Virus record (IMG/VR): IMGVR_UViG_3300045988_115146
Direction: 5' to 3' (one strand)
DNA length: 64,000 bases
DNA from: a virus
Part shown: one piece after another, positions 1-64,000 of the stretch
How the letters are laid out: every line of letters starts with the position of its first letter
Numbering within the stretch: the stretch's first letter is position 1
Program-made: the position numbers and the translations under genes
The notes under the pieces: generated by a model
The model's input: the letters and a program-made list of their open reading frames with translations, nothing else
The model's database searches: none
What the model was told of the DNA's origin: nothing

Positions 1-1
1 A

Positions 2-1633
2 TTTGCAGGTATTGCAGAAGTTATACACTACTATATAGATGGTATGGCAAGAGAAGCTTTCTTACCAACTTGTAGAAGGTATTCATCTCTATATAAACAT
101 GCCAAACTAGTGGACTACCATATAAAATCTGCTATACCATCTTCTGTAGACCTTACAGTATACATGCAGGATGGGACCTCATTTCCAGTAGATATCAATG
201 TACCACAGAATACAGTATTTAATTCTAAGGATGGTAAACCTTGGATAACTACTAGAAATGTAACCATTGAAAAGGGAACATATACTTATAAAGTTCCTGT
301 TGCACAGAAGGAGGCTGTAGCTGAGGTAGAATTGGGAACTTATACTTCTCATGATATAATCATAACCTTGGGTGATCTGCCAGCTGATAGGAAGTATGTA
401 GAGGGATCAATGGTACTTACCATTGACGGTGAAGCTTGGACCTTGGTGGATACCTTTGCCTATTCTGGTCCTGGTGATAGGGTGTATAAGGTAGAATTGG
501 ATAGTACACTCCAACCGTATTTGGTATTCGGTGATGGTCAATTCGGTAGAAAACCAACCATCGGTTCTCAAATAAAAGGTCAGTACTACCTTACTTATGG
601 TTCAAGTGGTAATATACCATCTAACCAATTTGATAAGGTACCAGAAGTAATGTCTGATGTAACTTCTGGTTTATCAATTACTAATACCATAGCTGCAACT
701 GGTGGTTCTGACTATGAGGATTTTGATACTCTGAAGGAGCATATTCCACTCAGTATAAAGACTCTTGGAGTAGCCATTACAAAAGAGGATTACGAAGCAA
801 TAGCTATGCTCATAGACGGTGTAGATAAAGCCTACTGTAATTATATATGCGGTAAATATGTAGAAGTATATATTACCCCAGATGGTGGTTCAGAAGCTAG
901 TACCGAACTTATCAACAATGTTAAGCAGAGGATGGAATCCTCAAAAGTACTGACTACTAGAGTAAGTGTATATTCTACACATGCAGCAAAGATATACTTA
1001 TCTGCAACTATAACCGGTAAGAAGTCATTTAAGTCAATAGATATAAGCAATCAAGTTAAGAAAGCTTTACTTGATGCTTATAACTACCAGAGTTCTGGTA
1101 TAAACAAATCGGTAAGGCAATCTGATTTATATGCTTTAATGGATAATCAACCAATGGTTGACTTCCTTACCATAACCGAGTTATACTTATTGCCGTACCC
1201 AATAGCTATAAATATAAATTCTCAGAATACCGAAGAGATAGTATCTGTACCAGCATTGAACATAACATATTTCAAAATGATATCGTTCAATACTGCAACT
1301 CCAGAGACTGACTATGAGAATTGCTATATTCAGACGGTAATAGAAGATGGCAATGCTTTCTATAGAATATTCACCAATAAGAACGTATCTGGTAATGCCT
1401 TATATACTGGTCAATATGGTAAACCAATAAATGTAAGCTTATACAAATCTAAGTTTACTATGACCATCAACTTACCAGTTGAAAATGCAAACTATGAAAA
1501 TGGTACAGTATATCAGTTAACTACCCAACCAATGGGAAGCAATGGCAGACTGGTAGATCTTATACCTCATAACTATAATATACCAGTTATCAGTTCAGAT
1601 AACATAACCTTAACAATCAATGAAGTGGTTTAA
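2..1633 (+). CDS. Baseplate J-like baseplate protein (5' end cut by window edge)
   Basis: Frame is open from nt 2 (FAGIAEVIHYYIDG precedes first Met at 44). ATGGSDYEDFDTLKEHIPLSIK...AITKEDYEAIA resembles the GGxDxE...T..DYe signature of Baseplate_J/gpJ proteins. Confidence 0.6.
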   Translation, partial: FAGIAEVIHYYIDGMAREAFLPTCRRYSSLYKHAKLVDYHIKSAIPSSVDLTVYMQDGTSFPVDINVPQNTVFNSKDGKPWITTRNVTIEKGTYTYKVPVAQKEAVAEVELGTYTSHDIIITLGDLPADRKYVEGSMVLTIDGEAWTLVDTFAYSGPGDRVYKVELDSTLQPYLVFGDGQFGRKPTIGSQIKGQYYLTYGSSGNIPSNQFDKVPEVMSDVTSGLSITNTIAATGGSDYEDFDTLKEHIPLSIKTLGVAITKEDYEAIAMLIDGVDKAYCNYICGKYVEVYITPDGGSEASTELINNVKQRMESSKVLTTRVSVYSTHAAKIYLSATITGKKSFKSIDISNQVKKALLDAYNYQSSGINKSVRQSDLYALMDNQPMVDFLTITELYLLPYPIAININSQNTEEIVSVPALNITYFKMISFNTATPETDYENCYIQTVIEDGNAFYRIFTNKNVSGNALYTGQYGKPINVSLYKSKFTMTINLPVENANYENGTVYQLTTQPMGSNGRLVDLIPHNYNIPVISSDNITLTINEVV

Positions 1634-2507
1634 TCCAGCGAAGACATTCTTCAGGGATTACATCTTCAGTAACCTTTTTGACCATTACTACAAAGCCAAT
1701 GATACTTATCAAGATTCAGAAGGCAAGGGTATATTCGAAAGGTTCATAGATGTATGTTCTGGCTATTTCGATACTGAGGTAATGCCCGATATAGATAACT
1801 TCATGGAATGTCTGGATGTGGATAAAGCCAATCCTATATTCCTGAACTATCTATGGGAATACTTTGGGTTCATCCCTTATGCTTATGGCGTATTAACTAA
1901 GGGAGAGCCCTATACAGAGGAGAATCTAGAGAATTGGGTAAAAGAGGACAGGGGTTTTCCCACTGCTGATTGCCGGTTAGTTCTAAGATACGCCATATCA
2001 CTGTATAAGATTAGGGGAACTAAAAAGTTTTACGAAATCTTAGGTAGATTTTATGGTGTAACTTTTAACCTTACAGAAGTAGAAGGCAGTACTAAAGCTG
2101 TAACTGGATTTTCTGGTGATGGGTCAGTAAAGTATGACAATGTTTCTTACTATGATACTCCATCAGCTACTTATGATACAGAGACAGATTGTTGGGAATG
2201 TGTTCCTATGATTTTAACTATCGGTATACCAAAAGGTCAATGGAATTTTATGACCAAGAAAGATCAAGAGATTCAGGAAAAACTTTTAGAAGAATGGAAG
2301 TCTATGAATCCCTATGCTACAGAAGAAGAGATTCAGCAAGCTAAGGAACAGATATATACTGAGCATCCATCAGATTATAGTGATAAGGTAAAAGAGACTT
2401 TGATAAACATAGTTAACAAATATCTGCCAGTAAATGTAAAGTACTTTGAACCAAATGATAGTTCAGTGGTATTTGAACAAACTTCTGCAGTAATTTATAT
2501 CGTATAA
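1620..2507 (+). CDS. Baseplate/tail protein, P2 gpI-like (tentative)
   Basis: 14-nt overlap with baseplate J gene. LVLRYAISLYKIRGTKKFYEILGRFYG resembles the rGT motif of tail protein I family. Position after gpJ-like gene. Confidence 0.35.
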   Translation: MKWFNPAKTFFRDYIFSNLFDHYYKANDTYQDSEGKGIFERFIDVCSGYFDTEVMPDIDNFMECLDVDKANPIFLNYLWEYFGFIPYAYGVLTKGEPYTEENLENWVKEDRGFPTADCRLVLRYAISLYKIRGTKKFYEILGRFYGVTFNLTEVEGSTKAVTGFSGDGSVKYDNVSYYDTPSATYDTETDCWECVPMILTIGIPKGQWNFMTKKDQEIQEKLLEEWKSMNPYATEEEIQQAKEQIYTEHPSDYSDKVKETLINIVNKYLPVNVKYFEPNDSSVVFEQTSAVIYIV

Positions 2508-2508
2508 C

Positions 2509-3141
2509 ATGCCACTGATCTCATTATTATTTGCAGCTGCTCAAGATCAAAAAGTAGACAATGCAGTTCAATCTTTAACAAGGTCATCCATAGAGTTAGC
2601 GGAAGCAGCTTCTAACTACGGGGCATTAAAGGTAATCTTCGGTATCTTTATGGTATTAGTTCTAGTATTGGTAGTGATGTTTATGTATACCATCTGGAAC
2701 TTAAACAAAAAGATATCTGTAGTATCAGAGTCTTCTAGTAAGGTCACAGAATTCTTCGATGGAGCTGCTGATTCTACAATAGGTGTAACTGAGGCACAGA
2801 TTCTTATACGAAGGGAATTCAATTGCCTTGGTCATATACTTAAGTATGCCATACTACGAATAAGACTCGAGAATCATATAGATAATAAAGAGTCAGTAAT
2901 AAAGAAAGTAGACATATTAGTTAACAATGAGTATTCAGAACTATGTGGGCTTATGTCTAACTTTAATTGTAATGGCAAATCTCTTTCGACCATATTTGAA
3001 CTTCAAGATAATGAAGCAATAAAAGATATGGTAATAGAACAAATATACATATCCAAGGATCAATTCTCCATTTCAAATATGGATCAATCAGTAAGTATGT
3101 ATCTCAATGGATTGAAATTGATGTACCTTAAAAAATTATAA
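2509..3141 (+). CDS. Hypothetical single-pass membrane protein
   Basis: Hydrophobic segment ALKVIFGIFMVLVLVLVVMFMYTIW. Directly upstream of the amidase, so a holin-like role is possible but unsupported. Confidence 0.5.
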   Translation: MPLISLLFAAAQDQKVDNAVQSLTRSSIELAEAASNYGALKVIFGIFMVLVLVLVVMFMYTIWNLNKKISVVSESSSKVTEFFDGAADSTIGVTEAQILIRREFNCLGHILKYAILRIRLENHIDNKESVIKKVDILVNNEYSELCGLMSNFNCNGKSLSTIFELQDNEAIKDMVIEQIYISKDQFSISNMDQSVSMYLNGLKLMYLKKL

Positions 3142-3143
3142 CC

Positions 3144-3770
3144 ATGGAACGAAAATTATTACCGATCATTGACTTTGCTCATGGGTCAGATGTACCTGGA
3201 AAACAATCACCAGATGGTAAACATAAAGAATATTTATGGAGTCGTAAAGTAGGTGGAATGCTAGCTGAACGTCTCAAGCAGGAGGGATTCAAGGTAGCAT
3301 TCACTAATACCTCAGATAAAGAAATCGGGTTATCTAGAAGAAGAGAAATTGCAAATAATCTAGATACTCCACTTGGGGGAACTAAATTTCTGCTATCCCT
3401 CCATAATAATGCCACAGGCATGGGGAATGAATGGTGCACTGCAAGGGGATTTGAAATTTATACTACCAAGGGCCAGACTAGTTCTGATTTATTTGCTACA
3501 GTAATATTTGAGCAGCTTCAGGAAGACTTCCCGATTACCAATGGATATAAACACCGTATGGATAAATCAGATGGTGATCCAGATAAGGAAGCTAACTTTA
3601 CTGTACTAATGGGAAATAATTACTGGGGAGTACTGCTTGAGTGGCTCTTCCAGGATAATCCAGATGATGTAGCTTTATTAGAGGATGATAATATAAACCA
3701 TAAATTGGTTGAGTCTTTAACTAAGGCACTCATTTTCATAGACGAAAACTTGGATAAATTAAAACTGTAG
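3144..3770 (+). CDS. N-acetylmuramoyl-L-alanine amidase (Amidase_3-type endolysin)
   Basis: IIDFAHGSDVPGKQSPDG, LSRRREIANN, FLLSLHNNA and GFEIYT match the conserved His/Glu zinc-ligand blocks of Amidase_3 (CwlC/AmiC-like). Confidence 0.8.
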   Translation: MERKLLPIIDFAHGSDVPGKQSPDGKHKEYLWSRKVGGMLAERLKQEGFKVAFTNTSDKEIGLSRRREIANNLDTPLGGTKFLLSLHNNATGMGNEWCTARGFEIYTTKGQTSSDLFATVIFEQLQEDFPITNGYKHRMDKSDGDPDKEANFTVLMGNNYWGVLLEWLFQDNPDDVALLEDDNINHKLVESLTKALIFIDENLDKLKL

Positions 3771-3774
3771 AGAT

Positions 3775-5688
3775 ATGGCTAATAATGTAACCGTGGTTAA
3801 TAACGATGTAGTTCAACAGAGGTTCTATCAAGTATATGGTGACTTGATTGAATCCAAAGAAACCATGGAACCCATAGCTATTGCTCATGGTAATGGTCCT
3901 ATATGTGGATTTGATATTGTAGATACTTCTACTGATCATGTAATAATCCGTGGTTCATGGGATCCCAATTTATCTAGCGATGGTATATCCGCTCCGCCAG
4001 TATTAAAGAAAGCTAATCGTAGAGTCATAATATCAGATGGAGAAAATAATGGTGGAAATGTAGTTAATGCCATAGTAACTAATGATGGGCTTATACATAT
4101 ATGTCCAGTTACTCTTGATTTTACTGATGTAAAGCCAACTGGTGGATGGTTTGATCTAAGTAATCCCAGTAAGTTTGTGGCTTTTGCTATGAAAGTAAGC
4201 CATACCTATACTCCAGTAGCAGATGCTAGTAATATTGGAGTTAGTGATTTTAGTATTACTTGGTTAACATTAGAAAAGAGTACTGGTGGTACTTATAGTC
4301 CTGCAGAGGTAGCCTCTTTAGACTTCTCATCTCTTGTAGGCACTATATTACCATCTGGTTGGATAAATAGGAATACTGATTCTTTAGTTGGTATATACAT
4401 TGTAGGGTATGACCCAAGTTGGGGAGACAACGATGTATATGCCTCTTTCGGATATAAAATGGCTTTGGTATCTTATGATGGTAAATGGCCAGTAAGTCCT
4501 TTCATAAACGGGTCATTTGATATCCTTTCACTTAATCAAAGAGTAAAAAATATACCAGTCATAGAAGATGATATTGATAGCTTGAAAGGGCTGAACAGTA
4601 TACTTCAGAACCAGGTGAATACTCTTGGTAAAGGTATAGAATGTGATTACACTTTAGATATTAATGTTACAGATGAAGGGACCGGTGATGGTACAGTAAG
4701 TATTACTATAAAGAAGCTGGTGTATCTCGGAGTAAGCCTCTATGAAGGAGCTGGGAAAACCTTCACCAGTAATACCATGTATTTAAACAATATAAAGGCC
4801 ATATACTTAGACATATTATCATCTGATACTAATCCAGATACTGGTTTACCTTCTATCTCTAAATGGGGATTAAGTCTTGGATTAAGTACTGTTAGGTTAA
4901 CTAATCCAAGTGACATTAGGGGAGGCATATCTGGTGATTTTCAAGGAACTGGAGAATCTGGTTCTATATCAGCTGGTATTATATGCCTAATCAATAAGAA
5001 TGGTCAAATGACTGACTCTTATTATGGCCTAGTAGGTAATGGTAAAAGTTCAAAAGTAGTAAAACCCTCTGATGATCCAAGTTATTATCTGGCATTGGTA
5101 TTAAATAACTTCTTTAATAGGTTTGCTAATACCGCTGATGTATTGGATACATCCTCAGAAAGGGATAAGAGGTATACTAGAGTATTCATAGATACCAAGA
5201 GTGGAGGTTTAACTTCAAGTGATACTTGTGGAATAACCTTCAGATTGTACCCAACAGGTATAAACTTATCTTGGTATGTATACCTTAGTAACACTTCTTC
5301 CCCATATACACAAGGTACTTTCAGGTTAGATTTGAATTCTGAATTGGCTTTACATTTCAAGCCTTATGTATTAAAGAATCTATACGACTTCTATAAGAAG
5401 GTAACTGCTCAGGCATCTGGCGGGAAGTTGTTATTGCAAAGTATGCCGTTGATGGTTAATACTACTCAAAGTGGAACAGAGCAAGAAGTAAATGGTCATA
5501 TATTTGTTTATTTACGAAATGATTCGTCTGATAATTTCTACTTAGAAGTAGTAGTGGGTACTATAAGTGGTTCATCTTCTGCTACCATAAGGAGTACTTA
5601 TTTTGGTACTACATTTATCCCATTTATGTTGAATGATGTATGGGATTTATGTAATACTGGAGATGTATCAATTACTCCGAATGTATAG
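3775..5688 (+). CDS. Large virion protein, candidate tail fibre/receptor-binding protein
   Basis: 637-aa ORF following baseplate genes, rich in Gly/Ser/Thr/Asn. No specific motif recognised. Confidence 0.35.
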   Translation: MANNVTVVNNDVVQQRFYQVYGDLIESKETMEPIAIAHGNGPICGFDIVDTSTDHVIIRGSWDPNLSSDGISAPPVLKKANRRVIISDGENNGGNVVNAIVTNDGLIHICPVTLDFTDVKPTGGWFDLSNPSKFVAFAMKVSHTYTPVADASNIGVSDFSITWLTLEKSTGGTYSPAEVASLDFSSLVGTILPSGWINRNTDSLVGIYIVGYDPSWGDNDVYASFGYKMALVSYDGKWPVSPFINGSFDILSLNQRVKNIPVIEDDIDSLKGLNSILQNQVNTLGKGIECDYTLDINVTDEGTGDGTVSITIKKLVYLGVSLYEGAGKTFTSNTMYLNNIKAIYLDILSSDTNPDTGLPSISKWGLSLGLSTVRLTNPSDIRGGISGDFQGTGESGSISAGIICLINKNGQMTDSYYGLVGNGKSSKVVKPSDDPSYYLALVLNNFFNRFANTADVLDTSSERDKRYTRVFIDTKSGGLTSSDTCGITFRLYPTGINLSWYVYLSNTSSPYTQGTFRLDLNSELALHFKPYVLKNLYDFYKKVTAQASGGKLLLQSMPLMVNTTQSGTEQEVNGHIFVYLRNDSSDNFYLEVVVGTISGSSSATIRSTYFGTTFIPFMLNDVWDLCNTGDVSITPNV

Positions 5689-5768
5689 ATACATATTAAA
5701 CACAAGCCATAGTTGAGTTGGTTAAGTGGGGCCGGAGTTGGGTTATGTTTAATCCTGCTCTGGCTTTT

Positions 5769-6416
5769 TTATTGTCTAAGATCTACAGCAGCTTGTTCTA
5801 AAGTTTTTTGTATGTTCTTTCTCATGTGAGAAAACATATTTACTGCAAATTTATCTCTTGGCAACTCAAAGTAATCAATCAAGTGAAGGATAGATAACTT
5901 ACCGTGTGATTCCTTTATTCTTGACTCAAACCATTTGGGAGGTTCAAGCTGTATCTTCATAACCAAATACTCATCAGGTGTAAGATGTTCTTTCATGTAT
6001 TCATGGAATCTTTGTGATTGTTCTTCCTTGATACGAGTTTCTTCTGAGTCATCAAGTAATTCCTTGTTATTATCAAATAGGACTTCAAATGAAGTTAACT
6101 CCTGATTAAATTCTGCCTGTTTAGTATAGGCATTACGCAATAACTTACTCTTGAAAGTTTGAAGGGAAGATAAAAGAGTGGCCTTTAATCTTTCTTCATC
6201 ATACTCACTTTGATATTTATTGAATACATACAAGAACTTATCCCAGAAAAAAGAGTTGATTATATCTGGTGTAACATTAAATCTTCTAGAATCTATTCCC
6301 CTTACTAATCTGCGGATTAATGGTTTACAGGTTTTATACAACCTATTAAACAAATCCTCATCATAAGGTTTTAATTCTGTCAAACGATGTAGTTCACTTC
6401 CGTTGTTGCCTTTCAT
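5769..6416 (-). CDS. Putative sigma-70/ECF-like transcription factor
   Basis: Only leftward gene in this part of the window. Region-2-like DIINSFFWDKFLYVF and region-4-like LTPDEYLVMKIQ...SILHLIDYFELPRDKFAVNMFSHMRKNIQKTL seen by eye. Confidence 0.35.
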   Translation of the reverse strand: MKGNNGSELHRLTELKPYDEDLFNRLYKTCKPLIRRLVRGIDSRRFNVTPDIINSFFWDKFLYVFNKYQSEYDEERLKATLLSSLQTFKSKLLRNAYTKQAEFNQELTSFEVLFDNNKELLDDSEETRIKEEQSQRFHEYMKEHLTPDEYLVMKIQLEPPKWFESRIKESHGKLSILHLIDYFELPRDKFAVNMFSHMRKNIQKTLEQAAVDLRQ

Positions 6417-6440
6417 AGTAGTAAAGATTTTTTAACAATG

Positions 6441-6448
6441 CAAATATA
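6441..6448 (-). promoter_or_regulatory. Bacteroidota-type -7 box (TATATTTG on minus strand)
   Basis: Plus strand CAAATATA is the reverse complement of TATATTTG, 25 nt upstream of the minus-strand ATG at 6416. No clear -33 TTTG. Confidence 0.45.
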
Positions 6449-6585
6449 ATATAATAAGTAACAACTTGTATGAATTTATAAAAATTATTTCACCGTTTGT
6501 GTTGAAGTTAGTTCAAAGATGAGCTTCATGAACTATATCATCTAGCAGATACTATTGATAATACATCCTGAATATTATATAATAT

Positions 6586-8052
6586 ATGAAACAAAACAAG
6601 GTAAAGAAGAGGTTAAACTCATGTGATAAATTCACTTTTTCCATAGAGTTTCAATTAGAAGTATTAAGGTTTCTGATACAAGGCAAGGAATCTCTTTTAT
6701 ATATCTCAAAGATAAAGCCTGGGTATTTTACTCTGATAGAACATTCTATCTTAGTAGAAGCCTTGATCAAATTTGTTAAGAAGTATCAGAGAATCCCCAG
6801 TGAAGTTTTGATGATAGAACAGGTAAAGACTTTATTGGAAGGCAAGGATTATACAGATTTGGTTACAAAGGAAGATATCCCCAATATTCATAAGTTAATA
6901 TATGAACTGTATAACAAGCCATTAAAGGATGTAGATATAGTTTTGGAAAACATACATAAGTTCATTGCCTATATAGAATTAAAGGCTTTGAATGAGAGTA
7001 TGGATTTCTCAGATTATAACTCATATGAAACATACCAATCAAAGCTAACCAAGATCCTTCAAAATTCAAAGCCACAAAAGAAGGATGAACCATTGTTAAT
7101 GGTTAGTGGAACTGCAATGCGTCAACTTATGAGAAAGGTTGATCCGGATGTAGTTCCTACTCCATTTTGGCAATTGAATAAGTTGGGTAATGGGGATGGG
7201 TATCCTAAGAATTCTTTATTTGTGTTGATTGATCGACCCAAACGGAGAAAGACCTTTGCACTTATAAATATAGCAAGGGGATACTTGGCAATGAGGAAGA
7301 ACGTATTATATATTGATACTGAGAATGGTAAGAACCAGTTAATGGATCGTATGATCCAATCTACTCTCAACAAAACTAAGAGAGAGATGTTAACTGGTGA
7401 TTATGATAAGATGGAGCAAAGACACATGCGTAAATATAAACGTCTTGGTGTAGAGTTTATAGTTGAGCGTGTACCAGCAACCATTGCCGATTGTAATACT
7501 ATCAAGAATCTAGTCAGGAAGTTAGAATCAGAGAAAGGTATAAAGGTGCATGTCATCATGATTGACTATGCTGCAAAGTTAGCTTCTATTTCCAGAGATA
7601 AGGATGATGTAGAACGTATTAACAATGTATATATAGATATAGATAATATGGGTGATGAACTTGGGCTAGATGCCATTTGGACTGCTCAACACGTTACCCG
7701 AGAAGGCGCTAAGCATCAAGAAACAAGATACGAGGATAATGATATTGCTTCTGCTATTTCTATCATAAGAAATGCAAAATGCGTAATGGGGTTAAATTCT
7801 ACACCCGATGAAGAAGAACATAATATAATGAGAATGGAAGTTGTAGTTCAACGAGATGGAGTTCCAACCGGTAGAGTTATGTTCAATATGGATCCAGAAA
7901 GACAACGTATGAAAGAGTTCTCAAGAGAAGCCAGAGCTAAATATGATGAGTCCATGGGTAGACAAGTAGATGATATGCTTAAAAAGAAAAAGAAGGTAAG
8001 TAATCCCAATGCAAACTCTGAAAAGAGGAGTAAAACCACTGGTGATATTTAG
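6586..8052 (+). CDS. DnaB-like (SF4) replicative helicase
   Basis: RecA-type core (VLIDRPKRRKT Walker A-like, VHVIMIDYAAKL Walker B-like, WTAQHVTREG) after an alpha-helical N-domain. Sits next to the primase. Confidence 0.55.
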   Translation: MKQNKVKKRLNSCDKFTFSIEFQLEVLRFLIQGKESLLYISKIKPGYFTLIEHSILVEALIKFVKKYQRIPSEVLMIEQVKTLLEGKDYTDLVTKEDIPNIHKLIYELYNKPLKDVDIVLENIHKFIAYIELKALNESMDFSDYNSYETYQSKLTKILQNSKPQKKDEPLLMVSGTAMRQLMRKVDPDVVPTPFWQLNKLGNGDGYPKNSLFVLIDRPKRRKTFALINIARGYLAMRKNVLYIDTENGKNQLMDRMIQSTLNKTKREMLTGDYDKMEQRHMRKYKRLGVEFIVERVPATIADCNTIKNLVRKLESEKGIKVHVIMIDYAAKLASISRDKDDVERINNVYIDIDNMGDELGLDAIWTAQHVTREGAKHQETRYEDNDIASAISIIRNAKCVMGLNSTPDEEEHNIMRMEVVVQRDGVPTGRVMFNMDPERQRMKEFSREARAKYDESMGRQVDDMLKKKKKVSNPNANSEKRSKTTGDI

Positions 8053-8085
8053 TAACATATTATAAACCTTAATAATTAAAGTTGT

Positions 8086-8298
8086 ATGGCACGTATTATT
8101 GATTCTATGGATTTGGCCAAGTTTGGAGAAAAGGTTACTTCCTGTCCCAAATGTAAAAAGGTAATAGCCTGTGTTCCAAATGAAGTATTCTTAGATTTAT
8201 CTTATGGTCCTGGACATTTTGAAGAAGAGAGTATTGTATGTCCTCAATGTCATAGTATACTTCATCTCAATGAGTTTCATACTGTAGAACATATGTAA
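8086..8298 (+). CDS. Small zinc-ribbon protein
   Basis: Two CxxC pairs (CPKCKK ... CPQCHS). Confidence 0.5.
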   Translation: MARIIDSMDLAKFGEKVTSCPKCKKVIACVPNEVFLDLSYGPGHFEEESIVCPQCHSILHLNEFHTVEHM

Positions 8299-8300
8299 TC

Positions 8301-8666
8301 ATGGATATCAGATTGCTAAAGATATTCCGTAGGAGAGCTTCTAAAGAGATATGCTTAAGAAGACAACCAGGTAATAGGTATGAAGTGGTATGTCCAATAA
8401 ATGAAGAAAATACTCTTGGATGTTTTACTAAACAATGGGTTCACATAAATAGTCCAAAAGCTTCTATTACATTTAAGATGTGTACTCCCAATGGCAGTAC
8501 TTTCATAAATAGAATAGGGTATAATCAATACGATGCGTATATTATACCATTTAACACTAATTTTCTAACTATGGAAGAAGCTATTTTAGAGATATCCAAG
8601 ATTAGGAGAGGTTATATACAATATCACTTAGTGCCGGAGTTCTGCAAAGGATTACCCATTAAGTAG
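8301..8666 (+). CDS. Hypothetical protein
   Basis: Co-directional ORF, 2-nt spacing from upstream gene. No motif recognised. Confidence 0.5.
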   Translation: MDIRLLKIFRRRASKEICLRRQPGNRYEVVCPINEENTLGCFTKQWVHINSPKASITFKMCTPNGSTFINRIGYNQYDAYIIPFNTNFLTMEEAILEISKIRRGYIQYHLVPEFCKGLPIK

Positions 8667-8671
8667 TAATC

Positions 8672-8712
8672 ACCCGGCTATGGATAACATGGTCGGGTAT
8701 TTTTATTTATTG
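8672..8712 (+). terminator. Rho-independent terminator
   Basis: 11-bp stem ACCCGGCTATG/CATGGTCGGGT (3 G-U pairs), 5-nt loop GATAA, then ATTTTTATTTATT. Confidence 0.65.
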
Positions 8713-8803
8713 ATATGAAACTCAACAGCAATATAAAAGGTTTTCCTTTATACCATGTAACTAAAGATGGAAAGGTATATACATAAAATAAAGACTGGTT
8801 ATT

Positions 8804-9757
8804 ATGAAGCTTAATAATAATCTCAAGGGCAGGCTCCATCAATACTTTATAAGAAAGATAGGGGCTTTTGATTACAGACACTCATGGATGAAGTCAGATT
8901 GTCCATACTGTGGTAGAGAAAAGAAGTTTGGTATTAACCTTTCAAGTAATAGGTGCAATTGTTTCCGATGCGGAGAACATCCCTCCCCTATTGGATTAAT
9001 CATGTATCTAGAGAATACCGATAGTTTTCAAGAAGTACTGCATATACTTGAATCGGGTGATTATTCTGGATATGTATTTAAGGAGGAGAAGGTTGAATTA
9101 AAAGGTAAGAAAGAATTTTTCCTCCCTGATGGATTCAAGAATATATCTATGGGTAATTCTGTATTGGCAAAGTCAGCCAGGAATTATTTGAAGAGAAGAG
9201 GATTCAATATAGATGAATTGGCTCGTAAGGGATGGGGATATTGCAATGAAGGTAAGTACCTGGGTTATGTAATTATCCCATTTACGGAGCATGGGCAATT
9301 AACTTATTTCAATGCCAGATTATATATGGGCGCTGGCCCCAAATATAACAATCCAGAAGTAGATATAACAGGTTTGGGAAAGAGTTTTATTATTTATAAT
9401 GCAGATGCTCTAGAAATATATAAAACAGTTTATATTTGTGAGGGTGCAATTAATGCAGAGACTATCGGAGAAAATGGGATTGCAACGGGAGGCAAGGCCA
9501 TTTCAAGATATCAGGTGAATAGATTTATTAAAAGCCCAGTAGAAAAGTTTATTATATTAATTGACCCAGATGCTAAGGATAAGGCATTAGACCTGGCTTT
9601 CAAATTAGTACCCTTTAAAAAGGTAAAGGTGGTATTTCTACCTGATAATGAAGATGTGAATTCTTTGGGTAAGAGAAAGACTTTAGAATATGTACGAAAG
9701 ACGACATATCAGACTTATCAAGAACTTTTAACTATAAAATCAGAACTAAAATTATAA
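8804..9757 (+). CDS. DNA primase (zinc finger + TOPRIM)
   Basis: CPYCGREKKFGINLSSNRCNCFRCGEH zinc finger. TOPRIM blocks YICEGAINAETIG and ILIDPDAKDKA. Confidence 0.75.
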   Translation: MKLNNNLKGRLHQYFIRKIGAFDYRHSWMKSDCPYCGREKKFGINLSSNRCNCFRCGEHPSPIGLIMYLENTDSFQEVLHILESGDYSGYVFKEEKVELKGKKEFFLPDGFKNISMGNSVLAKSARNYLKRRGFNIDELARKGWGYCNEGKYLGYVIIPFTEHGQLTYFNARLYMGAGPKYNNPEVDITGLGKSFIIYNADALEIYKTVYICEGAINAETIGENGIATGGKAISRYQVNRFIKSPVEKFIILIDPDAKDKALDLAFKLVPFKKVKVVFLPDNEDVNSLGKRKTLEYVRKTTYQTYQELLTIKSELKL

Positions 9758-9760
9758 ATT

Positions 9761-10144
9761 ATGGCACTTTTAATTTGGGTTATATCAGTGGTATTACTTT
9801 CATTTATTACACTTATTGTAACTACTTGGTTATGCAATATAACCGACTCTTCAAATAGCCTTATTCATAATAACAAATATAACAAGTATAAGATTTATTA
9901 CGATGCCTCATGTGACCTATATTATTGTAAGATGGTAACTAACTATCTGTTGGGTATTATCCCTATTTGGAGGAAGGTCAAATATTCAGTACCATCAGGA
10001 TTTGAAGATTCAATTTATCATATATGGTATGAAGATAATTCAGAAATTATACGGGTTGAGATGAATAAAAGTTACACTGAATACTGTGAAAGAAATGATA
10101 AGTTAAAAGCTAAGGCAAGAGTAGTATATAAGAGTTATGAATAA
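9761..10144 (+). CDS. Hypothetical membrane protein
   Basis: N-terminal TM segment LLIWVISVVLLSFITLIVTTWL. Confidence 0.5.
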   Translation: MALLIWVISVVLLSFITLIVTTWLCNITDSSNSLIHNNKYNKYKIYYDASCDLYYCKMVTNYLLGIIPIWRKVKYSVPSGFEDSIYHIWYEDNSEIIRVEMNKSYTEYCERNDKLKAKARVVYKSYE

Positions 10145-10979
10145 GGTAAAGAGAGAACCGTCAATCCATATATCCAAATCTTTATTCCGTAAATTATGGA
10201 ATGAGATTGGGGATAAAGTATCAGAAGAATTTGTGGATAAATTTTTTACAAGAGCCAGGCAATATTCTTTGGATCACAGATCTGTAGTAGGAGAGAATAA
10301 ACCAGTAAGAAAAAAGGCTATCAGTAGAACTTCAAGTAGTATAGGAGATGCTAATTTATTAGCCGATATTATATACTCTACTAGAATACAACTAAAACAT
10401 ATAGGAGTAACTAAAATAAAGCAAACAGATTTACAATGGGCATCAATAAAAGAGTTGGTACCTGTTGTAAATGAATTCTGTCAGAAGTATGGATTTGAAC
10501 CTCGTCAAGGTTATATTGAATTTGTAACTACTGGCCTTAAACTCATGGCTCAAGCCAAGAGAGTTAATTATAACTTCTGTGCTAATTGGTTACATCAAAG
10601 AGTTAATTGGATAATTGAGATATATGATTCTGAGATAGAAGTTAAAGAGGATAAATATCCAGAATATACTAGAGAGGTATATGAGAACTATACAAAGGAA
10701 ATCCTCGACAGAATAGGTATCAACAATACTTATGATAAGAATCCGCAAGAATATGTATGGTTTGTAAGAGCAAGAAAACTTGCAGATGAGATAGGGGTTG
10801 ACTATGAAACTTTTGTTCAGGCTCAATTCTATGCTCTTGAATTCTGTAATGGTATACCTAAGATAGAAGATTTATCAAATGATAAGGCTCGTCAAAGAGT
10901 AATCAATTATATGGCTAAATTTAATATTGTATCCCGACCCAAATCAGAACATGTGGATTGGGATGCCTTTAAAAGATAG
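10137..10979 (+). CDS. Hypothetical protein
   Basis: 280-aa co-directional ORF, 8-nt overlap with upstream gene. No motif recognised. Confidence 0.5.
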   Translation: MNKVKREPSIHISKSLFRKLWNEIGDKVSEEFVDKFFTRARQYSLDHRSVVGENKPVRKKAISRTSSSIGDANLLADIIYSTRIQLKHIGVTKIKQTDLQWASIKELVPVVNEFCQKYGFEPRQGYIEFVTTGLKLMAQAKRVNYNFCANWLHQRVNWIIEIYDSEIEVKEDKYPEYTREVYENYTKEILDRIGINNTYDKNPQEYVWFVRARKLADEIGVDYETFVQAQFYALEFCNGIPKIEDLSNDKARQRVINYMAKFNIVSRPKSEHVDWDAFKR

Positions 10980-10982
10980 GAT

Positions 10983-11102
10983 ATGAAAAGATATGATCCA
11001 ATGGTAGAAGCAGCTAAACCCTTATTAGTGTTATATACTGTAGCTATAATAATTGGTTTGATATTGGGTATTATTTGTTGGATATTTGATATAAGAATAT
11101 GA
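10983..11102 (+). CDS. Small (39 aa) hydrophobic protein
   Basis: MKRYDPMVEAAKPLLVLYTVAIIIGLILGIICWIFDIRI. Below ORF-track cutoff. ATGA overlap with helicase start fills an otherwise empty gap. Confidence 0.35.
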   Translation: MKRYDPMVEAAKPLLVLYTVAIIIGLILGIICWIFDIRI

Positions 11103-12529
11103 TAACTATAACTATCAAGAACTGTAATGTTTGTGAGATTTCTGGCCCAGCTAAATTCACAAATAAATTATATGAGGCTTTCAGGATCAAGCATCCTGAT
11201 GCCTGGCATATATTGATGTATAGCAGGGCAAAGAATTGGGATGGGTATGTAAAATATATCTCAGATTATGGTCAATTCAAGATAGGCCTACTGAATAAGG
11301 TTTATAATGAATGCTGTAAAATGGGACAAAAAGTAAAAATTATAGATAATAGACCCCCGTTAGGAATTAAACCAGTAATTCCAGATGTACTGGGAGATAA
11401 AAATCTACGGGAAGTACAAAAAGAAGCTCTAGAAAAGATACTAAATAATCGTGTAGGGGATACTCCTTTCCTGATTTGTGCATCAGACCTGGCTGTAAAT
11501 TTTGGTAAGACCCTTATATTTTGTGGGTTACATCAAGCCTTCAATAGGAAATTGAAAACTGTGTTGTTATTAAACAGTGCAGATTTGTTTAAGCAATTCA
11601 AAAAGGAGATTCCAGAGTTGTTACCAGGTGAAAAGATTGCATTTATCCAAGGTAGTAAATGTAATGATTGGGGTAACTTCAATGTGTGCATGGTACAGTC
11701 ATTATCGTCTAACATAAAACGGTACCAAAGATTCCTATCAGAAATTGATATGGTATTAATAGATGAGGCTGATGTCATAGATAACAAAACCTATAAAACC
11801 GTAATACAGCACTTATACAACTCTAGAATACGAATTGGATTGAGTGGTACAATTTACATGAGTGACCAGAAGAAGAAATTGATACATAACCTAAATATCA
11901 TGTCTTTCATTGGTGATAAAGTTAACCAAGTAAAACTGGTTGATATGATAGAGAAAGGATATTCTACTCCCATCACCTGTAAACTGGTATATGCTCCCTT
12001 TAAGTATTCTAAAGAAGTTGACTATCCAACAGAATACAAAGAAGTGATATGTGATAACAAAGAAGCTTGGAAGTTTTCTCTTGATCGTACAAGATACAAT
12101 CTGAAGAGAAAAAGATTGCCAGCTCTTATTGTATGTAAGTTCATTGACCATTGTGAAAATCTTTACAAGTATTACGTTAAACATCTTGGAAATGATTACA
12201 GTATACAATATGTACATCATAAGACAAAAGGGCGTGATAAAATTCTACAAGATTTCAGGGAAGGGAGAATTGATGTGCTAATTGCTACTACAATCATTTC
12301 TAGAGGTCAAAATTTCCCTGAATTGAAATATCTTCAGAATACTGCATCAATGGATTCTAATGAAAAATCGATACAGATATTGGGACGTCTTGCAAGAACT
12401 CACATGAATAAGAAGAAGGCATATCTTGATGACCTTCAATTCCCTGGTCATTACCTTAAGAGGCATGGCAATCATAGAAAAACGTATTATCAGAAAGAAA
12501 ATTTAAAGGTAATCAAGGTGGAGGGATAA
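11099..12529 (+). CDS. Superfamily II DNA helicase (DEAD/DEAH-type, UvsW/RecG-like role)
   Basis: Motif I NFGKTLI, motif II LIDEADVID, motif III LSGT, motif VI QILGRLAR. Confidence 0.75.
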   Translation: MITITIKNCNVCEISGPAKFTNKLYEAFRIKHPDAWHILMYSRAKNWDGYVKYISDYGQFKIGLLNKVYNECCKMGQKVKIIDNRPPLGIKPVIPDVLGDKNLREVQKEALEKILNNRVGDTPFLICASDLAVNFGKTLIFCGLHQAFNRKLKTVLLLNSADLFKQFKKEIPELLPGEKIAFIQGSKCNDWGNFNVCMVQSLSSNIKRYQRFLSEIDMVLIDEADVIDNKTYKTVIQHLYNSRIRIGLSGTIYMSDQKKKLIHNLNIMSFIGDKVNQVKLVDMIEKGYSTPITCKLVYAPFKYSKEVDYPTEYKEVICDNKEAWKFSLDRTRYNLKRKRLPALIVCKFIDHCENLYKYYVKHLGNDYSIQYVHHKTKGRDKILQDFREGRIDVLIATTIISRGQNFPELKYLQNTASMDSNEKSIQILGRLARTHMNKKKAYLDDLQFPGHYLKRHGNHRKTYYQKENLKVIKVEG

Positions 12530-12694
12530 TACGCACGCGTATGCGTATATACTTACCTGTATATCTCTATTAGTATTTTAGTATACTAAAATACTAATAG
12601 AGGTTTATATAGCTAAAGCTATATAAACTTATACTTTCTATACTTACTTTAGTAAGTCTTTAAGCTAAAGCTTAATAATGCGCACGCACGCATA
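12529..12694. repeat. Composite element copy 1: alternating Pu-Py tract + four perfect hairpins + second Pu-Py tract
   Basis: 24-nt perfect alternating purine-pyrimidine run 12529-12552. 34-nt palindrome 12567-12600. Palindrome GTTTATATAGCT-AA-AGCTATATAAAC 12603-12628. ACTTACT/AGTAAGT and TTAAGCT/AGCTTAA hairpins. 17-nt Pu-Py run 12678-12694. About 80 bp repeated at 54035. Confidence 0.9.
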
Positions 12695-12786
12695 AGGGAT
12701 TGCCTGAAAGTTAGTGCATATACTATTCTACATCAATGAAACAGAAAAACCTATTAACTATTGAATGATATCAAACACTCGAATAT

Positions 12787-13188
12787 ATGGCTAAGAAAAA
12801 GAAAGACAAACTTAAAGATGCCAGGGAAGAATTAGAATCAGGTGATATCCTTGAACCAATGGATATTTCTAAGTTGGGAACAAACGGAGATGTATGCTTT
12901 GGTAAGCATTATGATCTTTCAACCAAGGAATGCAAGATGTGCGGGGATTCCGAATTATGTTGTATCAAGTTCACAGATCTAATGGGTAAGACCAGAAAGG
13001 AATTAGAAGCTGATACCCAATACAAGGATTTGGAACCTTTGATTGATATGGCAGGTTGCAAGAAGTATTACCGTAAATTGGTAAGGGATAAACTTGGTAA
13101 GAGAGAAATACTTGATAAGCTTCAGAGTAGGTTTGAATTATCACGTAAAGAAGCAAGAGACTTATACCGTAAATTTAACAGTAAATAA
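12787..13188 (+). CDS. Lys-rich small protein with Cys cluster
   Basis: MAKKKKDKLKD N-terminus, CFGKH..CKMCGDSELCC cluster. No family recognised. Confidence 0.5.
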   Translation: MAKKKKDKLKDAREELESGDILEPMDISKLGTNGDVCFGKHYDLSTKECKMCGDSELCCIKFTDLMGKTRKELEADTQYKDLEPLIDMAGCKKYYRKLVRDKLGKREILDKLQSRFELSRKEARDLYRKFNSK

Positions 13189-13189
13189 C

Positions 13190-13765
13190 ATGATTCAATT
13201 AGAGTTCACAAAGATTCGGGAGGTTAAATCCCCCAACCGAGCAAACGAAGGGGATGCAGGTTTAGATTTCTATATCCCTAAGTTATCAGAAAAGGATATA
13301 CTAAGGGTGGGGGAAAAAGATTTACGTGATATGGTTGGTATCAACCGTAAGATGTATAGTAAAGGTTATATCAAGTTCAATGGTATGGGAACTGATGATC
13401 TTTATGTAATCGTTAAACCTCATGGAAGGTTGCTTATTCCATCAGGTATAAAGGTACTGATCAATCCCAAAGAGTCTATGCTAATGGCAGCAAACAAATC
13501 TGGGGTTGCTACTAAAGATGGGTTGACATTCACTGCAGAGATTGTGGATAGTCCATATACTGGTGAAATGCACATAGGTATACAAAATAATTCACCTGAA
13601 GAAGTATGGATACCTCTTCAACAGGATAAGAAGATAATGCAGTTCATACATGTTCCAATCCTACTTTCAAATCCCATAGAGATACCTAATGAGGAGTATG
13701 AAGAGAAAGCAAAGGACTGGGGAACAAGAGGAGACAAAGGATTTGGTGCACACGATAACAAATAA
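13190..13765 (+). CDS. dut: dUTP diphosphatase (trimeric dUTPase)
   Basis: AGLDFYIP, IVDSPYTGEMHIGIQN and C-terminal RGDKGFGAHD match dUTPase motifs. Start moved to the ATG at 13190, just after the upstream stop. Confidence 0.85.
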   Translation: MIQLEFTKIREVKSPNRANEGDAGLDFYIPKLSEKDILRVGEKDLRDMVGINRKMYSKGYIKFNGMGTDDLYVIVKPHGRLLIPSGIKVLINPKESMLMAANKSGVATKDGLTFTAEIVDSPYTGEMHIGIQNNSPEEVWIPLQQDKKIMQFIHVPILLSNPIEIPNEEYEEKAKDWGTRGDKGFGAHDNK

Positions 13766-13769
13766 GAAG

Positions 13770-14681
13770 ATGGACTCGAGGGACATAATTCAGGAACCTG
13801 GTATCATACCCGGTGATAAGTATTTGGAAGAGATATACTCTATGCAAAAAGAACTGTTATCTGGTTATATAGGCATAGAGGGATTACCACAATACCCAAT
13901 AGACATAAATACTAAGGCATCACAATCCTTGTTGAAGGATTTCACTGCTAGAGTGGTAGAGGAATTATCAGAGGGATATGAATCATTCCAAGCTATCAGT
14001 GAAAGTATGAGTAAAAATCATTGGAAGTTAGCTAATGGTAATTGTGAAGACTCAATCTACATTGAATTGTTAAACAATCTTCAAAATGCCAATGAAGAGA
14101 ATGCAGATGCAATACACTTCTTTGTAGAGTTGCTAATATATGCAAATGTAGGTCCAGATGACATTATGTCATATATGGAGAAGTATGCTAAGGATAATCA
14201 CTTCAATAAGATTGAAATTGATAGTTTCAATGAAATGAGAGGTGATGTATTATATACTGCTCAGAATATGGGAGTGAAATGGTTGATGGATGAGGGTAAT
14301 ATTGATGTTACACTTAATCATCAAAAGATAGATCTCTTAAAGTGGTATGAGAATAAAGATAGTGGATCTTTACCTGAATACAACATAAACTTATTAGTTG
14401 GTGGTAGGATGTATAACTATGAGGACTATGAAATTCAATATCCATACATACTGTGGAAGATAACCCATCACCTTAACATTGCTCGTAACTTTTTGAAGAA
14501 TAAGCCTTGGAAGCAATCTCAGGTAATGACTCAAGAGTTAAAGTACCAGGCTGAATTAGTGAAGGCATTCATATATTTCTGTGGATACCTTGGATGGATA
14601 GGTATGGATTCAAAGGAAGTATTCTACATCTACTTCAAAAAGAATCACATTAATATGTTCCGTCAAAAGTCGAAGTATTAA
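13770..14681 (+). CDS. All-alpha NTP pyrophosphohydrolase (MazG / dimeric dUTPase-like), tentative
   Basis: Acidic helix motifs ARVVEELSEGYESF and NANEENADAIHFFVELL plus KPWKQSQ resemble the E..E / E..D metal-binding helices of MazG/dUTPase_2 proteins. Start set at the ATG at 13770. Confidence 0.45.
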   Translation: MDSRDIIQEPGIIPGDKYLEEIYSMQKELLSGYIGIEGLPQYPIDINTKASQSLLKDFTARVVEELSEGYESFQAISESMSKNHWKLANGNCEDSIYIELLNNLQNANEENADAIHFFVELLIYANVGPDDIMSYMEKYAKDNHFNKIEIDSFNEMRGDVLYTAQNMGVKWLMDEGNIDVTLNHQKIDLLKWYENKDSGSLPEYNINLLVGGRMYNYEDYEIQYPYILWKITHHLNIARNFLKNKPWKQSQVMTQELKYQAELVKAFIYFCGYLGWIGMDSKEVFYIYFKKNHINMFRQKSKY

Positions 14682-14682
14682 T

Positions 14683-15672
14683 ATGAACATAGTAAAGAGC
14701 AATAGGCCAGTAGATGCTTGGGAGCAAATACTTGAAAATTTTTTGGTTAAGAAACCAGAATGGTTTAGTGAAGGGATAGGGTATAACTTAACCGATTCAT
14801 TATTCACTTATGATCTGGTAGTAGAGATATCAGAAGCTAAGTTTGATCCAGAATTTGATTTTGGTAAGTTATTTGGATATACAGCTACTAAGTGGACTGG
14901 ATTAATAACTAATTACCTTGATCTTGATATTCTTGATCAGGCAAAGTTAATGATAAGGAAGTTAGAGGAGAATAAGGCAGTAAATAGGAATTATCACATC
15001 GGTTTCCATTTTGCTGACAATCATGGCAGTGGAAAAGGATGCTTGGTTGGAGGTATATTCTCCCGTAAGATTGGGGTTGATAATCCTGAGGTAACAGTAA
15101 TCATACGTTCATCCGAAGTAGTTACAAGGTTGCCAATAGACATGTTGCTGTTCTGTCGTATGGGACAGTACATTTATGGTCATGATAATTTTTCATTGAA
15201 GTTAGTTATCAAGGCTGCTTGGGCAAATGATACTACCATACTTCTATATCAGAATATAAAGGACTTAAAAGAGTTCTTGAAAGAAAACTGTAATGATGAG
15301 GCTCGTAGGAAAAAGATACGTAAGTCACTGAAAAAATTAATGACAAGTGATGAGGCTAGTTATAAAACCTATGGCAACAGTTTTAGAGCTTTCAAAGTAC
15401 TTAGGAAAGATTTAGGATATAAGCAAAAATCAATGTTGGCCTCTGACTTAGAAATTGGAGATTGGGATGGAATTCCATTACCAGAGGTATGTCCATCAAT
15501 TCTAAAGCGTAACATGATAAAGAAGACATATCTTAAGTTCACAGAGAAGTATGGCCTTAAACTAAAGTTGGAAGAGAATACAGAGAAGAAAAAGAAAAAG
15601 TTGATATCATTCTCTTCACCTGATGAAGATGATATGGATGATAACGAACCAATAGCTGAGGCTAATGAGTAA
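14683..15672 (+). CDS. Thymidylate-synthase-fold protein, divergent paralog A (candidate pyrimidine C5 hydroxymethylase)
   Basis: By-eye alignment to ThyA: FGYTATKW ~ YGxQWR, GKGCLVGG ~ catalytic PCH, IIRSSEVVTRLPIDMLL ~ YQRSCDVFLGLPFNIAS (Asp replaces Asn177). Paralogous to the next ORF (DPEFDFG.., KW..LI.NY.D). Confidence 0.4.
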   Translation: MNIVKSNRPVDAWEQILENFLVKKPEWFSEGIGYNLTDSLFTYDLVVEISEAKFDPEFDFGKLFGYTATKWTGLITNYLDLDILDQAKLMIRKLEENKAVNRNYHIGFHFADNHGSGKGCLVGGIFSRKIGVDNPEVTVIIRSSEVVTRLPIDMLLFCRMGQYIYGHDNFSLKLVIKAAWANDTTILLYQNIKDLKEFLKENCNDEARRKKIRKSLKKLMTSDEASYKTYGNSFRAFKVLRKDLGYKQKSMLASDLEIGDWDGIPLPEVCPSILKRNMIKKTYLKFTEKYGLKLKLEENTEKKKKKLISFSSPDEDDMDDNEPIAEANE

Positions 15673-16450
15673 GTTAAAAGTAAAGAATAACCTGTTAGTG
15701 TTCCGAAATAGCATGAAAGCTTGGGAGGGGCTTAACAGGTTATTCTTATTCAATATTCCCGGTTTGGATATTGAAAGAATTGGTAAAGCTCAATATATAA
15801 ATGATTTGGTTATTTATATTAAAGAACCTCTAGTAGACCCGGAATTTGATTTTGGAAGGCACTTTAATTATACATCTGCTAAATGGAAATCTTTGATAGC
15901 TAATTATATAGATGAGAATTCAATGATTGATCTGAGACAAGAAGTGGTGAGATCATTGAATTCAAGAAAGATTTTCAACATAGGGTATCAGTTTGATAAT
16001 AAGCATGCACATGGAAAGAATTGTTTATTATCATTGACAGTATCAAAGAAAGCTGGTATGGATTATCCCATGATAACGGTATTCATGAGGGCTTCTGAAG
16101 TAACTAAAAGACTAATATGTGATCTTTTATTAATACAAAGAATTGGTGAATACATATTCACTGGGGATAAATTCTGTATATCAATACACTTTAGTCAGAT
16201 ATTCAATGATGATACGGTATTATTGATGTACCATGCTCATGAGGATCTATTAAAGCTTAGTGATAGAATTGGTATATATGATAGTAATTGGTATGATAGG
16301 CTGAAGTATCTACTAAAAGTAGATCCCGATAAGATAAAGTATAAGGTACATAAAAGAGCATTGAAAGTACTTAGGCCAGAATTGTTTAAGTATCCTAAAA
16401 CTCTGGCCAAGGATTGTACACTGGGTAATGAAGACTGGCTACCTTTCTAA
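15665..16450 (+). CDS. Thymidylate-synthase-fold protein, divergent paralog B
   Basis: Shares DPEFDFGRHFNYTSAKWKSLIANYID, HGKNCLLS and MRASEVTKRLICDLLL with paralog A over full length. 8-nt overlap with paralog A. Confidence 0.4.
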   Translation: MSKLKVKNNLLVFRNSMKAWEGLNRLFLFNIPGLDIERIGKAQYINDLVIYIKEPLVDPEFDFGRHFNYTSAKWKSLIANYIDENSMIDLRQEVVRSLNSRKIFNIGYQFDNKHAHGKNCLLSLTVSKKAGMDYPMITVFMRASEVTKRLICDLLLIQRIGEYIFTGDKFCISIHFSQIFNDDTVLLMYHAHEDLLKLSDRIGIYDSNWYDRLKYLLKVDPDKIKYKVHKRALKVLRPELFKYPKTLAKDCTLGNEDWLPF

Positions 16451-16494
16451 GAAAGGGAAGTCTATTGAATTGCAAACATAAAAAAATTATAACC

Positions 16495-17265
16495 ATGAGA
16501 ATATATTCAAATCCCTACGAATTGATGTCTGAGACTGCCCGTAATATATGGGAGATGGGTACAGAGGTAAAACCAAAAACTTACCAAAACAAAGTAATAG
16601 AAGGCAAAGATGAGTTCATAACTAAAGAGCTTATTTGTGAACAATATTGCTTAACTCACATGGATGATCCATCTCCATTATTTGTATTTACCAAATCTAA
16701 AGATTGGGCAGATGCCGAATTTAAAGAGAGAATTAGTGGAGTAATGGAAAATCCAGGTAAAGCTTGGGAATTACGTAAAGATATCTGGGAAGAGTTCTTA
16801 GTAAATGGGTTCTTTGATTATACCTATGCTGAACGTATGAATGAGACAGTTTCATATAAAGGCAAGGCATTTTCTAAAATAGGAGCAATTATAGAGTTGT
16901 TAAAAACAGACAACGATACTAGAAAAGCCATACTAAATATATATGGTGAGGATGGTTTTAATGAGGATTGTGATTCAAACTATCTTGGTGGTGAACATAG
17001 AATACCATGTTCAATGTATTATGATTTCCTTATCCGGGAGAATGCCAGAGGAGAAAAGCAATTAAATATTTGCTATCACCAAAGATCATCCGATTTTGTA
17101 ACTCATTTCGGAAATGATGTATATTTGGCATGGAGACTGATGGAATATGTAGCTAGTGAAGTAGGAATTAAACCTGGATATTTATATCAAACTATTGATA
17201 GTTTGCATAGCTATAAAAAAGATTGGGTAAAGTTAAAGACATCAATCCAAACTGAATTGAGATAA
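16495..17265 (+). CDS. Thymidylate synthase family enzyme (ThyA / dUMP hydroxymethylase-like)
   Basis: TRKAILNIY (SRR..w block), RIPCSMYYDF (catalytic Cys), CYHQRSSDFVTHFGNDVYLAWRLMEY (QRSxD..G.pfN) and DSLHSY (D.H.Y). Lacks the canonical DRTGTGT N-terminal block. ATG 16495 preferred over TTG 16465. Confidence 0.7.
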   Translation: MRIYSNPYELMSETARNIWEMGTEVKPKTYQNKVIEGKDEFITKELICEQYCLTHMDDPSPLFVFTKSKDWADAEFKERISGVMENPGKAWELRKDIWEEFLVNGFFDYTYAERMNETVSYKGKAFSKIGAIIELLKTDNDTRKAILNIYGEDGFNEDCDSNYLGGEHRIPCSMYYDFLIRENARGEKQLNICYHQRSSDFVTHFGNDVYLAWRLMEYVASEVGIKPGYLYQTIDSLHSYKKDWVKLKTSIQTELR

Positions 17266-17269
17266 CCTC

Positions 17270-17344
17270 ATGGGTAATGGTATGTTTTGAATGGTGTCCT
17301 ATCTGAGAATTGAGATTAAAGCTAAATAAATTACCATTACCCAT
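17270..17344. repeat. 13-bp inverted repeat flanking a 49-nt loop, immediately upstream of the tRNA cluster
   Basis: ATGGGTAATGGTA (17270-17282) pairs with TACCATTACCCAT (17332-17344). Followed by CTTT. Confidence 0.7.
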
Positions 17345-17348
17345 CTTT

Positions 17349-17425
17349 GGGCCCATAGCTCAGTTGGTAAGAGCAGCGGACTCATAATCCGAAGGTCGGG
17401 GGTTCAAGCCCCTCTGGGCCCACCA
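17349..17425 (+). tRNA. tRNA-Met (or Ile2) anticodon CAT, CCA encoded
   Basis: Cloverleaf folded by hand: acceptor GGGCCCA/TGGGCCC, D arm GCTC..GAGC, anticodon loop CTCATAA, T arm GGGGG-TTCAAGC-CCCTC, ACCA end. G1-C72 argues for an elongator type. Confidence 0.85.
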
Positions 17426-17524
17426 AAGATTTTCTCTTATTTTCTTATTTTGTGCGTGGACAATACAAACAGTCCTGGTAAATTCGAAGGTACTAGACAG
17501 TAGTGATACAGGCTAGTACCAATT

Positions 17525-17599
17525 ACGGGAGTAGCACAGTCAGGTTAGTGTACTTGCTTTGGGAGCAAGTGGTCGCAGGTTCGAATCCTGTCTCCCGTA
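17525..17599 (+). tRNA. tRNA-Pro anticodon TGG
   Basis: Acceptor ACGGGAG/CTCCCGT, anticodon stem CTTGC/GCAAG with loop TTTGGGA, T arm GCAGG-TTCGAAT-CCTGT. Confidence 0.85.
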
Positions 17600-17612
17600 C
17601 ATATTAGTAAAG

Positions 17613-17695
17613 GCTCGGATGGAGAAATAGGTAAACTCATCAGATTTAAGCTCTGACGGTCATTGACCTTGCGGGTTCGACTCCCGCTCCGAGTA
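17613..17695 (+). tRNA. tRNA-Leu anticodon TAA (class II, long variable arm)
   Basis: Acceptor GCTCGGA/TCCGAGT, anticodon stem TCAGA/TCTGA with loop TTTAAGC, variable arm GGTC-ATT-GACC, T arm GCGGG-TTCGACT-CCCGC. Confidence 0.8.
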
Positions 17696-17719
17696 CATAG
17701 TATCAAATACTCTTGTCTT

Positions 17720-18418
17720 ATGAATGATGTTATAATTACCATGGCTGGAAAGGGTACAAGAACAAATAAAGAAGTACCCAAACAATTCTTAAAAGTATCA
17801 CAAGATAAATACCTATTTGAAATCTCATTAGATAAATTTATACGTACTGGATGCTATCGTAAGATAGTTCTTGTTGTGAATCCAGAGTATGTAGAGTGGG
17901 TAAAAAATAGAATATCTAATAACTATCCAGGTAAATTAGGCAGATTAATCACAGTAATACCAGGTGGTGATACTGCACAACACTCGAGAATCTTAGGATT
18001 TGAAAGCTTATTAACAGATGAGGAATCACTTTGGCCAAATACAGTTACTTTCCATGATGGTGTAAGAGTTGGTTTCGATGAAAATCTACTAACATTCATG
18101 ATTAATAATTGTAGGTTTAATAGCACTGCATATGTACCGTATATTCCAGCAACTGGTACATTAAGATTAGATTCTGATAAGGTAGTATATACTAAGGATA
18201 AGTACATGAGGCTTCAGACTCCCATGGTATTTCCATTTTACCAATTCTATGGATGTTATAATAAGGCAAAAGATAAGGGTATAGAATACCAAACAGCTTC
18301 TGATTTGTATGAAGACAACAGTGGTTTAGTGAACTATGTAATGGGTAATAGATTGAACTTCAAGGTAACTTTCGCAGAAGATATTGATGTAGTAAGATTA
18401 TTATACAATCATGAATAA
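17720..18418 (+). CDS. IspD/TarI-family cytidylyltransferase (CDP-alcohol forming nucleotidyltransferase)
   Basis: N-terminal [23 protein letters not shown] matches the AGxGxR...PKQ(F/Y)L signature. IVLVVNP and [10 protein letters not shown] blocks. Start set to the ATG after tRNA-Leu. Confidence 0.7.
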
Positions 18419-19283
18419 TATGAGTTATATTAGTAATCATATCCATAATGGTCATCTAATAAGCAACCTTAGGAGAGAAGTATGGGATATAGAACTAGAT
18501 ATGTTAGATCTAGTAGTTAATATATGTGACAAGATAGGAGTAAAATATTATCTTGATGCAGGTACACTATTAGGTGCAGTTAGACACCAAGGATTCATAC
18601 CTTGGGATGATGATATCGATTTGGTAATGTTCAGAGATGAATATGATAAGTTTATATCATACTGTAGGGAAAATTTAGAATATCCATATTTCTTACAAGT
18701 ACCAGAAACTGATACTTCTATTTATCAACATGCAAAGATAAGGAGGAGTGATACAACAGCTATATTAGAAAGGGATCTAGAAGCTAATTGGGATTTTAAT
18801 CAAGGCATATTCATAGATATATTCCCATTAGATAGAGTTCCAGAAGATAAGGGGAAAAGGGAAAGATTTCTATATGAATTGCAATTAATTAAACTAGAAC
18901 TCTTCTTTTTAAAGAATAGGAGCTGGAAATTTGCTAATATTCCCCTTGAAAGGGAAAGAATGAATTACCTTAAAAACCTTTATGAAAAGAATAGGAAAAG
19001 GTATAATAACACTCAAGAGAATTGTTGGGCAACATTAGCTTTTCCTGAACATAACAATATCATAAAGAATATTGATTTTTACAAGAACCAATATCCGGAT
19101 GTATTCTTAACATTTGAAGGTAGAAATTTGAGAGTACCGAATATTTACCATGGAGTATTGGAAGACATATATGGAGAGGATTACTTAACTCCCAAGAAAT
19201 ATTCTGGATTACATGGTAGGATATTGGTGAATACTCATAAAACATATAAAAACAATATGGAAGACTTTCAAATATTGAAGTAG
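18411..19283 (+). CDS. LicD-family phosphotransferase (CDP-alcohol dependent, fukutin/LicD type)
   Basis: [36 protein letters not shown] is the hallmark LicD motif. 8-nt overlap with the cytidylyltransferase gene. Confidence 0.8.
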
Positions 19284-19288
19284 GTTAT

Positions 19289-19322
19289 AGACAGTATACC
19301 GTAAAAAGTATACTGTCTTATT
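19289..19322 (+). terminator. Rho-independent terminator
   Basis: Perfect 11-bp stem AGACAGTATAC/GTATACTGTCT, 8-nt loop, then TATTGT. Confidence 0.65.
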
Positions 19323-19403
19323 GTCGAATAAGCTAAAGAATCTCAACAGAGTTATGGTTTATTAAATAACTATTGAATACTGCAATATTTAATAATATTA
19401 TAG

Positions 19404-20972
19404 ATGGAGTCAAGATATGCCATAATAAAGAGTTTTTCACAGGTTAAGAAACTTGTGAAAGCTTGTTTGAAGACAGGTATAGCTTCAATAGACTATGAGA
19501 CTAATGCTGAAGGCATATACAATAAAACATTTAGACCAACAATTCTATCAGTAACTTTCCAGGTTGGTTCTGGAGTATCTATTCCATTATGTCATCATGA
19601 ATATGATAACCCTCATTGGAAAAAATGGCTTCTATACTTTGGTAGAAAAGTAGTTGAGAATCCAAAAGTAACTAAAGTAGGTTGGAATCTGAAGTTTGAC
19701 CTTCAGATATTCGAGTTGTATGGTATATATGTAAGAGGTACAGTACTTGATGGTATGTTAATGAAGTATCTCTTAAATGAAGAGAAACCAAATGACCTTA
19801 AATCAATGGTTCGTAGGTATTTACCAGAACACGGAGATTACGAAAAAGCTGATAAGTTTGATAAGATACCATGGAATAAAAAGCCACTGGAACCACTCTG
19901 CAAATATGGATGTCAAGATACCGATTATACCCTACGATTATCTATGTTCTTTGAGAACAAATTGATAGAAATAGGTATGTATCCATTATTAAGGCATCTG
20001 ATAATGCCAGCATCAAGAGTATTACAGCATGCAGAGAAAACTGGTTTATACCTTGATAGGAAATTCAATCAGGAATTACTTGAATCTTACAAGCCAAAGA
20101 TTGATCAAGCAACTTTAAATTGCTTGAATCTTCCCAGAGTTAAAAGATTCTCTAGATGGCTTATCCAAGAAAGAATAAGCAAATACATTTCTTCAATTGA
20201 AATGGAACTTGAAGACTTGGATTATAGTGATCCAAAAAATGCAAGGAAGATAGCTAGCAGGGAACAAAAAATATCTAACATAAGAGCTGGTGTATATACA
20301 ACCAAGAAAGAATTAGAATTAACCCGTGATATAAATCTTGGTAGTAAAGTAGACTTACCAATGTTGTTATATTCTGAAAAGGGGTTCAAATTCCCTATTA
20401 TAAAATATACGAAGGATAAGACTACAAATCGTGATACTGATAAGCCGAGTACTGATGAGGATACATTGGTAGAACTTCGGTTGTCAATTAAGAATCCCGA
20501 AAGTCCCAAAGCAATATTCTTGGATAATCTACTCAAGTTGAGAGGATTGAAGAAGATGTACACTACATATATAAAAGGGTGGCACGATAAAGTACAGGAT
20601 GATAATAAATTACATGGAAGATTTTTGATACATGGAACAACTAGCGGGAGATTGAGTTGCATAGGCGGAGATACAAAAGTATTAACTCAATATGGAGAAA
20701 TACCAATTATAGATATTAAGGATTGGATTGGTGAAGGATTATGTGCCATGACTAAAGATGGGTGGCAATTAATAGAAAACTTCATATATAAGGGTGTTGA
20801 TGATATGTATGAAGTAACACTTGAAGATGGTACTTCTATTCAATGTACTTTAGATCATAAATTTATAACTAATAAAGGTACTAAAAGATTAAGGGAAATT
20901 TACAATAAATACCGAAATACTATTGATTCTAAAATTAAACTTTTAAGATATGTCCCAGACTACGAACAATAG
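19404..20972 (+). CDS. Family A DNA polymerase, N-terminal fragment (3'-5' exonuclease + palm start) fused to split-intein N half
   Basis: Exo I SIDYET, Exo II WNLKFD, Exo III YGCQDTDY. Extein ends HGTTSGRLS at 20657. Then CIGGDTKVLT...TLDH... (104 aa, intein blocks A/B) and TAG. Confidence 0.85.
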   Translation: MESRYAIIKSFSQVKKLVKACLKTGIASIDYETNAEGIYNKTFRPTILSVTFQVGSGVSIPLCHHEYDNPHWKKWLLYFGRKVVENPKVTKVGWNLKFDLQIFELYGIYVRGTVLDGMLMKYLLNEEKPNDLKSMVRRYLPEHGDYEKADKFDKIPWNKKPLEPLCKYGCQDTDYTLRLSMFFENKLIEIGMYPLLRHLIMPASRVLQHAEKTGLYLDRKFNQELLESYKPKIDQATLNCLNLPRVKRFSRWLIQERISKYISSIEMELEDLDYSDPKNARKIASREQKISNIRAGVYTTKKELELTRDINLGSKVDLPMLLYSEKGFKFPIIKYTKDKTTNRDTDKPSTDEDTLVELRLSIKNPESPKAIFLDNLLKLRGLKKMYTTYIKGWHDKVQDDNKLHGRFLIHGTTSGRLSCIGGDTKVLTQYGEIPIIDIKDWIGEGLCAMTKDGWQLIENFIYKGVDDMYEVTLEDGTSIQCTLDHKFITNKGTKRLREIYNKYRNTIDSKIKLLRYVPDYEQ

Positions 20973-22004
20973 GCAAAAGGTATTCAAAGATAAATCTATC
21001 AACGGTCCAAGGAGAAAATTAAAGTTAATAGTAGAGGATGGTAAAAGATATATAAAGAAAGAAGATCTTTTACATTACTTCTTTCAAGAGAATTGGAATA
21101 TAGAAGACTTTAATTATCATTTTGGCATTGGTCATAGGATAGTGAGAGGTTCTCTATATAAATGGTTTACTAGGGAAGAAATAGAGGAATCTCATAGAAA
21201 GAAGATTGCTAATAAACAGATTGGTAGTAATAATTCTAATAGGATTAATTGGTATAAACCCCGTAAGCTTATACCTTTATTGGATTTAGAAGAAGCCGTT
21301 AAAAAATCTACTTGTAAACAGGATTTGAAGGAGAGACTACAATTAACTTCTTGGGAATTGTCACACATACAACAGTTCTATAACTTTAAACTACCAAATA
21401 GATCTCCTTTACTTAATACTAAACTACAGTATTCTCTTTCTAGATGTGATATAAAACTTTTATGTAAAGTTATTACTGGAATGGGATGGGAAGATGTATT
21501 TTTCTATAATACTCCTAAGGCTATCTATAAAATGGATTGTCTTATTTGGGAACTTAGGAAGATAAATCGTTCTTTGAGGAGAGCTTTTAGGAAACAGATA
21601 GTAGATAATGGTATTAAGTTTCCTACAAATTTGATAGAGTATAAATTTCACAAAGCTCTAGAAAAAATGGATATAGAGCATGAAATACAATATTATATAC
21701 CAGAACATAATATACATCTAGACTTTTTAATAAAAGGTCATTACAACTTGGAATTAGATGGAAATTTGCATGAAGAAGAAGCAGATAGTGGTAGAGACCG
21801 TATTCTCAAATCTCTTGGCTATAAAATTATAAGACTAGATTTAAAATCTCTAAATCTTACTAGATTCTCAAAAGAAAAGGAGGTAAGGAAATGTATAAAG
21901 AAATTGGTATTACCAAAGTTAAACCAATAGGTAAGAAAGGTGTATATGATTTATCCGTTATGAACTGTCATCAGTTTGTGGCTAATAATATCCTAAATCA
22001 TAAT
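20658..22004 (+). mobile_element. Split intein (IntN 20658-20969, IntC 21891-22004) with an embedded free-standing endonuclease gene
   Basis: Inserted in the invariant GRLS|S..PNLQ motif. 1347 nt (449 codons), so both polymerase halves share one frame. IntC ends VANNILNHN followed by Ser. Confidence 0.8.
20950..21930 (+). CDS. Free-standing homing endonuclease, Vsr/DUF559-like PD-(D/E)XK domain
   Basis: Different frame from the polymerase halves and overlaps both. C-terminus HEIQYYIPEHNIHLDFLIKGHYNLELDGNLHEEEADSGRDRILKSLGYKIIRLD matches the Vsr-like ..DF....l.iE.DG..H...D..Rd..L...G...iR pattern. Confidence 0.65.
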   Translation: MSQTTNNRQKVFKDKSINGPRRKLKLIVEDGKRYIKKEDLLHYFFQENWNIEDFNYHFGIGHRIVRGSLYKWFTREEIEESHRKKIANKQIGSNNSNRINWYKPRKLIPLLDLEEAVKKSTCKQDLKERLQLTSWELSHIQQFYNFKLPNRSPLLNTKLQYSLSRCDIKLLCKVITGMGWEDVFFYNTPKAIYKMDCLIWELRKINRSLRRAFRKQIVDNGIKFPTNLIEYKFHKALEKMDIEHEIQYYIPEHNIHLDFLIKGHYNLELDGNLHEEEADSGRDRILKSLGYKIIRLDLKSLNLTRFSKEKEVRKCIKKLVLPKLNQ

Positions 22005-23045
22005 TCTCAAGAACCAAACTTACAGCAAATCCCAAAGACTTCAGTAGACCCAAATATAAAGAAGCAATTAGTAGCCCCAGATGGTAAGTTGTACATGGCT
22101 CTTGACTACTCTCAAGCAGAGTTAAGAATCATGGCTCATCTGTCTGGGGATGAAACATATCTTGAGGCTTTTGCAAAAGGTCAGGATCCTCACCTTGCTA
22201 TTGCAGCAAAGAAGTATGGGGTATCATATGAGGAAGCATATAAAGCTTACAGTGATGAACAACACCCAGATCATAATCTTTGGAAGAACCGAAGAAAGCA
22301 GGCAAAACAGATTTGCTTCGGTATTATCTATGGTATTCAGAAGAAACTGCTTGCAGTTAAATTGTCAGATCCAAAAGCTGGTATTATTGTAACACCAGAT
22401 GAAGCTCAGCAGCAGTTAAATGAATTCTTCTATGAACATCCTAAGATTAAAAAGTTCATGATTCATCAAGAAAAGGTATTGATTAAGCATGGGTATATAA
22501 AATCTTTGTTCGGAAGAAAGAGAAGGTTACCTCAGGTATATTCCGATAATGAACAAGAAGCAGCATACGCAGTACGATTATCTGTTAATATGCCATGTCA
22601 ATCAGCAGCATCTGATATGAACTTATTTGCTTCAGTATTAAACTATTGGAAAATGAGACAAGGTAAGTTGCCATTTATGCAAGAGACTTGTAATGTTCAC
22701 GATGCTACCTACTATTTGGTGAGGCCAGAATATATAAATACATGGGTAGTACATGAAATATGGGAAACTTGTCGTAACCCTAATACAAAAGAATATTTTA
22801 ACTTTCAGATAGACGACGTCAATATGAGCATGGATTTTGTTATAGGACGTTCAATGGCAGAGGAATTACCATTTATACCCGGTTATGATTATAGGAAAAT
22901 GCTTAAACCAGATTTTAATCCAGATGAGTACTTAGAAGAACATCGTAAGTACAGAGGTATTGAAATAGAAGATTACCCTAAGTTGTATCCAGAAGAGATA
23001 GCTAGGAATAAAATGGAATTTGAGAAAAGGATATATGAAAGGTAA
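21891..23045 (+). CDS. Split-intein C half fused to family A DNA polymerase C-terminal fragment
   Basis: 38-aa IntC, then SQEPNLQQIP. Motif A LDYSQAELRIMAH, motif B RRKQAKQICFGIIYG, motif C NVHDATY. AAGGAGGT at 21877-21884 upstream of the ATG. Confidence 0.85.
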   Translation: MYKEIGITKVKPIGKKGVYDLSVMNCHQFVANNILNHNSQEPNLQQIPKTSVDPNIKKQLVAPDGKLYMALDYSQAELRIMAHLSGDETYLEAFAKGQDPHLAIAAKKYGVSYEEAYKAYSDEQHPDHNLWKNRRKQAKQICFGIIYGIQKKLLAVKLSDPKAGIIVTPDEAQQQLNEFFYEHPKIKKFMIHQEKVLIKHGYIKSLFGRKRRLPQVYSDNEQEAAYAVRLSVNMPCQSAASDMNLFASVLNYWKMRQGKLPFMQETCNVHDATYYLVRPEYINTWVVHEIWETCRNPNTKEYFNFQIDDVNMSMDFVIGRSMAEELPFIPGYDYRKMLKPDFNPDEYLEEHRKYRGIEIEDYPKLYPEEIARNKMEFEKRIYER

Positions 23046-23529
23046 TATACCATACTTTGATTGTTATCATGTTACAAGAAGTGGTGATGTATACTCCAAG
23101 TATAAAGACAAAGTTACTTGGAGGAAAATGGCTAAGAGAAAGAAGAATAATGGTTACATTATAGTAAGCTTAAGAAATAACGATGGGGTTAAGTATACAT
23201 TTAACATACATAGGTTAGTAGCTGAAACTTATATACCTAACCCAGATAATAAGCCATGTGTAGGTCATAAAGACAATAATAGGGAAAACAATACAGTAGA
23301 AAACTTATACTGGTGTACTCATAAAGAAAATACTAAACAATGTATAGATGATGGTAGATTTAATATACCAAGCCAAAAGTTAAATGATGAGTCTATAAAT
23401 AGTATGATAGAAGATTATGAAAGTGGTATGAGTAACATACAGATAAAGGCCAAATACAAAATAAGTATTATGACCATGTATAAATACTTCAACGAAAGAG
23501 GTGTTATATGGAAAAAAGTCAAAAGGTAG
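23020..23529 (+). CDS. Free-standing HNH homing endonuclease (NUMOD4 + HNH_3 type)
   Basis: YHVTRSGDVYSK...NGYIIVSL...IHRLVAETYIPNPDNKPCVGHKDNNRENNTVENLYWCTHKEN is a typical phage HNH_3 arrangement. Confidence 0.75.
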   Translation: MRKGYMKGNIPYFDCYHVTRSGDVYSKYKDKVTWRKMAKRKKNNGYIIVSLRNNDGVKYTFNIHRLVAETYIPNPDNKPCVGHKDNNRENNTVENLYWCTHKENTKQCIDDGRFNIPSQKLNDESINSMIEDYESGMSNIQIKAKYKISIMTMYKYFNERGVIWKKVKR

Positions 23530-23954
23530 TACGGTTATCCCAGATTAAGAAAAATACCTTGAAGATACTTTTTCAAGGGAAGACCTATGAGATTGATTTA
23601 GATCAGGAGCTCATGATTTATGAGAACTTGGTTAATCAGTCTTTAAGAAAGAGCCCTTCTAATTATGCTTTACTTGTAATGGTTAGGGATAGGCTTATCT
23701 ATAAAAGGGATAAGCTTGAAAAAGCCAAAGATCAAGCATATAGCAAGGCATGGCTTTATTATAAGGAGTCAGGTAATGTAAATAATGAGGCAGCTTCACA
23801 TAAGGCCGAAAATAATAAAGCCTATCAAGGAGCTTTGAAAAGGTATATGAAGGCAGAATACAATGCAAATAAGTTCATTGGAATATGTCGTGCATACGAG
23901 TCAAGAGAAAACATATTGAGAACTGTATCAGCTAACTTACGTAAACAACAGTAA
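23508..23954 (+). CDS. Hypothetical protein
   Basis: Co-directional ORF, helical and Lys-rich. No motif recognised. Confidence 0.5.
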   Translation: MEKSQKVVRLSQIKKNTLKILFQGKTYEIDLDQELMIYENLVNQSLRKSPSNYALLVMVRDRLIYKRDKLEKAKDQAYSKAWLYYKESGNVNNEAASHKAENNKAYQGALKRYMKAEYNANKFIGICRAYESRENILRTVSANLRKQQ

Positions 23955-23956
23955 CT

Positions 23957-24331
23957 ATGTCAAAAGTAGAATTAAACCTTCTTTCAGTAGAAGAAGCAAA
24001 ATGGTTAAACGAAAAACTGAAAGGTGTAGGAACACCAACAGGTGGGAGGGTATTAATTGTATCCCCGAAGGTAACATCAGAGACTAAAACTCAGAGTGGT
24101 CTTTATATCCCACAAGATCATGATAAGGATACTGTACCACGTAAAGGGGTAGTAATTCAAGTGGGGTATATTACCAAAGAACAGGAAGTAGATTATCCAG
24201 GTCTTCAGGTTGGTGCAGTAGTAACTTATGGTCTATATGCAGGTAAAGAATTAGATGTAATAGACCTTCCTGATCAGGTAACAACTATATTATCACTGAA
24301 CGAGATACTTTATATTGAAACCAATAAATAA
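23957..24331 (+). CDS. GroES-like co-chaperonin (Cpn10)
   Basis: PTGGRVLIVSPKVTSETKTQSGLYIPQ...PRKGVVIQVG...LQVGAVVTYGLYAGKE parallels GroES P..DRVLV....E.KT.gGI.lP....G.V.AVG...vGD.V. Confidence 0.65.
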   Translation: MSKVELNLLSVEEAKWLNEKLKGVGTPTGGRVLIVSPKVTSETKTQSGLYIPQDHDKDTVPRKGVVIQVGYITKEQEVDYPGLQVGAVVTYGLYAGKELDVIDLPDQVTTILSLNEILYIETNK

Positions 24332-25118
24332 AGCTATGAAAGAGAAAACTAAAAAGAGTTCAAGTAGTGTAATGACTACTAGAGAGAAAATGCTCGCTAG
24401 AAAGAAGGATTTAGAAAAGCGAGGTGGTGGTGGAGGGATGATATATCCAAAAGAAGGAACAATACGAGTACGTATTAAATCCCGAGGTGCCGATGAGGAA
24501 CTTGGTATAGAAGTTGTTCAATTCTACCTTGGTCCAAAGGATGGTGGTATCATATCCCCGGCAACATTTGATGAGCCATGTCCTTTCATGGAGAAATTCC
24601 AGGAGCTTAAGAATTCTGATGATCCAGATGATAAGGCACTTGCATCTAAGTTAGTACCGAGAAGAAGGTATATATTAGGGGTAATAGCTTATAAAGATAC
24701 AAAGGGAAAAGAGGTAGATCCTGATAAGATTGATAAACCCATGATGGTACCCCGTTCGGTATATCAGGATATCATAGATTTATACCTTGATGAGGAGGAT
24801 TGGGGTGATATGACCGATCCAATTGAGGGGTATGATATCAAGATTACTAGAACTGGATCAGGTAAGATGGATACCAGCTATTCTGTATCTCCATGCCAGA
24901 AAACAAAGCTTGATAAAAAATACAGAGAGGATGTAGATCTTGAGAAGGCAGTAAGAGCAAGTATCCTTCCCTATGATCAATTGGAAGAGAAGTTGGCATC
25001 TTTCCTTAATGAAGGAGGTGATGATGAGGATGAAGATGATGCACCCGTAAAATCTTCTAAGAGCAAGCTAGCAGATAAAAAGAAGAAAAACGGAAAGAAA
25101 TATAAGGGTGATATCTAA
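24315..25118 (+). CDS. Putative ssDNA-binding protein (acidic C-terminal tail)
   Basis: Position between chaperonin and RecA genes. C-terminal GGDDEDEDD tail as in phage SSBs. OB-fold not verifiable by eye. Confidence 0.35.
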   Translation: MKPINKAMKEKTKKSSSSVMTTREKMLARKKDLEKRGGGGGMIYPKEGTIRVRIKSRGADEELGIEVVQFYLGPKDGGIISPATFDEPCPFMEKFQELKNSDDPDDKALASKLVPRRRYILGVIAYKDTKGKEVDPDKIDKPMMVPRSVYQDIIDLYLDEEDWGDMTDPIEGYDIKITRTGSGKMDTSYSVSPCQKTKLDKKYREDVDLEKAVRASILPYDQLEEKLASFLNEGGDDEDEDDAPVKSSKSKLADKKKKNGKKYKGDI

Positions 25119-25143
25119 AATTTCTAGATATATACCCAAACAG

Positions 25144-25176
25144 AGAGTGGGATATAATTTATATCCCACTCTTTTC
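25144..25176 (+). terminator. Rho-independent terminator
   Basis: 14-bp arms AGAGTGGGATATAA / TTATATCCCACTCT, then TTTTC. Confidence 0.65.
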
Positions 25177-25194
25177 ATCTAATATCAAATAAGT

Positions 25195-26385
25195 ATGGCA
25201 AGAAAGGCAAAAGCTCCCAAGAAATCAGGGGGCAGGAAATTTAAGGTACCAACACAAAATGAGATACTCAAGAAGTATGGGTCATCTTTACAATTTAAAG
25301 CTAGTACCATAAATCATCATGGATTATGGATTCCATCTACTTTCTTTGCTCTCAATTATCAAATGGGTGGTGGTGTACCATTCGGTAAGATAATTGAAAT
25401 AATGGGTGAGGAATCATCTGGAAAATCACTGATAGCATATAACTTTGCTTATGCTACTCAACAACTAGGTGGTCATGTAATATGGGTAGATGCTGAACAA
25501 GCATGGATGAATTCATGGGCAGAAGAGAATGGATTGGATCCAGAAAGAGTAACAGTATTAAATGATACCCGTATAGAAACAATATCTGATGCAATAGCAG
25601 ACTTAGCAATATATTGGAGATCAAAGTTAGTGAATAATGAACCTATCATAGTTGTGATAGATTCAATAGCTGCTCTTGATTCAATAGAAGCCATAGATGC
25701 AAAGATGGCAGATGGTAAAGCCGAGATGGGTAACCGAGCTAAGCAGATATATAAGATGTTCAGAATAAGGAATGAATTATTCTATCGCTTAGGTGTAACT
25801 ATGGTGTGTATCAATCAATTGCGTAGTAAACTGGGAGCAGGATTTGGTCAAGATACTAACACAACTCCCGGAGGTGCTGCTCTTAAGTTTTATGCTTCAA
25901 TCAGGTTGGCTTTCTTTTCGGGTAAGACTCTAAAGATTAAGTATAAAGGTAAGGAAAGACGGGCAGGTAAGTATGTAACTATTCAGATGAAAAAGAACAA
26001 GGTATCTCCCCCAAGAGAAACCATATCTAAAGCCCCGATATATTTCAACCCAAAGTATCATGAGATTGGATTCGATAGATACTTCTGGTTAGAAGAATCT
26101 TTAGAAGATGCTGGTGTAATTGAAAAGCTTGGTGGAGGTACATACGTGTTCGAGGGTAATAAACTATGCCGTGGTGAAGATGCTTTCCATAGGTTGATAG
26201 AAGAAGATGGAGATCTTAGGAAAAAATTACTCAGGGCAGCAGGAATAAATACCATAGGAACTACTAAGCGTAAGCTAAAGAAGATTACACGAAATATGTT
26301 CCCTGTTGATGAAGATTTAGACTATGAATCTCAAATAGAATCAGATGATACAGAAGAAGATGAAATCATCCCAGACGAGGGGTAG
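25195..26385 (+). CDS. recA: RecA/UvsX-like recombinase
   Basis: GKIIEIMGEESSGKSLIAYNF (Walker A), VVIDSIAAL (Walker B), NQLRSKLGAGFG..TTPGG (L2-like loop). Confidence 0.85.
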   Translation: MARKAKAPKKSGGRKFKVPTQNEILKKYGSSLQFKASTINHHGLWIPSTFFALNYQMGGGVPFGKIIEIMGEESSGKSLIAYNFAYATQQLGGHVIWVDAEQAWMNSWAEENGLDPERVTVLNDTRIETISDAIADLAIYWRSKLVNNEPIIVVIDSIAALDSIEAIDAKMADGKAEMGNRAKQIYKMFRIRNELFYRLGVTMVCINQLRSKLGAGFGQDTNTTPGGAALKFYASIRLAFFSGKTLKIKYKGKERRAGKYVTIQMKKNKVSPPRETISKAPIYFNPKYHEIGFDRYFWLEESLEDAGVIEKLGGGTYVFEGNKLCRGEDAFHRLIEEDGDLRKKLLRAAGINTIGTTKRKLKKITRNMFPVDEDLDYESQIESDDTEEDEIIPDEG

Positions 26386-27295
26386 AAAGCCAAGAATGCT
26401 TATGGTAGTGGACGGTAGTAACCTTGCTCACCGTTCATACCATAAGTTTAAGAATCTTAAAGCTAATAATGGAGCTGGAACAGGATTAGTATATGGGTTC
26501 TTAAGAATATTTGGTTCATACCTTGTAAGGTTTAAGCCAAGTCATGTGGTAATTACATTTGATACACATAAGAGTAAATCATCAAACTTCCGTAATGACT
26601 TATTGGAGGGTTATAAAGCTCACAGAAGTAAGGTAAGTATGGATTATGAAGACTTCAATAAACAATTGGCTTTGTTGAGAAGGATATTGAGATTACTTGG
26701 AGTTCAAATGATCATAGACAATAAAGGATTGGGACATGAATCAGATGATTACATTGCTTGGTTGGTAATAAACCATAAAGGAAAATCACTGATAATATCT
26801 TCTGACAAAGACTTCTGTCAATTGTTAGATAAGAAGGTAAAGATATTCAACCCAAGTAAAGAAACTCTAGTACATAACCAGACATGTAGAGAGATAATGG
26901 GATATTCAGCAGAAGAATGTGTTGACTACTTAATACTCAACGGAGATAAGTCAGATGACATACCTGGTTATTATGGTATGGGAGAAGTAAAGACTAGATC
27001 ATTCCTTGATAAATTTGGTAGTATAGCAGATTTTATTAATGATAGTGAAGCAGAATTCAAAGGTATAGAAAGAGATCAATTAGAAGAGTTATATAAGAAG
27101 AATAAGTCTCTGATAGACTTGAGATCTGCTTTGAATCTGTATCCAATAAAGATAATCCCTTGGGTAAAAGGATGTACTAATAATATAAGGAAAGACAGGT
27201 TATTCATGGTATTAGATAAGTTTAACCTAAGATCTTTCAAGATACCAGATTTTTTAGAACCTTTCAAAAAACTACAGACTTATGTATCACGGTAA
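26345..27295 (+). CDS. 5'-3' exonuclease / flap endonuclease (PIN-type, RNase H-like)
   Basis: MLMVVDGSNLAHRSYH, ESDDYIAWL, SSDKDFCQL, NGDKSDDIPG match Pol I 5'-nuclease/FEN acidic clusters. True start may be Met18 (26396). Confidence 0.75.
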   Translation: MIQKKMKSSQTRGRKPRMLMVVDGSNLAHRSYHKFKNLKANNGAGTGLVYGFLRIFGSYLVRFKPSHVVITFDTHKSKSSNFRNDLLEGYKAHRSKVSMDYEDFNKQLALLRRILRLLGVQMIIDNKGLGHESDDYIAWLVINHKGKSLIISSDKDFCQLLDKKVKIFNPSKETLVHNQTCREIMGYSAEECVDYLILNGDKSDDIPGYYGMGEVKTRSFLDKFGSIADFINDSEAEFKGIERDQLEELYKKNKSLIDLRSALNLYPIKIIPWVKGCTNNIRKDRLFMVLDKFNLRSFKIPDFLEPFKKLQTYVSR

Positions 27296-27941
27296 GTATC
27301 AAATTATGTTCACCGGTGTTTCTGGAGTAGGGAAAACTACTATAGCTAAAGAAATAGCCGAATTATTGAATATACCATTCATATCTGGGTCATATTCAGA
27401 TTTAGTACCAGAAACAAAAGATATGCCACATGCTGATATGATACAGCAAGATGCAAAAACAGTATTTATGCAAGATATGCAAGTATTGAATCTACGTAAC
27501 AAAGCTTTCCGAATGGAAGATAACTTTGTAACAGATAGATCATACTTTGATTCTGCAGCATATTTCATTAATAAGTTATCCCATAGAATTGAAGAATGTG
27601 ATCTAGATCATGCCATCAACTTATGTAGAATGTTACTTGGTCAACAGTGTACACATTTGATATTCATACCATTTTCGGATAAATTCTTTAATGAGTGGGT
27701 AACTGAGAATAATGGTAAAAGGGTATTGTCAAAGTACTACCAATATCAAGTATCTCAAATAATGTATGGTTTATTAAAAGTATGGGGATATAAACCAGAT
27801 TCAAAAATATATCAACTATGTAATGGAGTTCCCAATACAGGGGTGATGGATATAATGGGTTATAAGGTAAAAGTTCTCATACTTGATGAGATGAATCACG
27901 AAAAGAGAGAATACTTAATCAGGAAGTTTCTTCAGTTATGA
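27282..27941 (+). CDS. P-loop kinase (candidate dNMP kinase)
   Basis: MFTGVSGVGKTTIAKEIAELL Walker A at the N-terminus, about 210 aa, in a nucleotide/DNA metabolism context. Confidence 0.4.
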   Translation: MYHGKYQIMFTGVSGVGKTTIAKEIAELLNIPFISGSYSDLVPETKDMPHADMIQQDAKTVFMQDMQVLNLRNKAFRMEDNFVTDRSYFDSAAYFINKLSHRIEECDLDHAINLCRMLLGQQCTHLIFIPFSDKFFNEWVTENNGKRVLSKYYQYQVSQIMYGLLKVWGYKPDSKIYQLCNGVPNTGVMDIMGYKVKVLILDEMNHEKREYLIRKFLQL

Positions 27942-28900
27942 AGGTAATAGGAATAGCATTTTCTGACTTGCACTTAGGAGAATATTCTAAGTTCAATGAG
28001 GATAACAAGAGGACCCTGAATCATATAAGGGTCCTCTATTTGATTAAAGACTTATGTATCAAGTATAAATGTCCTGCATTCTTTTGCGGTGATTTTATGC
28101 ACCGTCCAGAATTTATAAGTACTTCACTGGATGAAATTATAATTGAACAGTTCGAAGAATTAAATAGGTGTGAAGAATTCAACATATATGGTATATCAGG
28201 GAATCATTGTATGCCAAAAGCTAATACCATAGAACACCGTTCTCCTTCACATTGGGCAAATTTATGTCGTAGGTATTCTTTCTTACACAATATAGATTTT
28301 TCATATCATGATTTTGGTAAGTTCAGAGTAGTAGGTATACCATATATTGATCACAATAATGGATTGGATGGTTTGATAAAATCTGAATTGAAAGGGGCTA
28401 TGTTAAAGCCAACCATATTATTGTTACATACAGACTACCCAGGAGCTAAAGATACAGATAACACTGAAGTTGGAACAGTAGAGAATTTGAATGTAAATTT
28501 ACTCTCTAAGTTCAAATTAGTATTGATAGGTCATATACATAAACCTCAAAGGTTAGGGAAGAAAGTATACATGGTAGGGGCTCCTTTACAACAGAGAAGA
28601 ACAGATCGTAATTGTAAACTTGGATATTGGAAAATATATGAAGACTTCTCAATGGAATTCAAGCCATTCAAATGCTTCCCAAAATTCATAGATGTATCAT
28701 CAGAAGATGAAATTATGGATGATGGTAATTACTATACGGTCATTGCTAGTAAGTCTAAAGTTATGGAAGTAGAAGATACCCCTCAAATAACCAGGGAACT
28801 TTCTAAGAAATCAATGGTACGAAAATATATGAAAGCTAATGGCATAAAAGATAAGAAAAAGAAGGCTACATTATTAAAGGTAATAAAGGAAGCAGAATGA
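27938..28900 (+). CDS. Mre11/SbcD-like nuclease
   Basis: Calcineurin-type phosphoesterase motifs FSDLHLG, GDFMH, GNHC, GHIH. Confidence 0.8.
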   Translation: MKVIGIAFSDLHLGEYSKFNEDNKRTLNHIRVLYLIKDLCIKYKCPAFFCGDFMHRPEFISTSLDEIIIEQFEELNRCEEFNIYGISGNHCMPKANTIEHRSPSHWANLCRRYSFLHNIDFSYHDFGKFRVVGIPYIDHNNGLDGLIKSELKGAMLKPTILLLHTDYPGAKDTDNTEVGTVENLNVNLLSKFKLVLIGHIHKPQRLGKKVYMVGAPLQQRRTDRNCKLGYWKIYEDFSMEFKPFKCFPKFIDVSSEDEIMDDGNYYTVIASKSKVMEVEDTPQITRELSKKSMVRKYMKANGIKDKKKKATLLKVIKEAE

Positions 28901-30612
28901 TACAGTTTGGTAATATCATTATAGAAGGTTTCTGTTCTATACCATATTTAGAATTAAACCTTGGTTTAAGGGGAATAACCGTAATAAGGGGAGCTACTGG
29001 AGAAGGTAAGACTACAATCTTATCAGCTTTAGTATGGGCAGTATATGGTAAGAATATAAAAGGTAAGTCGGATGTTAATACCTGGGAGAAATACAGGCAA
29101 AAGAATTATCAAGGTACAAAGGTAGAGATATACTTTAGTAAAAGTGGAAAGATCCATAAGATAACCCGTTGCCTTAAATATAAAGGTGAAGTGAATGGAG
29201 CAAAGGGTAAAGACAGACTCATATATGAGATAGATGCTATAGAGGTATCAGATAAAAATAAGAATGACATACAGGCGCTTATAGTAGCCGATTTAGGTAT
29301 GTCTTATGACCTTTTCATGAATTCAATAATGTTTGGTCAGGGAATGAAAAGGTTAATACAGGAATCACCATCTGATAAGAAAGACTTGTTTGAGGAGATA
29401 TTTGAATTGGGGTATATCTCTAAGGCAAGGGAAATTGCTAAGGGATACTACACTAAATCATTAGAAGAGTATAATGATACCCATCAGAAATATTACTCAA
29501 TCAAAGAAAAGAGACAGTCAGTGCAAAGGATGCTTGATGACTTAAAAGAACAAGCCAAACATATAAAGACTGATCTGTCTTCAAAGATAAAATCCTTAGA
29601 AAAGAAATTATCCATGCTAGCTAAGGCTAAAAAGTCAAATGAACTTAAGGATACAGTAACTCAGAAGAACCTAATTGAACAAAAGATACAAGAAGCAAGG
29701 GATTCTCAAAAGGAATTACTTGATAAAATAAATGATGCCAGGAGTAAAACTAAGGTATCTCTAGAAGAGTTTATTGGTATTATTATAAAGTTATTAAAGA
29801 AAGGGGATATTAAGAACTCTTTGAAACGTCTAATGGATGTTAAAAAAGCATTCGGAGACATAGAGAAGTTTCAAGATAAATATTCCAGGATATCAGATAG
29901 CATATCAAGCTATCGTGATCAGTTAGAGGATATAAAAGATAAAGAATACGAATCAAAAAAGGTACAAAGAGATATAGACAACATAGAGGCTGAAATCAAA
30001 AATTTATCATCAGAGAAAAAAACTGGTGTTAACGTAAGCCTTATTAAGAAGTATAAAGAACAATTATCTACCTTAACAGATAAGTTGTCTGATATAGAAA
30101 ATCAGATGGAAGAGAAAAAAGTAGTGGTAGATAATTATAAATGGGTGATGGATGATCCACTCGGTAACAGAGGAATAAAGGCATTCTTATTTGAGAGCTC
30201 ATTAGATATATTGAATGAGACTCTTGATTCATATTCTGAAGTATTGGGATTCAGTATACTGTTCTATGTGGATATACAAGGTGTGAAGAAAGACTTCAAT
30301 ACCCAAATCATAATGGATGGTATAGAAGTATCATACGAAGAATTATCTGGAGGCCAACGACAATTGGTTAATTTAGCTATGGCTTTTGCCATGAATGAAG
30401 TGATGACTAAAGCTAAGGGTATAAATATAGCATTCTTGGATGAGGTATTTGAAAACCTTAGTTCAGAATATATTGATTTAGTGATAGGTTTAATACGAAA
30501 AATATACAGAGATAAAACCCTATACTTAATCTCACATCAAGAATCACTTCCAATACCAAATGCCAGGGTGCTTACTGTGACCAGAGAGAGGGGCCTTTCA
30601 CAATACCAATAA
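28897..30612 (+). CDS. Rad50/SbcC-like ATPase
   Basis: Walker A GATGEGKTT, central coiled coil, signature LSGGQRQ, Walker B AFLDEVF. ATGA-coupled to the Mre11-like gene. Confidence 0.8.
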   Translation: MIQFGNIIIEGFCSIPYLELNLGLRGITVIRGATGEGKTTILSALVWAVYGKNIKGKSDVNTWEKYRQKNYQGTKVEIYFSKSGKIHKITRCLKYKGEVNGAKGKDRLIYEIDAIEVSDKNKNDIQALIVADLGMSYDLFMNSIMFGQGMKRLIQESPSDKKDLFEEIFELGYISKAREIAKGYYTKSLEEYNDTHQKYYSIKEKRQSVQRMLDDLKEQAKHIKTDLSSKIKSLEKKLSMLAKAKKSNELKDTVTQKNLIEQKIQEARDSQKELLDKINDARSKTKVSLEEFIGIIIKLLKKGDIKNSLKRLMDVKKAFGDIEKFQDKYSRISDSISSYRDQLEDIKDKEYESKKVQRDIDNIEAEIKNLSSEKKTGVNVSLIKKYKEQLSTLTDKLSDIENQMEEKKVVVDNYKWVMDDPLGNRGIKAFLFESSLDILNETLDSYSEVLGFSILFYVDIQGVKKDFNTQIIMDGIEVSYEELSGGQRQLVNLAMAFAMNEVMTKAKGINIAFLDEVFENLSSEYIDLVIGLIRKIYRDKTLYLISHQESLPIPNARVLTVTRERGLSQYQ

Positions 30613-30640
30613 TGACTATTGGTCATAAAGGTATAAAATC

Positions 30641-31168
30641 ATGAGAAAGAACAGTAAAAGCAAAGGTAATCGATTTGAAAGATCTGTTTGCAAGGCATTC
30701 CAAAATTGGTCAGGATATGAATTTTCTAGAACTCCAGCTAGTGGTGGATTAAGGTGGAAAAAAGCCGATAACATATCTTCAGATGTAGTATGTTCTGATC
30801 CAAAACATGCAAAAAGATTTTCTCTATCTATAGAGTGTAAGAGTTATCATGATATAAAATTTGAGCATCTGTTACTTGGTATGAAGAGTTGTAAAATAGA
30901 CAGTTTTTGGAATCAAGCTAACAGAGATGCAGAAAGGGCTAAGAAAATACCTGTATTAATAATGAGGTATAATTCTATGCCCAAAGATGAAGCTTTCTTT
31001 ATGGTAAATGAAGAAGTGGATAATTTTTTGAAGAATCAATCACCAGAAATTTCCAGAATGGAAGTGAGCACTCCAAAGATACATGTTTTTGTTTACATGT
31101 TCAAGGAAGTTCAAAGATTGATAAATTATGGAGATTTACATAAGTATGTACGTAAATTGATTAAGTAA
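30641..31168 (+). CDS. Hjc-like PD-(D/E)XK nuclease, candidate Holliday junction resolvase
   Basis: KGNRFERSVCKAF...RTPASGG...SDVVC...SIECKS parallels the archaeal Hjc KG..fER...R..gSG..D...iE.KS pattern. Confidence 0.5.
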   Translation: MRKNSKSKGNRFERSVCKAFQNWSGYEFSRTPASGGLRWKKADNISSDVVCSDPKHAKRFSLSIECKSYHDIKFEHLLLGMKSCKIDSFWNQANRDAERAKKIPVLIMRYNSMPKDEAFFMVNEEVDNFLKNQSPEISRMEVSTPKIHVFVYMFKEVQRLINYGDLHKYVRKLIK

Positions 31169-31169
31169 T

Positions 31170-31880
31170 ATGAAGACCCCCTATGTATACTGTATATTCA
31201 GGCTTGATAGGAAGTTCTATAAAAGGATTAACTCTGACTTAAAAAGTAGGGGGTATAAAAATGTGAAGGCAATTATCCCTACTATAAGCGTATTAAAGAA
31301 ATCACGTAAAGGTAATAATGAGTACGATGATGTTCCATTATTATTCAACTATGGATTCTTACGAATGAAGCCAGAAAAAGCCTTCGATAGATATTATTTG
31401 AACAAACTAAAGAGAGATATCCCAGGTATACTGTCATTCTTAAAATCCCTAGATTATAGGCCAAAAAGGAAAAGGCTAAGAGTTGACAATGCTGAAGACT
31501 TTGATGATTATTCTGTAGTGGCTACAATAACCAAAGAGGAAGTGAAAAAATACCGAAAGATGTCTAAAGCAAACAAGATATTTTCGGCTGACGATATAAC
31601 AAGAGTAGCAATTGGTGATTATGTAGTACTTAGAGGATATCCATTTGAAGGAATACCTGCAATATTATTAGAAAATAACCTAACTACCAAAATGATGCTA
31701 GTTAGGTTATATCCAGAGATGGATGGTAGTTTAGAAATAGAAGTACCAAGAGAAAATGTACTATACTCTGCTTATCATGAGTCAGATGAATATAAAATGT
31801 ATTCTGCAGACTACGATGTTGATTTGTCACAAATACCAGATGGTAGTACAGAAGAAATTCTAATGAACAAACAATACTGA
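31170..31880 (+). CDS. NusG/UpxY-like transcription elongation factor (NGN + KOW)
   Basis: YVYCIFRLDRKFYKRINSDLKSRGYKNVKAIIPT...VPLLFNYGFLRM resembles the NGN domain (WY.v....e..v...l...ip....pLFpgYvF). IGDYVVLRGYPFEGIPAIL resembles KOW. Confidence 0.5.
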   Translation: MKTPYVYCIFRLDRKFYKRINSDLKSRGYKNVKAIIPTISVLKKSRKGNNEYDDVPLLFNYGFLRMKPEKAFDRYYLNKLKRDIPGILSFLKSLDYRPKRKRLRVDNAEDFDDYSVVATITKEEVKKYRKMSKANKIFSADDITRVAIGDYVVLRGYPFEGIPAILLENNLTTKMMLVRLYPEMDGSLEIEVPRENVLYSAYHESDEYKMYSADYDVDLSQIPDGSTEEILMNKQY

Positions 31881-31882
31881 AT

Positions 31883-32812
31883 ATGGAAAGACATCAAGAA
31901 TTAGCTTGGGATTGTTTGACTGATGCAGAAGAGAATAGCCTTATGTTCATACAAGGGAAAGGTCTATCAACTTGGGAAGCTGGAGAAATTTTAAAGATGC
32001 CTCATTATAAGTATTTAGAACTTAAGGCAAGGGCAGAAAAGTTTTTTAAGTTGTTCTCTGACTACTTCGAATTACATCCATCATTGGTAAACCCAAAATC
32101 ACCCATTGAGCCAAGGTTCAGAGATTACTTATTCGGGGCAATGATTAAAAGATTATCAAAGGAAGAAGCAAAAATACACTCAGGAGATTCATCTTGGTTA
32201 TTAACATCCATAACTAACTCAAGAATAATAACCAATATGAAAAGGCTTAAAGAATCAGGGAATAAGTGGGATAAAGACTTATATGCTCTGATTCTTGAGT
32301 TTGATAGGTGGAATAATTATAGGATATTACCAAGAATATTGCAAGCTCCATCTGCATATAAGAGAAGGTCAACCAAGAAAGATAAGGTATATTTATCGTA
32401 TCTTCATAGAATACCCGACTTTAAGATAAGGCAGTTGATAACTGAGTATTGGAAAAATGGTCCTTCTGGTAGAAGGTATTTTACAGCTATAGTATCAGAT
32501 GAACTTTTCCCAGAAGAAGGGTATGGTGTAATGCCCATAAAAAGATCTGATTATGTTATTAAGGCTATAACAGATTTAAGGATATACATATTCGAAAGCC
32601 AGACCATTGCAGATACTTTCGGATTTTTGGTGACAAGATACTTTGAAAAAACTGTTGATAGTAAAGGTGGATTGAAGTTCTGGAAAGAGTACAGAGAAAT
32701 AATCCAGAAATCTATTAACTACAAATCAATAAATAACATGGATTTTACATGTGAGACTCTAGATACTGCCTATAAATTACACAGGAAGAGGAATCTAGTA
32801 TCAAACTCTTAG
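31883..32812 (+). CDS. Hypothetical protein with N-terminal sigma region-4-like HTH
   Basis: LTDAEENSLMFIQGKGLSTWEAGEILKMPHYKYLELKARAEKFF looks like a region 4/LuxR-type HTH. Rest unassigned. Confidence 0.3.
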   Translation: MERHQELAWDCLTDAEENSLMFIQGKGLSTWEAGEILKMPHYKYLELKARAEKFFKLFSDYFELHPSLVNPKSPIEPRFRDYLFGAMIKRLSKEEAKIHSGDSSWLLTSITNSRIITNMKRLKESGNKWDKDLYALILEFDRWNNYRILPRILQAPSAYKRRSTKKDKVYLSYLHRIPDFKIRQLITEYWKNGPSGRRYFTAIVSDELFPEEGYGVMPIKRSDYVIKAITDLRIYIFESQTIADTFGFLVTRYFEKTVDSKGGLKFWKEYREIIQKSINYKSINNMDFTCETLDTAYKLHRKRNLVSNS

Positions 32813-32829
32813 AATTTTTATACAGATAT

Positions 32830-32860
32830 TTTGTAACTTCGATAAATTTGTTTATATTTG
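32830..32860 (+). promoter_or_regulatory. Bacteroidota sigma-A type promoter (-33 TTTG / -7 TATATTTG)
   Basis: TTTG 32830-32833, 19-nt spacer, TATATTTG 32853-32860, 42 nt upstream of ATG 32902. Leader AATGAAGAAATAA shared with the promoter at 44601. Confidence 0.6.
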
Positions 32861-32901
32861 CAATGAAGAAATAATAAATATAATTTTATACTTATATTAA
32901 T

Positions 32902-33468
32902 ATGCGCAAAGGAAAGAAAAAGGACAAAAGGCCCTTAAAACTAAACAAAGAGAAGATCAAGGTAATGGGTAGTGGGTTAGAAAATATGACCTACAAAGAT
33001 ATGAAGAGAAGGGCAGTTTCTCTTGGTATGCCATTCCCAGATGCTTGTTCTGCAGACTACAATGGGTTGGCTTCATATATTCATCATTCGAATAATAAGC
33101 CAGACAATTCCCTCATTGATGAATATGATAAGTGGATGGATAATCAACTTGAATTAGCAGGTTATGCTAAAGATGATCCAATGAGAAGTTATCAACTTAA
33201 TCTCGGATTTATCAGTGAGGATACTGTAACAAAGCAGAAGAAGACAAAGAGGATTAAAGGATTAGAGAAACCAAAGAAACCCAAGAAAGAAAAGGATGAT
33301 AACGGTCTTTGGAAAGGAACTAAGAAATCATATGTTTTTGAGCTAACATATAAAGGATTACCAATAGATCGTATTATCAGAAGAGTACAAAAGAAATTCC
33401 CGGATGCTAAAGAAAAGTCAATTCAGCAATGGTATAGGGCAGCACTACGTAAACAAAAGAAAGAATAG
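32902..33468 (+). CDS. Lys-rich basic hypothetical protein
   Basis: First gene after promoter. KKKDKRPLKLNKEK and KKTKRIKGLEKPKKPKKEK tracts. Confidence 0.5.
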   Translation: MRKGKKKDKRPLKLNKEKIKVMGSGLENMTYKDMKRRAVSLGMPFPDACSADYNGLASYIHHSNNKPDNSLIDEYDKWMDNQLELAGYAKDDPMRSYQLNLGFISEDTVTKQKKTKRIKGLEKPKKPKKEKDDNGLWKGTKKSYVFELTYKGLPIDRIIRRVQKKFPDAKEKSIQQWYRAALRKQKKE

Positions 33469-33474
33469 GTATAT

Positions 33475-34305
33475 ATGCCAAGAATATGGTATTTTCATAG
33501 TCATGACGATTTTGAGGAAGCTTGTTATAAGCTTGGTATACCATGGGTACCACCTGCTATAATAAATAACTCCAGTATATATTTTAAGCAGCTGTGGCTG
33601 AGAAAAGTACTTATGGGTAAGATAAAGATCCATAAGTATAGGCAAAGAGATAAACGTTTTCTAGACAGATACAAAGAATGTATTAAAGAAGCTACAGTAG
33701 TAAATGGAGCAATAGATCCTGATTCATTACCGCCAGATGTAAGAGCTTATTACTTCGAGAAAAAGAGAAGAGCTGATTTTCATAGGAGACATGGTAAGTT
33801 AATAAGGGAGATGGATGTTAAGATATATCTCCATAAATGGTATCCATGGTCTTATAATTACAAGGGGGAACCAGCGGTAGTATTACAGGGATTTTATTCA
33901 TTAAAGGCTGCTAGACAAAGGTTCTTAATTTATTACGGTAGAGAAAACCTAAGATCAGTTCATTGGATAAAAGGAAAGACTGCCTTAGAAAAGAAATTTG
34001 TAATAGGTAAATCTCTTTTGATAGGTGGAAAACGTAAAAAGCCGATTTCTAAGATACTGCTTACTGAGGCATATAGAAATGCAAAATCTAGTGCTCAAAG
34101 AACTCTTGGTGAAAGACTTGCTAGAAAGAAAAGACTTAGTTCACAACAAAAAGAGAAATACTTTATAAATCTGGTAGAGAAGTTTAATTATGGAGCAAAA
34201 GAATATAGAACTTTACTCAAAGCTGTTCCAGAAAAGCTTGTTAAGCTATCGAAGGCTAAAGAGACTGAGTCTAAAAGAAAGAAAACTCTTTACAAAGAAG
34301 AGTGA
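33475..34305 (+). CDS. Basic hypothetical protein
   Basis: 276-aa co-directional ORF, Arg/Lys-rich. No motif recognised. Confidence 0.5.
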   Translation: MPRIWYFHSHDDFEEACYKLGIPWVPPAIINNSSIYFKQLWLRKVLMGKIKIHKYRQRDKRFLDRYKECIKEATVVNGAIDPDSLPPDVRAYYFEKKRRADFHRRHGKLIREMDVKIYLHKWYPWSYNYKGEPAVVLQGFYSLKAARQRFLIYYGRENLRSVHWIKGKTALEKKFVIGKSLLIGGKRKKPISKILLTEAYRNAKSSAQRTLGERLARKKRLSSQQKEKYFINLVEKFNYGAKEYRTLLKAVPEKLVKLSKAKETESKRKKTLYKEE

Positions 34306-34735
34306 TTTGGGATGGGGTCAAATAAAAGTAGCTCTTGCATATAAATCCATAACTAAACGGTCTACCATAAGTTCTATCAGATGGACTAAAAGACATTGGG
34401 ATGAATATAAAAAGGCAGTATCCCAAAGACTGGGTGATATGCCACAAGTAAGGAGACTCCTAAAAGAAGAGTTTATTCTCAAAGAACTATTAATTCAGGG
34501 ATTTGTTCCAATGTCAGAGTTTCCTATGAAAATGAAGACAGGGTGGTATGCTTATTTAGTAACTAACAGAAAAGTATGTGGGGATTACTATATATATCCT
34601 GAACATTTTGCTCATGATTATAGGGCATATAAAAAAGGTTATAGGGATATTCATATTGCTCTAAATTCAGGTATAGGACAAGAAGGATATACTAGAATCT
34701 ATTACACTGCATATAAAAACGGAATAGCTAAATGA
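34190..34735 (+). CDS. Hypothetical protein (start uncertain)
   Basis: ORF overlaps the upstream gene by 116 nt in another frame. True start probably downstream of 34305 (TTG 34313 or Met at GDMPQV). Confidence 0.4.
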   Translation: MEQKNIELYSKLFQKSLLSYRRLKRLSLKERKLFTKKSDLGWGQIKVALAYKSITKRSTISSIRWTKRHWDEYKKAVSQRLGDMPQVRRLLKEEFILKELLIQGFVPMSEFPMKMKTGWYAYLVTNRKVCGDYYIYPEHFAHDYRAYKKGYRDIHIALNSGIGQEGYTRIYYTAYKNGIAK

Positions 34736-34992
34736 CGGTAGTAAAAAAGAAAGAGCCTGAAAATCCCTGGGATGGTATAAAGCTCATAGTGGGAGTTAAA
34801 AAGTATTATACAGAAACAGATAAGGCAGTTGATGATAATTTTACTCAAGAAGGTGAACCCTTTGAGGTAAAAGATCAAAATGAATTCACTCAAAAGTTGG
34901 AGGCTATCAGAGATAAAAACGTATTCTTGAAAGCTATAGCAGTCCAAGAAAATAAAGAGATATATACTCAAAAGTTTATTACAAAACTATAA
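34732..34992 (+). CDS. Hypothetical protein
   Basis: ATGA-coupled to the upstream ORF. Confidence 0.45.
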   Translation: MTVVKKKEPENPWDGIKLIVGVKKYYTETDKAVDDNFTQEGEPFEVKDQNEFTQKLEAIRDKNVFLKAIAVQENKEIYTQKFITKL

Positions 34993-35034
34993 TCAATCAA
35001 ACAGTTTTCAAACAACTTTTTAATTAATTCAATT

Positions 35035-35586
35035 ATGGCAAAGAAAAAAGCTGCAGCAGCAAAAGAGGTAGAACGCAAGGTTCTCTCTAATGGTGTAATT
35101 CTCATCAAGTATGATGACGGTTCCTATGCACTTCTGACTCCTATTTCGGCTGAAGATTCTGAAGATGTATTTGGCGGAGAAGCTGAGGAATCTGATGACG
35201 ATGATTCGGATGAAGATGAGGAATCTGATGACGATGATTCGGATGAAGATGAGGAAGAAGGTGATGATGATGACGAAGAGGATGAAGATGAAGACGATTC
35301 TGATGATGACGAAGAGGATGATTCTGAAGATTCGGATGAAGATGAAGATGACTCAGACGATGAGGAATCTGATGACGAAGATGAAGTAACTCCCGAGGAT
35401 CTGGCCGAAATGGATTTTGAGGCTCTTGAAGATCTTTGCGATGACAAGGAACTCGAAACAGATCCTGATGAGTTTGATGAAGAGGATGTAGAGAAACTTC
35501 GTAAGGCAGTAGCTAAGGAGTTGGGTATTGCTTTGCCCAAGGCAAAGGCTGCTTCTAAGAAAGACACTAAGAAAAAGAAGAAGTAA
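35035..35586 (+). CDS. Polyacidic protein (about 110-residue Asp/Glu/Ser tract) with Lys-rich termini
   Basis: MAKKKAAAAKE..., then EESDDDDSDEDEESDDDDSDEDEEEGDDDDEEDEDEDDSDDDEEDDSEDSDEDEDDSDDEESDDEDE, ends KKDTKKKKK. GC visibly higher than in neighbouring genes. Confidence 0.7.
   Translation: MAKKKAAAAKEVERKVLSNGVILIKYDDGSYALLTPISAEDSEDVFGGEAEESDDDDSDEDEESDDDDSDEDEEEGDDDDEEDEDEDDSDDDEEDDSEDSDEDEDDSDDEESDDEDEVTPEDLAEMDFEALEDLCDDKELETDPDEFDEEDVEKLRKAVAKELGIALPKAKAASKKDTKKKKK
35185..35250 (+). repeat. Perfect 33-nt tandem duplication inside the polyacidic gene
   Basis: GAGGAATCTGATGACGATGATTCGGATGAAGAT at 35185-35217 and again at 35218-35250 (EESDDDDSDED x2). Confidence 0.95.
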
Positions 35587-35614
35587 AGGTAATTCCGACT
35601 ATAACCAAATCCAA

Positions 35615-35685
35615 GGGAACTTCAAGTTACAATATAGTTAAATTTCATAGGTGATAATAGGCAATAAACTTGAAGTTCCCTTTTT
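35615..35685 (+). terminator. Long-loop hairpin terminator
   Basis: GGGAACTTCAAGTT (35615-28) pairs with AACTTGAAGTTCCC (35667-80), followed by TTTTT. Confidence 0.55.
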
Positions 35686-35714
35686 CAAAGAAACCCATAA
35701 AATAAATTAAAGAT

Positions 35715-36137
35715 ATGGCAACTAAGAAAAAGGCAGTAGAAGCAAAGGCTGCAAAAACTAAGACTAAGAAAAGCGGTAAGAAGGAATTGACCGCAGAGGA
35801 GAAGAAGGCCAAACGTGAGGCCATGAAGGAGCGACTCAAGAACCGGGCACCTGGTCAGCGACCCAACAGCAAGCAGTGCGATATTATCGACCTTGGTGGT
35901 GGTAACGTAGTAAAGACCTTTGCCATGAACGTACGTAAGTACGGTGTCCTCATTACGTCGGTAGTAACCGATAAGGATGGTAAGGTAATTGCTGTCTCGA
36001 ATGAGACAATCCCTGGCGTATCGGTTAAGTCCAAGAAGGAGCACGGGAACCTTGTTCCTAAGATGCCCGGTATGGGTAAGAAAGGCAAGGAAGCCGAGGA
36101 AATCGTGGACGATGAGGATGATGAAGATGAGGAGTAG
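35715..36137 (+). CDS. Histone H1-like Lys/Ala-rich protein with acidic tail
   Basis: MATKKKAVEAKAAKTKTKKSGKKELTAEEKKAKREAMKERLK N-terminus, C-terminal DDEDDEDEE. GC-richer codons. Confidence 0.55.
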   Translation: MATKKKAVEAKAAKTKTKKSGKKELTAEEKKAKREAMKERLKNRAPGQRPNSKQCDIIDLGGGNVVKTFAMNVRKYGVLITSVVTDKDGKVIAVSNETIPGVSVKSKKEHGNLVPKMPGMGKKGKEAEEIVDDEDDEDEE

Positions 36138-36183
36138 GCTTTATGCCAAATAACCGATTCTGACTTCAGTTTTGAGTCATGCA

Positions 36184-36225
36184 GGGGAGGTCATCCAAGT
36201 AGCCTGGGTGAACCTCCCCATTTTG
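36184..36225 (+). terminator. Rho-independent terminator
   Basis: GGGGAGGT / ACCTCCCC 8-bp GC-rich stem, then ATTTTG. Confidence 0.7.
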
Positions 36226-36236
36226 TATAGAAATAT

Positions 36237-36455
36237 ATGCAAGAAGACGATGATATTATATACCTGGCATTATGTAATCAATTGCAATCATATCAGCTAT
36301 TGCTAGAGGAAGAAAAAGATCTTTCCGAAGAAAATAGAATGATGGCGGAATATATTATCTCTAGAACATTGCATTTGATTGAAATATATGCCCAGAAAAT
36401 AGGAAGTGATACCTCTATTCAAAAACCAAAATGGGACAATTTAACTCGTCAGTAA
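36237..36455 (+). CDS. Hypothetical protein
   Basis: Co-directional 72-aa ORF. No motif recognised. Confidence 0.45.
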   Translation: MQEDDDIIYLALCNQLQSYQLLLEEEKDLSEENRMMAEYIISRTLHLIEIYAQKIGSDTSIQKPKWDNLTRQ

Positions 36456-36811
36456 ATGGGCTGATCTATCGTATAAAGGACCTGAGTAAGTTAATTCAGG
36501 ATATAGATATAAGGTTATCAATACCAGGATTATCACCCGGAAAAAAGCAAGCCTTAATAAAGGATAGAACCTTAAAATTAGGCAAGGTGAAGTCACTAGT
36601 GAAGAGGATAGGAGATCTCACAAATGGTAATATAATAACTATAACCTTTGAAGATAAGAACACTAGTGATAGATTCAGGATAGTATATACCAACATATCT
36701 CAAGAGGACGCCATTGTTCACCTTAAATTAATGGCTAGTTTACAAAAGAGAGAAATAATTATCTCAGAGGTAAAGGAAGTGCAAACCAAAAACTCCTTGA
36801 CTAAACTATAA
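36431..36811 (+). CDS. Hypothetical protein
   Basis: Co-directional 126-aa ORF overlapping the upstream ORF by 25 nt. Confidence 0.45.
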   Translation: MGQFNSSVNGLIYRIKDLSKLIQDIDIRLSIPGLSPGKKQALIKDRTLKLGKVKSLVKRIGDLTNGNIITITFEDKNTSDRFRIVYTNISQEDAIVHLKLMASLQKREIIISEVKEVQTKNSLTKL

Positions 36812-36855
36812 TCATGTAAAGGTAATCAAAACTCATTTTAATCAACTCAACTACA

Positions 36856-37401
36856 ATGGCAAAAGAAGTTAGTAAGAATGACCTGGCTGCTCGTAAAGCA
36901 CGCAAGGCTCAGAAGGAAATGCTGGCCTACATGGAAGAGAACAATCTTGATCCTAAAAAAGATTGGACAGGCCACAAGAAACATGGTAAGAAAATACAGG
37001 CTTGGATTGATATCATTAACCTGGGAAACAAAAAGGCTCGTGAATTGAATGAGGAGAAGGCAATTGAGAGACACGAAAAACGGAAGAGTAAAAAGCCCGA
37101 AGTTCATCCCAAGAAAGAGAAGGTAACTAGCACTCCTAATGCTTATGACTACCCGAAGGTTGATGGCAAGGAAATGACTTCTGATCAGAAAAAGAAGTAT
37201 CGTCAGAAGATGCGTACTCTTCTGAAAACTATGTCTAAGGAAAAGGCAGAAGTGGAAGGAAAGAAGTATGCTGAAAATTTGGCAAAAGAAAAACCAGTTA
37301 TTCCATTTAAGAGGAAAGAGGAGCCTGTAAAGGTGAAAAGGGTAGAAAAGAAGGCTTCAAAGGATAAGAAGAAAAAGAAGGCCAAGAAAGAGGAGGATTA
37401 A
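36856..37401 (+). CDS. Lys-rich highly charged protein
   Basis: MAKEVSKNDLAARKARKAQKE..., ends KKASKDKKKKKAKKEED. GC-richer codon usage like the capsid genes. Confidence 0.55.
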   Translation: MAKEVSKNDLAARKARKAQKEMLAYMEENNLDPKKDWTGHKKHGKKIQAWIDIINLGNKKARELNEEKAIERHEKRKSKKPEVHPKKEKVTSTPNAYDYPKVDGKEMTSDQKKKYRQKMRTLLKTMSKEKAEVEGKKYAENLAKEKPVIPFKRKEEPVKVKRVEKKASKDKKKKKAKKEED

Positions 37402-37430
37402 TAGATTAGGCAATCTGTAAACCTCTAATG

Positions 37431-37464
37431 CCCCGGATCATACTCAGGTTCGGGGTTCTTTGTT
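37431..37464 (+). terminator. Rho-independent terminator
   Basis: CCCCGGATC / GGTTCGGGG 9-bp stem, 7-nt loop, then TTCTTTGTT. Confidence 0.65.
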
Positions 37465-37495
37465 AGATATACCCATATAACACCACTGAATTTAA

Positions 37496-37527
37496 TTTGC
37501 ATATTATAATTAGAAATATTATATTTG
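37496..37527 (+). promoter_or_regulatory. Bacteroidota sigma-A type promoter
   Basis: TTTGCA at 37496, 20-nt spacer, TATATTTGCA at 37520. ATG at 37549. Confidence 0.7.
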
Positions 37528-37548
37528 CATAACGAATAAATTTAAAAG

Positions 37549-38007
37549 ATGAAAATTAATCGAGGCTGTATCAGGTTAAAATTGCAAAGTCATTTATCCG
37601 CTCAGGATATCTGGAATCAAATTATGGATGTGCAGATTCAGGCGCTAGAATCCCTTTTAGAGGATAAAAGCTTAGATAAATGGAAAATTATATTCCCTTG
37701 TTATGGAACTTCTCTAGAATCAGTAGAATCATGGGCAAGGGAATATATAGAATCCTTTAAAATGATGAAAGGAGATACCTTTAATAATAGGTATGATGAT
37801 ATTGAAAACATGTTAGTAAATGGACTAAACCAAAGATGGTTCAATACTATAATGAGTACATTATATATGATGGAAGAGGACTTAATGGAAATGAGTTCTG
37901 ATTCAGTATTCATTCTTTGGGATATTTTATTTACTTGCCAGGCATTGAGGAAGGAAAATAATGTAGTAGCTATGGGACTTAATATTTTCGAGCTTAAAGG
38001 ACGATAA
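37549..38007 (+). CDS. Hypothetical protein
   Basis: First ORF downstream of a promoter. No motif recognised. Confidence 0.5.
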   Translation: MKINRGCIRLKLQSHLSAQDIWNQIMDVQIQALESLLEDKSLDKWKIIFPCYGTSLESVESWAREYIESFKMMKGDTFNNRYDDIENMLVNGLNQRWFNTIMSTLYMMEEDLMEMSSDSVFILWDILFTCQALRKENNVVAMGLNIFELKGR

Positions 38008-38009
38008 CG

Positions 38010-38237
38010 ATGAAAGAAGTATTTAATACCACGGGATCATCCAGAATTGAAAAGGTTATTTTTGACCTCGATAATAGGGATATAACCATAACTTTCAAGG
38101 GAAATAAGGTATACAAATATGTTTCTGTATCGGAGTTTGATTTTAATACTTTCAAGGATGATATTGAAAATGGTTTATCAGTAGGCAAATCATTTGAAAG
38201 AAGGATTAGGAATAAATATGCAGGCCAAAAGCTATGA
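38010..38237 (+). CDS. KTSC domain protein
   Basis: SSRIEKVIFDLDNRDITITFKGNKVYKYVSVSEFDFNTFKDDIENGLSVGKSF fits the KTSC pattern S.i..v.Yd...L.i.F..G..Y.Y..V....f..f.....S.Gk.f. Confidence 0.55.
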   Translation: MKEVFNTTGSSRIEKVIFDLDNRDITITFKGNKVYKYVSVSEFDFNTFKDDIENGLSVGKSFERRIRNKYAGQKL

Positions 38238-38653
38238 AAAGGTATTACACACCAGAAGGAGAACCAGATGAAGCAAAAACTTTATGGGAAGCCGTTAAAA
38301 CTGGTATCATAGGAATATCGGCATTTAGTGTAATCTGCATACTATGGGATGGTCAAACAGTTCCCCCTACTCCTGATTCAGAACCTCATTGGAAAAACTG
38401 GGATAAATCTAGACATGTATCAGAAGTAAAAAGTTATGACTACGAAAATGGTATAATTCATTATAGAGATGAAGTTACAGGATATAGACCCAGGGAGTTC
38501 AATCTTCATGGGTCTCCCGGTAGTTATGGTTCTGGAATAACATTGCAAGTATCAGGAGCTTCAGTACATTTGGATATGGAAGTAGAAGAACTGATGGATC
38601 AACTAACAGAAGATGTAGATTTTTACGAATACTTTGAACGAAATATGGATTGA
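38234..38653 (+). CDS. Hypothetical membrane-anchored protein
   Basis: TM segment TGIIGISAFSVICILW. ATGA coupling. Confidence 0.45.
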   Translation: MKRYYTPEGEPDEAKTLWEAVKTGIIGISAFSVICILWDGQTVPPTPDSEPHWKNWDKSRHVSEVKSYDYENGIIHYRDEVTGYRPREFNLHGSPGSYGSGITLQVSGASVHLDMEVEELMDQLTEDVDFYEYFERNMD

Positions 38654-38654
38654 T

Positions 38655-38990
38655 ATGGCTGGTCTAATTAAATTCAGATTGAACAAGTATGTTAATGGCG
38701 ATAGGCATAAAAGTATTTATGGATTCAAACCCAAAGCCGTTATTAAGTTTGAAAGAGTTACAATCGGTCAAATAATTGATAATGAAGTCTACTTCTACAT
38801 AAGGGTAAAACCAGGAGAATCAAAGCATGCCTGCTTGAATTATATTCCAATACTGTGGAAAACTTTTAGCAGTCATCTGGAAGCTAAAGATGCAGTAGTA
38901 AAACAAGCAGAATCTATTTGGGAATCATTAGACATTTTTCATCCGTTAAAGAAAGTTAAATCAACCTATGGATTATGGGAAAAGAAGTAA
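38655..38990 (+). CDS. Hypothetical protein
   Basis: ATG 38655 right after the upstream TGA (track start 38634 overlaps). Confidence 0.45.
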   Translation: MAGLIKFRLNKYVNGDRHKSIYGFKPKAVIKFERVTIGQIIDNEVYFYIRVKPGESKHACLNYIPILWKTFSSHLEAKDAVVKQAESIWESLDIFHPLKKVKSTYGLWEKK

Positions 38991-39298
38991 AGAAAACTAA
39001 TAGCTGGGTATGGAAGAAAGTATTTGGTATAACTCTATTGGGATGGATGAATATCTTGATATTTCAATGGCTATTCATAAGGATATCCTATCATTGGGTA
39101 TATGTAGACCCTAAGAATGATGATGATGCTAGAACAGATGATTTTTGGGATGCAGAGAAACAGCAGTTTGTTGCAAAAACTTTCTACTACTATGCCATTA
39201 TCGGGTGTATTATACCTCTAACTGGATGGTGGGGAGACTATGTAATGCCGTTCAAATTCAAATGCCGTTTAACTAAAGTAAAAGAGTATTACGAATGA
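38975..39298 (+). CDS. Hypothetical two-pass membrane protein
   Basis: VFGITLLGWMNILIFQWLFI and YYYAIIGCIIPLTGWW hydrophobic segments. Confidence 0.45.
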   Translation: MGKEVKKTNSWVWKKVFGITLLGWMNILIFQWLFIRISYHWVYVDPKNDDDARTDDFWDAEKQQFVAKTFYYYAIIGCIIPLTGWWGDYVMPFKFKCRLTKVKEYYE

Positions 39299-39483
39299 GT
39301 ACAGTAGAATTCAAATCAGCATGTGCAGCACATAGAAAGTGTTGTCCATATAAGGCAACAGGTATGACAAAGTGTGGTGCCAATGAAAACATTACTCCTG
39401 ACGGTAAATGTACTAATAAGGAATGCCACTACATGAATCAGTTCAAAGCTATACTAAGAAAACTATCAGCTAGTAAGCCATGA
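39295..39483 (+). CDS. Small Cys-rich protein
   Basis: 6 Cys in 62 aa (CAAHRKCCPY..CGAN..CTNKEC). Confidence 0.45.
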   Translation: MSTVEFKSACAAHRKCCPYKATGMTKCGANENITPDGKCTNKECHYMNQFKAILRKLSASKP

Positions 39484-39511
39484 ACAGACCTTTAAATAAT
39501 TAGCAAAATAA

Positions 39512-39543
39512 TTTGCAGGGGTTCATATTTATATCTATATTTG
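39512..39543 (+). promoter_or_regulatory. Bacteroidota sigma-A type promoter (upstream member of a tandem pair)
   Basis: TTTGCA 39512, 20-nt spacer, TATATTTGCA 39536. No ORF before the next promoter. Confidence 0.6.
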
Positions 39544-39624
39544 CATAAACAATAAAAGGGAAAGCAATAAAAGGTTAACACACTAGAGACCAAGAACACA
39601 ACCACTAAGAAATTGATAAAAATA

Positions 39625-39656
39625 TTTGCACATATAAAAAAGTTACTTTATATTTG
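39625..39656 (+). promoter_or_regulatory. Bacteroidota sigma-A type promoter
   Basis: TTTGCA 39625, 20-nt spacer, TATATTTGCA 39649. ATG at 39720. Confidence 0.7.
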
Positions 39657-39719
39657 CATTAGGAAATAAAAATAAAAATAACTTTTAATTAATTGTATAA
39701 CCATTTAAAATTGTAAGCC

Positions 39720-40175
39720 ATGAAAAAGGAAAAAAACACCAAGGCTCAGGAAGTTAAAAAGACCAATCTGGTAGAGGGTATCAATAACCTCATCGAAGAA
39801 AAAGCTGAGAAGGTCGAAAAATCAAAGAAAGCTCTGAAGGTAGTTGGCAAAGAAAAGGAAGCTACAGAAAAGGCCTCAGAGAAGAAGGTCAAGAAAACCA
39901 AAAAAGAAAAACTGGTTGATAAAACCAAGAAAAAGGTGGAAGCCAACCTCGTAGAGGAGGTAGTAACAAAAAGGGAAGTAAAGTATATTTATCCCGCAGA
40001 CTGCGAGGACACTCTTTCAAGAAAGAAGTTCCGGCAGCAGGTAAGAAATAAAATCCACCAGCTGGAATTGGCAATGCTCAGAATCGAGAACCAAGATTCT
40101 AAAGAGTTCAAGAAAGCCAAGAAGGAGTATCTTGAATATAAGAATCAATTCGTAAAAGAATCAGTTGCAATCTAA
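39720..40175 (+). CDS. Lys/Glu-rich highly charged protein
   Basis: MKKEKNTKAQEVKKT...KKVKKTKKEKLVDKTKKKVE. GC-richer codons. Confidence 0.55.
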   Translation: MKKEKNTKAQEVKKTNLVEGINNLIEEKAEKVEKSKKALKVVGKEKEATEKASEKKVKKTKKEKLVDKTKKKVEANLVEEVVTKREVKYIYPADCEDTLSRKKFRQQVRNKIHQLELAMLRIENQDSKEFKKAKKEYLEYKNQFVKESVAI

Positions 40176-40192
40176 TCTTTCATAGTAGGAGA

Positions 40193-40227
40193 GGGGTACA
40201 GGGCTAATTATTAAGTCCTGGCCCCTT
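40193..40227 (+). terminator. Possible terminator hairpin (imperfect)
   Basis: GGGGTACAGGGC.../...GTCCTGGCCCC stem with one bulge. Weak T tract. Confidence 0.35.
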
Positions 40228-40259
40228 AGTATAATGATCATTTAATGTTATGAAAGATT

Positions 40260-40565
40260 ATGATTGTTGGCTTACCAGAGAAAGCAATTCAGAAAGTAGA
40301 TCATGAATTGTTAGAATTACATAAAGAAGTTCTAAGAGCATATCTTACACAGAGAAATCTGAAACATAGGCATCAGAAGAAGTTTTTTAGGCTATACGAT
40401 TACTACATTACTGAGAAGAATATAAGGAGATTCTTCTTCCGTTCTGCTAAGTTATTCGTATATGCCTTGGTAACTAATCGGCTGGATGATATAGAAGACT
40501 ATGTACCAATAAAAGAAAAAAAAATTAATGTTTCCAGAGAAAGTAAAAAGCGTAACGCTAGATAA
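40260..40565 (+). CDS. Hypothetical basic protein
   Basis: Co-directional 101-aa ORF. Confidence 0.45.
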   Translation: MIVGLPEKAIQKVDHELLELHKEVLRAYLTQRNLKHRHQKKFFRLYDYYITEKNIRRFFFRSAKLFVYALVTNRLDDIEDYVPIKEKKINVSRESKKRNAR

Positions 40566-40944
40566 ATCAAGGATAACTTACTACCTTCAAACTACCAATA
40601 TTGATAATATTTATAATGAATTACCAGTAAACCCAGAGATATATAAGGTAGAAGATTTGGCATTTGACTGCAGTATAAGGTCTAGTCAGTATCTTCCAGA
40701 TTATGCTATCAAGGGATATTTTAAGGTAGACGAAAATTTAAGGTATCCAGTATTTATAGAGAACACAAATGGGCCTCATTTATTATATATTACTGGGATG
40801 CCAAAGAATATATCGGTAGAAGAGAAGAATAAGTTCAGGTTTCAAAATCATATGTGGTTATCATACTGGGAAGATAACCTGGTAGGATATCTTTTTCAGG
40901 TAGTATCTAGAGAACAAGCATTAATACACTTAATAAATCAATAA
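40528..40944 (+). CDS. Hypothetical protein
   Basis: Co-directional 138-aa ORF overlapping the upstream ORF. Confidence 0.45.
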   Translation: MFPEKVKSVTLDKSRITYYLQTTNIDNIYNELPVNPEIYKVEDLAFDCSIRSSQYLPDYAIKGYFKVDENLRYPVFIENTNGPHLLYITGMPKNISVEEKNKFRFQNHMWLSYWEDNLVGYLFQVVSREQALIHLINQ

Positions 40945-40964
40945 TTTGTAAATAATAAAACACT

Positions 40965-41429
40965 ATGAAGACCAATGAGTATGTAAAACAGTTTAAGTTG
41001 GATAGAGAAAATTACAACTTCAACCGGGAAAAATTCATGGAGGCCTTTGGCCAGGAGTTTAAGGACCGTATTGAGGCAATGATAACTGCCTGCCAAAAAA
41101 TGAAGGTTCAGTTCACATACGAAAAATTCCTTCATGCAGTAAAAGAACAGAAGGATAAATTCCGGAGTATTTCTAATAGGAAAGCTGGTGAGCCATTCTC
41201 TGAAAAGTTATTCTCTGCATTCTTTGCCTTACATGTAATTCCTATTAGAGCAAACCTTTTCCCCAATCTACATGCAGAATTGGAAGAGAAAAGGAAAAAG
41301 GCCATTGAAAGGTATGAAAAGATTAAGGCAGAATTAGAGGCCAAGGAGAAAGAGGAAAAGACAAAACAAAAGCGAATGGAACCCATTTTGGAAGCAATAA
41401 TAGCTTATGGAGCTGCACATGAAAGATAA
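40965..41429 (+). CDS. Lys/Glu-rich helical protein
   Basis: ELEEKRKKAIERYEKIKAELEAKEKEEKTKQKR coiled-coil-like tail. GC-richer codons. Confidence 0.5.
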   Translation: MKTNEYVKQFKLDRENYNFNREKFMEAFGQEFKDRIEAMITACQKMKVQFTYEKFLHAVKEQKDKFRSISNRKAGEPFSEKLFSAFFALHVIPIRANLFPNLHAELEEKRKKAIERYEKIKAELEAKEKEEKTKQKRMEPILEAIIAYGAAHER

Positions 41430-41514
41430 GCCTAATATGAAGAGATAATTCCTAATAATACAAGACTCTAAAGTTACTAAGATTTTATGAAGACCATTTT
41501 TAGAAATTGCCAAA

Positions 41515-41748
41515 TTGGCCCAGGATAAAATTGTAAACTTCTATCAAGGAGCTGGTGAAAGTGAAGTAAATATAAGCTTTTGCTATAGTATTAGTTCAGT
41601 GGATATAGAGATAGTATATCCCATACATGTACAAAAGCTATTTTCAGAACTTTTTGCTATGAGTAACCAGCTTAAAGCTGAATGTCATATTGGGGAATAT
41701 AAAATAACCCTAAGCTCTTCAAAATTGAAGGTAAGCCTAATTCAGTGA
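41515..41748 (+). CDS. Hypothetical protein (TTG start)
   Basis: Only a TTG start is available. Followed by a strong terminator. Confidence 0.3.
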   Translation: MAQDKIVNFYQGAGESEVNISFCYSISSVDIEIVYPIHVQKLFSELFAMSNQLKAECHIGEYKITLSSSKLKVSLIQ

Positions 41749-41781
41749 TCCAGCAACCTGATTATTAAATAGTTAACTCTA

Positions 41782-41815
41782 AAAGGCCCTTTATTTGGTA
41801 AGGGCCTTTTATTTG
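41782..41815 (+). terminator. Rho-independent terminator
   Basis: AAAGGCCCT / AGGGCCTTT 9-bp stem, then TATTTGG. Confidence 0.65.
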
Positions 41816-41856
41816 GTTATTAATAGATCAACTATTAGATACCAAAATACAACACT

Positions 41857-42711
41857 ATGAAAGAACAAAAAATAGCTCAAAGGTTCCCAAGAGGAATTGG
41901 TATAACTCAATTGGCTATACAAGCTAACAATGGCGATGATGAAGCTATGAAGAATTTGACCAAGTTCATAATCCATATATGGATAGTGAATAATGGAAAA
42001 CTTTGGTCAAGATATTATTCAGTAAATGAACTAGCAGATTTTCTTAGATGTGAACCCGCAATAGTTCAGATGCAAATGAAACAAACGTTTCTAGACAACG
42101 GTTTATTTGACCGTAACAAGATGGAAGAAATCGCTGATTCATTGATGGGGGCTTGTATAGGCTGGGCACTTGAGGATCGTATGGAAATAAGCCAACAGCT
42201 TCAAATACTCCGGGATTGTCAGGGAGGAAAGTATGCTCCTTTCATAACCTCTGAAGTAAATAAAGCTATCGGGTTAAAACAACAATCTACAACTTCTCTT
42301 CAGAGTCTGGTAAGAGCCATATCCGGAGGTGGTACTGTGAATATTTTCAATCAACAGAACAATCAATTCAACAATGGAGTATCTGAAGAACAGACTTTAA
42401 CTCGGGATGAAGCTATGACTCTGATCCAAAAAGAGATTGCCAATAAGGGAGGTATAAAAGAGTTAGAGTATGTAGAAAATCAGTATGACTTCAAAGAATT
42501 GCCCGTTGTAGTTGCAACTAAACAAGAAGGTAATAGGGGAGATAAAGAAGGATTAACTCTCAGAAAGGCCGAATTAGATAGCGTAACAGCAGACTATCAT
42601 GGTGCCTTAAAAGCCTTTGATGAAGATCATCACCAAATCCGACGAGAAATCGAAGAGGGGATAGACTATGAAGAAATCGACCCAGAACTCGAGGATAACC
42701 CCGAAATTTAA
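41857..42711 (+). CDS. Hypothetical protein
   Basis: 284-aa ORF. No motif recognised. Confidence 0.5.
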   Translation: MKEQKIAQRFPRGIGITQLAIQANNGDDEAMKNLTKFIIHIWIVNNGKLWSRYYSVNELADFLRCEPAIVQMQMKQTFLDNGLFDRNKMEEIADSLMGACIGWALEDRMEISQQLQILRDCQGGKYAPFITSEVNKAIGLKQQSTTSLQSLVRAISGGGTVNIFNQQNNQFNNGVSEEQTLTRDEAMTLIQKEIANKGGIKELEYVENQYDFKELPVVVATKQEGNRGDKEGLTLRKAELDSVTADYHGALKAFDEDHHQIRREIEEGIDYEEIDPELEDNPEI

Positions 42712-42743
42712 TTTGCAAATATTGATTTAATTCGTTATATTTG
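42712..42743 (+). promoter_or_regulatory. Bacteroidota sigma-A type promoter
   Basis: TTTGCA 42712, 20-nt spacer, TATATTTGCA 42736. Begins right at the stop of the upstream gene. Confidence 0.7.
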
Positions 42744-42769
42744 CATATCGAATAAAAAATAATAAAACT

Positions 42770-42910
42770 ATGGATTTAATAATTCAGGCAAGAGGGGCTA
42801 AGATTACTATCGAGGTTGATGGTAAATTAAGGGCAGTATCAGCAGATGATAAGGAAGTGAAATTCTACATTTCGGGTGAAGAAGATATCCGAGAAGCCTC
42901 TAAAAATTAA
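42770..42910 (+). CDS. Small protein (46 aa), below ORF-track cutoff
   Basis: MDLIIQARGAKITIEVDGKLRAVSADDKEVKFYISGEEDIREASKN, ATG 27 nt downstream of the -7 box. Confidence 0.45.
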   Translation: MDLIIQARGAKITIEVDGKLRAVSADDKEVKFYISGEEDIREASKN

Positions 42911-43030
42911 CATCTTTCAATATCTGGCACAATCCCTACCCTCATTATTTGGGTATTCCCTTTGAAGTAGGAGATTTAGAACCGAGATATAAAGCCGAAA
43001 TTCAATTCAATCTATAATTAAACACCCACT

Positions 43031-43552
43031 ATGAAAGAAATTCTAAATGCAACCAAAGTAGTTGACAAGGTTAATCAACTAATCTCTGAGGGTAAGAAAA
43101 TCAAGGTATTCGGTTTACCCTATCCCCCCTATCAGGAGGATATTGTATTCACAGATACTAAGGTGAATCGACAGGGATGGTTATGCACTAACAGCAAAGT
43201 AACTCTGTCAGTAGCTGCATGTGCAACCAAGATAAAGATACATACCATTACAGGTTGGTCTAATCTTTTCAAGTACATGGAAAATGGTAGATATGTAGAT
43301 ACCATTAGTGAGGATGGTAAATACATCGGAATGTTCATCACAGAAGATATATGTCCTGGCATGCTTCTGGGTGCATTCGATACTGATAAGCTCATAAACT
43401 TGGGTATGATATTGGATGTAACCGATAATGAAGAGGGAACTCTTCGTACAGTGACTTCCATAAATAGGGACTTCAGTGAAGGGCTTTATCATTTTCCCTC
43501 TCATACTCCCGAGGAAAATGGAAAATACTTTGTATTTGATCGGATAATGTAA
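43031..43552 (+). CDS. Hypothetical protein
   Basis: 173-aa ORF. Plus strand chosen over two antisense ORFs because of flanking plus-strand promoter and terminator signals. Confidence 0.5.
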   Translation: MKEILNATKVVDKVNQLISEGKKIKVFGLPYPPYQEDIVFTDTKVNRQGWLCTNSKVTLSVAACATKIKIHTITGWSNLFKYMENGRYVDTISEDGKYIGMFITEDICPGMLLGAFDTDKLINLGMILDVTDNEEGTLRTVTSINRDFSEGLYHFPSHTPEENGKYFVFDRIM

Positions 43553-43570
43553 TATTAACCCTTTATAACT

Positions 43571-43924
43571 ATGCACACTAATAATAAGATCAATCTTTTA
43601 ATCCGGGCTAGTAGACTTTACTGTCGACCCAAATATCTTGAATTCAATTCAGGGTATTATCCCCAGATCGAATACATTATCAGAGGTTTTATCAATAAGA
43701 TATTCGGTACAAAACCCCTGGAAAGAATGGTGAAAATATCGATATTACCTCTATTTCGGACTGTATTCACCGGTAATAACTACTACACTAAATATGTGGG
43801 GATAACAATAAATGTAGTATTCCCCGATACTTCGGAATTGAATTTTGAATTATGGGCTGAACCCCCTATCATTAATGCTTGGACTCATTCATATAAGCCT
43901 AAACCTGTACCAACTAAGGCTTAA
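43571..43924 (+). CDS. Hypothetical protein
   Basis: 117-aa ORF followed by a terminator. Confidence 0.5.
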   Translation: MHTNNKINLLIRASRLYCRPKYLEFNSGYYPQIEYIIRGFINKIFGTKPLERMVKISILPLFRTVFTGNNYYTKYVGITINVVFPDTSELNFELWAEPPIINAWTHSYKPKPVPTKA

Positions 43925-43940
43925 TTTAATAAAGACCATT

Positions 43941-43970
43941 AGACCTCTTATCTAGAGGTCTTATTTTTGT
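43941..43970 (+). terminator. Rho-independent terminator
   Basis: AGACCTCT / AGAGGTCT stem, then TATTTTTGTTT. Confidence 0.7.
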
Positions 43971-44046
43971 TTCTTAAGTAACTAGAACCCTTTATAATAT
44001 AAAAGTTCTAGAAATCCCTACCACATGCCAATACCGAGAACTTTTA

Positions 44047-44078
44047 TTTGCATATTAAGTATAATTTTATTATATTTG
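44047..44078 (+). promoter_or_regulatory. Bacteroidota sigma-A type promoter
   Basis: TTTGCA 44047, 20-nt spacer, TATATTTGCA 44071. ATG 44121. Confidence 0.7.
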
Positions 44079-44120
44079 CATAAAGAGAAATAAAGATATA
44101 AACCCTAAAATTTAAAGGCT

Positions 44121-44324
44121 ATGGAAAAGAGAAAAATCAAGGATTTGAAAAGAGGAGATTACTTTACTCTTACCCCTGTTAAAGAGCCTAACATCTCTCA
44201 AGTATGGGTCAGAGGAGAATACATTCCTCAGGCTAAATGCTACAGTACATACAAATGGGAGAACATCAATCATGAAGTAATCCGAAGAGGAGACAAAGAA
44301 GTTTACACGGATTTCACATTCTAA
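44121..44324 (+). CDS. Hypothetical protein
   Basis: 67-aa ORF after a promoter. Confidence 0.5.
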   Translation: MEKRKIKDLKRGDYFTLTPVKEPNISQVWVRGEYIPQAKCYSTYKWENINHEVIRRGDKEVYTDFTF

Positions 44325-44336
44325 TCAATTACCACT

Positions 44337-44594
44337 ATGAAAACTAAGAGTTATCCAATCGATTCAACCTTTACGGTAAAAGATCTGATGCAAGTATTGG
44401 AGGATATGGACCCTCTGGCACCAGTAATGGTAGCAGTTCAGCCTATGTGGCCACTCGAACATGGTATTACTGGAGTAGTATGCGACTGCAACGGCACAGT
44501 TTATCTTGCAGCTTCAGAAAAATGCGAATATTTATCAGAAGAGGCTAAAGAAGCATTCGAAGTAGCTGGTATACCATTCCAGGCCGACCGTTAA
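44337..44594 (+). CDS. Hypothetical protein
   Basis: 85-aa co-directional ORF. Confidence 0.5.
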   Translation: MKTKSYPIDSTFTVKDLMQVLEDMDPLAPVMVAVQPMWPLEHGITGVVCDCNGTVYLAASEKCEYLSEEAKEAFEVAGIPFQADR

Positions 44595-44600
44595 TTTTAA

Positions 44601-44632
44601 TTTGCAGATATAAATTAAATTGCTTATATTTG
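44601..44632 (+). promoter_or_regulatory. Bacteroidota sigma-A type promoter
   Basis: TTTGCA 44601, 20-nt spacer, TATATTTGTA 44625. ATG 44660. Confidence 0.65.
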
Positions 44633-44659
44633 TAATGAAGAAATAAAATCGCATTAATT

Positions 44660-45016
44660 ATGAAAGATTACAAGAAGGTATTACTCAAAGGGTTGGAAGA
44701 ATCCAAGGGTATACATGAAGAGGATCAGGAATATATCAAAGAAGCTATCAATGATATTTATTCTGAGATGATTGAAGAGCTTGACAACAGACTCGGGCTT
44801 CAGTTATATGATTACAGGGTGGATGTTAAATATGATTCTGAGGGAATCCCCGAATCATTTAAGCATACATTCTGGTTAAACTTCTGGGATGATACTCTAA
44901 AAAACCTGCGCTTCATCACAGCAATGCAGCAATTGATACATGTTCTATCAACTGGAGATGATGAAATAAAGGTTACTCTTTTGAACATCGGGATTAAAAT
45001 AGAATTGGTAGCATGA
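44660..45016 (+). CDS. Hypothetical protein
   Basis: 118-aa ORF after a promoter. Confidence 0.5.
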   Translation: MKDYKKVLLKGLEESKGIHEEDQEYIKEAINDIYSEMIEELDNRLGLQLYDYRVDVKYDSEGIPESFKHTFWLNFWDDTLKNLRFITAMQQLIHVLSTGDDEIKVTLLNIGIKIELVA

Positions 45017-45201
45017 GTTCTTTCAATAGGATACAAAGACAGTATAACTGGATATGCAAGAATATCAAAGGACCGTTATACAGAATAAAGATGGGGAAAT
45101 TGTATATAAAGACTAAAAAGGCAATACTTGACCCTCATTTGACTCCAGAACAAAAACTAATACTAATCGGTATCAGAGATACCATAAAATCAAAACTATG
45201 A
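45013..45201 (+). CDS. Hypothetical basic protein
   Basis: ATGA-coupled on both sides. Confidence 0.45.
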   Translation: MSSFNRIQRQYNWICKNIKGPLYRIKMGKLYIKTKKAILDPHLTPEQKLILIGIRDTIKSKL

Positions 45202-45317
45202 AAAAGCTAATCATTGTAATGGCAATCCTCTTAACTTCATGCGTAGAAAAGAGAGTAGAATCAACCGATTGGGTTGATATCGGAGGAAAACCCGATGTTC
45301 TCATTCATAAAATGTGA
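45198..45317 (+). CDS. Small lipoprotein (39 aa); frame continues open past an in-frame TGA to 45419
   Basis: MKKLIIVMAILLTSC signal peptide with lipobox Cys. TGA at 45315, then 33 more sense codons and TAA 45417. Confidence 0.45.
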   Translation: MKKLIIVMAILLTSCVEKRVESTDWVDIGGKPDVLIHKM

Positions 45318-45436
45318 AATCATCAAGTATTGACATTCACCTTTGAACAAGATGGCCATAAGTATATGGTGGGAATCTATAATCAAGGTGGAATTGATAT
45401 GATAGAAATACCTGAATAAGTAAAGATTACCCTACT

Positions 45437-45682
45437 ATGAAGATGTTCGAATTAATTCCTTACATATTGGAATTAGATTATGACTCAGAAATAAAGATCA
45501 TAGAAGATCTAGAACATAATGAAGGTGAATTACCTAAGATGATGGATGTAGTTCCCACTATCATGTTAAATACCGTAACAGGTAGGAAAACCTTCACCAT
45601 GATAGAGAAAACGGCAATGGATAAGTACATTGCACAGAATAATACAGTGACCAAATTAAAAGTATCAGATAAAATATCATGA
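45437..45682 (+). CDS. Hypothetical protein
   Basis: 81-aa co-directional ORF. Confidence 0.45.
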   Translation: MKMFELIPYILELDYDSEIKIIEDLEHNEGELPKMMDVVPTIMLNTVTGRKTFTMIEKTAMDKYIAQNNTVTKLKVSDKIS

Positions 45683-46029
45683 AAGAGCAAGAAGAACAAG
45701 GCTGTTTGAAGCCAATGGTGATAGGTATCATCATAGCAGCTATATTCATCTTAATGGCTTTCCTATTCGTACCTCACCACAAACCAGAGACTTATAATCC
45801 ATTAGAGGATGTAATCATGGTACAAGAACCTGTACTGAAAATTGATAATCAAGGCAGGTATTACATCTCTACCAAAAGATCCTACTACCGTATCAAATCT
45901 GAAAAGGAAGGCAAAGAACTCATAGAATCTGTAGAAAAGAAAAGAGATGAGCTTGAAAAGCAGGTTCAACAGCAAAACATCAACATAAACCACAATATCC
46001 ATATCACTATCGAAGACGATACCTGGTAA
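45679..46029 (+). CDS. Hypothetical membrane-anchored protein
   Basis: TM segment VIGIIIAAIFILMAFLFV. ATGA coupling. Confidence 0.45.
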   Translation: MKEQEEQGCLKPMVIGIIIAAIFILMAFLFVPHHKPETYNPLEDVIMVQEPVLKIDNQGRYYISTKRSYYRIKSEKEGKELIESVEKKRDELEKQVQQQNININHNIHITIEDDTW

Positions 46030-46123
46030 AAACCCAAGATCAAGATAATCCCTATCTGAAAGACTTAGATTCAGAAACCTCAGCAATATATGGGTAACTT
46101 CAAACCGAATACTACGTACAATT

Positions 46124-46495
46124 ATGACTACTCAGGAAAAGAATAGATGGCTAAGACTAAGCCAACGTTACAGAAAACTCGGAGTAACCGCAGTAAATGG
46201 AGCATTCGCTGAACTAGAGAATAACCTCTGGGAAGAAGGCTGGTCAGGCAATCCTCTATCTTATAGGCAAACAGATCATGGCATCTACATAGAAGTAATG
46301 TTAAGATCCATAGGAGAAATATCTCTGAAATACAAAGACTATGATGACTTCTGGAATAAAGTAAAAGATGAGGAGGGAGCTTATAAGGTAGCTCAACCAA
46401 TCTATAATAAATGGTCAGAACTACTTTATCCTCAAATCCAACTAGTGAACGGATTAAATCAAACCAAAATCCCCGAACAAGTACTCCGAAAATAA
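46124..46495 (+). CDS. Hypothetical protein
   Basis: 123-aa ORF. Antisense ORF of similar size looks compositionally implausible. Confidence 0.45.
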   Translation: MTTQEKNRWLRLSQRYRKLGVTAVNGAFAELENNLWEEGWSGNPLSYRQTDHGIYIEVMLRSIGEISLKYKDYDDFWNKVKDEEGAYKVAQPIYNKWSELLYPQIQLVNGLNQTKIPEQVLRK

Positions 46496-46503
46496 ATAAA
46501 ACT

Positions 46504-46629
46504 ATGAAAATCAAAGCAACAGCCTTATCAAACTATACTTCCAAGGAATGGGTATTACTTCCAACAATAGTTATCACATCCCAGAGACCATTCTACATCA
46601 TCCTATCCTGGCTGAGATGGTATATATAA
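46504..46629 (+). CDS. Small hydrophobic protein (41 aa)
   Basis: ATG 46504 just after the upstream stop. WVLLPTIVITS and FYIILSWLRWYI. Confidence 0.3.
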   Translation: MKIKATALSNYTSKEWVLLPTIVITSQRPFYIILSWLRWYI

Positions 46630-46665
46630 TTCGACTTTTTCCAAACATCAAAATAAACTAAGATC

Positions 46666-46845
46666 ATGAACAACATCTCTAAAGAACTCTTCGACAAATT
46701 CCTTAAACTCCAACGATCTGGCATTATGAATATGACTGATATAGAACGGGGAGCCAAACTAATCAAATGTACAGAAGATCAATATGAAACCATTATATGG
46801 AATTATACAGATCTCAAGAATAAGTTCTACCCAAAATCCAGATAA
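46666..46845 (+). CDS. Small protein (59 aa), below ORF-track cutoff
   Basis: MNNISKELFDKFLKLQRSGIMNMTDIERGAKLIKCTEDQYETIIWNYTDLKNKFYPKSR translated by hand. Confidence 0.4.
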   Translation: MNNISKELFDKFLKLQRSGIMNMTDIERGAKLIKCTEDQYETIIWNYTDLKNKFYPKSR

Positions 46846-46848
46846 CCA

Positions 46849-46998
46849 ATGAAAACGAAAACATTTAAGATCTCTAGAGAAAAGGCAATCATAATTGCTT
46901 CCAACCACAACAACATCCCTCTAGAAAAAGCTAAATCCTATACCGATTCCGAACTAAGAGAGGTACTAAGACATCTGAACCTTAAACCAGGATTCTAA
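46849..46998 (+). CDS. Small protein (49 aa), below ORF-track cutoff
   Basis: MKTKTFKISREKAIIIASNHNNIPLEKAKSYTDSELREVLRHLNLKPGF, 3 nt after the upstream stop. Confidence 0.4.
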   Translation: MKTKTFKISREKAIIIASNHNNIPLEKAKSYTDSELREVLRHLNLKPGF

Positions 46999-47189
46999 TA
47001 CCCAACAGTAATACATCATCCCCCCCAAAACAAATATAACCATAAAAAGGCCTCTAATCAAATAAAGGATCCCAATCACTTAAAGGCCATAACTAATACC
47101 CACCATCCCCAAACAAAGAAAAATACCAAAATTAATAAATTAAATCATAACCTCAATCCATAATACAAAGGATCAATATAATAAATCAT

Positions 47190-47239
47190 ATATAAGGCTT
47201 TTAGGTTTATATCTTAGAGGCCTTATATTTGTTTTTTTT
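47190..47239 (+). terminator. Terminator-like hairpin with T8 tract
   Basis: ATATAAGGC / GCCTTATAT 9-bp stem (21-nt loop), followed by TTGTTTTTTTT. Confidence 0.5.
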
Positions 47240-47527
47240 AGTTTACCCATATATGAAAAGAGAATAGGATAACAGTATTCAAATGATAGATAAAGAATAG
47301 CTTTTATTCATGGGCCTTATAGGTAAGGATAATAATGGGTCCGGGAACTTGGGATGAAGTCGAAATTTCGCCAGGGCCATAAAATCAGGGGGTGGGAAAT
47401 TTTGGGTAGTTAGGTTATCCTACCAATTCACTGTGTACCATACGAGCTCTTGAGCTATCTTGGTTACTATACGTATTAGCTACTACGACTTAAGGCCCAA
47501 ATAGCATTAGACTGGACCAAAAGGCAT

Positions 47528-47543
47528 TTTAAGGTACCTTAAA
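47528..47543. repeat. Iteron-like palindrome copy A (TTTAAGGTACCTTAAA)
   Basis: Perfect 16-bp palindrome with a GGTACC core. Confidence 0.9.
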
Positions 47544-47550
47544 GAGCTAT

Positions 47551-47565
47551 TTTAGGGTACCCAAA
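47551..47565. repeat. Iteron-like copy B (TTTAGGGTACCCAAA)
   Basis: GGGTACCC core, 8 nt after copy A. Confidence 0.8.
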
Positions 47566-47583
47566 CCATTGCCTTTTCAAGTC

Positions 47584-47613
47584 TATATTATATAATATAT
47601 AAGTCTTTTAAGG
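47584..47613 (+). repeat. AT-rich unit + AAGTCTTTTAAGG, copy 1
   Basis: TATATTATATAATATATAAGTCTTTTAAGG. A related unit lies at 47760-47796. Confidence 0.8.
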
Positions 47614-47712
47614 TTAAGGATTAGGCTACCAACTAAGGCTCTTTATCTAAAGAGACATATAGCCTACTATATGGTCTATACTTGAGATATATGAAGATCT
47701 TCATAAAGTACA

Positions 47713-47727
47713 TTTAGGGTACCTTAA
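47713..47727. repeat. Iteron-like copy C (TTTAGGGTACCTTAA)
   Basis: Preceded by ACA, as in copy D. Confidence 0.85.
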
Positions 47728-47759
47728 TGGGCCTTAATCCCAAGCCTTAAAGAATACTT

Positions 47760-47796
47760 TATATTATATTATATATAATATGCGAGTCTTTTAGGG
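47760..47796 (+). repeat. AT-rich unit + GAGTCTTTTAGGG, copy 2
   Basis: TATATTATATTATATATAATATGCGAGTCTTTTAGGG. Confidence 0.8.
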
Positions 47797-47872
47797 GATT
47801 TTTGAACTGGTGTCTAAAATAGATATGCCAGGAATAGAGTATCTGAGCTTTTATGTTTCAAGTTAAGGCACA

Positions 47873-47887
47873 TTTAAAGTACCTTAA
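47873..47887. repeat. Iteron-like copy D (TTTAAAGTACCTTAA)
   Basis: One mismatch in the core (AGTACC). Confidence 0.8.
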
Positions 47888-47936
47888 TACAGCATTCAAG
47901 GCCTTAAAAGGTCCTAACCTGGGCCTGGAATATTTA

Positions 47937-47968
47937 TTTGCATATATTATATAATTATATTATATTTG
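47937..47968 (+). promoter_or_regulatory. Bacteroidota sigma-A type promoter
   Basis: TTTGCA 47937, 20-nt spacer, TATATTTGCA 47961. ATG 48015. Confidence 0.7.
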
Positions 47969-48014
47969 CATTGTGAAAAAAAAATAAATATTAACCAATT
48001 AAAAAGCAAAGGCC

Positions 48015-48419
48015 ATGAAAACTCTTGAAAACTACAAATTCGAAACCAACACTAATCCTGGGGAAAATCTCTTGGGCTTTATCCAGGGGCAAATCAGACA
48101 ATATATTATTCCAGATGGGTCTTATAGCCAACTATTATCTATTACTCTATATTCCGAGAGAAACATCTCTTCTATTGTACTTAACTCGGATATGACCGAT
48201 ATACACTTTATCCTGACCCCAAAGGTAAGTGTCCCTTATCAAGTCCTAAAAGCCATCTGTAAAGAAATTATGGAGGCCCTTAATGAAGAAATCTTCGATG
48301 GATTCCTGGATGCCAAAACAGTAGGCAATATGATCACCTATTCAGCTGGTCTTGATAATGGGTCCACTATGGTAGGGATTATCAATGAAGAGCTTAGTTT
48401 TAATATTTGCTTAATGTAG
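48015..48419 (+). CDS. Hypothetical protein
   Basis: 134-aa ORF after a promoter. Confidence 0.5.
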   Translation: MKTLENYKFETNTNPGENLLGFIQGQIRQYIIPDGSYSQLLSITLYSERNISSIVLNSDMTDIHFILTPKVSVPYQVLKAICKEIMEALNEEIFDGFLDAKTVGNMITYSAGLDNGSTMVGIINEELSFNICLM

Positions 48420-48443
48420 GGCTTATATAATACAGAAGAGACT

Positions 48444-48788
48444 ATGATACCTTATAGATTAACCCTTGGGGAATATCGAGATGAAGACCAAACCAAGGAA
48501 TGGATCGATTCGCTTATAACTCAAGAAAATCTCCCCACTATCCTTACCCACTATGATTTTTTGAACTACCGATATTTTAGGCAGGATAAGGATCTGGATG
48601 GGAGGCCTAACCACCATATCTTTACCTTCTCACCAAAGGATAAGAGCCAAATCACTCCTCAAAGATTTGAGTACATTGAAAAGGAACTGGATAGAAAGAC
48701 CCTTATAACCGATCCTCTAGAAGATGACCAGGATTGGACATTACTCAACAATGGATGTATCATAATTTGCATCCGATCCACAGATTAG
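48444..48788 (+). CDS. Hypothetical protein
   Basis: 114-aa ORF followed by a terminator. Confidence 0.5.
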   Translation: MIPYRLTLGEYRDEDQTKEWIDSLITQENLPTILTHYDFLNYRYFRQDKDLDGRPNHHIFTFSPKDKSQITPQRFEYIEKELDRKTLITDPLEDDQDWTLLNNGCIIICIRSTD

Positions 48789-48814
48789 AAAAAAACTTTG
48801 CTTTCATAATTGCC

Positions 48815-48849
48815 GGGAGGTATGCCAACTATGGGTATGCCTCCCTTTC
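48815..48849 (+). terminator. Rho-independent terminator
   Basis: GGGAGGTATGCC / GGTATGCCTCCC 12-bp stem (G-U pairs), 7-nt loop, then TTTC. Confidence 0.65.
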
Positions 48850-48875
48850 GGCTTATAAGGCCTTAGGAAAAATAG

Positions 48876-48890
48876 ATTAAGGTACCCAAT
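48876..48890. repeat. Iteron-like copy E (ATTAAGGTACCCAAT)
   Basis: Same GGTACC-core motif as 47528-47887. Located next to the TAAGGCCTTA palindrome at 48856. Confidence 0.75.
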
Positions 48891-49276
48891 GGTGCCATAT
48901 CCTGATCCTATATTAAATTTTTATTCAGTGCAATGCAAATAAGGTGTAATGCAATGCAAGCAATGGCATATCATAGAACTTTACAATTAATAAGACAAGT
49001 ATTTAGTTATTTATAAATATATGATACTCTAGATATATGGGGACAAAGGCTAAAAATGAAGATGAACATTAAAGGCCTAGTTATTGGACTATTCTGTACC
49101 TCAGGGTGCCAGCTAAGGCCATAATTGTATCAGACCATATACCAACAAACCAACTTATCATCATGGATCATTAAACAGACCTACTGCCTGAACCTAAACC
49201 GATTATTTTGTATAGTTAAAATTGATCTAAATAAATACTATTATAAGAAAAAATAATCAAAATTTATGTCTAAAAA

Positions 49277-49308
49277 TTTGCATTAAAAAAAATTCAATAG
49301 TATATTTG
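49277..49308 (+). promoter_or_regulatory. Bacteroidota sigma-A type promoter
   Basis: TTTGCA 49277, 20-nt spacer, TATATTTGCA 49301. ATG 49358. Confidence 0.7.
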
Positions 49309-49357
49309 CAATATAGAAAAGAACAAAGCATTTTATTAACCTTTAATTTTTACTATT

Positions 49358-49687
49358 ATGAAAGCAAATGAAATTTTAGCAATTGGTAATGAAATTTTTT
49401 CGACCAGCGAAAGAAAATCAATTTATCGCAAAGAAATCTTTGCAGAGTATAAAACGGACAAAGAAAAGAAAAATTTGCGTATGAAATTGCGCAAGAAATT
49501 AGACGCTTTTATTGCCGAATTTATTGCCAGCAATAAAAATACAGAGAAAAGAAAAGCATTGAAAAAAGCGTGGCAAGAATATGCAAAGCAAGTTTACATT
49601 AATGTAGAATGTATCGTAGACGCAAATGCAAACACAGAAAAGAAAGATACGATTAAAAATTTCCTTTCTGCAATGAATGAAAAATAA
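49358..49687 (+). CDS. Lys-rich hypothetical protein
   Basis: 109-aa ORF after a promoter. KEKKNLRMKLRKKLD. Confidence 0.5.
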   Translation: MKANEILAIGNEIFSTSERKSIYRKEIFAEYKTDKEKKNLRMKLRKKLDAFIAEFIASNKNTEKRKALKKAWQEYAKQVYINVECIVDANANTEKKDTIKNFLSAMNEK

Positions 49688-49862
49688 AGATATGAAACTA
49701 CTAAATAAAATAAAACATATATTTGATAAAAAAACATACGAATTTCAAATATATGTAAATGAAAAAGAAACTATTTTAATTCATGGATTGAAAAAGAAAC
49801 AAATAAAAAATAAAATAACTTATCAATTTATTGAAAATAAAATAGTAATTAAATTTCATTGA
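49677..49862 (+). CDS. Hypothetical protein
   Basis: 61-aa ORF ending 3 nt before a strong terminator. Confidence 0.45.
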   Translation: MKNKDMKLLNKIKHIFDKKTYEFQIYVNEKETILIHGLKKKQIKNKITYQFIENKIVIKFH

Positions 49863-49864
49863 AG

Positions 49865-49895
49865 AAATAGGGGGCATAATTTGTCCCCTATTTTT
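49865..49895 (+). terminator. Rho-independent terminator
   Basis: AAATAGGGG / CCCCTATTT 9-bp stem, then TT. Confidence 0.7.
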
Positions 49896-50131
49896 AATTA
49901 ATTTTAATTTTGCGATAGGGACACCGTGTGCCTTTTTTACTGCCAGATGTTTTAGGCTCCTCGCATTAAAGGCTCCCATGAAGGGCCATAATTTTACTGC
50001 TAGCTCCAAAATAAACCCAGTGATAAAGCTCATAATAAGGGAATTGATCACTACCCCCCTTCCCCACACAAAATGAAGAACCTATCTAAAGGCTCTTCAT
50101 AAAATTTTTCAGGATATTTTTATGGCTCCTA

Positions 50132-50548
50132 TTATAAGGCTCTACCATTTACCTTAGCCTCATAAATCCCTATCAATTTATCAAAGGCCTTAATCCTGGA
50201 TTCTTTGTCATCCCTTTCCCACCAGTAAATGTCCCTTAAAGGCAAATCACCTCTCTCATAGCTTTCATATGCCTTAGTATTCCTATTACCATCTAAGAAG
50301 TCGAAATTAAATTCAGGTATCAAGGCAGGAATCCATTCATTTCGATACATTATCTTACCTTCGAATTTATATAAGGGATGGTCCATCTCCTGTAGTATAC
50401 TTATAAGGTTGGCTTCCAAATCAGGAGAGTAAAGAATAGCCTTACTGAAGGCATTACACATACCATGAAGCCAATAATTATTAAGGTAGCATTCCTTGGC
50501 TTTGGTTATCCATTCCAGGATAGTTGTATTTTTCTCCATCTGTTCCAT
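50132..50548 (-). CDS. Hypothetical protein
   Basis: 138-aa leftward ORF, last gene of the leftward cassette. Confidence 0.5.
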   Translation of the reverse strand: MEQMEKNTTILEWITKAKECYLNNYWLHGMCNAFSKAILYSPDLEANLISILQEMDHPLYKFEGKIMYRNEWIPALIPEFNFDFLDGNRNTKAYESYERGDLPLRDIYWWERDDKESRIKAFDKLIGIYEAKVNGRAL

Positions 50549-50550
50549 TG

Positions 50551-50938
50551 TTAATCTACGATTTGAGTTGGAGGGTTCTTCTCCCAGGATTCACTTACTG
50601 GGTCCTTATAATAAGGGTTGATGAATATCTTCCCACATTGACTACATCGAGTTATGTAAGGCTTGTTTTCACTTAAACCATATTTCTCTACCTTAGTTAT
50701 AGCTTTACAATCAGAGCATTCTATTAAGAACTCAAATCCATCGTTGATGTAAGCCCTTTCAGAGGTGTATTCGGTTTTTTAATCGGTCACCCCCTCTAGT
50801 AAGGGATATTACTTTTTCTTCGATACCCAATCCCATATCCTGAACTACATAGGCAGGGCCTTCAAATGAGTTGTCAACTTGTGGCTGACCATCTTTATCC
50901 AGGGTTATTCCCTTAGTATTACTAATGATTTTAGGCAT
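50551..50938 (-). pseudogene. Zinc-ribbon protein gene interrupted by a +1 frame change at a homopolymer
   Basis: 388 nt (3n+1). MPKIISNTKG...LTRGGDRLKN stops soon after the T6 run at 50775-50780 (A6 on the coding strand). A second frame without Met continues EYTSERAYINDGFEFLIECSDC...CSQCGK... to the TAA at 50551. Confidence 0.55.
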
Positions 50939-51125
50939 AAGGCTTAATTATAATTATTGTAATGGTGACTACCAGTATACAAATTATTCCAAATATAAAT
51001 AACTCACCTATTTTCTTTAATAAATCTCTGGAAGGTTCTTGTAACTGCATAAAGGACCATACCAATATACCGTATATAATGAGAGTTAAAATAAAACCTA
51101 CGAGTAAACCGATTAAGAAATACAT
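50931..51125 (-). CDS. Small two-pass membrane protein
   Basis: MYFLIGLLVGFILTLIIYGILVW and ELFIFGIICILVVTITIIII. Stop overlaps the next start (ATGCCTAA). Confidence 0.5.
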   Translation of the reverse strand: MYFLIGLLVGFILTLIIYGILVWSFMQLQEPSRDLLKKIGELFIFGIICILVVTITIIIIKPYA

Positions 51126-51231
51126 ATTATTAAGTTTTGGAGATATAGACTTGGAATAATCGTTTCGGTATCAAGCTATACACACAATAAGAGTCACTTA
51201 CGAAACTGTTGGTGCTGGTTATGATTATACC

Positions 51232-51444
51232 ATGGATTTTATAGCTACACCTGTAATTAGCTTTAGTAGTGCTACTAAACCATTAACCTTTACTTTAACT
51301 ACACCTGCTATACCAAGGGAAGTTTCTAACCGATTAGAGTTTGACACATCTCTGTACGGTAGAGGAAGAATGGCAGATAACGTATTTATTGGTATGGTAA
51401 TAAATGCCAATGGTAACGTAACCATGAAATACTTCGAGAACTAA
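51232..51444 (+). CDS. Hypothetical protein (orientation uncertain)
   Basis: 70-aa ORF followed by a terminator with a plus-strand T tract. An antisense ORF of equal size exists. Confidence 0.35.
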   Translation: MDFIATPVISFSSATKPLTFTLTTPAIPREVSNRLEFDTSLYGRGRMADNVFIGMVINANGNVTMKYFEN

Positions 51445-51454
51445 TTCACAAACG

Positions 51455-51489
51455 AAATACCCAAGCTTATAAGCTTGGGTATTTTTGTG
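51455..51489. terminator. Bidirectional terminator (30-bp near-perfect palindrome)
   Basis: AAATACCCAAGCTT-AT-AAGCTTGGGTATTT between convergent ORFs. T-rich on both sides. Confidence 0.7.
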
Positions 51490-51501
51490 TGATTACATTT
51501 A

Positions 51502-51849
51502 CTACTTCTGGTCTGGTTCTTTAACCTTAGCCTTCTGTTTGAAATAGAACTTGGTTTCTACGAAAAGATATGGGTATTCCTTATTCTCTAGGTCATATAC
51601 CAATGTATAATCTACGCCCCTAACGTTAGCTTTCATATAATGAAACTCTCTCCAAGCCTCATCATTCAGATTCTTGATTACTTGTTCGAAAGAACGTATA
51701 AAACCAACTCTCTTCCTTAGATACTTCTTTGTTCTACCAACTTCTTGGTAAAACATTTCCTCTACTACTCCACCGGCAGCATAGAACTGACCGGGAGTAT
51801 AAACTTTTACTGCCATATAAATATTTTGATTAAGGTTCCCAAATGTCAA
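51502..51849 (-). CDS. Hypothetical protein
   Basis: 115-aa leftward ORF. Confidence 0.5.
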   Translation of the reverse strand: MTFGNLNQNIYMAVKVYTPGQFYAAGGVVEEMFYQEVGRTKKYLRKRVGFIRSFEQVIKNLNDEAWREFHYMKANVRGVDYTLVYDLENKEYPYLFVETKFYFKQKAKVKEPDQK

Positions 51850-52180
51850 ATGGTTTGTCTGGTTTTGTAGAAATTAATAAATAGTACCCATCTCTTTTTA
51901 CCCTTAATTTGGAGTAAGTTATTCCATATTTCTTATAGATACTAACCTCTGTTTCATTTAGTAAGTTTTCTATATTACCTTTAAGCTGTCCACTGAATTT
52001 TTGAGGATAGCCATTTATCATAGACTTTATCCCTCCACATAACCTGTCGGATATCAGGGAAGGAATATCCCCGTCTATAACTACCTTTTCTATGTAGGCA
52101 TCCCATACTGGTATATCATTCTTTTGTTGATATGTTGCACTTGGTATGATTATATCTATATCAGTTCTTCTTATCGCCAT
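51830..52180 (-). CDS. Hypothetical protein
   Basis: 116-aa leftward ORF overlapping its neighbours. Confidence 0.5.
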   Translation of the reverse strand: MAIRRTDIDIIIPSATYQQKNDIPVWDAYIEKVVIDGDIPSLISDRLCGGIKSMINGYPQKFSGQLKGNIENLLNETEVSIYKKYGITYSKLRVKRDGYYLLISTKPDKPFDIWEP

Positions 52181-52400
52181 GTCTGAATATAACTTTCATA
52201 GTTAAAAAGAATAATCCCATCACTACTGCTGGACTCATCATCCATATAAGGAATAAAACTCCATACCTTACTTTAGTGCTTGACCTTTTCAAAGGAGTTT
52301 CACTTATTACACTTCTGAGAAAGATACAGAAGATAAACCCTAAGATATACATGATGATAAGTGTATATCCGAACCAAATTGGTGGTGTTGATGTTAGCAT
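52161..52400 (-). CDS. Small two-pass membrane protein
   Basis: Start moved to MLTSTPPIWFGYTLIIMYILGFIFCIFL, whose ATG overlaps the upstream stop (ATGCTAA). Second TM is VLFLIWMMSPAVVMGLFFL. Confidence 0.45.
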   Translation of the reverse strand: MLTSTPPIWFGYTLIIMYILGFIFCIFLRSVISETPLKRSSTKVRYGVLFLIWMMSPAVVMGLFFLTMKVIFRHGDKKN

Positions 52401-52609
52401 ACTATGTATGAAATGATGATTAGACCTATAAAGCAGATGATGAATGTTCGAAAGGCTTCTTTTTTGCCATTTTCCCAAGATTCATTGCCTTCATACTCTT
52501 TGTTTATTCCTTTCCAAGCTTTGCTAAGTACTCCTGCATCTGAAATCCCATTGTCTATAACCCTTATAAAGTGATTTGTTATAAGGAATCTTATCATGAA
52601 ACGTATCAT
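52394..52609 (-). CDS. Small C-terminally anchored membrane protein
   Basis: C-terminal FRTFIICFIGLIIISYIV. Confidence 0.45.
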   Translation of the reverse strand: MIRFMIRFLITNHFIRVIDNGISDAGVLSKAWKGINKEYEGNESWENGKKEAFRTFIICFIGLIIISYIVC

Positions 52610-52920
52610 TTTTCTTCCAGTTTTTCAAGTATACGACTTAGTTTATTAGCTGCATATCTAACAATTTCTGGATTTTCTATCCCTTTGTTGTTGATCAGAG
52701 TCAATTTCTCCAAATTTCTGGTTAAAAGTCTCTGTGCCATGAGATTTTTATACTTTTCCTCATCAAAAGGTTCAACTTTATATGTTGAATTCAGTGGATG
52801 AAGAGTTCTATCTGTCTTTATCCCATTTTCTAGGGTATAAATCCCCTTATTTCGGTCAACAATTTTGGTCTTTTCAAAAAATGCAGTGCCAGTTACCAGT
52901 AGTAAATCTCCAACTTTCAT
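52606..52920 (-). CDS. Hypothetical protein
   Basis: First gene of the leftward cassette, divergent from the methyltransferase. Confidence 0.5.
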   Translation of the reverse strand: MKVGDLLLVTGTAFFEKTKIVDRNKGIYTLENGIKTDRTLHPLNSTYKVEPFDEEKYKNLMAQRLLTRNLEKLTLINNKGIENPEIVRYAANKLSRILEKLEEK

Positions 52921-52999
52921 ATAGTTTTGATATTAAATTTGCATATTATAGTAGTCTTTAGCAAGACCATCCGGTATATATTAAACAAATCTATTTTCA

Positions 53000-53992
53000 A
53001 TGAATGTACTTGGTATCTGTGGAGCGCAAGGAGCGCTTCTTTTCGAGTTTAAAGATCATCTTGTAGCTAATGTTGAACCAAGAGCTGTATTCCATTCCAA
53101 AGGAGAACTACAATGGAAGCTTAATTTTGGTGATATTCCATTCTTAAAGAGCCTTGAAGAGGTGAAATTTACCAAAATTGACATAATCATTGGTTCTCCA
53201 TCCTGTGGTCATAGCTCTGTATTCTCCTATTCAAGGAAGAAAACCCTGGGTAAACCAAGAGAAGATGCAACCTTAAATCTGTATCTTTCTAGTGTTAAGA
53301 AGTTCAAACCAGCAGTATTTATGCTTGAGAACCTTCCAAAGCTTCTAGATTTCATCCCTATCAGTGAATGGGAAAATAATTTGCCTGATTATCAGCTTAT
53401 AGTACACTGTCATTCCGTTACGGTATTTGGTAATTCCCAGAAAAGTAGGAAAAGATTAGTGATGATAGGAGTACGTAAGGATTCTGGAATCAATCCAAAA
53501 GTATTTGATCACACTTTTCAAGTAACTAAGCCTAAGAATCTGTGTCAATTGAAGAAAAAAGTAAGAAAAGACATAAATTACAGAGAATCTGATGACAAGA
53601 AATTAGCAATGTATCATTATGCTGATAAGTCTAAGACTACACTTACTGTAGCTCAAGTGAGGAAGCTATGGAAAACTGAATTCAAAAATGATCACAAATG
53701 GCCAATGAGAACTCATAAGATGAAAACTCTACCAGGAGTATATCGCAATAGGAAGAAAGGTTACCCTTTGACTGTGAGACCTTCATCCAGGCAATTTAAT
53801 CCTCATGGAAGGATAATGGGACTTGATGAATATAGAGTCATCATGGGATTCCCAGAATCATTTAAGGTATATTTTGATAAGAACAATCCAACCTATTGGT
53901 TGAACAAGGGGAGGAATACCCTGACAAAAGGAGCTGTATACGAGAATTCACTTTGGTTAAAGGCTTGCTTGAGGAAAGCTAAAATACTCTAA
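53000..53992 (+). CDS. DNA (cytosine-5) methyltransferase-like enzyme with non-canonical motifs
   Basis: Motif I-like GICGAQG, motif IV GSPSCGHS (PCQ replaced by SCG), motif VI MLENLP, motif VIII QKSRKRLVMIG, motif IX/X IMGFPESF...GRNTLTKGAV. Confidence 0.6.
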   Translation: MNVLGICGAQGALLFEFKDHLVANVEPRAVFHSKGELQWKLNFGDIPFLKSLEEVKFTKIDIIIGSPSCGHSSVFSYSRKKTLGKPREDATLNLYLSSVKKFKPAVFMLENLPKLLDFIPISEWENNLPDYQLIVHCHSVTVFGNSQKSRKRLVMIGVRKDSGINPKVFDHTFQVTKPKNLCQLKKKVRKDINYRESDDKKLAMYHYADKSKTTLTVAQVRKLWKTEFKNDHKWPMRTHKMKTLPGVYRNRKKGYPLTVRPSSRQFNPHGRIMGLDEYRVIMGFPESFKVYFDKNNPTYWLNKGRNTLTKGAVYENSLWLKACLRKAKIL

Positions 53993-54005
53993 TCAAGCCC
54001 CCTAT

Positions 54006-54125
54006 CGCGTATACGCATACGTATAAGGAGAATTCTATTAGTATTTTAGTATACTAAAATACTAATAGAAGTTTATATAGCTTTAGCTATATAAACATAT
54101 ACTTTGTTCTATAGTAGTATTCTTA
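54006..54125. repeat. Composite element copy 2: alternating Pu-Py tract + the same two palindromes
   Basis: 20-nt perfect alternating Pu-Py run 54006-54025. A 34-nt palindrome identical to copy 1 at 54035-54068. GTTTATATAGCT-TT-AGCTATATAAAC at 54071-54096 (centre AA becomes TT). Similarity continues to about 54115. Confidence 0.9.
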
Positions 54126-54152
54126 TTCTTTCTAGATTAAGACTTACTTCTT

Positions 54153-54175
54153 TAATCCCCCCTATAATCCCCCCT
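54153..54175 (+). repeat. Direct repeat TAATCCCCCCT x2
   Basis: 54153-54163 and 54165-54175. C6 runs are conspicuous in this AT-rich sequence. Confidence 0.85.
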
Positions 54176-54201
54176 TAATGGTTTCATAAAATCTCAATCA
54201 C

Positions 54202-54861
54202 ATGAAAAATGTAATCTTAACCATAGCCTTCATACTTATGACCTTAACTATATTCTGGATGTGGGATCAGAATTCAGAGTTAAGGCATGACTTGGAAAAT
54301 ATCAACCATCAACCAGATACAGTTTGGGTTAATAAACCCTTTGTTCCCAAAGTAGAGTTTCCAAAGATACAATTGCCTAGCATGGTATTCCTCTACCAGA
54401 TAGATTCAGTACCAATTGAACGAATAGAGTATGTTGATAGAGTAGTTACTATCATACAGAAAGATTCAGTGAAGGTTGAATACAATGAGTTGTTCTTAAC
54501 TAACTATCCACAAGCTCCAAAACTACTGCAGATACTTTCCAGTAGAGATAAATTGTCAATCACTACCTTCAATACAGACTGCAAACTATTTACTGAAGAG
54601 TATCAGGTAAATTATGATCGTTATCAGTACAACTATCTTGATGGGAAATTAACCCATAAGAAAACGTCATTCATAAAAAGGTTTGATCCAGTCGTACAAT
54701 ATACCATCAGACCGGTACATAACATGCATGATCTGGATTTAGGCTTGAAGTACAATACCAGTAAATTTAATTATGAGGCCGGGTTGAATTTCAACTATTA
54801 TCCCAAACTCAGGGACAATTTATCACTTGATCCTTACATAAGAGTTTCATACAGTTTTTGA
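54202..54861 (+). CDS. Hypothetical exported protein, possible outer-membrane beta-barrel
   Basis: N-terminal hydrophobic segment VILTIAFILMTLTIFWMW. C-terminal alternating-hydrophobic strands ending ...YIRVSYSF (terminal Phe as in OMPs). Confidence 0.35.
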   Translation: MKNVILTIAFILMTLTIFWMWDQNSELRHDLENINHQPDTVWVNKPFVPKVEFPKIQLPSMVFLYQIDSVPIERIEYVDRVVTIIQKDSVKVEYNELFLTNYPQAPKLLQILSSRDKLSITTFNTDCKLFTEEYQVNYDRYQYNYLDGKLTHKKTSFIKRFDPVVQYTIRPVHNMHDLDLGLKYNTSKFNYEAGLNFNYYPKLRDNLSLDPYIRVSYSF

Positions 54862-54862
54862 T

Positions 54863-57385
54863 ATGGCAAGAAAGAAGACATTACTAGAAGGAGATACAAA
54901 TATTACACCAGAACAACTTAAGACCTTGGTCCGTGTGATGAAGGATCCATTCTTCTTTTCTACTTTCTGCTATGTTATCAACCCTGTGTTGGGTATGGTT
55001 AAGTTCTTGCTATATCCATTTCAGAAAGCAGTACTATACCAATTCATGCTGAACAGGTTCAATATCATCCTTAAATTTCGTCAGGCTGGTATTACAGAGT
55101 TGATATCCATGTATTGTCTCTGGTTAGCAATGTATCACCCAAACAAGAAGATAAACATCATCTCGATCAAAGATACTGTAGCAAAGAAGGTACTGAAGAA
55201 GATCAAGTTTATGTACAAGAATCTTCCTTCATATCTACAAGAACCAATTATAAACGGTCGTACTGGAGAATTTGGTTCTGTATCAACAATAGAATTTGCA
55301 AATGGCTCCATAATTGAGTCTATACCAACATCAGATCAAGCAGGTCGTTCTGAATCTTTGTCGTTGTTGGTAATTGATGAGGCAGCAATTGTAAGATGGG
55401 CTTCAACGATATGGGCATCGGCATTCCCCACATTGAGCTGTATATCAGGGAGTTACGAAATATTACTTACTAAAAATCTCTATCGGAAAAATATAGAAGG
55501 TAATAAAAAAGGTCTACAGGCTTTTCTTAAGCCTATAAAAGAATTAGCTCCAGATGAAATAGGAGTAAGAGATTTAAGAAAAGAGAAGTTATATACTCTA
55601 ACTCATACTGGAACTTGGAAACAAGTATTGGATGCTGTATATAAAGGAAAGCTTTTAACTTGGGAGGTAGAAGACAATAGAGGTAAAATTTTAGATTGTA
55701 CTCCTAAACACCGCTTATTAACTCCACAAGGCTGGAGGACAGTATCTGATATTGTTAAGTATGGCCTAAAAATAGTTCAGGTAGATACCAAATACGATTC
55801 TATAGGTAATACGATTTTAGTAAAACCACCAAAGAAAGTAGTATTCAAGCCATTGTTTACTTTTGGCAAGTTCAAATATCAAATAACTAACTTTGGTAAA
55901 GTATATAAAGTTGGTAGTAATGGTGAAAGGACTGAAGTAAGAATAAGAGTACACAAAGGATATAATACTCTTACACTATTCTCTAAGTTAGAGGGTGGTA
56001 CTAAGAATTGGAAAGTATCTAGATTAGTATATGAAACATTTATTGGTTCAGTACCAGATGGTATGGTAATTGACCATATCAATAATAATCCTCTTCAGGA
56101 TTGGGTAACTAATTTGAAGTGTGTAACCAATTCAGAGAATATAAAGAAGTCATATAATACTAATTTATCTCACGTTACCTCTTTATCTGGTTATCCGATA
56201 GAATTACATTCTAAGGTATTACACACATTAGATTTGAATCCTGGTAAGAGTGACCAAGAAGTTAAAGAAGTATTAGCTAAACAGGGATTAAATATAAGTA
56301 GGAAAAGTATAGGTAATATACGAAGAAATTCTAAAGTATATCTATCAAAATTAACCGTAAACCGAGAGTATGTAACAGACATATATGATATACATGTAGA
56401 AGGGGATCACTCATATATACTACCAACTTGTAACTTTGTAAATCATAACACTGGCGGTTCAGCTATCGTAAATAGCACGCCCTACGGAGTCGGGAACTTC
56501 TTCCACGGTGCTTGGGTAGATGCTATAGCTGGTGGTAATCCTCTTAATCCAATACGACTTTATTGGCAGATGCATCCAGATAGAGATCAGAAGTGGTATG
56601 AGGAGATGTCTACTGCTCTTGGTCCAAAGAGAACTGCTCAGGAGATTGATGGTGACTTCCTATCATCTGGTAATACAGTATTTGATTTAGTTGATATTAA
56701 GGCTATAGAAGAGTGCTTATCTGACTATCCCATTATCAATACACGTTTGAAAGGTCAGTATAAGGAATTCAATGAGCCTGATCCAAACAAAGAGTATTTC
56801 ATTGGTGGTGACTGTGCAACTGGTAGAGGTACTGACTACTCAGCTTTTACTTGTATGGATAGAGATGGAGAAGAGTCTGCAGTATACAAGGGTAGAATAC
56901 CTTTGAACAAATATGCTCGTTTACTTGGTGATATCGGAGAAAAGTATAACTTTGCTAAGCTAGCTCCAGAGACTAATGATGTTGGTATGGCTGTAACAAC
57001 TATACTCCAAGATGAAGGTTATCCAAACCTATACTTCTATACTAAATTGTTAAGGAAGAAACGTCACAGTCGTCCAGAAGAAGAGAAGTTCCCGGGTTGG
57101 TTAACAACCGCAAAGAATAGGTCAGTAATTGTAGAGAATCTTGAAAAGGATATAAGGGAAAACAATGTGGTAATTAAAGATCCGTTCTTTGTTCAAGAGG
57201 CTTATACCTTCATATATGATGGTGCAGGAAGACCCATTGCACGAGGTAAACATAGAATGAGTACCTCATCTATGGATATTGACTTAGAGGGTGAAACATA
57301 TTCCGATGACTCCATATTCGGTAAAGCCATAACAAATCACATCAGATGTCATAGTGCATCATCAACTGTGGTTATTCCTCAGTAG
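54863..57385 (+). CDS. terL: Terminase large subunit, interrupted by an intein
   Basis: FRQAGITE (Walker A position), LLVIDEAA (Walker B). After the intein, TGGSAIVNSTPYG (motif III), then a C-terminal nuclease-type domain (GGDCATGRGTDYSAF). Confidence 0.8.
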   Translation: MARKKTLLEGDTNITPEQLKTLVRVMKDPFFFSTFCYVINPVLGMVKFLLYPFQKAVLYQFMLNRFNIILKFRQAGITELISMYCLWLAMYHPNKKINIISIKDTVAKKVLKKIKFMYKNLPSYLQEPIINGRTGEFGSVSTIEFANGSIIESIPTSDQAGRSESLSLLVIDEAAIVRWASTIWASAFPTLSCISGSYEILLTKNLYRKNIEGNKKGLQAFLKPIKELAPDEIGVRDLRKEKLYTLTHTGTWKQVLDAVYKGKLLTWEVEDNRGKILDCTPKHRLLTPQGWRTVSDIVKYGLKIVQVDTKYDSIGNTILVKPPKKVVFKPLFTFGKFKYQITNFGKVYKVGSNGERTEVRIRVHKGYNTLTLFSKLEGGTKNWKVSRLVYETFIGSVPDGMVIDHINNNPLQDWVTNLKCVTNSENIKKSYNTNLSHVTSLSGYPIELHSKVLHTLDLNPGKSDQEVKEVLAKQGLNISRKSIGNIRRNSKVYLSKLTVNREYVTDIYDIHVEGDHSYILPTCNFVNHNTGGSAIVNSTPYGVGNFFHGAWVDAIAGGNPLNPIRLYWQMHPDRDQKWYEEMSTALGPKRTAQEIDGDFLSSGNTVFDLVDIKAIEECLSDYPIINTRLKGQYKEFNEPDPNKEYFIGGDCATGRGTDYSAFTCMDRDGEESAVYKGRIPLNKYARLLGDIGEKYNFAKLAPETNDVGMAVTTILQDEGYPNLYFYTKLLRKKRHSRPEEEKFPGWLTTAKNRSVIVENLEKDIRENNVVIKDPFFVQEAYTFIYDGAGRPIARGKHRMSTSSMDIDLEGETYSDDSIFGKAITNHIRCHSASSTVVIPQ
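55439..56449 (+). mobile_element. Intein (337 aa) with an internal HNH endonuclease domain
   Basis: Starts CISGSYEILL after AFPTLS. Block B TPKH. HNH_3-like VIDHINNNPLQDWVTNLKCVTNSEN. Ends DHSYILPTCNFVNHN followed by Thr. Confidence 0.8.
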
Positions 57386-57407
57386 AACATAAACAAATTT
57401 ACATAAC

Positions 57408-58892
57408 ATGAAACTTAATCCTATCAGTTGGTTCACAAGGTCAAAGCCCAAAGAATCAAAGAACAAAGATGAAGGAAAGGGTTCTATAAGTCCAGGAAGA
57501 GTTTCCCAACCAGATGATGGTGTGGGAAATTCTGAGTTAATTACAACTCTAAATGGTATTACTAACTTAGTTACTCCAACCTTCAGAACAGAACTAATAC
57601 CAATTATTCGGGATTTATACAAAGTAAACCCAGATGTCAGTATTGCACTGCAAGACATGTTCAAGCTGTCAAATACTGGCCATACTATAGACTTCCCAAA
57701 CAATACCGCAGAAGAATCAACTAAGATGAGAAATCATCTTAGAGAGGTATCTAAGAAGTGGTCAAGATATACAGCTGGTATAGACGGATTGGTAAACAAG
57801 TTCATTGTTCAACTTTTAGTTGGTGGTGCAATATCAGTAGAGGGTGTACCAAACAAAGAGTTGACTGGATTAGAGACAATACTATTCATTAAACCAGAAA
57901 CTATAAGGTTTAAGAGAGAGAACAATGGAGTATATCATCCATATCAGAGGAATCCAAGAATAGTAGATGGAGTAAAAGATACATTCATCAGACTTAATAC
58001 AGAAACATATTGTTATGTTGGGATGTATAATGATACTGATGAACCGTATGGAGTACCTCCATTTATGTCTGCATTAGACTCTATAGCTGGTCAGCATACT
58101 ATGAGAAAGAATTTCAAACATATCATGGAGATCATGGGTATGGTTGGATTCTTAGAGGCAAAGATGGCTAAACCTCCTCGTACTGCTGGTGAAAGTGAAA
58201 AAGCTTATCAAGGTCGTCTAAACAGTACACTCCGTAAGATGAAGACTAACATAGTTAGTGGTATGTCAGATGGAGTTGTAGTTGGTTATATTGATGATCA
58301 TGAATTCGACCTGAAGTCAACATCAGCTTCTATGCAGAACATAAATCTCCCGTGGAATATGAACCAGCAGTCTGTTGCTAATGGGTTGGGGGTAAATGGT
58401 TCTATCATAGGAGTATCAGCATCTCAAGCTGGAACAGAAGGAGGGGCTGGTATACAGCTGTCAAAGATGATATCCCAGTTAAAGAATATCCAAACACTTG
58501 TAATATTTGTATTGGAATTCTTTTATTCTCTAGAACTGCGTCTGGCTGGATTTAATAACAAGGGAATAACAATTCAATTTGGAACTTCAACAGTTTCTGA
58601 TGACATTAAGTTACAGCAAGCAAGGGAATATAGGGCTCGTGTAAATATAACACTTTACAATCAGGGTATCATAAGCCAGGATCAATTTGCACGTGATATG
58701 GGGTATGAAGCTCCTGATCTACCAGAACCCCGTACACCAGTAGATTCAGATGATTCATCCGGTACTGGTGATACAGATACTGGTAAGAAGAAAAAGGATA
58801 GAAAAGACGATAAAGAAAGGTCAGATCGTAAGGGCAGGGACAAAAATAACCCAAACCCAAGAAGAGGTGATCAAGATAGTAAACCGAGATAA
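57408..58892 (+). CDS. Portal protein
   Basis: 494-aa ORF immediately after terL. Charged C-terminal tail. Assignment by size and position. Confidence 0.6.
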   Translation: MKLNPISWFTRSKPKESKNKDEGKGSISPGRVSQPDDGVGNSELITTLNGITNLVTPTFRTELIPIIRDLYKVNPDVSIALQDMFKLSNTGHTIDFPNNTAEESTKMRNHLREVSKKWSRYTAGIDGLVNKFIVQLLVGGAISVEGVPNKELTGLETILFIKPETIRFKRENNGVYHPYQRNPRIVDGVKDTFIRLNTETYCYVGMYNDTDEPYGVPPFMSALDSIAGQHTMRKNFKHIMEIMGMVGFLEAKMAKPPRTAGESEKAYQGRLNSTLRKMKTNIVSGMSDGVVVGYIDDHEFDLKSTSASMQNINLPWNMNQQSVANGLGVNGSIIGVSASQAGTEGGAGIQLSKMISQLKNIQTLVIFVLEFFYSLELRLAGFNNKGITIQFGTSTVSDDIKLQQAREYRARVNITLYNQGIISQDQFARDMGYEAPDLPEPRTPVDSDDSSGTGDTDTGKKKKDRKDDKERSDRKGRDKNNPNPRRGDQDSKPR

Positions 58893-58895
58893 ATT

Positions 58896-60425
58896 ATGCC
58901 ACCTATTGAAAAACAAAACACCGATGTAATGGTGTTAAGTGCAGCTCATAGCTTAATGGTATCAGATGTACCAAAAGTAGTTATTGATGCTCACTCTCTT
59001 TCTGAAAACTTCTACAAGGGAACAGGTAATTTCAGTGATGATCCAAAGAAGTCATTAGAGAGGTTCGGTATGTGGGGAGGTACTTTGAATGTGAATCAAT
59101 TTATGCCAAATGTAACTCCAGACATGCTGAAACCAAAGGACACAGACTTTATTGAGCCAATGTTCAGAATGCTTTCGGCTGCTGTTGTAGCAAAGAAGTA
59201 TAATCCTACTGAATTTCCAGAACAGATCCTCAAAGAGTCAATGCCATTACTGGTTGGTCAGTCTGTAAACCTTGATCATGAAACTGATGTGGCTAATGCT
59301 ATCGGATCAGTTAAATCTGTTGAATGGCAAGACGCATACAAAGATGAAAAGACTGGAGTAGTAATACCTGCTGGTATAAACGGTATACTGAAGATAGATG
59401 GATTATCAAATCCACGTATAGCTCGTGGTATACAAATGGATCCACCTTCTATACATTCTAATTCTGTAACTGTAGAGTTTGCATGGGAACCATCTCACCA
59501 ATTTGAGGATATATGGGAGTTCTATTCTAAACTTGGTACATATACAGATAAGGGAGAACTTATACGTAGGATTGCTACAAAGATAATCTCTTATAAAGAG
59601 ACATCTCTGGTATGGCATGGAGCTGATCCATTTGCTCAATTGATTAAGAGTGGTAGGTTAAATAGCCCTGCTTATGCTGGAAGTCAGTATTATTCTTTTT
59701 CCGAAGAGAAAGCAGCCGAGGCTAATGATCCGATAAAGAGGGTATCTCTATTCGACTTCAAGGTTCTTTCAGAAAAAGATATAAAGTACAATACCAGTAA
59801 ATCTAATAATGAAAAGGGTGCCGGAAAGGGTAACCATAATAACCAAAATAATAAAACAAACATGGACAAAGAATTGCAGCAGATGCTTGCGAGCCTCTTT
59901 GGTGAAAATCTTTTGACCCTTTCTGAAGGTCAGGAAGTTTCGACAGAGCTGGCTCTCACCCAGATTAAAACTCTGGTACAGCAGAACAAGGACTTCGCTG
60001 ATGCTGTGAAGGCGAAGGATGAGGAAATTGAAAAACTCACTGAGGAAAAGACTAATCTTGAAAAAGACCTCAATTCTTACAAGGAGGCTAAAGAGAATTG
60101 GGATTGCCACATTAAATCGTATCGTGAGGAAACGGTGGCAGCATATAAGAAAGTTTCTGGTGAGGATAAGGTAGACCAGAATATCCTGGCTTTACTGGAG
60201 AATGAAGGAACAACTCTGGAGACTCTCAAAGCTCTGCGTAAGACTTATGATGCACAGCTGGAAGAGAAATTCCCCATGCACTGCAATAATTGCGGTTCTC
60301 ATGATGTTGGCCGAGCATCATCTATTAATCCCGAAGATGATGAGGAAAAGAATAAGGCACCGAAATCTACCCGTGATATAGCTTTAACTTTGGCAGATCG
60401 TAAACTTCGGGGAGAAAAGAAATAA
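58896..60425 (+). CDS. Prohead protease-scaffold fusion (tentative)
   Basis: Position between portal and capsid genes. VNLDHETDVANAIGSV resembles the nHd....iG block of HK97-type prohead proteases. C-terminal coiled coil. Confidence 0.45.
   Translation: MPPIEKQNTDVMVLSAAHSLMVSDVPKVVIDAHSLSENFYKGTGNFSDDPKKSLERFGMWGGTLNVNQFMPNVTPDMLKPKDTDFIEPMFRMLSAAVVAKKYNPTEFPEQILKESMPLLVGQSVNLDHETDVANAIGSVKSVEWQDAYKDEKTGVVIPAGINGILKIDGLSNPRIARGIQMDPPSIHSNSVTVEFAWEPSHQFEDIWEFYSKLGTYTDKGELIRRIATKIISYKETSLVWHGADPFAQLIKSGRLNSPAYAGSQYYSFSEEKAAEANDPIKRVSLFDFKVLSEKDIKYNTSKSNNEKGAGKGNHNNQNNKTNMDKELQQMLASLFGENLLTLSEGQEVSTELALTQIKTLVQQNKDFADAVKAKDEEIEKLTEEKTNLEKDLNSYKEAKENWDCHIKSYREETVAAYKKVSGEDKVDQNILALLENEGTTLETLKALRKTYDAQLEEKFPMHCNNCGSHDVGRASSINPEDDEEKNKAPKSTRDIALTLADRKLRGEKK
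59862..60425 (+). CDS. Possible nested in-frame scaffolding protein
   Basis: In-frame ATG preceded by AATAATAAAACAAAC (an A-rich leader like other gene starts). GC and codon usage jump exactly here. MDKELQQMLASLF... coiled coil. Confidence 0.35.
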   Translation: MDKELQQMLASLFGENLLTLSEGQEVSTELALTQIKTLVQQNKDFADAVKAKDEEIEKLTEEKTNLEKDLNSYKEAKENWDCHIKSYREETVAAYKKVSGEDKVDQNILALLENEGTTLETLKALRKTYDAQLEEKFPMHCNNCGSHDVGRASSINPEDDEEKNKAPKSTRDIALTLADRKLRGEKK

Positions 60426-60452
60426 CAAACAACTAAAATATCAAGTTAAATT

Positions 60453-60905
60453 ATGGCAGACTTACACAAAGTGGGTGGACGGACCCCACAGGCTGTGATT
60501 TACAAAAGTGAATCGCACAAGCTTCATCAGGCATTTCCGGTAAAGAGTGGCGATACCATCGTTCAGGGTCAACCGGTAAAACTTAATAACGATGGAACTA
60601 TCTCTCCGTATACTGGGGCAGCTGGTGATATGTATCTCGGTATTGCTGTTAACTACAGTAAGTACCCTGCATATCCTGCAAATGCAGCTGGTGTAGAAGT
60701 AACTGTAATGGTAGAAGCCTTTGCAATTATACACGGTATAGCTAAGGTAGAGTTTACCGCCACTGGTTATGTTAAGACCGATGGAACTTTGGATGAAAGC
60801 GGAACGTATACAAACTTCCAGCCCTCCGATGCAAATGCAGAGACTAAGTTCATAGCTATCAACGTAGCTGAGGTTGGTGATCTGATTCAAATCCTGGTAA
60901 AATAA
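60453..60905 (+). CDS. Head decoration / capsid accessory protein (tentative)
   Basis: 150-aa Gly/Ala/Val-rich beta protein directly upstream of the major capsid gene. High-expression codon usage. Confidence 0.4.
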   Translation: MADLHKVGGRTPQAVIYKSESHKLHQAFPVKSGDTIVQGQPVKLNNDGTISPYTGAAGDMYLGIAVNYSKYPAYPANAAGVEVTVMVEAFAIIHGIAKVEFTATGYVKTDGTLDESGTYTNFQPSDANAETKFIAINVAEVGDLIQILVK

Positions 60906-60926
60906 CAGAAAATAACATTACTAAAT

Positions 60927-62036
60927 ATGGCAGAAAAAACCTTAACTCGGGAGCAGTACTTAAAGGAGCTTCCCGAAATTGTAAAGAACATGGATGGCTT
61001 CCGTCAGGGAAGCAACAAGAGTCTCCCAGTGGATATTCATCTGGGTGATATGCTCCAGGAGAAATACGGTCTCACTCAGGAGGATTATTTCAAGGCTATC
61101 GGTTTCAACCCGAAAGTTGATACGATGGAGAATATTTACTCCATGCCTAATCCTGAGCTGCGTTGGCTTGTTCCTGAGATTGTACGTGAGGCAATCTATC
61201 TTGGAATGCGTGAGGCACCTTTCTATCCGAACATCATTGCATCTGATCAGCCTATTAATGGGCTAACGGCTATCATGCCTCTGGTAAATATGTCGGATGC
61301 TAATCCTGCACGAGTTAACGAGGCAGAGACAATTCCTCTGGGTACTGTATCCTTCGGACAGAAGTCGGTAAACCTTTTCAAGATCGGTAAGGGATTCAAG
61401 GTAACCGATGAGGTACGTAGCTATGTATCCATGGATGTAATGGCCATCTTCCTTCGTGACTTCGGTGTTCAGCTTGGTTATGCAATGGATGCTCTGGCAA
61501 TGGATGTACTCGTAAAGGGTAACAAACTTGATGGTTCTGAATCGGCTCCTGTTATCGGTGTAGGTGATACTCAGAATGGTATACAGTATCGTGACCTTCT
61601 CCGGGTATGGATTCGTGCATCTCGCCTTGGTCGTCAGTTCCGTACTATTATCGGTGGTGAAGAGCAGGCACTTGATCTGCTTGATCTGCCTGAATTCAAG
61701 TTACGTTCGTCGGGTACTACTGATGCTCGCTTGAACCTGAAGACTCCAGTTCCAAATTCGGCAGACTTCTATATTCACGGTGGAACTCCAGAAAATGAGG
61801 TAATGCTTGTAGATCCATCGGCTGCCATGATTAAGTTGACTGCTAAGCAGCTTATGCTTGAGTCTGAACGTATAGTATCGAACCAGACAGAGGCTATTTA
61901 TGCTTCGTTAACTACTGGTTTCTCGAAGATGTATCAGGATGCTTCTATCCTCATAGATGCAACTAAGGAATTCTCTACCAATGGATTCCCTGATTACATG
62001 GATGTAGATAATTACCTGAAAGGCATCCTCGAATAA
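60927..62036 (+). CDS. Major capsid protein (HK97-fold expected)
   Basis: 369-aa ORF in the canonical position, GC-richer codon usage, followed by a strong hairpin. Confidence 0.7.
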   Translation: MAEKTLTREQYLKELPEIVKNMDGFRQGSNKSLPVDIHLGDMLQEKYGLTQEDYFKAIGFNPKVDTMENIYSMPNPELRWLVPEIVREAIYLGMREAPFYPNIIASDQPINGLTAIMPLVNMSDANPARVNEAETIPLGTVSFGQKSVNLFKIGKGFKVTDEVRSYVSMDVMAIFLRDFGVQLGYAMDALAMDVLVKGNKLDGSESAPVIGVGDTQNGIQYRDLLRVWIRASRLGRQFRTIIGGEEQALDLLDLPEFKLRSSGTTDARLNLKTPVPNSADFYIHGGTPENEVMLVDPSAAMIKLTAKQLMLESERIVSNQTEAIYASLTTGFSKMYQDASILIDATKEFSTNGFPDYMDVDNYLKGILE

Positions 62037-62055
62037 TTAAACCACTTAACAATAT

Positions 62056-62081
62056 AAGGAGGGAGTATATACTCCCTCCTT
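62056..62081 (+). terminator. Terminator hairpin after the capsid gene
   Basis: Perfect 26-bp palindrome AAGGAGGGAGTAT/ATACTCCCTCCTT. Short T tract. Confidence 0.55.
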
Positions 62082-62095
62082 TAATCCATTTAACT

Positions 62096-62524
62096 ATGGC
62101 AAAATACATAAAACTTAATCCAAAGGCAAGTATCTTCTATGATCAGGCTTCTAAGATTAAGGTACTTCGCAAGGATGTTGTTGAGATAACCGAGAATCAG
62201 TTTAATTCCCGGGTAATCCGAGCAGCTATTGCAAATGGTTACCTTATAGAAGCTAAGGCAGAAGAAGTTAAAGTCAAGACAGAAGAAGTTAATCCTAAGA
62301 AGAAAGCTGATTCAAAGAAAGAAGTGGACACAGAAGCTCTTAAAGATAAGTTCATTGGTCTTATAGAGGCAGGCGAAGCTCCAGAAAAAATAAAGGATCA
62401 GTTCAATGGAGAAGAGCTGAAAGCTTTGGCTATCTCTTTAGATATTGAACCAGAAGATGGTGATACTAAGCTTGACTTGGTAAATGCCATTTTAGATGAG
62501 TTTAACAGCGGAGAAGACGAGTAA
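62096..62524 (+). CDS. Hypothetical head-module protein with Rho-N/HeH-like C-terminus
   Basis: LKALAISLDIEPEDGDTKLDLVNAILDEF resembles a SAP/HeH helix-extension-helix. Confidence 0.35.
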   Translation: MAKYIKLNPKASIFYDQASKIKVLRKDVVEITENQFNSRVIRAAIANGYLIEAKAEEVKVKTEEVNPKKKADSKKEVDTEALKDKFIGLIEAGEAPEKIKDQFNGEELKALAISLDIEPEDGDTKLDLVNAILDEFNSGEDE

Positions 62525-62527
62525 TAT

Positions 62528-63391
62528 ATGAAAACGGTGGATTTTTTATCTACCGTAGTTGGACTAAATGCAAGGTTCAGGGCATTCGCTGATGAGCTAC
62601 CTCATGATTTCACGGTAACATGGGTATTTGGTGATGGGAAGACAGAATCACATGTAGGTGTGGTAACTGCTTCCCATCTTTATGAAAATCCTGGCGACTA
62701 TGTTGTCAAGGTAACAATAACAAATAACTATGGTGGAGAGAATCTTTCCAAAACCAATGTAATCGGAGTTAGTGATCAAGTAAATACCCAGTTGCCTGGC
62801 AGTATCTATGAGCTGATAGACACTTATATTCCTGAGGATATCTTCGGTAAGGTTTCTCTTAAAGAGAAGCAGCAATTCATTGAAAAATGGCAGCTGTATA
62901 TTCAGCCGCTAGTAAATCATGAGATTCCAATAGAGGAATTTAATAATGAGTTGTATTATGAAGCTCTAGAAAACCAGCTAATTATGGAATTGGCAGCCTA
63001 TGATTATATGGTTGTACAAATCTCATTAATGGTTGGTGCTACTGCAGAATCGGTTAAAGATAGTAACTCAACCTCTAGTTCTGAATCAGAATCTTCTGAA
63101 TCAAGTAGAGGTTCAGGTGAGGTTAAACGAATACAAACAGGTCCAACTGAGGTAGAATTCTTCAACGATACAGACTCAGAATCTAAAACCTCATCCAATG
63201 TTATAAAAGCAATGCAACCAGGTGGAGTTATTGATATACTCAAACAAAACCTGTGTATGCTTGCTGAAAGACTTTCCATATATCTACCTATTTGCAGAAC
63301 AGTGAAGAAGGTAGTAGTTCCAAAAGTAGTCAATCACCGGAGGCCAGGTCCATTAGATGGCCCAGACCCCGGCTTCCCAGTAAAGAAGTAG
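62528..63391 (+). CDS. PKD (Ig-like) domain virion protein
   Basis: FTVTWVFGDGKTESHVGVVTASHLYENPGDYVVKVTITNNYGGEN matches the PKD consensus WdFGDG....H.Y...G.Y.V.l.v.n. Confidence 0.6.
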   Translation: MKTVDFLSTVVGLNARFRAFADELPHDFTVTWVFGDGKTESHVGVVTASHLYENPGDYVVKVTITNNYGGENLSKTNVIGVSDQVNTQLPGSIYELIDTYIPEDIFGKVSLKEKQQFIEKWQLYIQPLVNHEIPIEEFNNELYYEALENQLIMELAAYDYMVVQISLMVGATAESVKDSNSTSSSESESSESSRGSGEVKRIQTGPTEVEFFNDTDSESKTSSNVIKAMQPGGVIDILKQNLCMLAERLSIYLPICRTVKKVVVPKVVNHRRPGPLDGPDPGFPVKK

Positions 63392-63394
63392 GGT

Positions 63395-63991
63395 ATGGCA
63401 CGAAGGAAAAGGATTACTAATGGAGTATGGGATAGATACAAAGCCATAGTAAATGACTTTGTTGAAGTGGATGCAGGGAAGCAACCTCTAATCTGGTTGA
63501 AGAGATTTGACCAGATGTTATCTTACGGTGAAGATACTGGAAACAACTATGAACCGTATCTATTGGATGGCTTAATCCAATATAACTACATAAGAACTTG
63601 GCCTTCATTAAAAGAAACCGTATCAGGTGAATTAGACGGTATCAATATTGTGCTATACGTAACCAAGAGATCATTAGCAGAGAATGGCCATTTAACCAAA
63701 GATGGTTACTGGGACTTTGACTGGGCACAGGATAAGTTTGTAATCAATGGTAAAGTATATTCTCCATCTGGTGATACTCAAGTTGCTCAAGCACATGATG
63801 AGGCTTTGTTATTCTTTGTAGTATTGAAGAGAGAGACTCCTGAAGAGACGAAAAAGATACTTAATTACATGGAAAATGTAGGCAAGTACCTTGAGTTGAC
63901 CAAGTACATCCTTGAACTAAACGAAATGAATAATTACGAGGATGAAACTACCGTAAAGACGAATACTACATTTAGAGTTAGACCCAAATAA
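63395..63991 (+). CDS. Hypothetical head-tail connector region protein
   Basis: 198-aa ORF after the capsid module. No motif recognised. Confidence 0.4.
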   Translation: MARRKRITNGVWDRYKAIVNDFVEVDAGKQPLIWLKRFDQMLSYGEDTGNNYEPYLLDGLIQYNYIRTWPSLKETVSGELDGINIVLYVTKRSLAENGHLTKDGYWDFDWAQDKFVINGKVYSPSGDTQVAQAHDEALLFFVVLKRETPEETKKILNYMENVGKYLELTKYILELNEMNNYEDETTVKTNTTFRVRPK

Positions 63992-64000
63992 AAAAAAAAT

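Follow-up and report, generated by a model that had tools for sequence, protein, structure and literature searches.

The window, i.e. the whole 64,000-nucleotide stretch of DNA that was analysed, belongs to a "Flandersviridae"-like gut phage of Bacteroidetes with a T4-like set of replication and recombination genes. Its closest GenBank relative is MT121964, with 98% identity; we found no citation of the accession of the window itself in the literature searched. The assignment to this candidate family was made by setting the gene map against the published description (PMC8008677): a structural block is followed by DnaB, DnaG and PolA and then by ~20 kb of unknown ORFs. Some "Flandersviridae" members carry an ispD + licD insertion (PMC8008677). 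The phage encodes a DnaB-like helicase (6586-8052), a DnaG-like primase (8804-9757), PolA, a gp32-like SSB, UvsX, SbcCD-like (gp46/47-like) proteins and RusA. An SF2 helicase gene (11099-12529, + strand; PHROG 16; Pfam ResIII and Helicase_C) is UvsW-like: among PDB sequences it matches T4 UvsW best, along almost the whole length (E 5e-7). A C5 cytosine DNA methyltransferase gene lies at 53000-53992 (+ strand; Pfam DNA_methylase, PHROG 116). Each of these two genes is followed by a composite non-coding element, referred to below as site A and site B. No third element of this kind appears in the ~17 kb of genome beyond the window, as judged from MT121964.

Site A begins at the stop codon of the helicase gene with a CpG-rich alternating purine-pyrimidine (Pu-Py) tract of 24 nt (12529-12552), within which 12529-12548 can fold as a 7-bp hairpin. 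It continues with H1, a perfect palindrome of 38 nt and 79% A+T (12565-12602), and with H2, a palindrome of 26 nt with the core AGCT-AA-AGCT and the centre AA (12603-12628). Two further hairpins come next: H3 (ACTTAC-TTTA-GTAAGT, 12642-12657), which has the recurring apex motif C-TTTA-G, and H4 (TTAAGCT-AA-AGCTTAA, 12660-12675), a palindrome with the same core as H2. A second CpG-rich alternating tract of 17 nt (12678-12694), which can fold as a 5-bp hairpin, closes the array; at its pair 12680/12691 the unique relatives carry G-C (11), A-T (13) or G-T (14). Between site A and the next ORF (12787-13188, + strand; 133 aa, Cys-rich, without family match) lies a strongly conserved unique block (12700-12760, + strand), nearly invariant among relatives, which is possibly a promoter or leader, or else part of the element.

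Site B lies 14 nt past the methyltransferase gene and heads the packaging/structural operon. A C5T run (53998-54003) precedes its CpG-rich alternating tract of 20 nt (54006-54025). H1 is here a perfect palindrome of 38 nt and 84% A+T (54033-54070), and H2 (54071-54096) has the centre TT, i.e. its loop is inverted with respect to site A. The motif CCCCCCTATAATCCCCCC (54157-54174, + strand), unique in the window, separates the hairpins from an ORF of 219 aa with an N-terminal hydrophobic segment and no family match (54202-54861, + strand), from which terL follows on (54863-57385). Several clades keep this motif at site B; L192 and L200 carry it at site A in inverted form.

The block common to the two sites (12549-12637 and 54017-54105) is 87% identical over 89 nt, and this identity is essentially that of H1, H2 and about 9 nt more. 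The 34-nt core of H1 (12567-12600 and 54035-54068) is identical in A and B and extends in both to the 38-nt perfect palindrome, the outermost pair covarying (C-G at site A, T-A at site B). The preliminary description had reported the three alternating runs, an identical 34-nt palindrome in both copies, a second palindrome of 26 nt centred on AA or TT, two further hairpins in the first copy, and a location after the helicase and methyltransferase genes, ~0.75 kb before terL (0.74-0.86 kb here). All of this holds.

Departure from chance

The observation is real and far beyond chance. The 34-nt palindrome of H1 has 0 matches in 100 shuffles, even when 3 mismatches are allowed, and H2 has none either. 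Perfect hairpins with a stem of at least 10 number nine in the window, against 0-1 in shuffles, and four of the nine belong to these elements. As single-stranded DNA, site A folds at -38.2 kcal/mol (z = -8.3) and site B reaches z = -7.3. Thus the elements are, as had been proposed, composite, non-coding, two-copy in the window and strong formers of hairpins or cruciforms. The hairpin arrays are 77-84% A+T (77% for H2) against 65% genome-wide, as expected of an A+T-rich unwinding region.

Alternating Pu-Py runs of at least 17 nt occur only three times in 64 kb, all in these elements, with 3-4 CpG each. The only two CGCG in 64 kb also fall within these runs; this confinement is weaker than it looks because CGC/GCG trimers are rare and the Markov expectation is only 2.9. 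For the same reason, i.e. two occurrences against 2.9, there is no specific avoidance and a restriction signature was rejected. By CpG density alone the elements are not unique in the window.

Conserved architecture and exchanged hairpins

What is conserved among relatives is an architecture at two syntenic positions, in which the hairpin sequences are swapped as cassettes. All 32 unique site-A sequences and 22 of the 28 unique site-B sequences contain a Pu-Py tract (at least 12 nt, at least 2 CpG), those of site B including clades at 38-41% amino acid identity. An A+T-rich perfect hairpin with a stem of at least 9 is present in 29 of the 32 unique site-A and in all 28 unique site-B sequences. 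Tract and hairpin together occur in none of 2000 control windows. Site B is nevertheless occupied by at least six unrelated hairpin cassettes, the sampled clades reaching down to 38% amino acid identity of the neighbouring ORF. The search of related phages that had been suggested for conservation and copy number therefore recovers the architecture at both positions but not the hairpins themselves: already in MT121964, those of site B differ from the window's.

Where H1 and H2 are present, they are very stable. Among 36-38 unique relatives, with flanking genes 79-84% identical, the H1 stem shows 0 base substitutions. H1 varies only by a 1-bp deletion that is mirrored in the two arms (34 to 32 nt) and leaves the palindrome perfect, and by rare 1-nt central insertions. 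The H2 stem is invariant in 38/38 unique sequences, the stems of H1 and H2 together making up about 60 nt. At site B, H1 is found only in the sub-lineage of the window; the H1-H2 copy there is a lineage-specific ectopic conversion from site A. The presence of the element in two copies, as first described, thus stands for the window but is not a fixed trait, only 7 of the 23 relatives with both sites showing any sequence common to A and B. In a distant clade no second copy was found, its site-B hairpin being single-copy per contig.

With respect to transcription, cassettes are found in both orientations: clade III carries at site A the type-3 site-B cassette in reverse complement, with a compensatory change from CTCCAGC/GCTGGAG to CTTCAGC/GCTGAAG. 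Not every relative has site A. It is missing from L230, where the spacer is 33 nt, and from L227, where a spacer of 66 nt holds a tandem repeat; in the KX501134 clade it lacks the CpG tracts.

In at least 70 relatives the elements occupy exactly two loci, always the same two, unlike many-copy repeats of the REP/BIME or MITE-like kind. A mobile element of bacterial genomes was rejected: a search of 185,579 species genomes turned up the H2 pattern in just two MAG contigs, probably mis-binned phage. Site-specific recombination between A and B was likewise rejected, their relative orientation being constant in every contig that carries both; it is also disfavoured by the lack of common A/B sequence in most genomes, and no recombinase was found.

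The different centres of H2 had been read as a flipped hairpin, and the relatives agree with this. The 70 oriented copies comprise 66 AA, 4 TT and no AT or TA; by site, AA and TT number 51 and 2 at site A (53 loci) and 15 and 2 at site B (17 loci), so that TT arose separately at each. Three other hairpins, in distant clades, display the same reverse-complement loop swaps. In total, hairpin loops flipped independently at least five times, and there are several arm-symmetrising changes as well. Repeated loop flips are a signature of template switching; homogenisation of inverted-repeat arms and spacer inversion are described as outcomes of template switching between inverted repeats (PMC8604942). 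A last common trait is the apex CTAAAG/CTTTAG, shared by 10 of 32 distinct hairpins with unrelated stems.

Sites A and B as candidate replication-initiation sites

Sites A and B are probably DNA-level control sites, most likely for the start of replication. More precisely, and only tentatively, we propose that they are structure-specified sites of replication initiation or unwinding. They would be two analogous cis-acting elements acting at the DNA level and specified mainly by structure, i.e. by one or more CpG Pu-Py tracts and an array of A+T-rich near-perfect palindromes. The A+T-rich palindromes would form an easily unwound region and the hairpins would be extruded under negative supercoiling, or once single-stranded, displaying the recurrent C-TAAA-G or C-TTTA-G apex. 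A phage primosome of the DnaB/DnaG type, or the UvsW/UvsX recombination-replication machinery, could then be loaded at these hairpins. Hairpin formation in vivo is counted as support because of the five or more loop inversions and the arm-symmetrising changes. The AA/TT difference is a spacer inversion of the type made by intrastrand template switching at inverted repeats; in the sub-lineage of the window, a 72-nt tract was copied ectopically from site A to site B, making the identical block a secondary event.

The genomic context is in part consistent with an origin. Site A is inside the replication module, where it comes right after the gene of the UvsW-like helicase; the genes for DnaB and the primase are 2.8-6 kb away. 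Site B falls within a broad minimum of the cumulative GC skew (53-55.3 kb), and the skew is flat and unchanged across site A, both readings being confounded by gene co-orientation. No direct repeats resembling iterons exist within either element in the window, short AAGCT words recurring in clade III only, and the neighbouring ORFs contain no recognisable initiator family (Pfam, PHROGs). Two ORFs considered as candidate initiators showed no likeness to one: that at 10137-10979 is family-specific (confident AlphaFold model, pLDDT 85.5; Foldseek against the PDB without a match below E = 0.6), and that at 12787-13188 is blank in Pfam and PHROGs and has no sequence relative in the PDB. No promoter of the Bacteroidetes type (TTTG..TAnnTTTG) was seen inside the elements, and transcripts begun in the genes upstream would run into them in the sense direction.

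A more elaborate version, which we regard as unlikely, makes the sites supercoil-responsive non-B-DNA switches. A predicted Z-prone CpG tract and a cruciform palindrome array would together form a structure-specified origin, the extruded hairpins presenting a conserved C-TAAA-G apex to the DnaG-type primase or the helicase-loading machinery. Template switching would keep the exchangeable cassettes perfect, and the CpG tracts could be tuned by the C5 methyltransferase next to them. The Pu-Py tracts contain TA steps, which lower Z-DNA propensity.

Other readings bear on the same features. The sites could be terminators, insulators or mRNA 3'-end stabilisers for the helicase and methyltransferase transcripts, shielding the downstream operons from read-through; we hold this to be somewhat unlikely. 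Its strength is position, which counts against an origin: each element lies at or just past a stop codon, exactly at an operon end without a canonical terminator, and a new transcription unit comes next. A lenient scan (5 T in 8) also picks out H2 of site A and both palindromes of site B as terminator-like, and since perfect Watson-Crick hairpins fold on either strand, inverted cassettes could still terminate. However, the about twelve canonical terminators in the window have G+C-rich stems of 11-15 bp followed by a run of 4-6 T, whereas H1 (79-84% A+T) and H2 (77%) have no run of four or more T. The elements are thus unlike the ordinary terminators, as first described; the difference is in G+C content and T run, the terminator stems not being, as then stated, much shorter than H2. 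Neither a fixed orientation nor a sense-strand preference is seen: cassettes are inverted, and the antisense strand folds more stably in 31 of 32 site-A sequences, site B being without bias. Nor does termination explain the CpG Pu-Py tracts, the AGCT-AA-AGCT core or a palindromy that in H1 runs right through the centre. In L230 only 33 nt, free of any such element, separate the helicase gene from the next one, so termination is not required there. A known RNA family was rejected too: only tRNAs reach the Rfam gathering threshold in the window, and the best models for the elements are generic hairpins (17-24 bits against thresholds of 52-140). The evidence thus favours a role at the DNA level, most likely as an origin, over an ordinary terminator. 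We consider it quite unlikely that the sites are instead operators or regulatory regions, in which a dimeric phage protein would recognise AGCT-AA-AGCT, inverted CTAATAG words and the CpG tracts and control the downstream promoters. Recurring words fit such a protein: AGCTNNAGCT occurs three times in the window, always inside the two elements, the same core returns in other clades (e.g. GAAAGCTAAAGCTTTC in L229 and TATAGCTAAAGCTATA at L120 site B), and CTATTAG/CTAATAG words recur in cassettes of distant clades. So do the unique, nearly invariant block 12700-12760 and the C6TATAATC6 motif placed between the hairpins and the following gene; as a repeated phage promoter, both were rejected, neither recurring in the window. 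Against an operator, palindromy extends to 38 nt, far past a plausible operator, and the flanks remain self-complementary where they differ. Furthermore, whole cassettes are replaced between close relatives without visible change in a candidate regulator, and no HTH or other regulator was found nearby (Pfam, PHROGs).

The palindromes could also be a largely non-functional by-product that arises, and stays perfect, through replication template switching in a pair of permissive spacers, with an occasional ectopic copy. Template switching is expected to yield loop inversions, arm homogenisation, mirrored indels and cassette turnover alike (PMC8604942, PMC8794818), and site A is missing in some genera. 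This reading, to which we assign a similarly low probability as to operators, does not account for a two-part design that recurs, at both positions, in deeply diverged relatives (against 0/2000 control windows), nor for the intact stems of about 60 nt while the flanks diverge by about 20%. Moreover, long palindromes are a liability for phages, being sensed by Lamassu/DdmABC and cut by SbcCD (PMC11707656), so that their retention suggests a benefit. Least probable, in our judgement very much so, is that the sites are a pac site, physical genome ends, or places where SbcCD-like or RusA nucleases make programmed double-strand breaks at extruded hairpins, seeding recombination-dependent replication. 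Both kinds of nuclease are encoded by the phage and site B is just upstream of the terL operon. Contig ends do cluster: of 78 loci, 10 end in the 450 nt before the site-B ORF and 1 downstream; of 62, 6 end in the 200 nt that follow the helicase gene and 1 upstream, and many of these ends fall at palindrome centres. But palindromes and two-copy repeats can be expected to break assemblies artefactually, and near-full-length contigs start at scattered points, which fits circularly permuted or circular assemblies. The packaging genes are distant from site A, and no small terminase was recognised beside site B; for a pac site the present evidence offers no specific support.

Likeness to known systems

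Several known systems resemble the elements in part. HSV oriS and oriL have an A+T-rich palindromic centre with G+C-richer flanking motifs and are present in more than one copy per genome; they are worked on by the SF2 helicase UL9, hairpin formation being part of activation. The phage elements share the A+T palindromes, the G+C-richer motifs and the two copies, and site A abuts an SF2 helicase gene. They differ in lacking sequence or protein homology to UL9 or its boxes, and in that their hairpins are interchangeable cassettes. In T4, ori(uvsY) and ori(34) have an unwinding element defined by ease of melting and not by sequence, and there are several origins per genome. The UvsW-like helicase, UvsX, gp32-like SSB and gp46/47-like SbcCD of the present phage recall these R-loop origins, and an element defined by melting fits the cassette turnover seen here; T4 origins, however, are not made of long perfect palindromes or CpG Pu-Py tracts.

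SPP1 has two related distant origins, oriL and oriR, in the replication module and near the late genes, with direct-repeat boxes bound by G38P. The present elements are also two and far apart, but iterons and an initiator of that kind are not seen in this phage. The N15-type telRL site associates a long perfect palindrome with an alternating CG/TA run. Here too a long perfect palindrome is paired with an alternating run, but the Pu-Py tract is beside the palindrome and not at its centre. A protelomerase target would go with the gene and a single site; here there are two sites, and no protelomerase among the about 47 ORFs scanned, all of them within the window and, at 36-53 kb, without the small ones. 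With intrinsic terminators and RNase III sites of the T7 type the elements share the intergenic hairpins at gene ends; they differ as A+T-rich perfect palindromes without a T run, at two sites per genome, orientation-independent and without sense-strand preference.

The injection-stop/repeat regions of T5 are non-coding arrays of palindromes and inverted repeats conserved above the neighbouring genes, and a 131-bp block of them is present again, inverted; their function was deduced from conservation only (10.1101/866236). The phage elements are likewise non-coding palindrome arrays conserved more than neighbouring genes. The T5 arrays are however about 1 kb long, in the terminal repeat, with DnaA boxes (10.1101/866236), as opposed to two elements of 120-170 nt about half a genome apart and without DnaA boxes.

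"Flandersviridae"-like phages are reportedly detected about as often as crAss-like phages in the human gut (PMC8008677). The same article makes no mention of palindromes, an origin, skew, or a cis-acting site for replication, packaging or regulation. Sites A and B stand out as the clearest candidates for a cis-acting site of this sort in "Flandersviridae" and offer a concrete experimental target. They also present an unusual case of selection on DNA structure over sequence, tracts and palindromes being kept while hairpin sequences turn over and loops flip. On the practical side, the elements break assemblies, and in public viral catalogues they give rise to false "circular" half-genomes (about 35-45 kb), which distort completeness calls for the "Flandersviridae"-like family; in contig 052926 it is an H1-H2 overlap of 49 nt that closes a false circle.

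Two composite elements in the window

Site A, the composite element that follows the SF2 helicase gene, starts at 12529, at the stop codon of this gene. Direct reading of the sequence gives, in order, a left alternating purine-pyrimidine (Pu-Py) tract of 24 nt with four CpG (12529-12552), the 38-nt perfect palindrome H1 (12565-12602), the 26-nt palindrome H2, which abuts H1 directly and has AA at its centre (12603-12628), two short hairpins, H3 (12642-12657) and H4 (12660-12675), and a right Pu-Py tract of 17 nt (12678-12694). Site B, its counterpart after the C5 methyltransferase gene, comprises a Pu-Py tract of 20 nt (54006-54025), H1 again (54033-54070) and H2, here with the centre TT (54071-54096). 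What the preliminary description said of the sequence of both copies is borne out throughout by reading the two stretches; H1 is indeed a perfect palindrome in both, but its real length is 38 nt, not 34. The outermost base pair of H1 is C-G at site A vs T-A at site B: it has changed on both sides, and the palindrome therefore stays perfect through a double change.

The features of the elements are not attributable to chance. Shuffles gave no match to H1 or H2 with up to three mismatches allowed. The window has nine perfect hairpins with a stem of at least 10, four of them inside the elements, while shuffled windows have 0-1. The three Pu-Py tracts of the elements are the only alternating runs of at least 17 nt in the 64 kb, and the z-scores of single-stranded DNA folding are -8.3 and -7.3 for the two regions.

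Conservation, loop inversion and exchange among relatives

The exact H2 pattern was found in 67 IMG/VR stretches and exact H1 in 22, all matches lying at two positions only: site A, after the helicase gene (53 loci), and site B, after the methyltransferase gene (17 loci). One site-A clade has only ~83% DNA identity in the helicase gene and ~79% in the downstream genes. There H2 is unchanged, and the sole difference in the H1 stem is one base pair lost from both arms, the palindrome still being perfect (a few H1 sequences have an extra 1-nt insertion at the centre). The right-hand tract of this clade reads ATGCG..CGCAT vs ATACG..CGTAT, with a G-T intermediate. Site B sequences were gathered via the neighbouring 219-aa ORF (54202-54861, +), covering clades down to 38-41% aa identity. 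Each of them has a C-run and a Pu-Py tract that is rich in CpG, 14-37 nt long and variable in sequence, together with one to three hairpins rich in A+T. At least six unrelated hairpin cassettes occupy the position, and site B of the close relative MT121964 carries hairpins other than those of the window.

Among unique sequences of relatives, a Pu-Py tract of at least 12 nt with at least two CpG is present in 32/32 at site A and 22/28 at site B (control windows, 0/2000), an A+T-rich perfect hairpin with a stem of at least 9 in 29/32 and 28/28 (9/2000), and the two together in 29/32 and 22/28 (0/2000). Some genera lack site A or have a different one. Among the most distant relatives, locus L230 has only a 33-nt spacer between the helicase gene and the next gene, and no element; in the spacer after the helicase gene, L227 (8555-8620) has a 20-nt tandem direct repeat and L225 (8560-8650) two copies of a TCTAATAG..CTATTAGA hairpin whose loops, AAAATC and GATTTT, are reverse complements, i.e. 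mutually inverted.

The AA and TT centres of H2 had been read as a flipped hairpin, and reverse-complement loop swaps in several hairpins support this. Of 70 oriented H2 copies, 66 have AA at the centre and four have TT, and AT and TA are never seen; the TT form arose independently at the two sites, in L026 and L064 for site A and in the window and L021 for site B. In three more hairpins the loop occurs in two forms, each the exact reverse complement of the other: CATAG and CTATG, TAAA and TTTA, TATATAATA and TATTATATA. The reading is also supported because spacer inversion, along with arm homogenisation, is described as a result of polymerase template switching between inverted repeats (PMC8604942, PMC8794818). 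The flips show that the repeats self-pair during replication, and hairpin formation in vivo has left mutational traces in the elements; flips alone do not demonstrate a function.

The claim that the element is present twice holds in the window but not as a fixed feature, since sequence is common to sites A and B in only 7/23 contigs carrying both. Six of these seven belong to the sub-lineage of the window and share H1-H2 as a direct 72-nt tract. In the seventh, from another clade, site A is the reverse complement of a type-3 site-B cassette, including GGGGGGATTATAGGGGGG and a compensatory change of CTCCAGC/GCTGGAG to CTTCAGC/GCTGAAG. A third case of sharing is AATATTTATCAGGCC, which links both sites of the KX501134 clade. 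Because so few two-site contigs share sequence, direct or inverted, sites A and B are analogous elements with occasional exchange of cassettes in either orientation, their twofold presence not being obligatory; the H1-H2 duplication of the window is secondary. The two sites divide near-full-length contigs (77-79.5 kb) roughly 46-51% : 49-54%.

Contig ends and possible functions

Contig ends are far commoner at the elements than nearby. At site B, 10/78 loci stop in the 450 nt before the 219-aa ORF and 1 in the 450 nt behind it; at site A, 6/62 stop in the first 200 nt past the helicase gene and 1 upstream of that gene. Many ends lie at palindrome centres, and the GenBank records KX501134-9 likewise terminate at elements. 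Two half-genome contigs span exactly the stretch from site B to site A (3300023312_000017, L110/L197; 3300029054_000011, L146/L238). IMG/VR 3300045988_052926 (L079/L156) is a "circle" of 41 kb whose ends meet in a 49-nt overlap made of H1 and part of H2; it resembles a complete circular 41-kb genome, and completeness calls for this phage family may be wrong. Genome catalogues of the abundant "Flandersviridae"-like family are affected. The simplest explanation of the enrichment is an artefact that palindromes and repeats cause in sequencing and assembly. Such ends could also come from real cleavage, but that the elements are packaging or cleavage sites seems very improbable.

This conserved, non-random feature is real, and we found no earlier account of it. 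In general terms it belongs with the structured non-coding cis-elements of phage genomes, but it is unusual in composition and in the way it evolves. The elements are DNA-level, specified by structure, independent of orientation and selectively maintained at two syntenic positions. Certain words recur in them. The three occurrences of AGCT-NN-AGCT in the window all fall within the elements (two in the H2 copies, one in H4), and this core also heads hairpins with different stems in other clades; 10/32 distinct hairpins have C-TAAA-G or C-TTTA-G as their apex, and CTATTAG/CTAATAG words are repeated in distant cassettes. This recurrence suggests that some factor may read hairpin tips or duplex words. 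That the elements are operators is rather improbable, and we hold the same of their being a by-product.

Transcription termination or insulation is somewhat less improbable, although still unlikely. Both elements lie exactly at operon ends that have no canonical terminator, and a lenient scan flagged H1 and H2 as terminator-like. However, the roughly twelve textbook terminators of the window (e.g. near 5721, 8661, 25126, 41771, 47186, 48806, 49856, 51446 and 62051) all combine a G+C-rich stem with a T run after it, whereas the elements have an A+T content of 77-84% and no T run, and the palindrome of H1 continues through its own centre. They also occur in either orientation; folding of the sense-strand RNA is not favoured, the antisense being more stable in 31/32 site-A sequences and site B being unbiased; and L230 manages without the element. 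A role as replication-initiation or unwinding sites is the reading that we tentatively favour, because the elements are A+T-rich palindromes between G+C-richer tracts. Site A also lies within the replication module, near DnaB and primase and beside a helicase whose closest likeness is T4 UvsW, and site B falls in a broad minimum of cumulative GC skew. T4-like machinery uses origins whose unwinding element is not sequence-specific, and other phages and herpesviruses possess two or more related origins, which further argues for this reading. Against it count the lack of iterons in the elements, of any initiator found and of a GC skew change at site A, as well as the genera in which site A is absent or different.

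Genome context and neighbouring genes

The window is 85-98% identical to GenBank MT121964, the 75.5-kb genome of a human faecal phage. Packaging, head, tail and lysis genes are followed by DnaB, DnaG-type primase, SF2 helicase, dUTPase, ThyA, three tRNAs, ispD and licD, then a split PolA, SSB, UvsX, exonuclease, SbcD/SbcC-like proteins and RusA, and finally ~15 kb in which small ORFs follow Bacteroidetes-type promoters. The arrangement agrees with the published account of the candidate family "Flandersviridae", some members of which have the ispD and licD insertion (side by side here at 17663-19283, within the replication module); palindromes or an origin are not mentioned there (PMC8008677). 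Mapping against MT121964 places ~17 kb of the genome outside the window, and judged from that phage this portion holds no third element.

The ORFs neighbouring the elements are without family. That of 280 aa between the primase and helicase genes (10137-10979) has 105 homologues, none named, and is specific to this phage family; its model is all-alpha and confident (pLDDT 85.5), and no PDB structure resembling it was found. Downstream of site A, the block 12700-12760 hardly varies among clades with genes ~80% identical. It has no second copy in the window, contains a 10-codon mini-ORF (12737-12769) and could be a promoter, a leader or part of the element. CCCCCCTATAATCCCCCC occurs once in the window (54157-54174). 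Several clades, the most distant at 38% aa identity, keep it ahead of the 219-aa ORF, and L192 and L200 carry it as the reverse complement at site A, just after the helicase stop; it is unlikely to be a fixed-direction promoter.

The terL gene (54863-57385) encodes 840 aa, because at about aa 250-530 it is interrupted by an intein that has an HNH endonuclease domain. For several close relatives the alignment ends near 55432, which suggests that they lack the insertion. The family A DNA polymerase (19404-23045) is split into ORFs 19404-20972 and 21891-23045; between its halves sits ORF 20950-21930, with a DUF559/Vsr-like endonuclease domain, probably a homing endonuclease. The Bacteroidetes-type promoter repeats (TTTG, about 20 nt, then TAnnTTTG) stand before small ORFs on the + strand at 37487-37549, 39616-39678, 42703-42765, 44038-44100 and 47928-47990, and on the - strand at 6428-6455, facing the minus-strand ORF 5769-6416. 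They probably mark early genes read by the host RNA polymerase. An ORF at 35035-35586 and 36090-36133 is extremely rich in Asp/Glu, with degenerate 9-15-nt tandem repeats (GAT/GAA).

Follow-up and report, generated by a model that had tools for sequence, protein, structure and literature searches.

The window analysed here is a stretch of 64,000 nucleotides from a gut Bacteroides phage of the group "Flandersviridae". It contains an island of seven genes and three tRNAs that is followed by a DNA polymerase gene and, further downstream, by a P-loop kinase gene, and all of these features were found on the + strand where the original prediction had placed them. The seven genes encode a trimeric dUTPase-family enzyme, an NTP pyrophosphatase, three proteins of the thymidylate synthase (TS) fold (referred to as C, D and E), an IspD/TarI-family cytidylyltransferase and a LicD-family phosphotransferase. 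When compared with a relative that is 91–95% identical, all seven genes have dN/dS values of 0.04–0.13, which indicates purifying selection. The tRNAs, identified by ARAGORN as tRNA-Met(CAT), tRNA-Pro(TGG) and tRNA-Leu(TAA), are located at 17349–17696 (+). The island is preceded by a conserved, Cys-rich (zinc-ribbon-like) ORF of 133 amino acids (12787–13188, +), which always lies between an SF2 helicase and the dUTPase. By tblastn it was recovered there in almost every related locus, with 49–100% identity, and a Pfam scan returned no significant match for it.

Nucleotide-precursor module

The first gene (13190–13765, +) belongs to the trimeric dUTPase family according to PF00692 (E 4e-9), phrog_135 (6.7e-17) and the NCBIfam dut model (1.5e-14, under the curated cut-off), and five dUTPase motifs (AGLDF, NKSG, IVDSPYTGE, KIMQ and RGDKGFG) can be read by eye in its translation. 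Its product would remove dUTP and supply dUMP, and may have a role with dCTP as well. The adjacent gene (13770–14681, +) is assigned to the all-alpha NTP pyrophosphatases of the dimeric d(C/U)TPase/MazG type by PF08761 (27.8 bits against a cut-off of 22.9, over the C-terminal 60 amino acids only), phrog_12184 (4.8e-20) and phrog_173 (5.5e-11). Its acidic pattern EELxEGYE ... EExADxxH, which is of the EExxE...EExxD type, is largely conserved, in at least 90% of the sequences (alignment A9). This assignment is moderately supported, because a search of the PDB at the sequence level gave no match. By analogy with T4 gp56, the pyrophosphatase is a candidate dCTP depleter and dCMP supplier.

The family A DNA polymerase gene (polA) downstream of the island (19404–23045, +) is fractured. 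Pfam matches identify the N-terminal part of PolA with an intein-N segment (19404–20972, +), a DUF559-type endonuclease ORF in another frame inside polA (20950–21930, +), and an intein-C segment with the C-terminal part of PolA (21891–23045, +), and the polA frame contains many stops from 20970 to 21861. In the relative L055 PolA is an unbroken protein of 762 amino acids. The P-loop kinase-like protein (27282–27941, +) matches phrog_2107 'thymidylate kinase' (1e-8) and, weakly, PF01712 and PF02223, and a PF01712 dNK match is recorded for the homolog at the corresponding place in L173; the window protein is a candidate kinase of (modified) dNMPs.

The block formed by the dUTPase, the NTP pyrophosphatase, the TS-fold genes and PolA is kept across "Flandersviridae", with synteny in nearly all of the 95 related loci scanned and also in the marine relatives, which have a dCMP deaminase added beside the TS gene. 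The genes of the module have dN/dS values of 0.04–0.06. Similarly, in cultured Clostridium perfringens phages a gene of the C/D family is followed by an E-type TS homolog with the N177D exchange.

Thymidylate synthase-fold proteins

TS homolog E (16495–17265, +) is recognized by PF00303 (E 2.5e-15), and its profile alignments include AfhB (3e-12), the bona fide TS 4dq1, MilA and E. coli ThyA. The other two genes are more divergent, and the original prediction that these unannotated ORFs would encode TS folds was borne out by AlphaFold models and Foldseek searches, which gave only TS-superfamily matches. Paralog C (14683–15672, +) has no Pfam match, shares 35% identity with D (E 2e-45) and carries an acidic, disordered C-terminal tail (residues 296–329); its AF2 model (pLDDT 87) matches AfhB (1.7e-5), MilA, VZV TS and T4 dCH. 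Paralog D (15665–16450, +) has no Pfam or NCBIfam match and falls into phrog_34294, a family of unknown function. For its AF2 model (pLDDT 91.3, pTM 0.90), every significant Foldseek match in the PDB belongs to the TS superfamily, including AfhB (9iqu, 1.1e-6), MilA (6e-6), T4 dCMP hydroxymethylase (1e-3) and ThyA (1e-2). The family to which C and D belong is rare, with 256 representatives among 1.84 billion proteins. Judged from these models, C and D are a previously undescribed branch of the TS fold.

The active sites were read by the criteria of PMC13326640, where Asp at the N177 position is described as a cytosine-specific signature that switches specificity from dUMP to dCMP in ThyA and T4 gp42. 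The catalytic Cys and Arg are kept in all three proteins, and in each of them Asp stands where the E. coli enzyme has N177. In E, the motifs RIPC, QRSSD and HFGND provide C146 and R166, retain D169 as Asp and correspond to N177D and L143R (E. coli numbering). Lining up with TS C146/R166/D169/N177, members of the C/D family show Cys, Arg, (S)E and Asp with little or no variation, Glu being the residue at the D169 position; C itself has the family's invariant Cys120, Ser144-Glu145 and Asp153, and also Arg142, which is nearly invariant. Furthermore, all TS homologs of the phage group have Asp, and none has Asn, at the N177 position. The N177D active sites, the group-wide conservation of the module and the gene pair of the C. 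perfringens phages together make pre-replicative modification of cytosine in the phage DNA likely, as far as the active-site residues alone can be read.

The T4-like logic that had been proposed for the module is supported. The T4 hmC pathway consists of the gp56 dCTPase/dUTPase, the gp42 dCMP hydroxymethylase, the gp1 dNMP kinase and alpha/beta-glucosyltransferases, and the window shares with it a dNTP pyrophosphatase, an N177Asp TS-fold enzyme and a P-loop kinase in a replication module by the polymerase. It differs from T4 in having three TS-fold enzymes, two of them lacking a Pfam model, and, in agreement with the original prediction, no glycosyltransferase was recognized among the window ORFs scanned. 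The hydroxymethylpyrimidine that had been suggested is a putative product; at L143, E differs again from T4 by an Arg in place of Asp/Glu. The nearest solved relative of C, D and E is a dCMP hydroxylase and not ThyA: the flavin-dependent 5-hydroxy-dCMP synthases RB69 gp48, DLP3 gp80 and HY126 AfhB (PDB 9iqu/9iqc) act on dCMP, and the AfhB type is closest to E by sequence and to C and D by fold, with the Asp at N177 in common. Unlike these synthases, the window proteins lack the diagnostic D169Asn exchange.

Alternatively, the TS-fold genes, the dUTPase and the pyrophosphatase might only boost or sanitise the dTTP/dNTP pools of a phage with canonical DNA, which we consider improbable. ThyA, dUTPase and MazG serve pool management in many phages, and the marine relatives carry their dCMP deaminase beside the TS gene, an arrangement that fits dTMP synthesis. 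In addition, ordinary shotgun libraries readily assemble these phages (PMC8008677). Outside the island, the window carries a DNA cytosine methyltransferase-like gene (53000–53992, +; phrog_116, 3.7e-10), 92% identical to QIW89998.1 'DNA cytosine methyltransferase' (MT121964.1), which implies unmodified C5 positions; such a gene would be odd if C5 were replaced on all cytosines, and it counts against reading the module as a cytosine-modifying one. Mere nucleotide supply is nevertheless hard to reconcile with three TS-fold enzymes, two of them from a family with invariant or near-invariant putative catalytic Cys, Arg and Asp, with the group-wide Asp at N177, which disfavours dUMP as the substrate, and with a dCMP hydroxylase rather than ThyA as the closest solved relative of all three.

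IspD/LicD cassette

The IspD/TarI-family cytidylyltransferase (17720–18418, +; dN/dS 0.13) matches PF01128 (2.8e-25), the NCBIfam models for ispD (105 bits, cut-off 181) and ribitol-5-P cytidylyltransferase (62 bits, cut-off 166), and, in the PDB, IspD 1vpa (6e-19) and the TarI-type 4jis (2.6e-9); by analogy, it is predicted to make a CDP-activated polyol phosphate. The LicD-family phosphotransferase (18411–19283, +; PF04991, 4.6e-39; dN/dS 0.07) overlaps it by 8 nt, which may allow translational coupling. Its invariant motifs are G-T-L-L-G, R-H, PWDDD and the D70 motif (alignment A2), and FKRP (1.7e-9) is its one relative by sequence with a solved structure. Mammalian ISPD with FKTN/FKRP, and bacterial TarI with LicD-type enzymes, are pairs of the same kind, in which an IspD-family enzyme makes the CDP-polyol and a LicD-family transferase creates a phosphodiester at the hydroxyl of an acceptor. 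In contrast to those systems, both window proteins score far under the NCBIfam equivalog cut-offs, no ribulose-5-P reductase (TarJ) is encoded, and the genes lie in the replication module of a phage.

The pair is confined to the subclade of the window, where it lies between tRNA-Leu and polA, and boundary alignments place its left end at the 3' end of tRNA-Leu. In the scan of related loci it was missing from all distant relatives and from sister clades that have the whole module at 80–90% amino-acid identity and still carry the same three tRNAs. At this site the sister-clade phage L055 has other cargo (DUF3310 and phrog_6721), and the tRNA-Leu/polA interval is a cargo hot spot. Benler et al. 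2021 (PMC8008677) already reported an ispD/licD pair inserted in 'Flandersviridae' and described it as non-essential. This appears to be the same feature, since their two genes are adjacent, belong to the ispD and licD families and were inserted into the replication module in part of a Bacteroides phage group with shared synteny. They read ispD as isoprenoid metabolism, and the paper mentions neither the paralogs with a TS fold nor active sites of cytosine type, nor that the cassette recurs in other groups of phages. At least three unrelated groups of gut phages (L106–L114; L115–L125, L132 and L096; L103) also carry the cassette, and no TS, dUTPase or MazG homolog was found within ±10 kb in these groups.

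The original prediction had made the pair the decorating step of the base pathway. In the model considered here, LicD would use a CDP donor to attach ribitol-P, methylerythritol-P or a similar polyol phosphate, as a non-backbone phosphodiester, to the hydroxyl of 5-hydroxymethyl- or 5-hydroxycytosine in replicated phage DNA. This is unlikely, and slightly more so than ordinary nucleotide supply. The cassette does lie within the replication/nucleotide module and on its strand, immediately behind the TS genes and ahead of polA, and this co-orientation and tight packing count against a non-DNA acceptor, as do the contexts of its relatives. All five of the nearest LicD relatives with contigs examined have phage-like surroundings, frequently with DNA enzymes close by, and several neighbour DNA metabolism genes such as ligase/DenV/FEN (L099), SSB (L103) or DNA methylase and GTP cyclohydrolase I (L110). 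Both cassette genes are under purifying selection, the window has no recognized glycosyltransferase, and T-even-like phages typically combine one constant base pathway with decoration genes that vary (PMC13326640). A phosphodiester-linked phage DNA modification, thought undescribed in the original prediction, has a precedent in SP-15, whose DNA carries glucuronolactone-1-phosphate, linked by a phosphodiester, on dihydroxypentyl-uracil, and whose proposed biosynthetic cluster includes a gene for a teichoic-acid-type phosphotransferase, a proposed assignment (PMC5977210). The likeness would lie in a non-backbone phosphodiester on a modified pyrimidine, whereas the SP-15 base derives from uracil and not cytosine, and its enzyme is a CDP-glycerol glycerophosphotransferase, not LicD, with a role that is likewise only proposed.

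Several observations argue against DNA as the acceptor. Sister clades keep the identical module without the cassette, the insertion site is a cargo hot spot, other phages have the cassette without a TS-like gene within ±10 kb, and a free hydroxyl on the base, a putative feature here, would be required. In L137, a complete lic operon (choline kinase, LicC-type transferase, BCCT transporter and LicD), whose make-up points to a classical surface-decoration role, lies between ThyX and dUTPase; therefore, adjacency of the cassette to nucleotide genes is unspecific and constitutes weak evidence. To our knowledge, no LicD-family enzyme acts on DNA, and a search for one found none.

Modification of a capsid or tail-fibre glycan, instead of DNA or the host envelope, would agree with two LicD genes directly after a Peptidase_S74 tail-fibre gene (L104/L105), with a LicD gene upstream of prohead protease and Gp23 (L101) and, weakly, with the four in-frame TGA codons in the LicD gene and none in the IspD gene of TGA-recoded ~170-kb phages, TGA recoding being a possible mark of late genes in recoded phages, but it is very improbable, as the window cassette is in the replication module, distant from structural genes, and no glycosyltransferase was found that could build the acceptor glycan.

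A two-part reading of the locus

We favour, with about even confidence, the reading that the locus holds two neighbouring but separate things, an inherited cytosine-precursor module and a mobile IspD/LicD cassette with a non-DNA acceptor. The module would be vertically inherited and family-wide. The pyrophosphatase and the trimeric dUTPase would convert dCTP and dUTP to monophosphates, and E, C and D, with their cytosine-type pockets, would alter dCMP at C5. By analogy with T4 and RB69, the P-loop kinase and host NDP kinase would re-phosphorylate the product, and the phage PolA would build the modified nucleotide into DNA.

The two-gene cassette would be an accessory element, gained horizontally and inserted between tRNA-Leu and polA only in the subclade of the window. 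It would make a CDP-activated polyol phosphate and transfer the phospho-alcohol to a hydroxyl acceptor, because this chemistry is established for the ISPD/TarI and FKTN/FKRP/LicD families. Remodelling of the host surface benefits a lytic phage less than a temperate one, which speaks against a host-surface role. The most likely candidate acceptor of the cassette is a Bacteroides envelope glycan, or possibly the virion, rather than DNA, which would agree with how Benler et al. 2021 (PMC8008677) interpreted the pair.

Layout of the replication module

The genes between the helicase and the polymerase are exactly those listed in the original prediction, all of them on the + strand and separated by minimal spacers. 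They comprise a trimeric dUTPase (13190-13765), an all-alpha pyrophosphatase (13770-14681) with a match to the dimeric-dUTPase family PF08761 and MazG-like acidic motifs, the ORFs C (14683-15672) and D (15665-16450), and a Pfam-positive (PF00303) thymidylate synthase (TS) homolog, E (16495-17265). These are followed by tRNA-Met, tRNA-Pro and tRNA-Leu, an IspD-family cytidylyltransferase (17720-18418; PF01128) and a LicD-family transferase (18411-19283; PF04991). The pyrophosphatase had no match in the PDB by either sequence or profile search. The island is flanked upstream by a DnaB helicase, a primase and an SF2 helicase, and downstream by a family A polymerase (PolA), a gp32-like SSB, RecA/UvsX, FEN, a P-loop kinase and Mre11/Rad50. 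The P-loop protein (27282-27941) is a candidate dNMP kinase, which matches phrog_2107 (1e-8) and scores below the cut-offs of the Pfam families dNK and Thymidylate_kin. Every gene of the island shows strong purifying selection, and a scan for sigma-70 promoters and terminators performed no better than on shuffles. GenBank MT121964.1 ("Phage DP SC_6_H4_2017"), a 75.5-kb phage genome from human faeces that is essentially without annotation, is 96% identical to the window over the region.

The window resembles the "Flandersviridae", which were defined by Benler et al. 2021 and assigned to Bacteroides and Parabacteroides hosts from CRISPR spacers (PMC8008677). These phages possess baseplate and contractile-tail genes, DnaB, DnaG and PolA, and some of them carry an ispD/licD insertion in the replication module; the window, matched by description, has baseplate J, DnaB, a primase (phrog_47), PolA and the insertion. 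The IspD/LicD pair is an already-published accessory insertion, while the TS-fold genes were not discussed in that study (Benler et al. 2021, PMC8008677).

The family A polymerase of the window (19404-23045) is a 'fractured gene', the N part of which closes with an intein N-half (CIGGDTKV...); a DUF559-type endonuclease ORF in another frame (20950-21930) is followed by the intein C-half and the C part of the polymerase. Since the gene is broken between split intein halves, the polymerase is probably made by trans-splicing. PolA is uninterrupted (762 aa) in relatives such as L055, a contig of the sister clade, and an HNH endonuclease with a resolvase-type HTH (23020-23529) lies directly after polA in the window. 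The gaps between the pyrophosphatase and C, between D and TS, and between TS and PolA vary in length among relatives, which suggests that small mobile ORFs are often inserted in the replication module.

Three genes of the thymidylate synthase fold

The diagnostic positions of TS, in E. coli ThyA numbering, were summarised in Lee et al., NAR 2026 (PMC13326640): C146 is the catalytic Cys, N177 to D denotes the use of dCMP instead of dUMP, L143 to D/E a non-methyl product with water access, and D169 to N is the mark of flavin-dependent 5-hydroxy-dCMP synthases. Alignment of the E family to the bona fide TS 4dq1, MilA, AfhB and E. coli ThyA revealed that C146 and R166 are present and D169 is retained as Asp, with N177 replaced by Asp and L143 by Arg, and these active-site residues are invariant in thirteen orthologs and two marine relatives. 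E has the TS fold with Cys146 and Arg166, as indicated by PF00303 and profile alignments, but Asn177, which pairs with uracil O4/N3 and confers dUMP specificity, is Asp in E and in all orthologs. Judged by these residues, E is not a canonical ThyA, and its predicted substrate is a cytosine nucleotide. Of the two changes that together mark T4-type dCMP hydroxymethylases, N177D and an acidic residue at L143, E has the first, with an invariant Arg at the second position. The closest solved relative is AfhB (3e-12), and a 5-hydroxy-dCMP synthase activity was considered for this reason; E is not assigned to these enzymes because the D169N signature of AfhB and RB69 gp48 is missing (QRSSD in E versus RSQN in AfhB, and Glu in C and D).

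C and D are paralogs (35% identity, E-value 2e-45) that match no Pfam or NCBIfam family and show no BLAST similarity to E. A homolog search recovered 132 relatives, none with a precomputed Pfam domain, on contigs of which the longest are ~60-84 kb. The AlphaFold2 model of D, built from the alignment of these relatives, reached a pLDDT of 91.3 and a pTM of 0.90, and in a Foldseek search against the PDB the TS superfamily accounts for every significant match, in the order phage HY126 dCMP hydroxylase AfhB (E-value 1e-6), CMP hydroxymethylase MilA, T4 dCMP hydroxymethylase and then ThyA. C, modelled separately (pLDDT 87), produced an identical list. Because both models match the TS superfamily, the original prediction was correct in naming three TS-fold genes. 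At the sequence level, BLASTP of C and D against TS was not significant, hhalign assigned a probability of 0.6-1.6% although the catalytic motifs were in register, and a PDB profile search returned noise only; their membership was settled by comparison of the predicted folds only.

An exhaustive profile search identified 256 cluster representatives of the C/D family among 1.84 billion proteins, and 42 distant members matched no Pfam family; the family is therefore a small, undescribed branch of the TS fold. Residues that are invariant or nearly so include a Cys, an Arg ~22 residues further on, a Ser-Glu motif and, eight positions beyond its Glu, an Asp. These motifs align in register with PC...QRSSD...ND of E, at low hhalign probability, and the same low-probability alignment puts Glu opposite D169 and the invariant Asp153 opposite N177. 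C and D share with E the TS fold with Cys146 and Arg166 (AlphaFold2 and Foldseek, with Cys and Arg in register). Residues 296-329 of C (window 15568-15672) form a disordered, strongly acidic tail (…SSPDEDDMDDNEPIAEANE), which is absent in D and recalls the protein-interaction tails of phage replication proteins.

Every island protein was compared by tblastn with 95 related loci; 79 of these were taken from the 80 top-scoring of at least 560 matches of the C/D profile to viral contigs. In nearly all of the 95 loci, the order helicase, orf133, dUTPase, pyrophosphatase, C/D, TS, PolA, SSB, kinase is kept down to ~40% amino-acid identity, with a single C/D gene in some distant members. Relatives from marine metagenomes retain the synteny and have one C/D gene, an N177D TS and an extra dCMP deaminase. 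Two contigs, L172 and L173, are marine and other non-gut relatives with full replication-module synteny, so Flanders-like phages also occur outside the gut.

Through a distant member of the C/D family, the comparison extends to cultured Clostridium perfringens phages (P21, CPD4, CPAS-15, CP3 and others). P21_00026 of phage P21 matches the C/D profile with an hhalign probability of 97% (E-value 1e-10), with the Cys, Arg, Glu and Asp aligned, and lies directly upstream of a gene annotated "thyA", in a unit at 7001-8555 of the P21 locus (L175, OP381444.1). This "thyA" shares 41% identity with E, and its signature is of the same type (RVPC / MRSSD / HFAND). A C/D-family gene followed by an E-type TS is a conserved two-gene unit in unrelated phages, which argues for a coupled function. 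Among the cultured phages, P21, CPD4 (MK017819), CPAS-15 and Dolk21 have this unit. The C/D-family member of CPAS-15 is annotated as a 'colanic acid biosynthesis glycosyltransferase', which appears to be wrong. No literature on DNA modification in Bacteroides phages or in these Clostridium phages was found. The window also encodes a DNA cytosine methyltransferase-like protein (53000-53992; 92% identical to one annotated in MT121964.1), so that this gene shares a genome with the predicted cytosine-modifying module, which would be unexpected if every cytosine were substituted at C5.

The IspD/LicD cassette and its acceptor

The LicD-family protein scores 135 bits against PF04991 (cut-off 22.6) and has the invariant residues P64, W65, D66, D67, D68 and D70 (position 69 is variable), D136 and D141, with an acidic DxD-type motif. 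The cytidylyltransferase is placed by its sequence in the IspD family at family level only (PF01128): its best scores are to MEP cytidylyltransferases, yet they stay far short of the equivalog cut-offs, with 105 versus 181 bits for the NCBIfam ispD model and 62 versus 166 for ribitol-5-P cytidylyltransferase. The ranking of IspD above TarI in the PDB and NCBIfam, both below cut-off, does not discriminate the donor. A word-index homolog search with IspD returned only the clade of the window. A gene for a TarJ-like reductase is absent from the window.

Among the 95 loci (79 of them drawn from the 80 top-scoring of at least 560 matches), the pair is confined to the window's own clade, at amino-acid identities of at least 87%. 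It is missing both from the sister clade, with 70-92% identity in the adjoining genes, and from every relative further away; IMGVR_UViG_3300045988_105920 is an example of a LicD-positive contig of the window clade, and IMGVR_UViG_3300045988_073327 of a sister contig that lacks LicD. The left edge of the insertion directly follows the 3' end of tRNA-Leu, its right edge lies ~80 bp short of the polA start, and some contigs of the sister clade hold other cargo at the same site, as in L055 (12525-13710), with a 111-aa ORF, a 202-aa phrog_6721 protein and a DUF3310 protein. In one contig of the LicD-positive clade (L027, 11686-20783), similarity ends right after tRNA-Met, and tRNA-Pro, tRNA-Leu, IspD, LicD and PolA are lacking; the break could stem from chimeric assembly or from a rearrangement.

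The next-closest LicD homologs (38-49% identity) lie in phage-like contexts in every contig examined (five protein look-ups and the loci of the viral-contig scan), and IspD followed by LicD with the same spacing occurs in at least three other phage groups. These are contigs of up to 85 kb (L106-L114), contigs of 100-174 kb with four in-frame TGA codons in LicD (L115-L125, L132, L096), and a 21-kb contig in which the cassette adjoins an SSB and a CCA-adding enzyme (L103). In this second group (L118, 9310-10870, and the others), at least two of the four LicD TGA codons fall at consensus Trp positions, and IspD has no such codon; the group therefore consists of TGA-recoded phages. In L110 of the first group (9310-16103), genes for a DNA N6/N4 methyltransferase, a GTP cyclohydrolase I and a DUF3109 protein follow the cassette at a distance of ~3-5 kb and may represent a 7-deazaguanine or folate-related cluster. 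LicD also occurs alone: beside ligase/DenV/FEN in L099, ahead of the capsid genes in L101, and as two copies directly behind a tail-fibre gene in L104. INPHARED has no LicD homolog in any cultured, annotated phage. The cassette is a mobile auxiliary module common to several unrelated gut phage groups.

The same pairing of an IspD/TarI-type cytidylyltransferase with a LicD-type transferase is known from mammalian ISPD with FKTN/FKRP and from bacterial CDP-ribitol systems, and among solved structures only FKRP is related in sequence to the phage LicD. By this analogy, it is a sound inference that the cassette would make a CDP-polyol donor and move the phospho-polyol to a hydroxyl. Bacteroides are assumed to have the MEP pathway, and CDP-methylerythritol from the host MEP pool is as plausible a donor as CDP-ribitol.

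Regarding the acceptor, we give a host envelope glycan roughly an even chance. A 56-kb gut phage contig (L137, IMGVR_UViG_3300045988_139937) encodes, at 4941-13891, a complete lic-type phosphorylcholine operon of choline kinase, LicC-type transferase, BCCT choline transporter and LicD, preceded by ThyX and followed by a dUTPase; no published description was found. Its transporter and kinase point to a classical surface-decoration role, and since the operon is situated between nucleotide-metabolism genes, adjacency to TS or dUTPase says little in favour of DNA as the acceptor. A dUTPase-like tblastn match also lies right after LicD in five further loci of the L137 group (L129, L135, L136, L138, L142). 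A licABCD-type choline system in the window itself is rejected, since the partner of LicD is of the IspD type and LicA, LicB and LicC, the kinase and transporter included, are lacking, all of which are present in the unrelated L137.

Phage DNA is an unlikely acceptor. The pair is linked to DNA only by its position, and the comparative data weaken this link: most genomes with the TS module lack the cassette, and in the other three phage groups no TS, C/D, dUTPase or pyrophosphatase homolog lies within ±10 kb of it, so that, within these spans, the transferase does not co-occur with base-forming enzymes as in a hypermodification cluster. The original prediction was not aware of any such phage DNA modification; however, SP-15 DNA carries glucuronolactone-1-phosphate in phosphodiester linkage to 5-(4',5'-dihydroxypentyl)uracil, and a CDP-glycerol glycerophosphotransferase gene was proposed for this modification in the SP-15 genome paper (PMC5977210). 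This precedent makes the DNA hypothesis chemically respectable but less unprecedented. Literature searches found no case in which LicD or a cytidylyltransferase takes part in modifying phage DNA. The specific scheme, in which LicD would put the polyol phosphate of an IspD-made CDP-polyol on a C5-hydroxyl or hydroxymethyl cytosine formed by the N177D TS and the C/D family, appears rather improbable. If true, it would be a teichoic-acid-like, phosphodiester-linked hypermodification with identifiable enzymes, encoded on a cassette mobile among gut phages. A virion glycan is a very unlikely acceptor, and the remaining probability falls to something else.

Implications for phage DNA chemistry

The hypermodification proposal was half right. 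Its nucleotide half is supported, with cytosine-type pockets in all three TS-fold enzymes, a new TS-fold family and the gene pair in cultured phages, and it is stronger than could be known from the window; this is the part worth pursuing. The IspD/LicD half is not supported. A novel C/D-family reaction at C5 of cytosine is a serious if tentative possibility, falling somewhat short of an even call, and is more probable than the transfer of a polyol phosphate to phage DNA by LicD.

Detection of the "Flandersviridae" in human gut viromes is reported to be about as common as that of crAss-like phages, and to our knowledge nothing is known of their DNA chemistry. Whatever its acceptor, the IspD/LicD cassette represents an unexplored function in phage-host interaction. 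The TS superfamily gained its flavin-dependent hydroxylase branch only in 2025-26, and a conserved trio of cytosine-type TS-fold genes, two of them without a Pfam model, points to a pyrimidine modification that is not yet catalogued. Because the same gene pair is present in cultured C. perfringens phages, the question is now directly testable. Such a modification would bear on restriction and CRISPR evasion, on sequencing bias in viromes and on the enzymology of the TS superfamily.

Follow-up and report, generated by a model that had tools for sequence, protein, structure and literature searches.

A predicted thymidylate synthase-fold family, strongly diverged and present as two paralogs, beside a putative cytosine-type thymidylate synthase homolog in phage genomes

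The window analysed here, a 64,000-nucleotide stretch of gut phage DNA (IMG/VR record IMGVR_UViG_3300045988_115146), carries five closely spaced genes on its plus strand between positions 13190 and 17265. The first (13190..13765) encodes a trimeric dUTPase-superfamily enzyme, dUTPase or dCTPase-like, as judged from matches to PF00692 (E 4e-9), to PDB dUTPases (E down to 4e-7) and to the NCBIfam dut model (E 1.7e-14, under the curated cutoff), and it is syntenic in most related loci. It is followed by a candidate dCTPase (13770..14681), an all-alpha NTP pyrophosphohydrolase of the dimeric dUTPase/MazG superfamily, the C-terminal part of which matches PF08761 (E 1.2e-5); the product also matches phrog_12184, 'nucleotide pyrophosphohydrolase' (E 1.3e-19), and phrog_173 (E 5.8e-11). 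The listed open reading frame begins at 13689, and the ATG at 13770, right after the dUTPase stop codon, is its likely start. Next come two genes termed here X1 (14683..15672, 329 aa) and X2 (15665..16450, 261 aa), and then gene 3 (16495..17265), an atypical-subtype homolog of thymidylate synthase (TS; PF00303, E 2.5e-15). X1 starts 1 nt past the stop codon of the pyrophosphohydrolase gene and overlaps X2 by 8 nt (ATGAGTAA), and the start of gene 3 is placed at ATG 16495 because its homologs open with MRIYSN. The three ORFs from 14683 to 17265, which a sequence-only reading had singled out as tandem TS-fold genes, are real at these coordinates and show operon-like packing.

Downstream on the same strand, an insert at 17741..19283, between gene 3 and the DNA polymerase, holds genes for an IspD-like cytidylyltransferase (17741-18418; PF01128, E 9.8e-24) and a LicD-family phosphotransferase (18411-19283; PF04991, E 4.6e-39). 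Just 15 of 86 related loci share it; the two products are possibly decorating enzymes, or else unrelated enzymes working on the host surface. Further plus-strand genes encode a P-loop nucleotide-kinase-like protein (27282..27941; matches to Pfam AAA_18, AAA_28 and Cytidylate_kin2) and a C5 cytosine DNA methylase homolog (53000..53992; PF00145, E 6e-17), the latter with 90% nucleotide identity to the annotated methyltransferase of MT121964. A kinase gene similar to the former lies in the same module in loci L005 and L006, and gene context makes it a candidate dNMP kinase for a modified nucleotide. In two other related loci, PF00145 genes with an N-terminus closely similar to that of the methylase homolog lie beside, or at most about 1.5 kb from, a TS gene of the gene 3 type (Arg143 and Asp177 in E. 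coli numbering, hereafter R143/D177 TS), and the methylase homolog is possibly linked to the nucleotide module.

X1 and X2 had been recognised by eye as paralogs of each other, and true paralogs they are, with 35% identity (93/267 identical, E 2e-45). Neither has any match in Pfam or NCBIfam, X1 has no PHROG match, and the sole PHROG match of X2 is to a group of unknown function. PF00303 is matched neither by X1 and X2 themselves (E<=1) nor by any protein in a scan of 59 family members that included 57 others (E<=0.01), and a literature search retrieved nothing that concerned the X family or modified DNA in these phages. Structure prediction nevertheless bears out the proposed TS fold: AlphaFold2 models (pLDDT 85.8 for X1 and 90.4 for X2) were compared with the PDB using Foldseek, and the strong matches of both were all TS-fold proteins, at a probability of 1.00, as were those in BFVD. 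For X1 the top 50 matches all have this fold, including 9iqu (AfhB) at E 4.1e-5; for X2 the matches include 9iqu (E 7.5e-7), MilA (E 1.1e-6) and T4 dCMP hydroxymethylase (dCH; E 4.6e-4), these three cytosine-specific enzymes ranking near the top for the X models. At the sequence level, a profile of 40 X sequences searched against PDB sequences returned only noise, while a profile of 59 diverse sequences matched AfhB (E 9.2e-5), the latter, more diverse profile being needed to reach it.

The residue equivalences that the sequence-only reading had drawn by eye between X and the ThyA core were reproduced by profile-profile alignment. With large profiles, hhalign (Prob 68.5%, E 4.6e-5) places X C120 on the TS nucleophile C146, R142 on R166, E145 on D169, D153 on N177 and the KW pair on QW98; small profiles gave the same core alignment at E 0.0099 and only 4% probability. 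The reference sequences of E. coli ThyA and T4 gp42 used in these comparisons were checked by length and landmark residues only. Several further TS positions have no obvious partner in the hhalign alignment: ThyA Y94 falls on the variable S71, with the conserved Y69 sitting two residues upstream, H207 and Y209 fall on L186 and M188, and a gap lies opposite the R126'/R127' pair. The N-terminal half of X, where counterparts of E58 and W80 would be expected, is not alignable to ThyA, extended and global hhalign modes being unreliable there. With no clear equivalents in X for several residues that TS uses in catalysis and binding, folate-dependent chemistry appears doubtful; the near-invariance of E145, the counterpart of the pterin-binding D169, in turn suggests that a cofactor site has been kept. 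On models and alignments together, X1 and X2 are predicted TS-fold proteins with Cys and Asp at the nucleophile and base-reading positions, and they constitute an undescribed, strongly diverged branch of the TS superfamily for which neither a Pfam model nor an annotation exists.

Within the family these positions are strongly conserved. The key residues are Y66, K70, W71, Y78, C120, R142, S144, E145, R149 and D153 in X1, and Y69, K73, W74, Y81, C120, R142, S144, E145, K148, R149, D153, R159 and R231 in X2. Across 59 X sequences, down to about 17% identity, no exception occurs at K73, Y81, C120, R142 or D153 and hardly any at Y69, W74 or E145; in X-like copies at 13-24% identity, [K/R]73, Y81, C120, R142 and D153 occur in every copy and E145 in all but one. 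The core residues are likewise kept at approximately 100% in 119 X1 orthologs and 102 X2 orthologs, with position 145 (equivalent to E. coli 169) being Asp in 86% of the X1 orthologs. Positions 147, 148, 119, 68, 227 and 229 consistently tell the two ortholog groups apart, X2 resembles the single-copy X of other phages, and X1 carries a conserved C-terminal extension (GxWDGIPxPxxCPSIxxRNxIK..Y.KF) and an acidic disordered tail. Judging from these sequence patterns, both copies appear to be maintained.

Gene 3 matches PF00303 with 56.8 bits against a cutoff of 24.3, and only through residues 95-253; the earlier statement that it is devoid of the canonical N-terminal folate/dUMP block holds in this sense only. 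In E. coli numbering it has R143, C146, S147, R166, S167, D169, D177, H207 and Y209, and R143, S/T147, D169 and D177 are common to every gene-3-type homolog examined. It had been proposed that gene 3 keeps the uracil-reading Asn of ThyA, which would set one Asn-type enzyme beside two Asp-type ones. That assignment turns out to be off by one residue: when the HFGND motif is aligned to TS, T4 dCH and AfhB with HMMER and MAFFT, its Asn falls on ThyA F176 and its Asp on N177, and gene 3 D208, like X D153, aligns to T4 D179. With Asp at 177 and Asn at 176 in gene 3, all three proteins are Asp-type by alignment, and gene 3 is, from its sequence, apparently of the cytosine type. A role as the phage's dTMP synthase was considered for gene 3 and rejected, given D177 and the coexistence of a canonical ThyA in relatives. 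A TS signature that combines Asp177 with any residue other than His at 147 is enriched in contigs of cytosine-modified phages, where all-alpha NTP pyrophosphatases and dCMP deaminase accompany it (PMC8670742).

The association of X with this TS type extends well beyond the window. In 85 of the 86 loci found through X, the R143/D177 TS lies next to it, in the order X then TS. Conversely, when loci were collected by way of distant gene-3-type TS genes, 58 of 83 proved to contain X-like genes; X and TS are paired in marine phages too, as well as in cultured C. perfringens phages, among them CPAS-15, CP3, CPD4 and Clo-PEP-1. Many phages have a single X, and two X genes with one TS recur in several lineages, arranged as X-X-TS or X-TS-X. 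Human gut phages bearing X are very abundant, with thousands of sequences in single 90% clusters. X is missing from about 20 complete loci that do have the R143/D177 TS and is thus not obligatory for this TS; in loci of this kind the TS adjoins genes for Asn-synthase-like amidotransferases and DNA-methylase-like proteins. The cluster and those window ORFs that were scanned yielded neither an Asn-type TS nor a Zn-dependent dCMP deaminase; such a deaminase is encoded beside X and TS in loci L002 and L005, and four relatives have a canonical ThyA (N177, L/V143, H147) next to X1, X2 and gene 3 and still keep all three. The earlier suggestion that the cluster does more than plain dTMP synthesis fits this context.

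Comparison with characterised TS-fold enzymes helps to delimit what X and gene 3 might do. AfhB of E. coli phage HY126 (PDB 9iqu, 9iqc), a flavin-dependent dCMP 5-hydroxylase, is the best structural match of X1 and X2, and AfhB entries are the only PDB sequences found by the X profile, via a common N-terminal strand, helix and hairpin. Like X, it is a small phage TS-fold protein (217-238 residues in the PDB entries) with a catalytic Cys and Asp at 177, although identity is only 12-14% and the TM-score about 0.5. Among solved structures it is also nearest to gene 3, being the best PDB match of a gene-3-subtype profile (E 5.7e-19). Asn at 169 is the reported diagnostic of AfhB-type enzymes, namely the flavin-dependent 5-hydroxy-dCMP synthases AfhB, RB69 gp48 and DLP3 gp80, which also have Glu at 143 (PMC13326640). 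AfhB itself has an RSQN motif containing Asn169, whereas in X residue 169 is Glu or Asp and 143 lacks an alignable equivalent, and gene 3 has Asp169 and Arg143; a 5-hydroxy-dCMP synthase was accordingly rejected for both, the D169N change being absent. T4 gp42 dCMP hydroxymethylase (PDB 1b5d, 6a9a) shares the fold, the Cys nucleophile and the cytosine-reading Asp179, its FRND corresponding to FGND of gene 3, and it operates ahead of replication together with a dCTPase and a dNMP kinase. However, dCH depends on an acidic residue (Asp or Glu) at the third position ahead of the Cys, and on Ser or Thr at the second position ahead of the catalytic Tyr (PMC6400193). At these positions gene 3 has Arg (RIPC) and Tyr (YTY), X has Gly117 at the first of them and an unalignable folate-binding helix region, and a T4-type hydroxymethylase was rejected for either protein for want of the acidic residue before the Cys. 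The second-best structural match of X, the CMP hydroxymethylase MilA (PDB 5jnh, 5b6d), is likewise a cytosine-specific TS-fold enzyme with Asp at 177, but it uses a ribonucleotide in antibiotic biosynthesis, has Asp at 143 and a full folate site, and superposes poorly on X (rmsd of about 15 A over a long alignment). With ThyA (PF00303), X1, X2 and gene 3 share the fold, C146, R166 and an acidic residue 169; gene 3 also keeps Y94, R126, S167, H207 and Y209. Against the N177, hydrophobic 143 and His147 of canonical ThyA, gene 3 has D177, R143 and S147, and X has D153 at the position of N177.

By analogy with T4, we see about an even chance that the five genes from 13190 to 17265 are an operon-like pyrimidine nucleotide module that provides a C5-modified deoxycytidine nucleotide for the phage polymerase. 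The analysis shows the fold, paralogy, residue equivalences, conservation and gene linkage; the substrate, the occurrence of catalysis, the order of the steps and the DNA being modified are what we infer here, and a pre-replicative pathway modifying dCMP is the most likely arrangement. The dUTPase-like enzyme and the all-alpha NTP pyrophosphatase would convert triphosphates (dCTP, dUTP) to monophosphates, and gene 3, with Asp177 and Arg143, would act on dCMP. X1 and X2 would be catalytically active members of a new TS-superfamily branch nearest to flavin-dependent AfhB, in which Cys120 would attack C6 of the cytosine nucleotide, Asp153 would read N3/N4, Arg142 would hold the phosphate and Glu145 would face the cofactor site. 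They might make another C5 substituent or rework the gene 3 product; their roles would be distinct and non-redundant, whether the two work as a heterodimer or one after the other, possibilities close to the heteromeric enzyme and the two-step cytosine chemistry that the sequence-only reading had raised. The fold and active-site equivalences of X, the maintenance of both copies, the linkage of X to the R143/D177 TS, the signature of Asp177 and a non-His residue 147, the amidotransferase and DNA-methylase-like neighbours of this TS where X is absent, the downstream kinase-like gene and the retention of X1, X2 and gene 3 in ThyA-bearing relatives count in favour of this dCMP pathway. Against it stand the TS residues with no clear counterpart in X, the absence of D169N, the R143/D177 TS genes that occur without X, and the phage C5 DNA cytosine methylase, for which no substrate would remain if all cytosines were C5-substituted beforehand.

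The two divergent X copies beside one TS, recurrent in independent lineages, could also be read as subunits of a heteromeric TS-like complex (X1-X2 or X-gene 3), the partner lending binding or regulatory residues as Arg126'/Arg127' do in the obligate ThyA dimer. The 8-nt overlap would permit translational coupling of X1 and X2, their ortholog groups differ consistently beside the active site (147/148, 119), and the trans-acting Arg pair has no aligned counterpart in X; yet both copies retain the full invariant set of catalytic-type residues, which fits a dead partner badly, and many phages have only one X, so that we regard such a complex as rather unlikely. Since the nucleophile, the Asp and the phosphate-binding Arg are kept while the folate-binding region is not alignable, X might instead be a cofactor-independent hydrolytic enzyme, with Cys-C6 catalysis deaminating dCMP or 5-substituted dCMP, or stripping or exchanging the C5 group. 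Addition of a Cys at C6 accelerates cytosine deamination, as is known from the chemistry of C5-methyltransferases and TS, and the failure to find an Asn-type TS or a Zn-dependent dCMP deaminase in the cluster and scanned window ORFs would suit such a role. In one version, X and gene 3 would provide a bypass from dCMP through 5-methyl-dCMP to dTMP; this bypass was rejected as redundant with the ThyA and dCMP deaminase of relatives. A deaminase role would be redundant in L002 and L005 too, and the near-invariant E145 speaks for a retained cofactor site, leaving hydrolytic activity improbable.

A post-replicative action of X on cytosine in DNA or RNA, with basic C-terminal helices binding the polymer, could draw on the conserved, Lys/Arg-rich C-terminal region (Y226, K227, R231, K234), on conserved K148 and R149, on an extra basic helix in X1, and on the lack of evident counterparts of the trans Arg pair and H207/Y209. 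The same basic residues could equally stand in for the missing phosphate-binding arginines, the X genes sit between NTP pyrophosphatases and a mononucleotide-type TS, and to our knowledge all characterised TS-fold enzymes act on mononucleotides; we consider action on a polymer very improbable. Finally, X might only bind nucleotides or serve as a scaffold, without catalysis, in a phage complex for dNTP synthesis. The want of clear matches for several catalytic residues of canonical TS would agree with this, but even at 13-24% overall identity the catalytic positions always hold the same Cys, Arg and Asp, a pattern like that of an active site, and such a function is hardly credible.

TS-fold enzymes are the means by which phages rewrite pyrimidines, and only recently was a flavin-dependent hydroxylase recognised in a superfamily supposed to be folate-only. 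X is a further and far more diverged branch, with strictly conserved active-site residues. As a tentative extension of the dCMP pathway, the reaction of X with a cytosine nucleotide may be one that is new for TS-fold enzymes, either a folate-independent C5 substitution or a conversion, by Cys-C6 catalysis, of the product of the neighbouring Arg143/Asp177 TS to a further derivative, in which case abundant human gut phages and C. perfringens phages would carry an undescribed cytosine hypermodification; in the subclade of the window, the IspD-like and LicD proteins might add a phospho-alcohol group to it. Working out the reaction would also correct two annotations, X being labelled a colanic acid glycosyltransferase in C. 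perfringens phages and gene 3 a thymidylate synthase. The presence of X in cultured C. perfringens phages makes these proposals directly testable. Its position beside a cytosine-type TS in most related phages examined points to DNA cytosine modification, and the reaction of X, once known, could bring to light a DNA base and an anti-restriction strategy that are both new.

The products of the adjacent genes X1 (14683-15672) and X2 (15665-16450) are paralogs (93 of 267 residues identical, E = 2e-45), neither of which matched any model in Pfam or NCBIfam; the sole PHROG match of X2 is phrog_34294, a group of unknown function. In order to examine their fold, we built AlphaFold2 models on family alignments (pLDDT 90.4 and pTM 0.90 for X2; pLDDT 85.8 for X1). 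All strong Foldseek matches of both models in the PDB had the thymidylate synthase (TS) fold, with AfhB, the dCMP hydroxylase of phage HY126 (9iqu), on top (E = 7.5e-7 with X2, 4.1e-5 with X1), followed by the CMP hydroxymethylase MilA and then by T4 dCMP hydroxymethylase and ordinary TS. Among predicted viral structures, the X-family matches were all labelled 'uncharacterized protein' (one is from Pseudomonas phage PMBT14), with TS and dCH next. Profile-profile alignment of X with TS (E = 0.0099 with small profiles; E = 4.6e-5, probability 68.5%, with 339 X and 181 TS sequences) reproduced the by-eye alignment of the sequence-only reading to the ThyA core, placing K73-W74 on Q97-W98, C120 on the nucleophile C146, R142 on R166, E145 on D169 and D153 on N177 (X2 and E. 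coli ThyA numbering, respectively). A profile of 59 X sequences also picks up AfhB sequences directly (E = 9.2e-5), mainly via a common N-terminal strand, helix and hairpin. Models, structure searches and profile alignments therefore confirm both the fold and the mapping of Cys and Asp.

The X family is small and phage-borne: a set of 1.84 billion representative proteins holds 255 X clusters at 50% identity, and a search of 185,579 species genomes matched only five MAG contigs, which resemble binned phage genomes. These contigs (L170-L174) are phage-sized and were binned into Clostridium, Dysosmobacter, Romboutsia, Mycoplasma and Spirochaetaceae MAGs, which hints at a Bacillota host and would agree with the relatives among C. 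perfringens phages and with the LicD gene of the window. Across 59 members, down to ~17% identity, K73, Y81, C120, R142 and D153 are invariant and Y69, W74, L77, F110 and E145 nearly so; X-like proteins at 13-24% identity keep Lys or Arg at 73, Y81, C120, R142 and D153, and E145 too with one exception. As aligned, these residues are the TS nucleophile, phosphate Arg, cofactor-facing acid and base-reading position, and such conservation speaks for an active enzyme with a cytosine nucleotide as substrate. Convincing equivalents in X are lacking for several other TS residues: Y94 of ThyA lies opposite the variable S71 of X, the conserved Y69 being two residues off, H207 and Y209 face hydrophobic residues, the alignment is gapped at the trans-acting Arg pair, and no alignment to ThyA was obtained for the N-terminal half of X. 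Helix J starts with K148-R149 in X versus L172 and G173 in ThyA. The family has an added conserved basic C-terminal segment (Y226, K227, R231). Within the window's clade, the core residues are ~100% kept in both the 119 X1 and the 102 X2 orthologs, which differ consistently at positions 147/148 (VT vs TK), 119, 68, 227 and 229; X1 orthologs have a conserved C-terminal extension in addition. X2 is like the single-copy form and X1 is the derived copy.

The third tandem TS homolog, gene 3 (16495-17265), matches PF00303 (E = 2.5e-15) through its residues 95-253 only, and its closest solved relative is AfhB (E = 5.7e-19). It had been read as keeping Asn177, so that one Asn-type enzyme would stand beside two of Asp type. 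In HMMER and MAFFT alignments, however, it is the Asp that occupies the N177 position, the Asn lying opposite F176: RSSDFVTHFGND of gene 3 pairs gap-free with RSCDVFLGLPFN (HMMER to eukaryotic TS; MAFFT with E. coli ThyA and T4 gp42, whose reference sequences were checked for length and landmark residues only). T4 gp42 has the same register (FRND, Asp179), and AfhB likewise carries Asp at position 177 (QLD). With D177 in gene 3 and D153 in X, all three tandem genes are thus of Asp type; the core insight of the sequence-only reading, TS-fold paralogs with mapped Cys and Asp, holds, whereas the Asn/Asp contrast behind its interpretation fails. R143, C146, S/T147, R166, S167, D169, D177 and H207 are common to 174 gene-3-type sequences, position 209 being Tyr or Phe; ~80 further homologs from later loci show the same core except for a few fragments, with more variation at 209.

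Published criteria exclude gene 3 from three known classes. D177 rules out a canonical ThyA. T4-type hydroxymethylases require an acidic residue at position -3 from the Cys and Ser/Thr at position -2 from the catalytic Tyr (PMC6400193), where gene 3 has Arg and Tyr, and flavin-dependent 5-hydroxy-dCMP synthases carry Asn at 169 (PMC13326640), where gene 3 has Asp. Canonical ThyA (N177, L/V143, H147) is moreover encoded in the same cluster of some relatives: in L072 (3668-4639), L077 (4768-5745) and L080 (4000-4917) an L143 form of 305-325 aa lies between X1 and X2 or immediately before X1, so that some close relatives have as many as four TS-fold genes in succession, and in L073 (5014-5982) and L074 it replaces X1. 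In those phages the dTMP synthase is therefore neither gene 3 nor X. In a metagenome association study, TS with Asp177 and non-His147 was enriched in modified-cytosine phage contigs, where all-alpha NTP pyrophosphatases and dCMP deaminase accompany it (PMC8670742).

The window, at ~34% G+C, is part of a tailed-phage genome and shares 90-96% nucleotide identity with MT121964, 'Phage DP SC_6_H4_2017', a human faecal sequence almost without annotation. X1, X2 and gene 3 sit within its replication module, in which a DnaB-like helicase is followed by a second helicase (11099-12529), a trimeric dUTPase-superfamily gene (13190-13765) and an all-alpha NTP pyrophosphohydrolase (about 13770-14681). Packing is tight across the five nucleotide-metabolism genes: X1 starts one base past the preceding stop and overlaps X2 by ATGAGTAA. 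Immediately 3' of gene 3 lie tRNA-Met(CAT), tRNA-Pro(TGG) and tRNA-Leu(TAA) (17349-17696, + strand), the source of many spurious nucleotide matches to unrelated phages. IspD-like cytidylyltransferase and LicD-family phosphotransferase genes (17741-19283, +) separate gene 3 from an intein-split family A DNA polymerase (19404-23045, +) with a DUF559 endonuclease-like ORF in the intein region, followed by an HNH gene. Beyond the polymerase come a Cpn10 (GroES-like) co-chaperonin (23957-24331, +; PF00166, E = 1.4e-11), still in the replication module, gp32, RecA, a 5'-3' exonuclease, a P-loop kinase-like gene and Mre11/Rad50-like genes. A further intein, bearing an HNH domain, lies within an 840-aa ORF (54863-57385, +).

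A gene-3-type TS follows X in 85 of 86 X-containing loci, the exception being truncated, and the genes are typically arranged as helicase, dUTPase, NTP pyrophosphatase, X1, X2, TS, polymerase A. Single-copy X adjoins the same R143/D177 TS subtype in marine phages, with dCMP deaminase beside, and among cultured C. perfringens phages, for example CPAS-15. The CPAS-15 homolog (MN417334; L006 5833-6582), which neighbours dUTPase, Asp-type 'thymidylate synthase' and kinase genes, is labelled 'colanic acid biosynthesis glycosyltransferase WcaC', which looks like a misannotation. X-like genes also occur in 58 of 83 loci fetched with distant gene-3-type queries, including X-TS-X arrangements (copies 16-26% identical) and a single X-X-TS locus (~53%). 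In about 20 complete loci of the 83, the R143/D177 TS occurs without X; TS neighbours there include Asn-synthase-like amidotransferases, N6/N4 or C5 DNA-methylase-like genes and kinase/UDG-like genes. Six X-less loci have Asn-synthase-like glutamine amidotransferases (PF00733 + GATase_7) just downstream of the TS, called by Pfam in L104, L107 and L112 and by a shared MCGF... N-terminus in L091, L093 and L114, together with N6/N4 methylase-like genes; both are candidate alternative tailoring enzymes. Given such variable neighbours, the R143/D177 TS looks like a hub enzyme, with X as its commonest partner.

The window also encodes a C5 cytosine DNA methylase homolog (53000-53992, +; PF00145, E = 6e-17). 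PF00145 genes with closely similar N-termini lie directly 3' of the R143/D177 TS in L098 (6756-7724) and ~1.5 kb downstream of it in L096 (8270-9295), which suggests a functional link, so that the homolog may belong to the same system as the TS/X module. Such a link would be unexpected in DNA whose cytosines all carried a C5 substituent already, and the gene stands against complete C5 replacement. Of the 86 related loci, just 15 have the IspD-like and LicD-family genes, whose products might attach a phospho-alcohol to a base hydroxyl or might instead target the teichoic acids of the host.

The best-supported reading, and one we regard as roughly an even call, is that a modified deoxycytidylate is made before replication, much as in T4. 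The monophosphate would come from the NTP pyrophosphatases, gene 3 and the X enzymes would act on the cytosine ring via Cys-C6 chemistry, and a kinase would bring the product back into the triphosphate pool; X1 and X2 may form a heterodimer, act successively, or install a substituent different from that of gene 3. No description of X was found in Pfam, NCBIfam, PHROGs, structure databases or the searchable literature; it constitutes a new and strongly diverged branch within a known superfamily, and its chemistry can be tested in cultured phages, some of which carry it.
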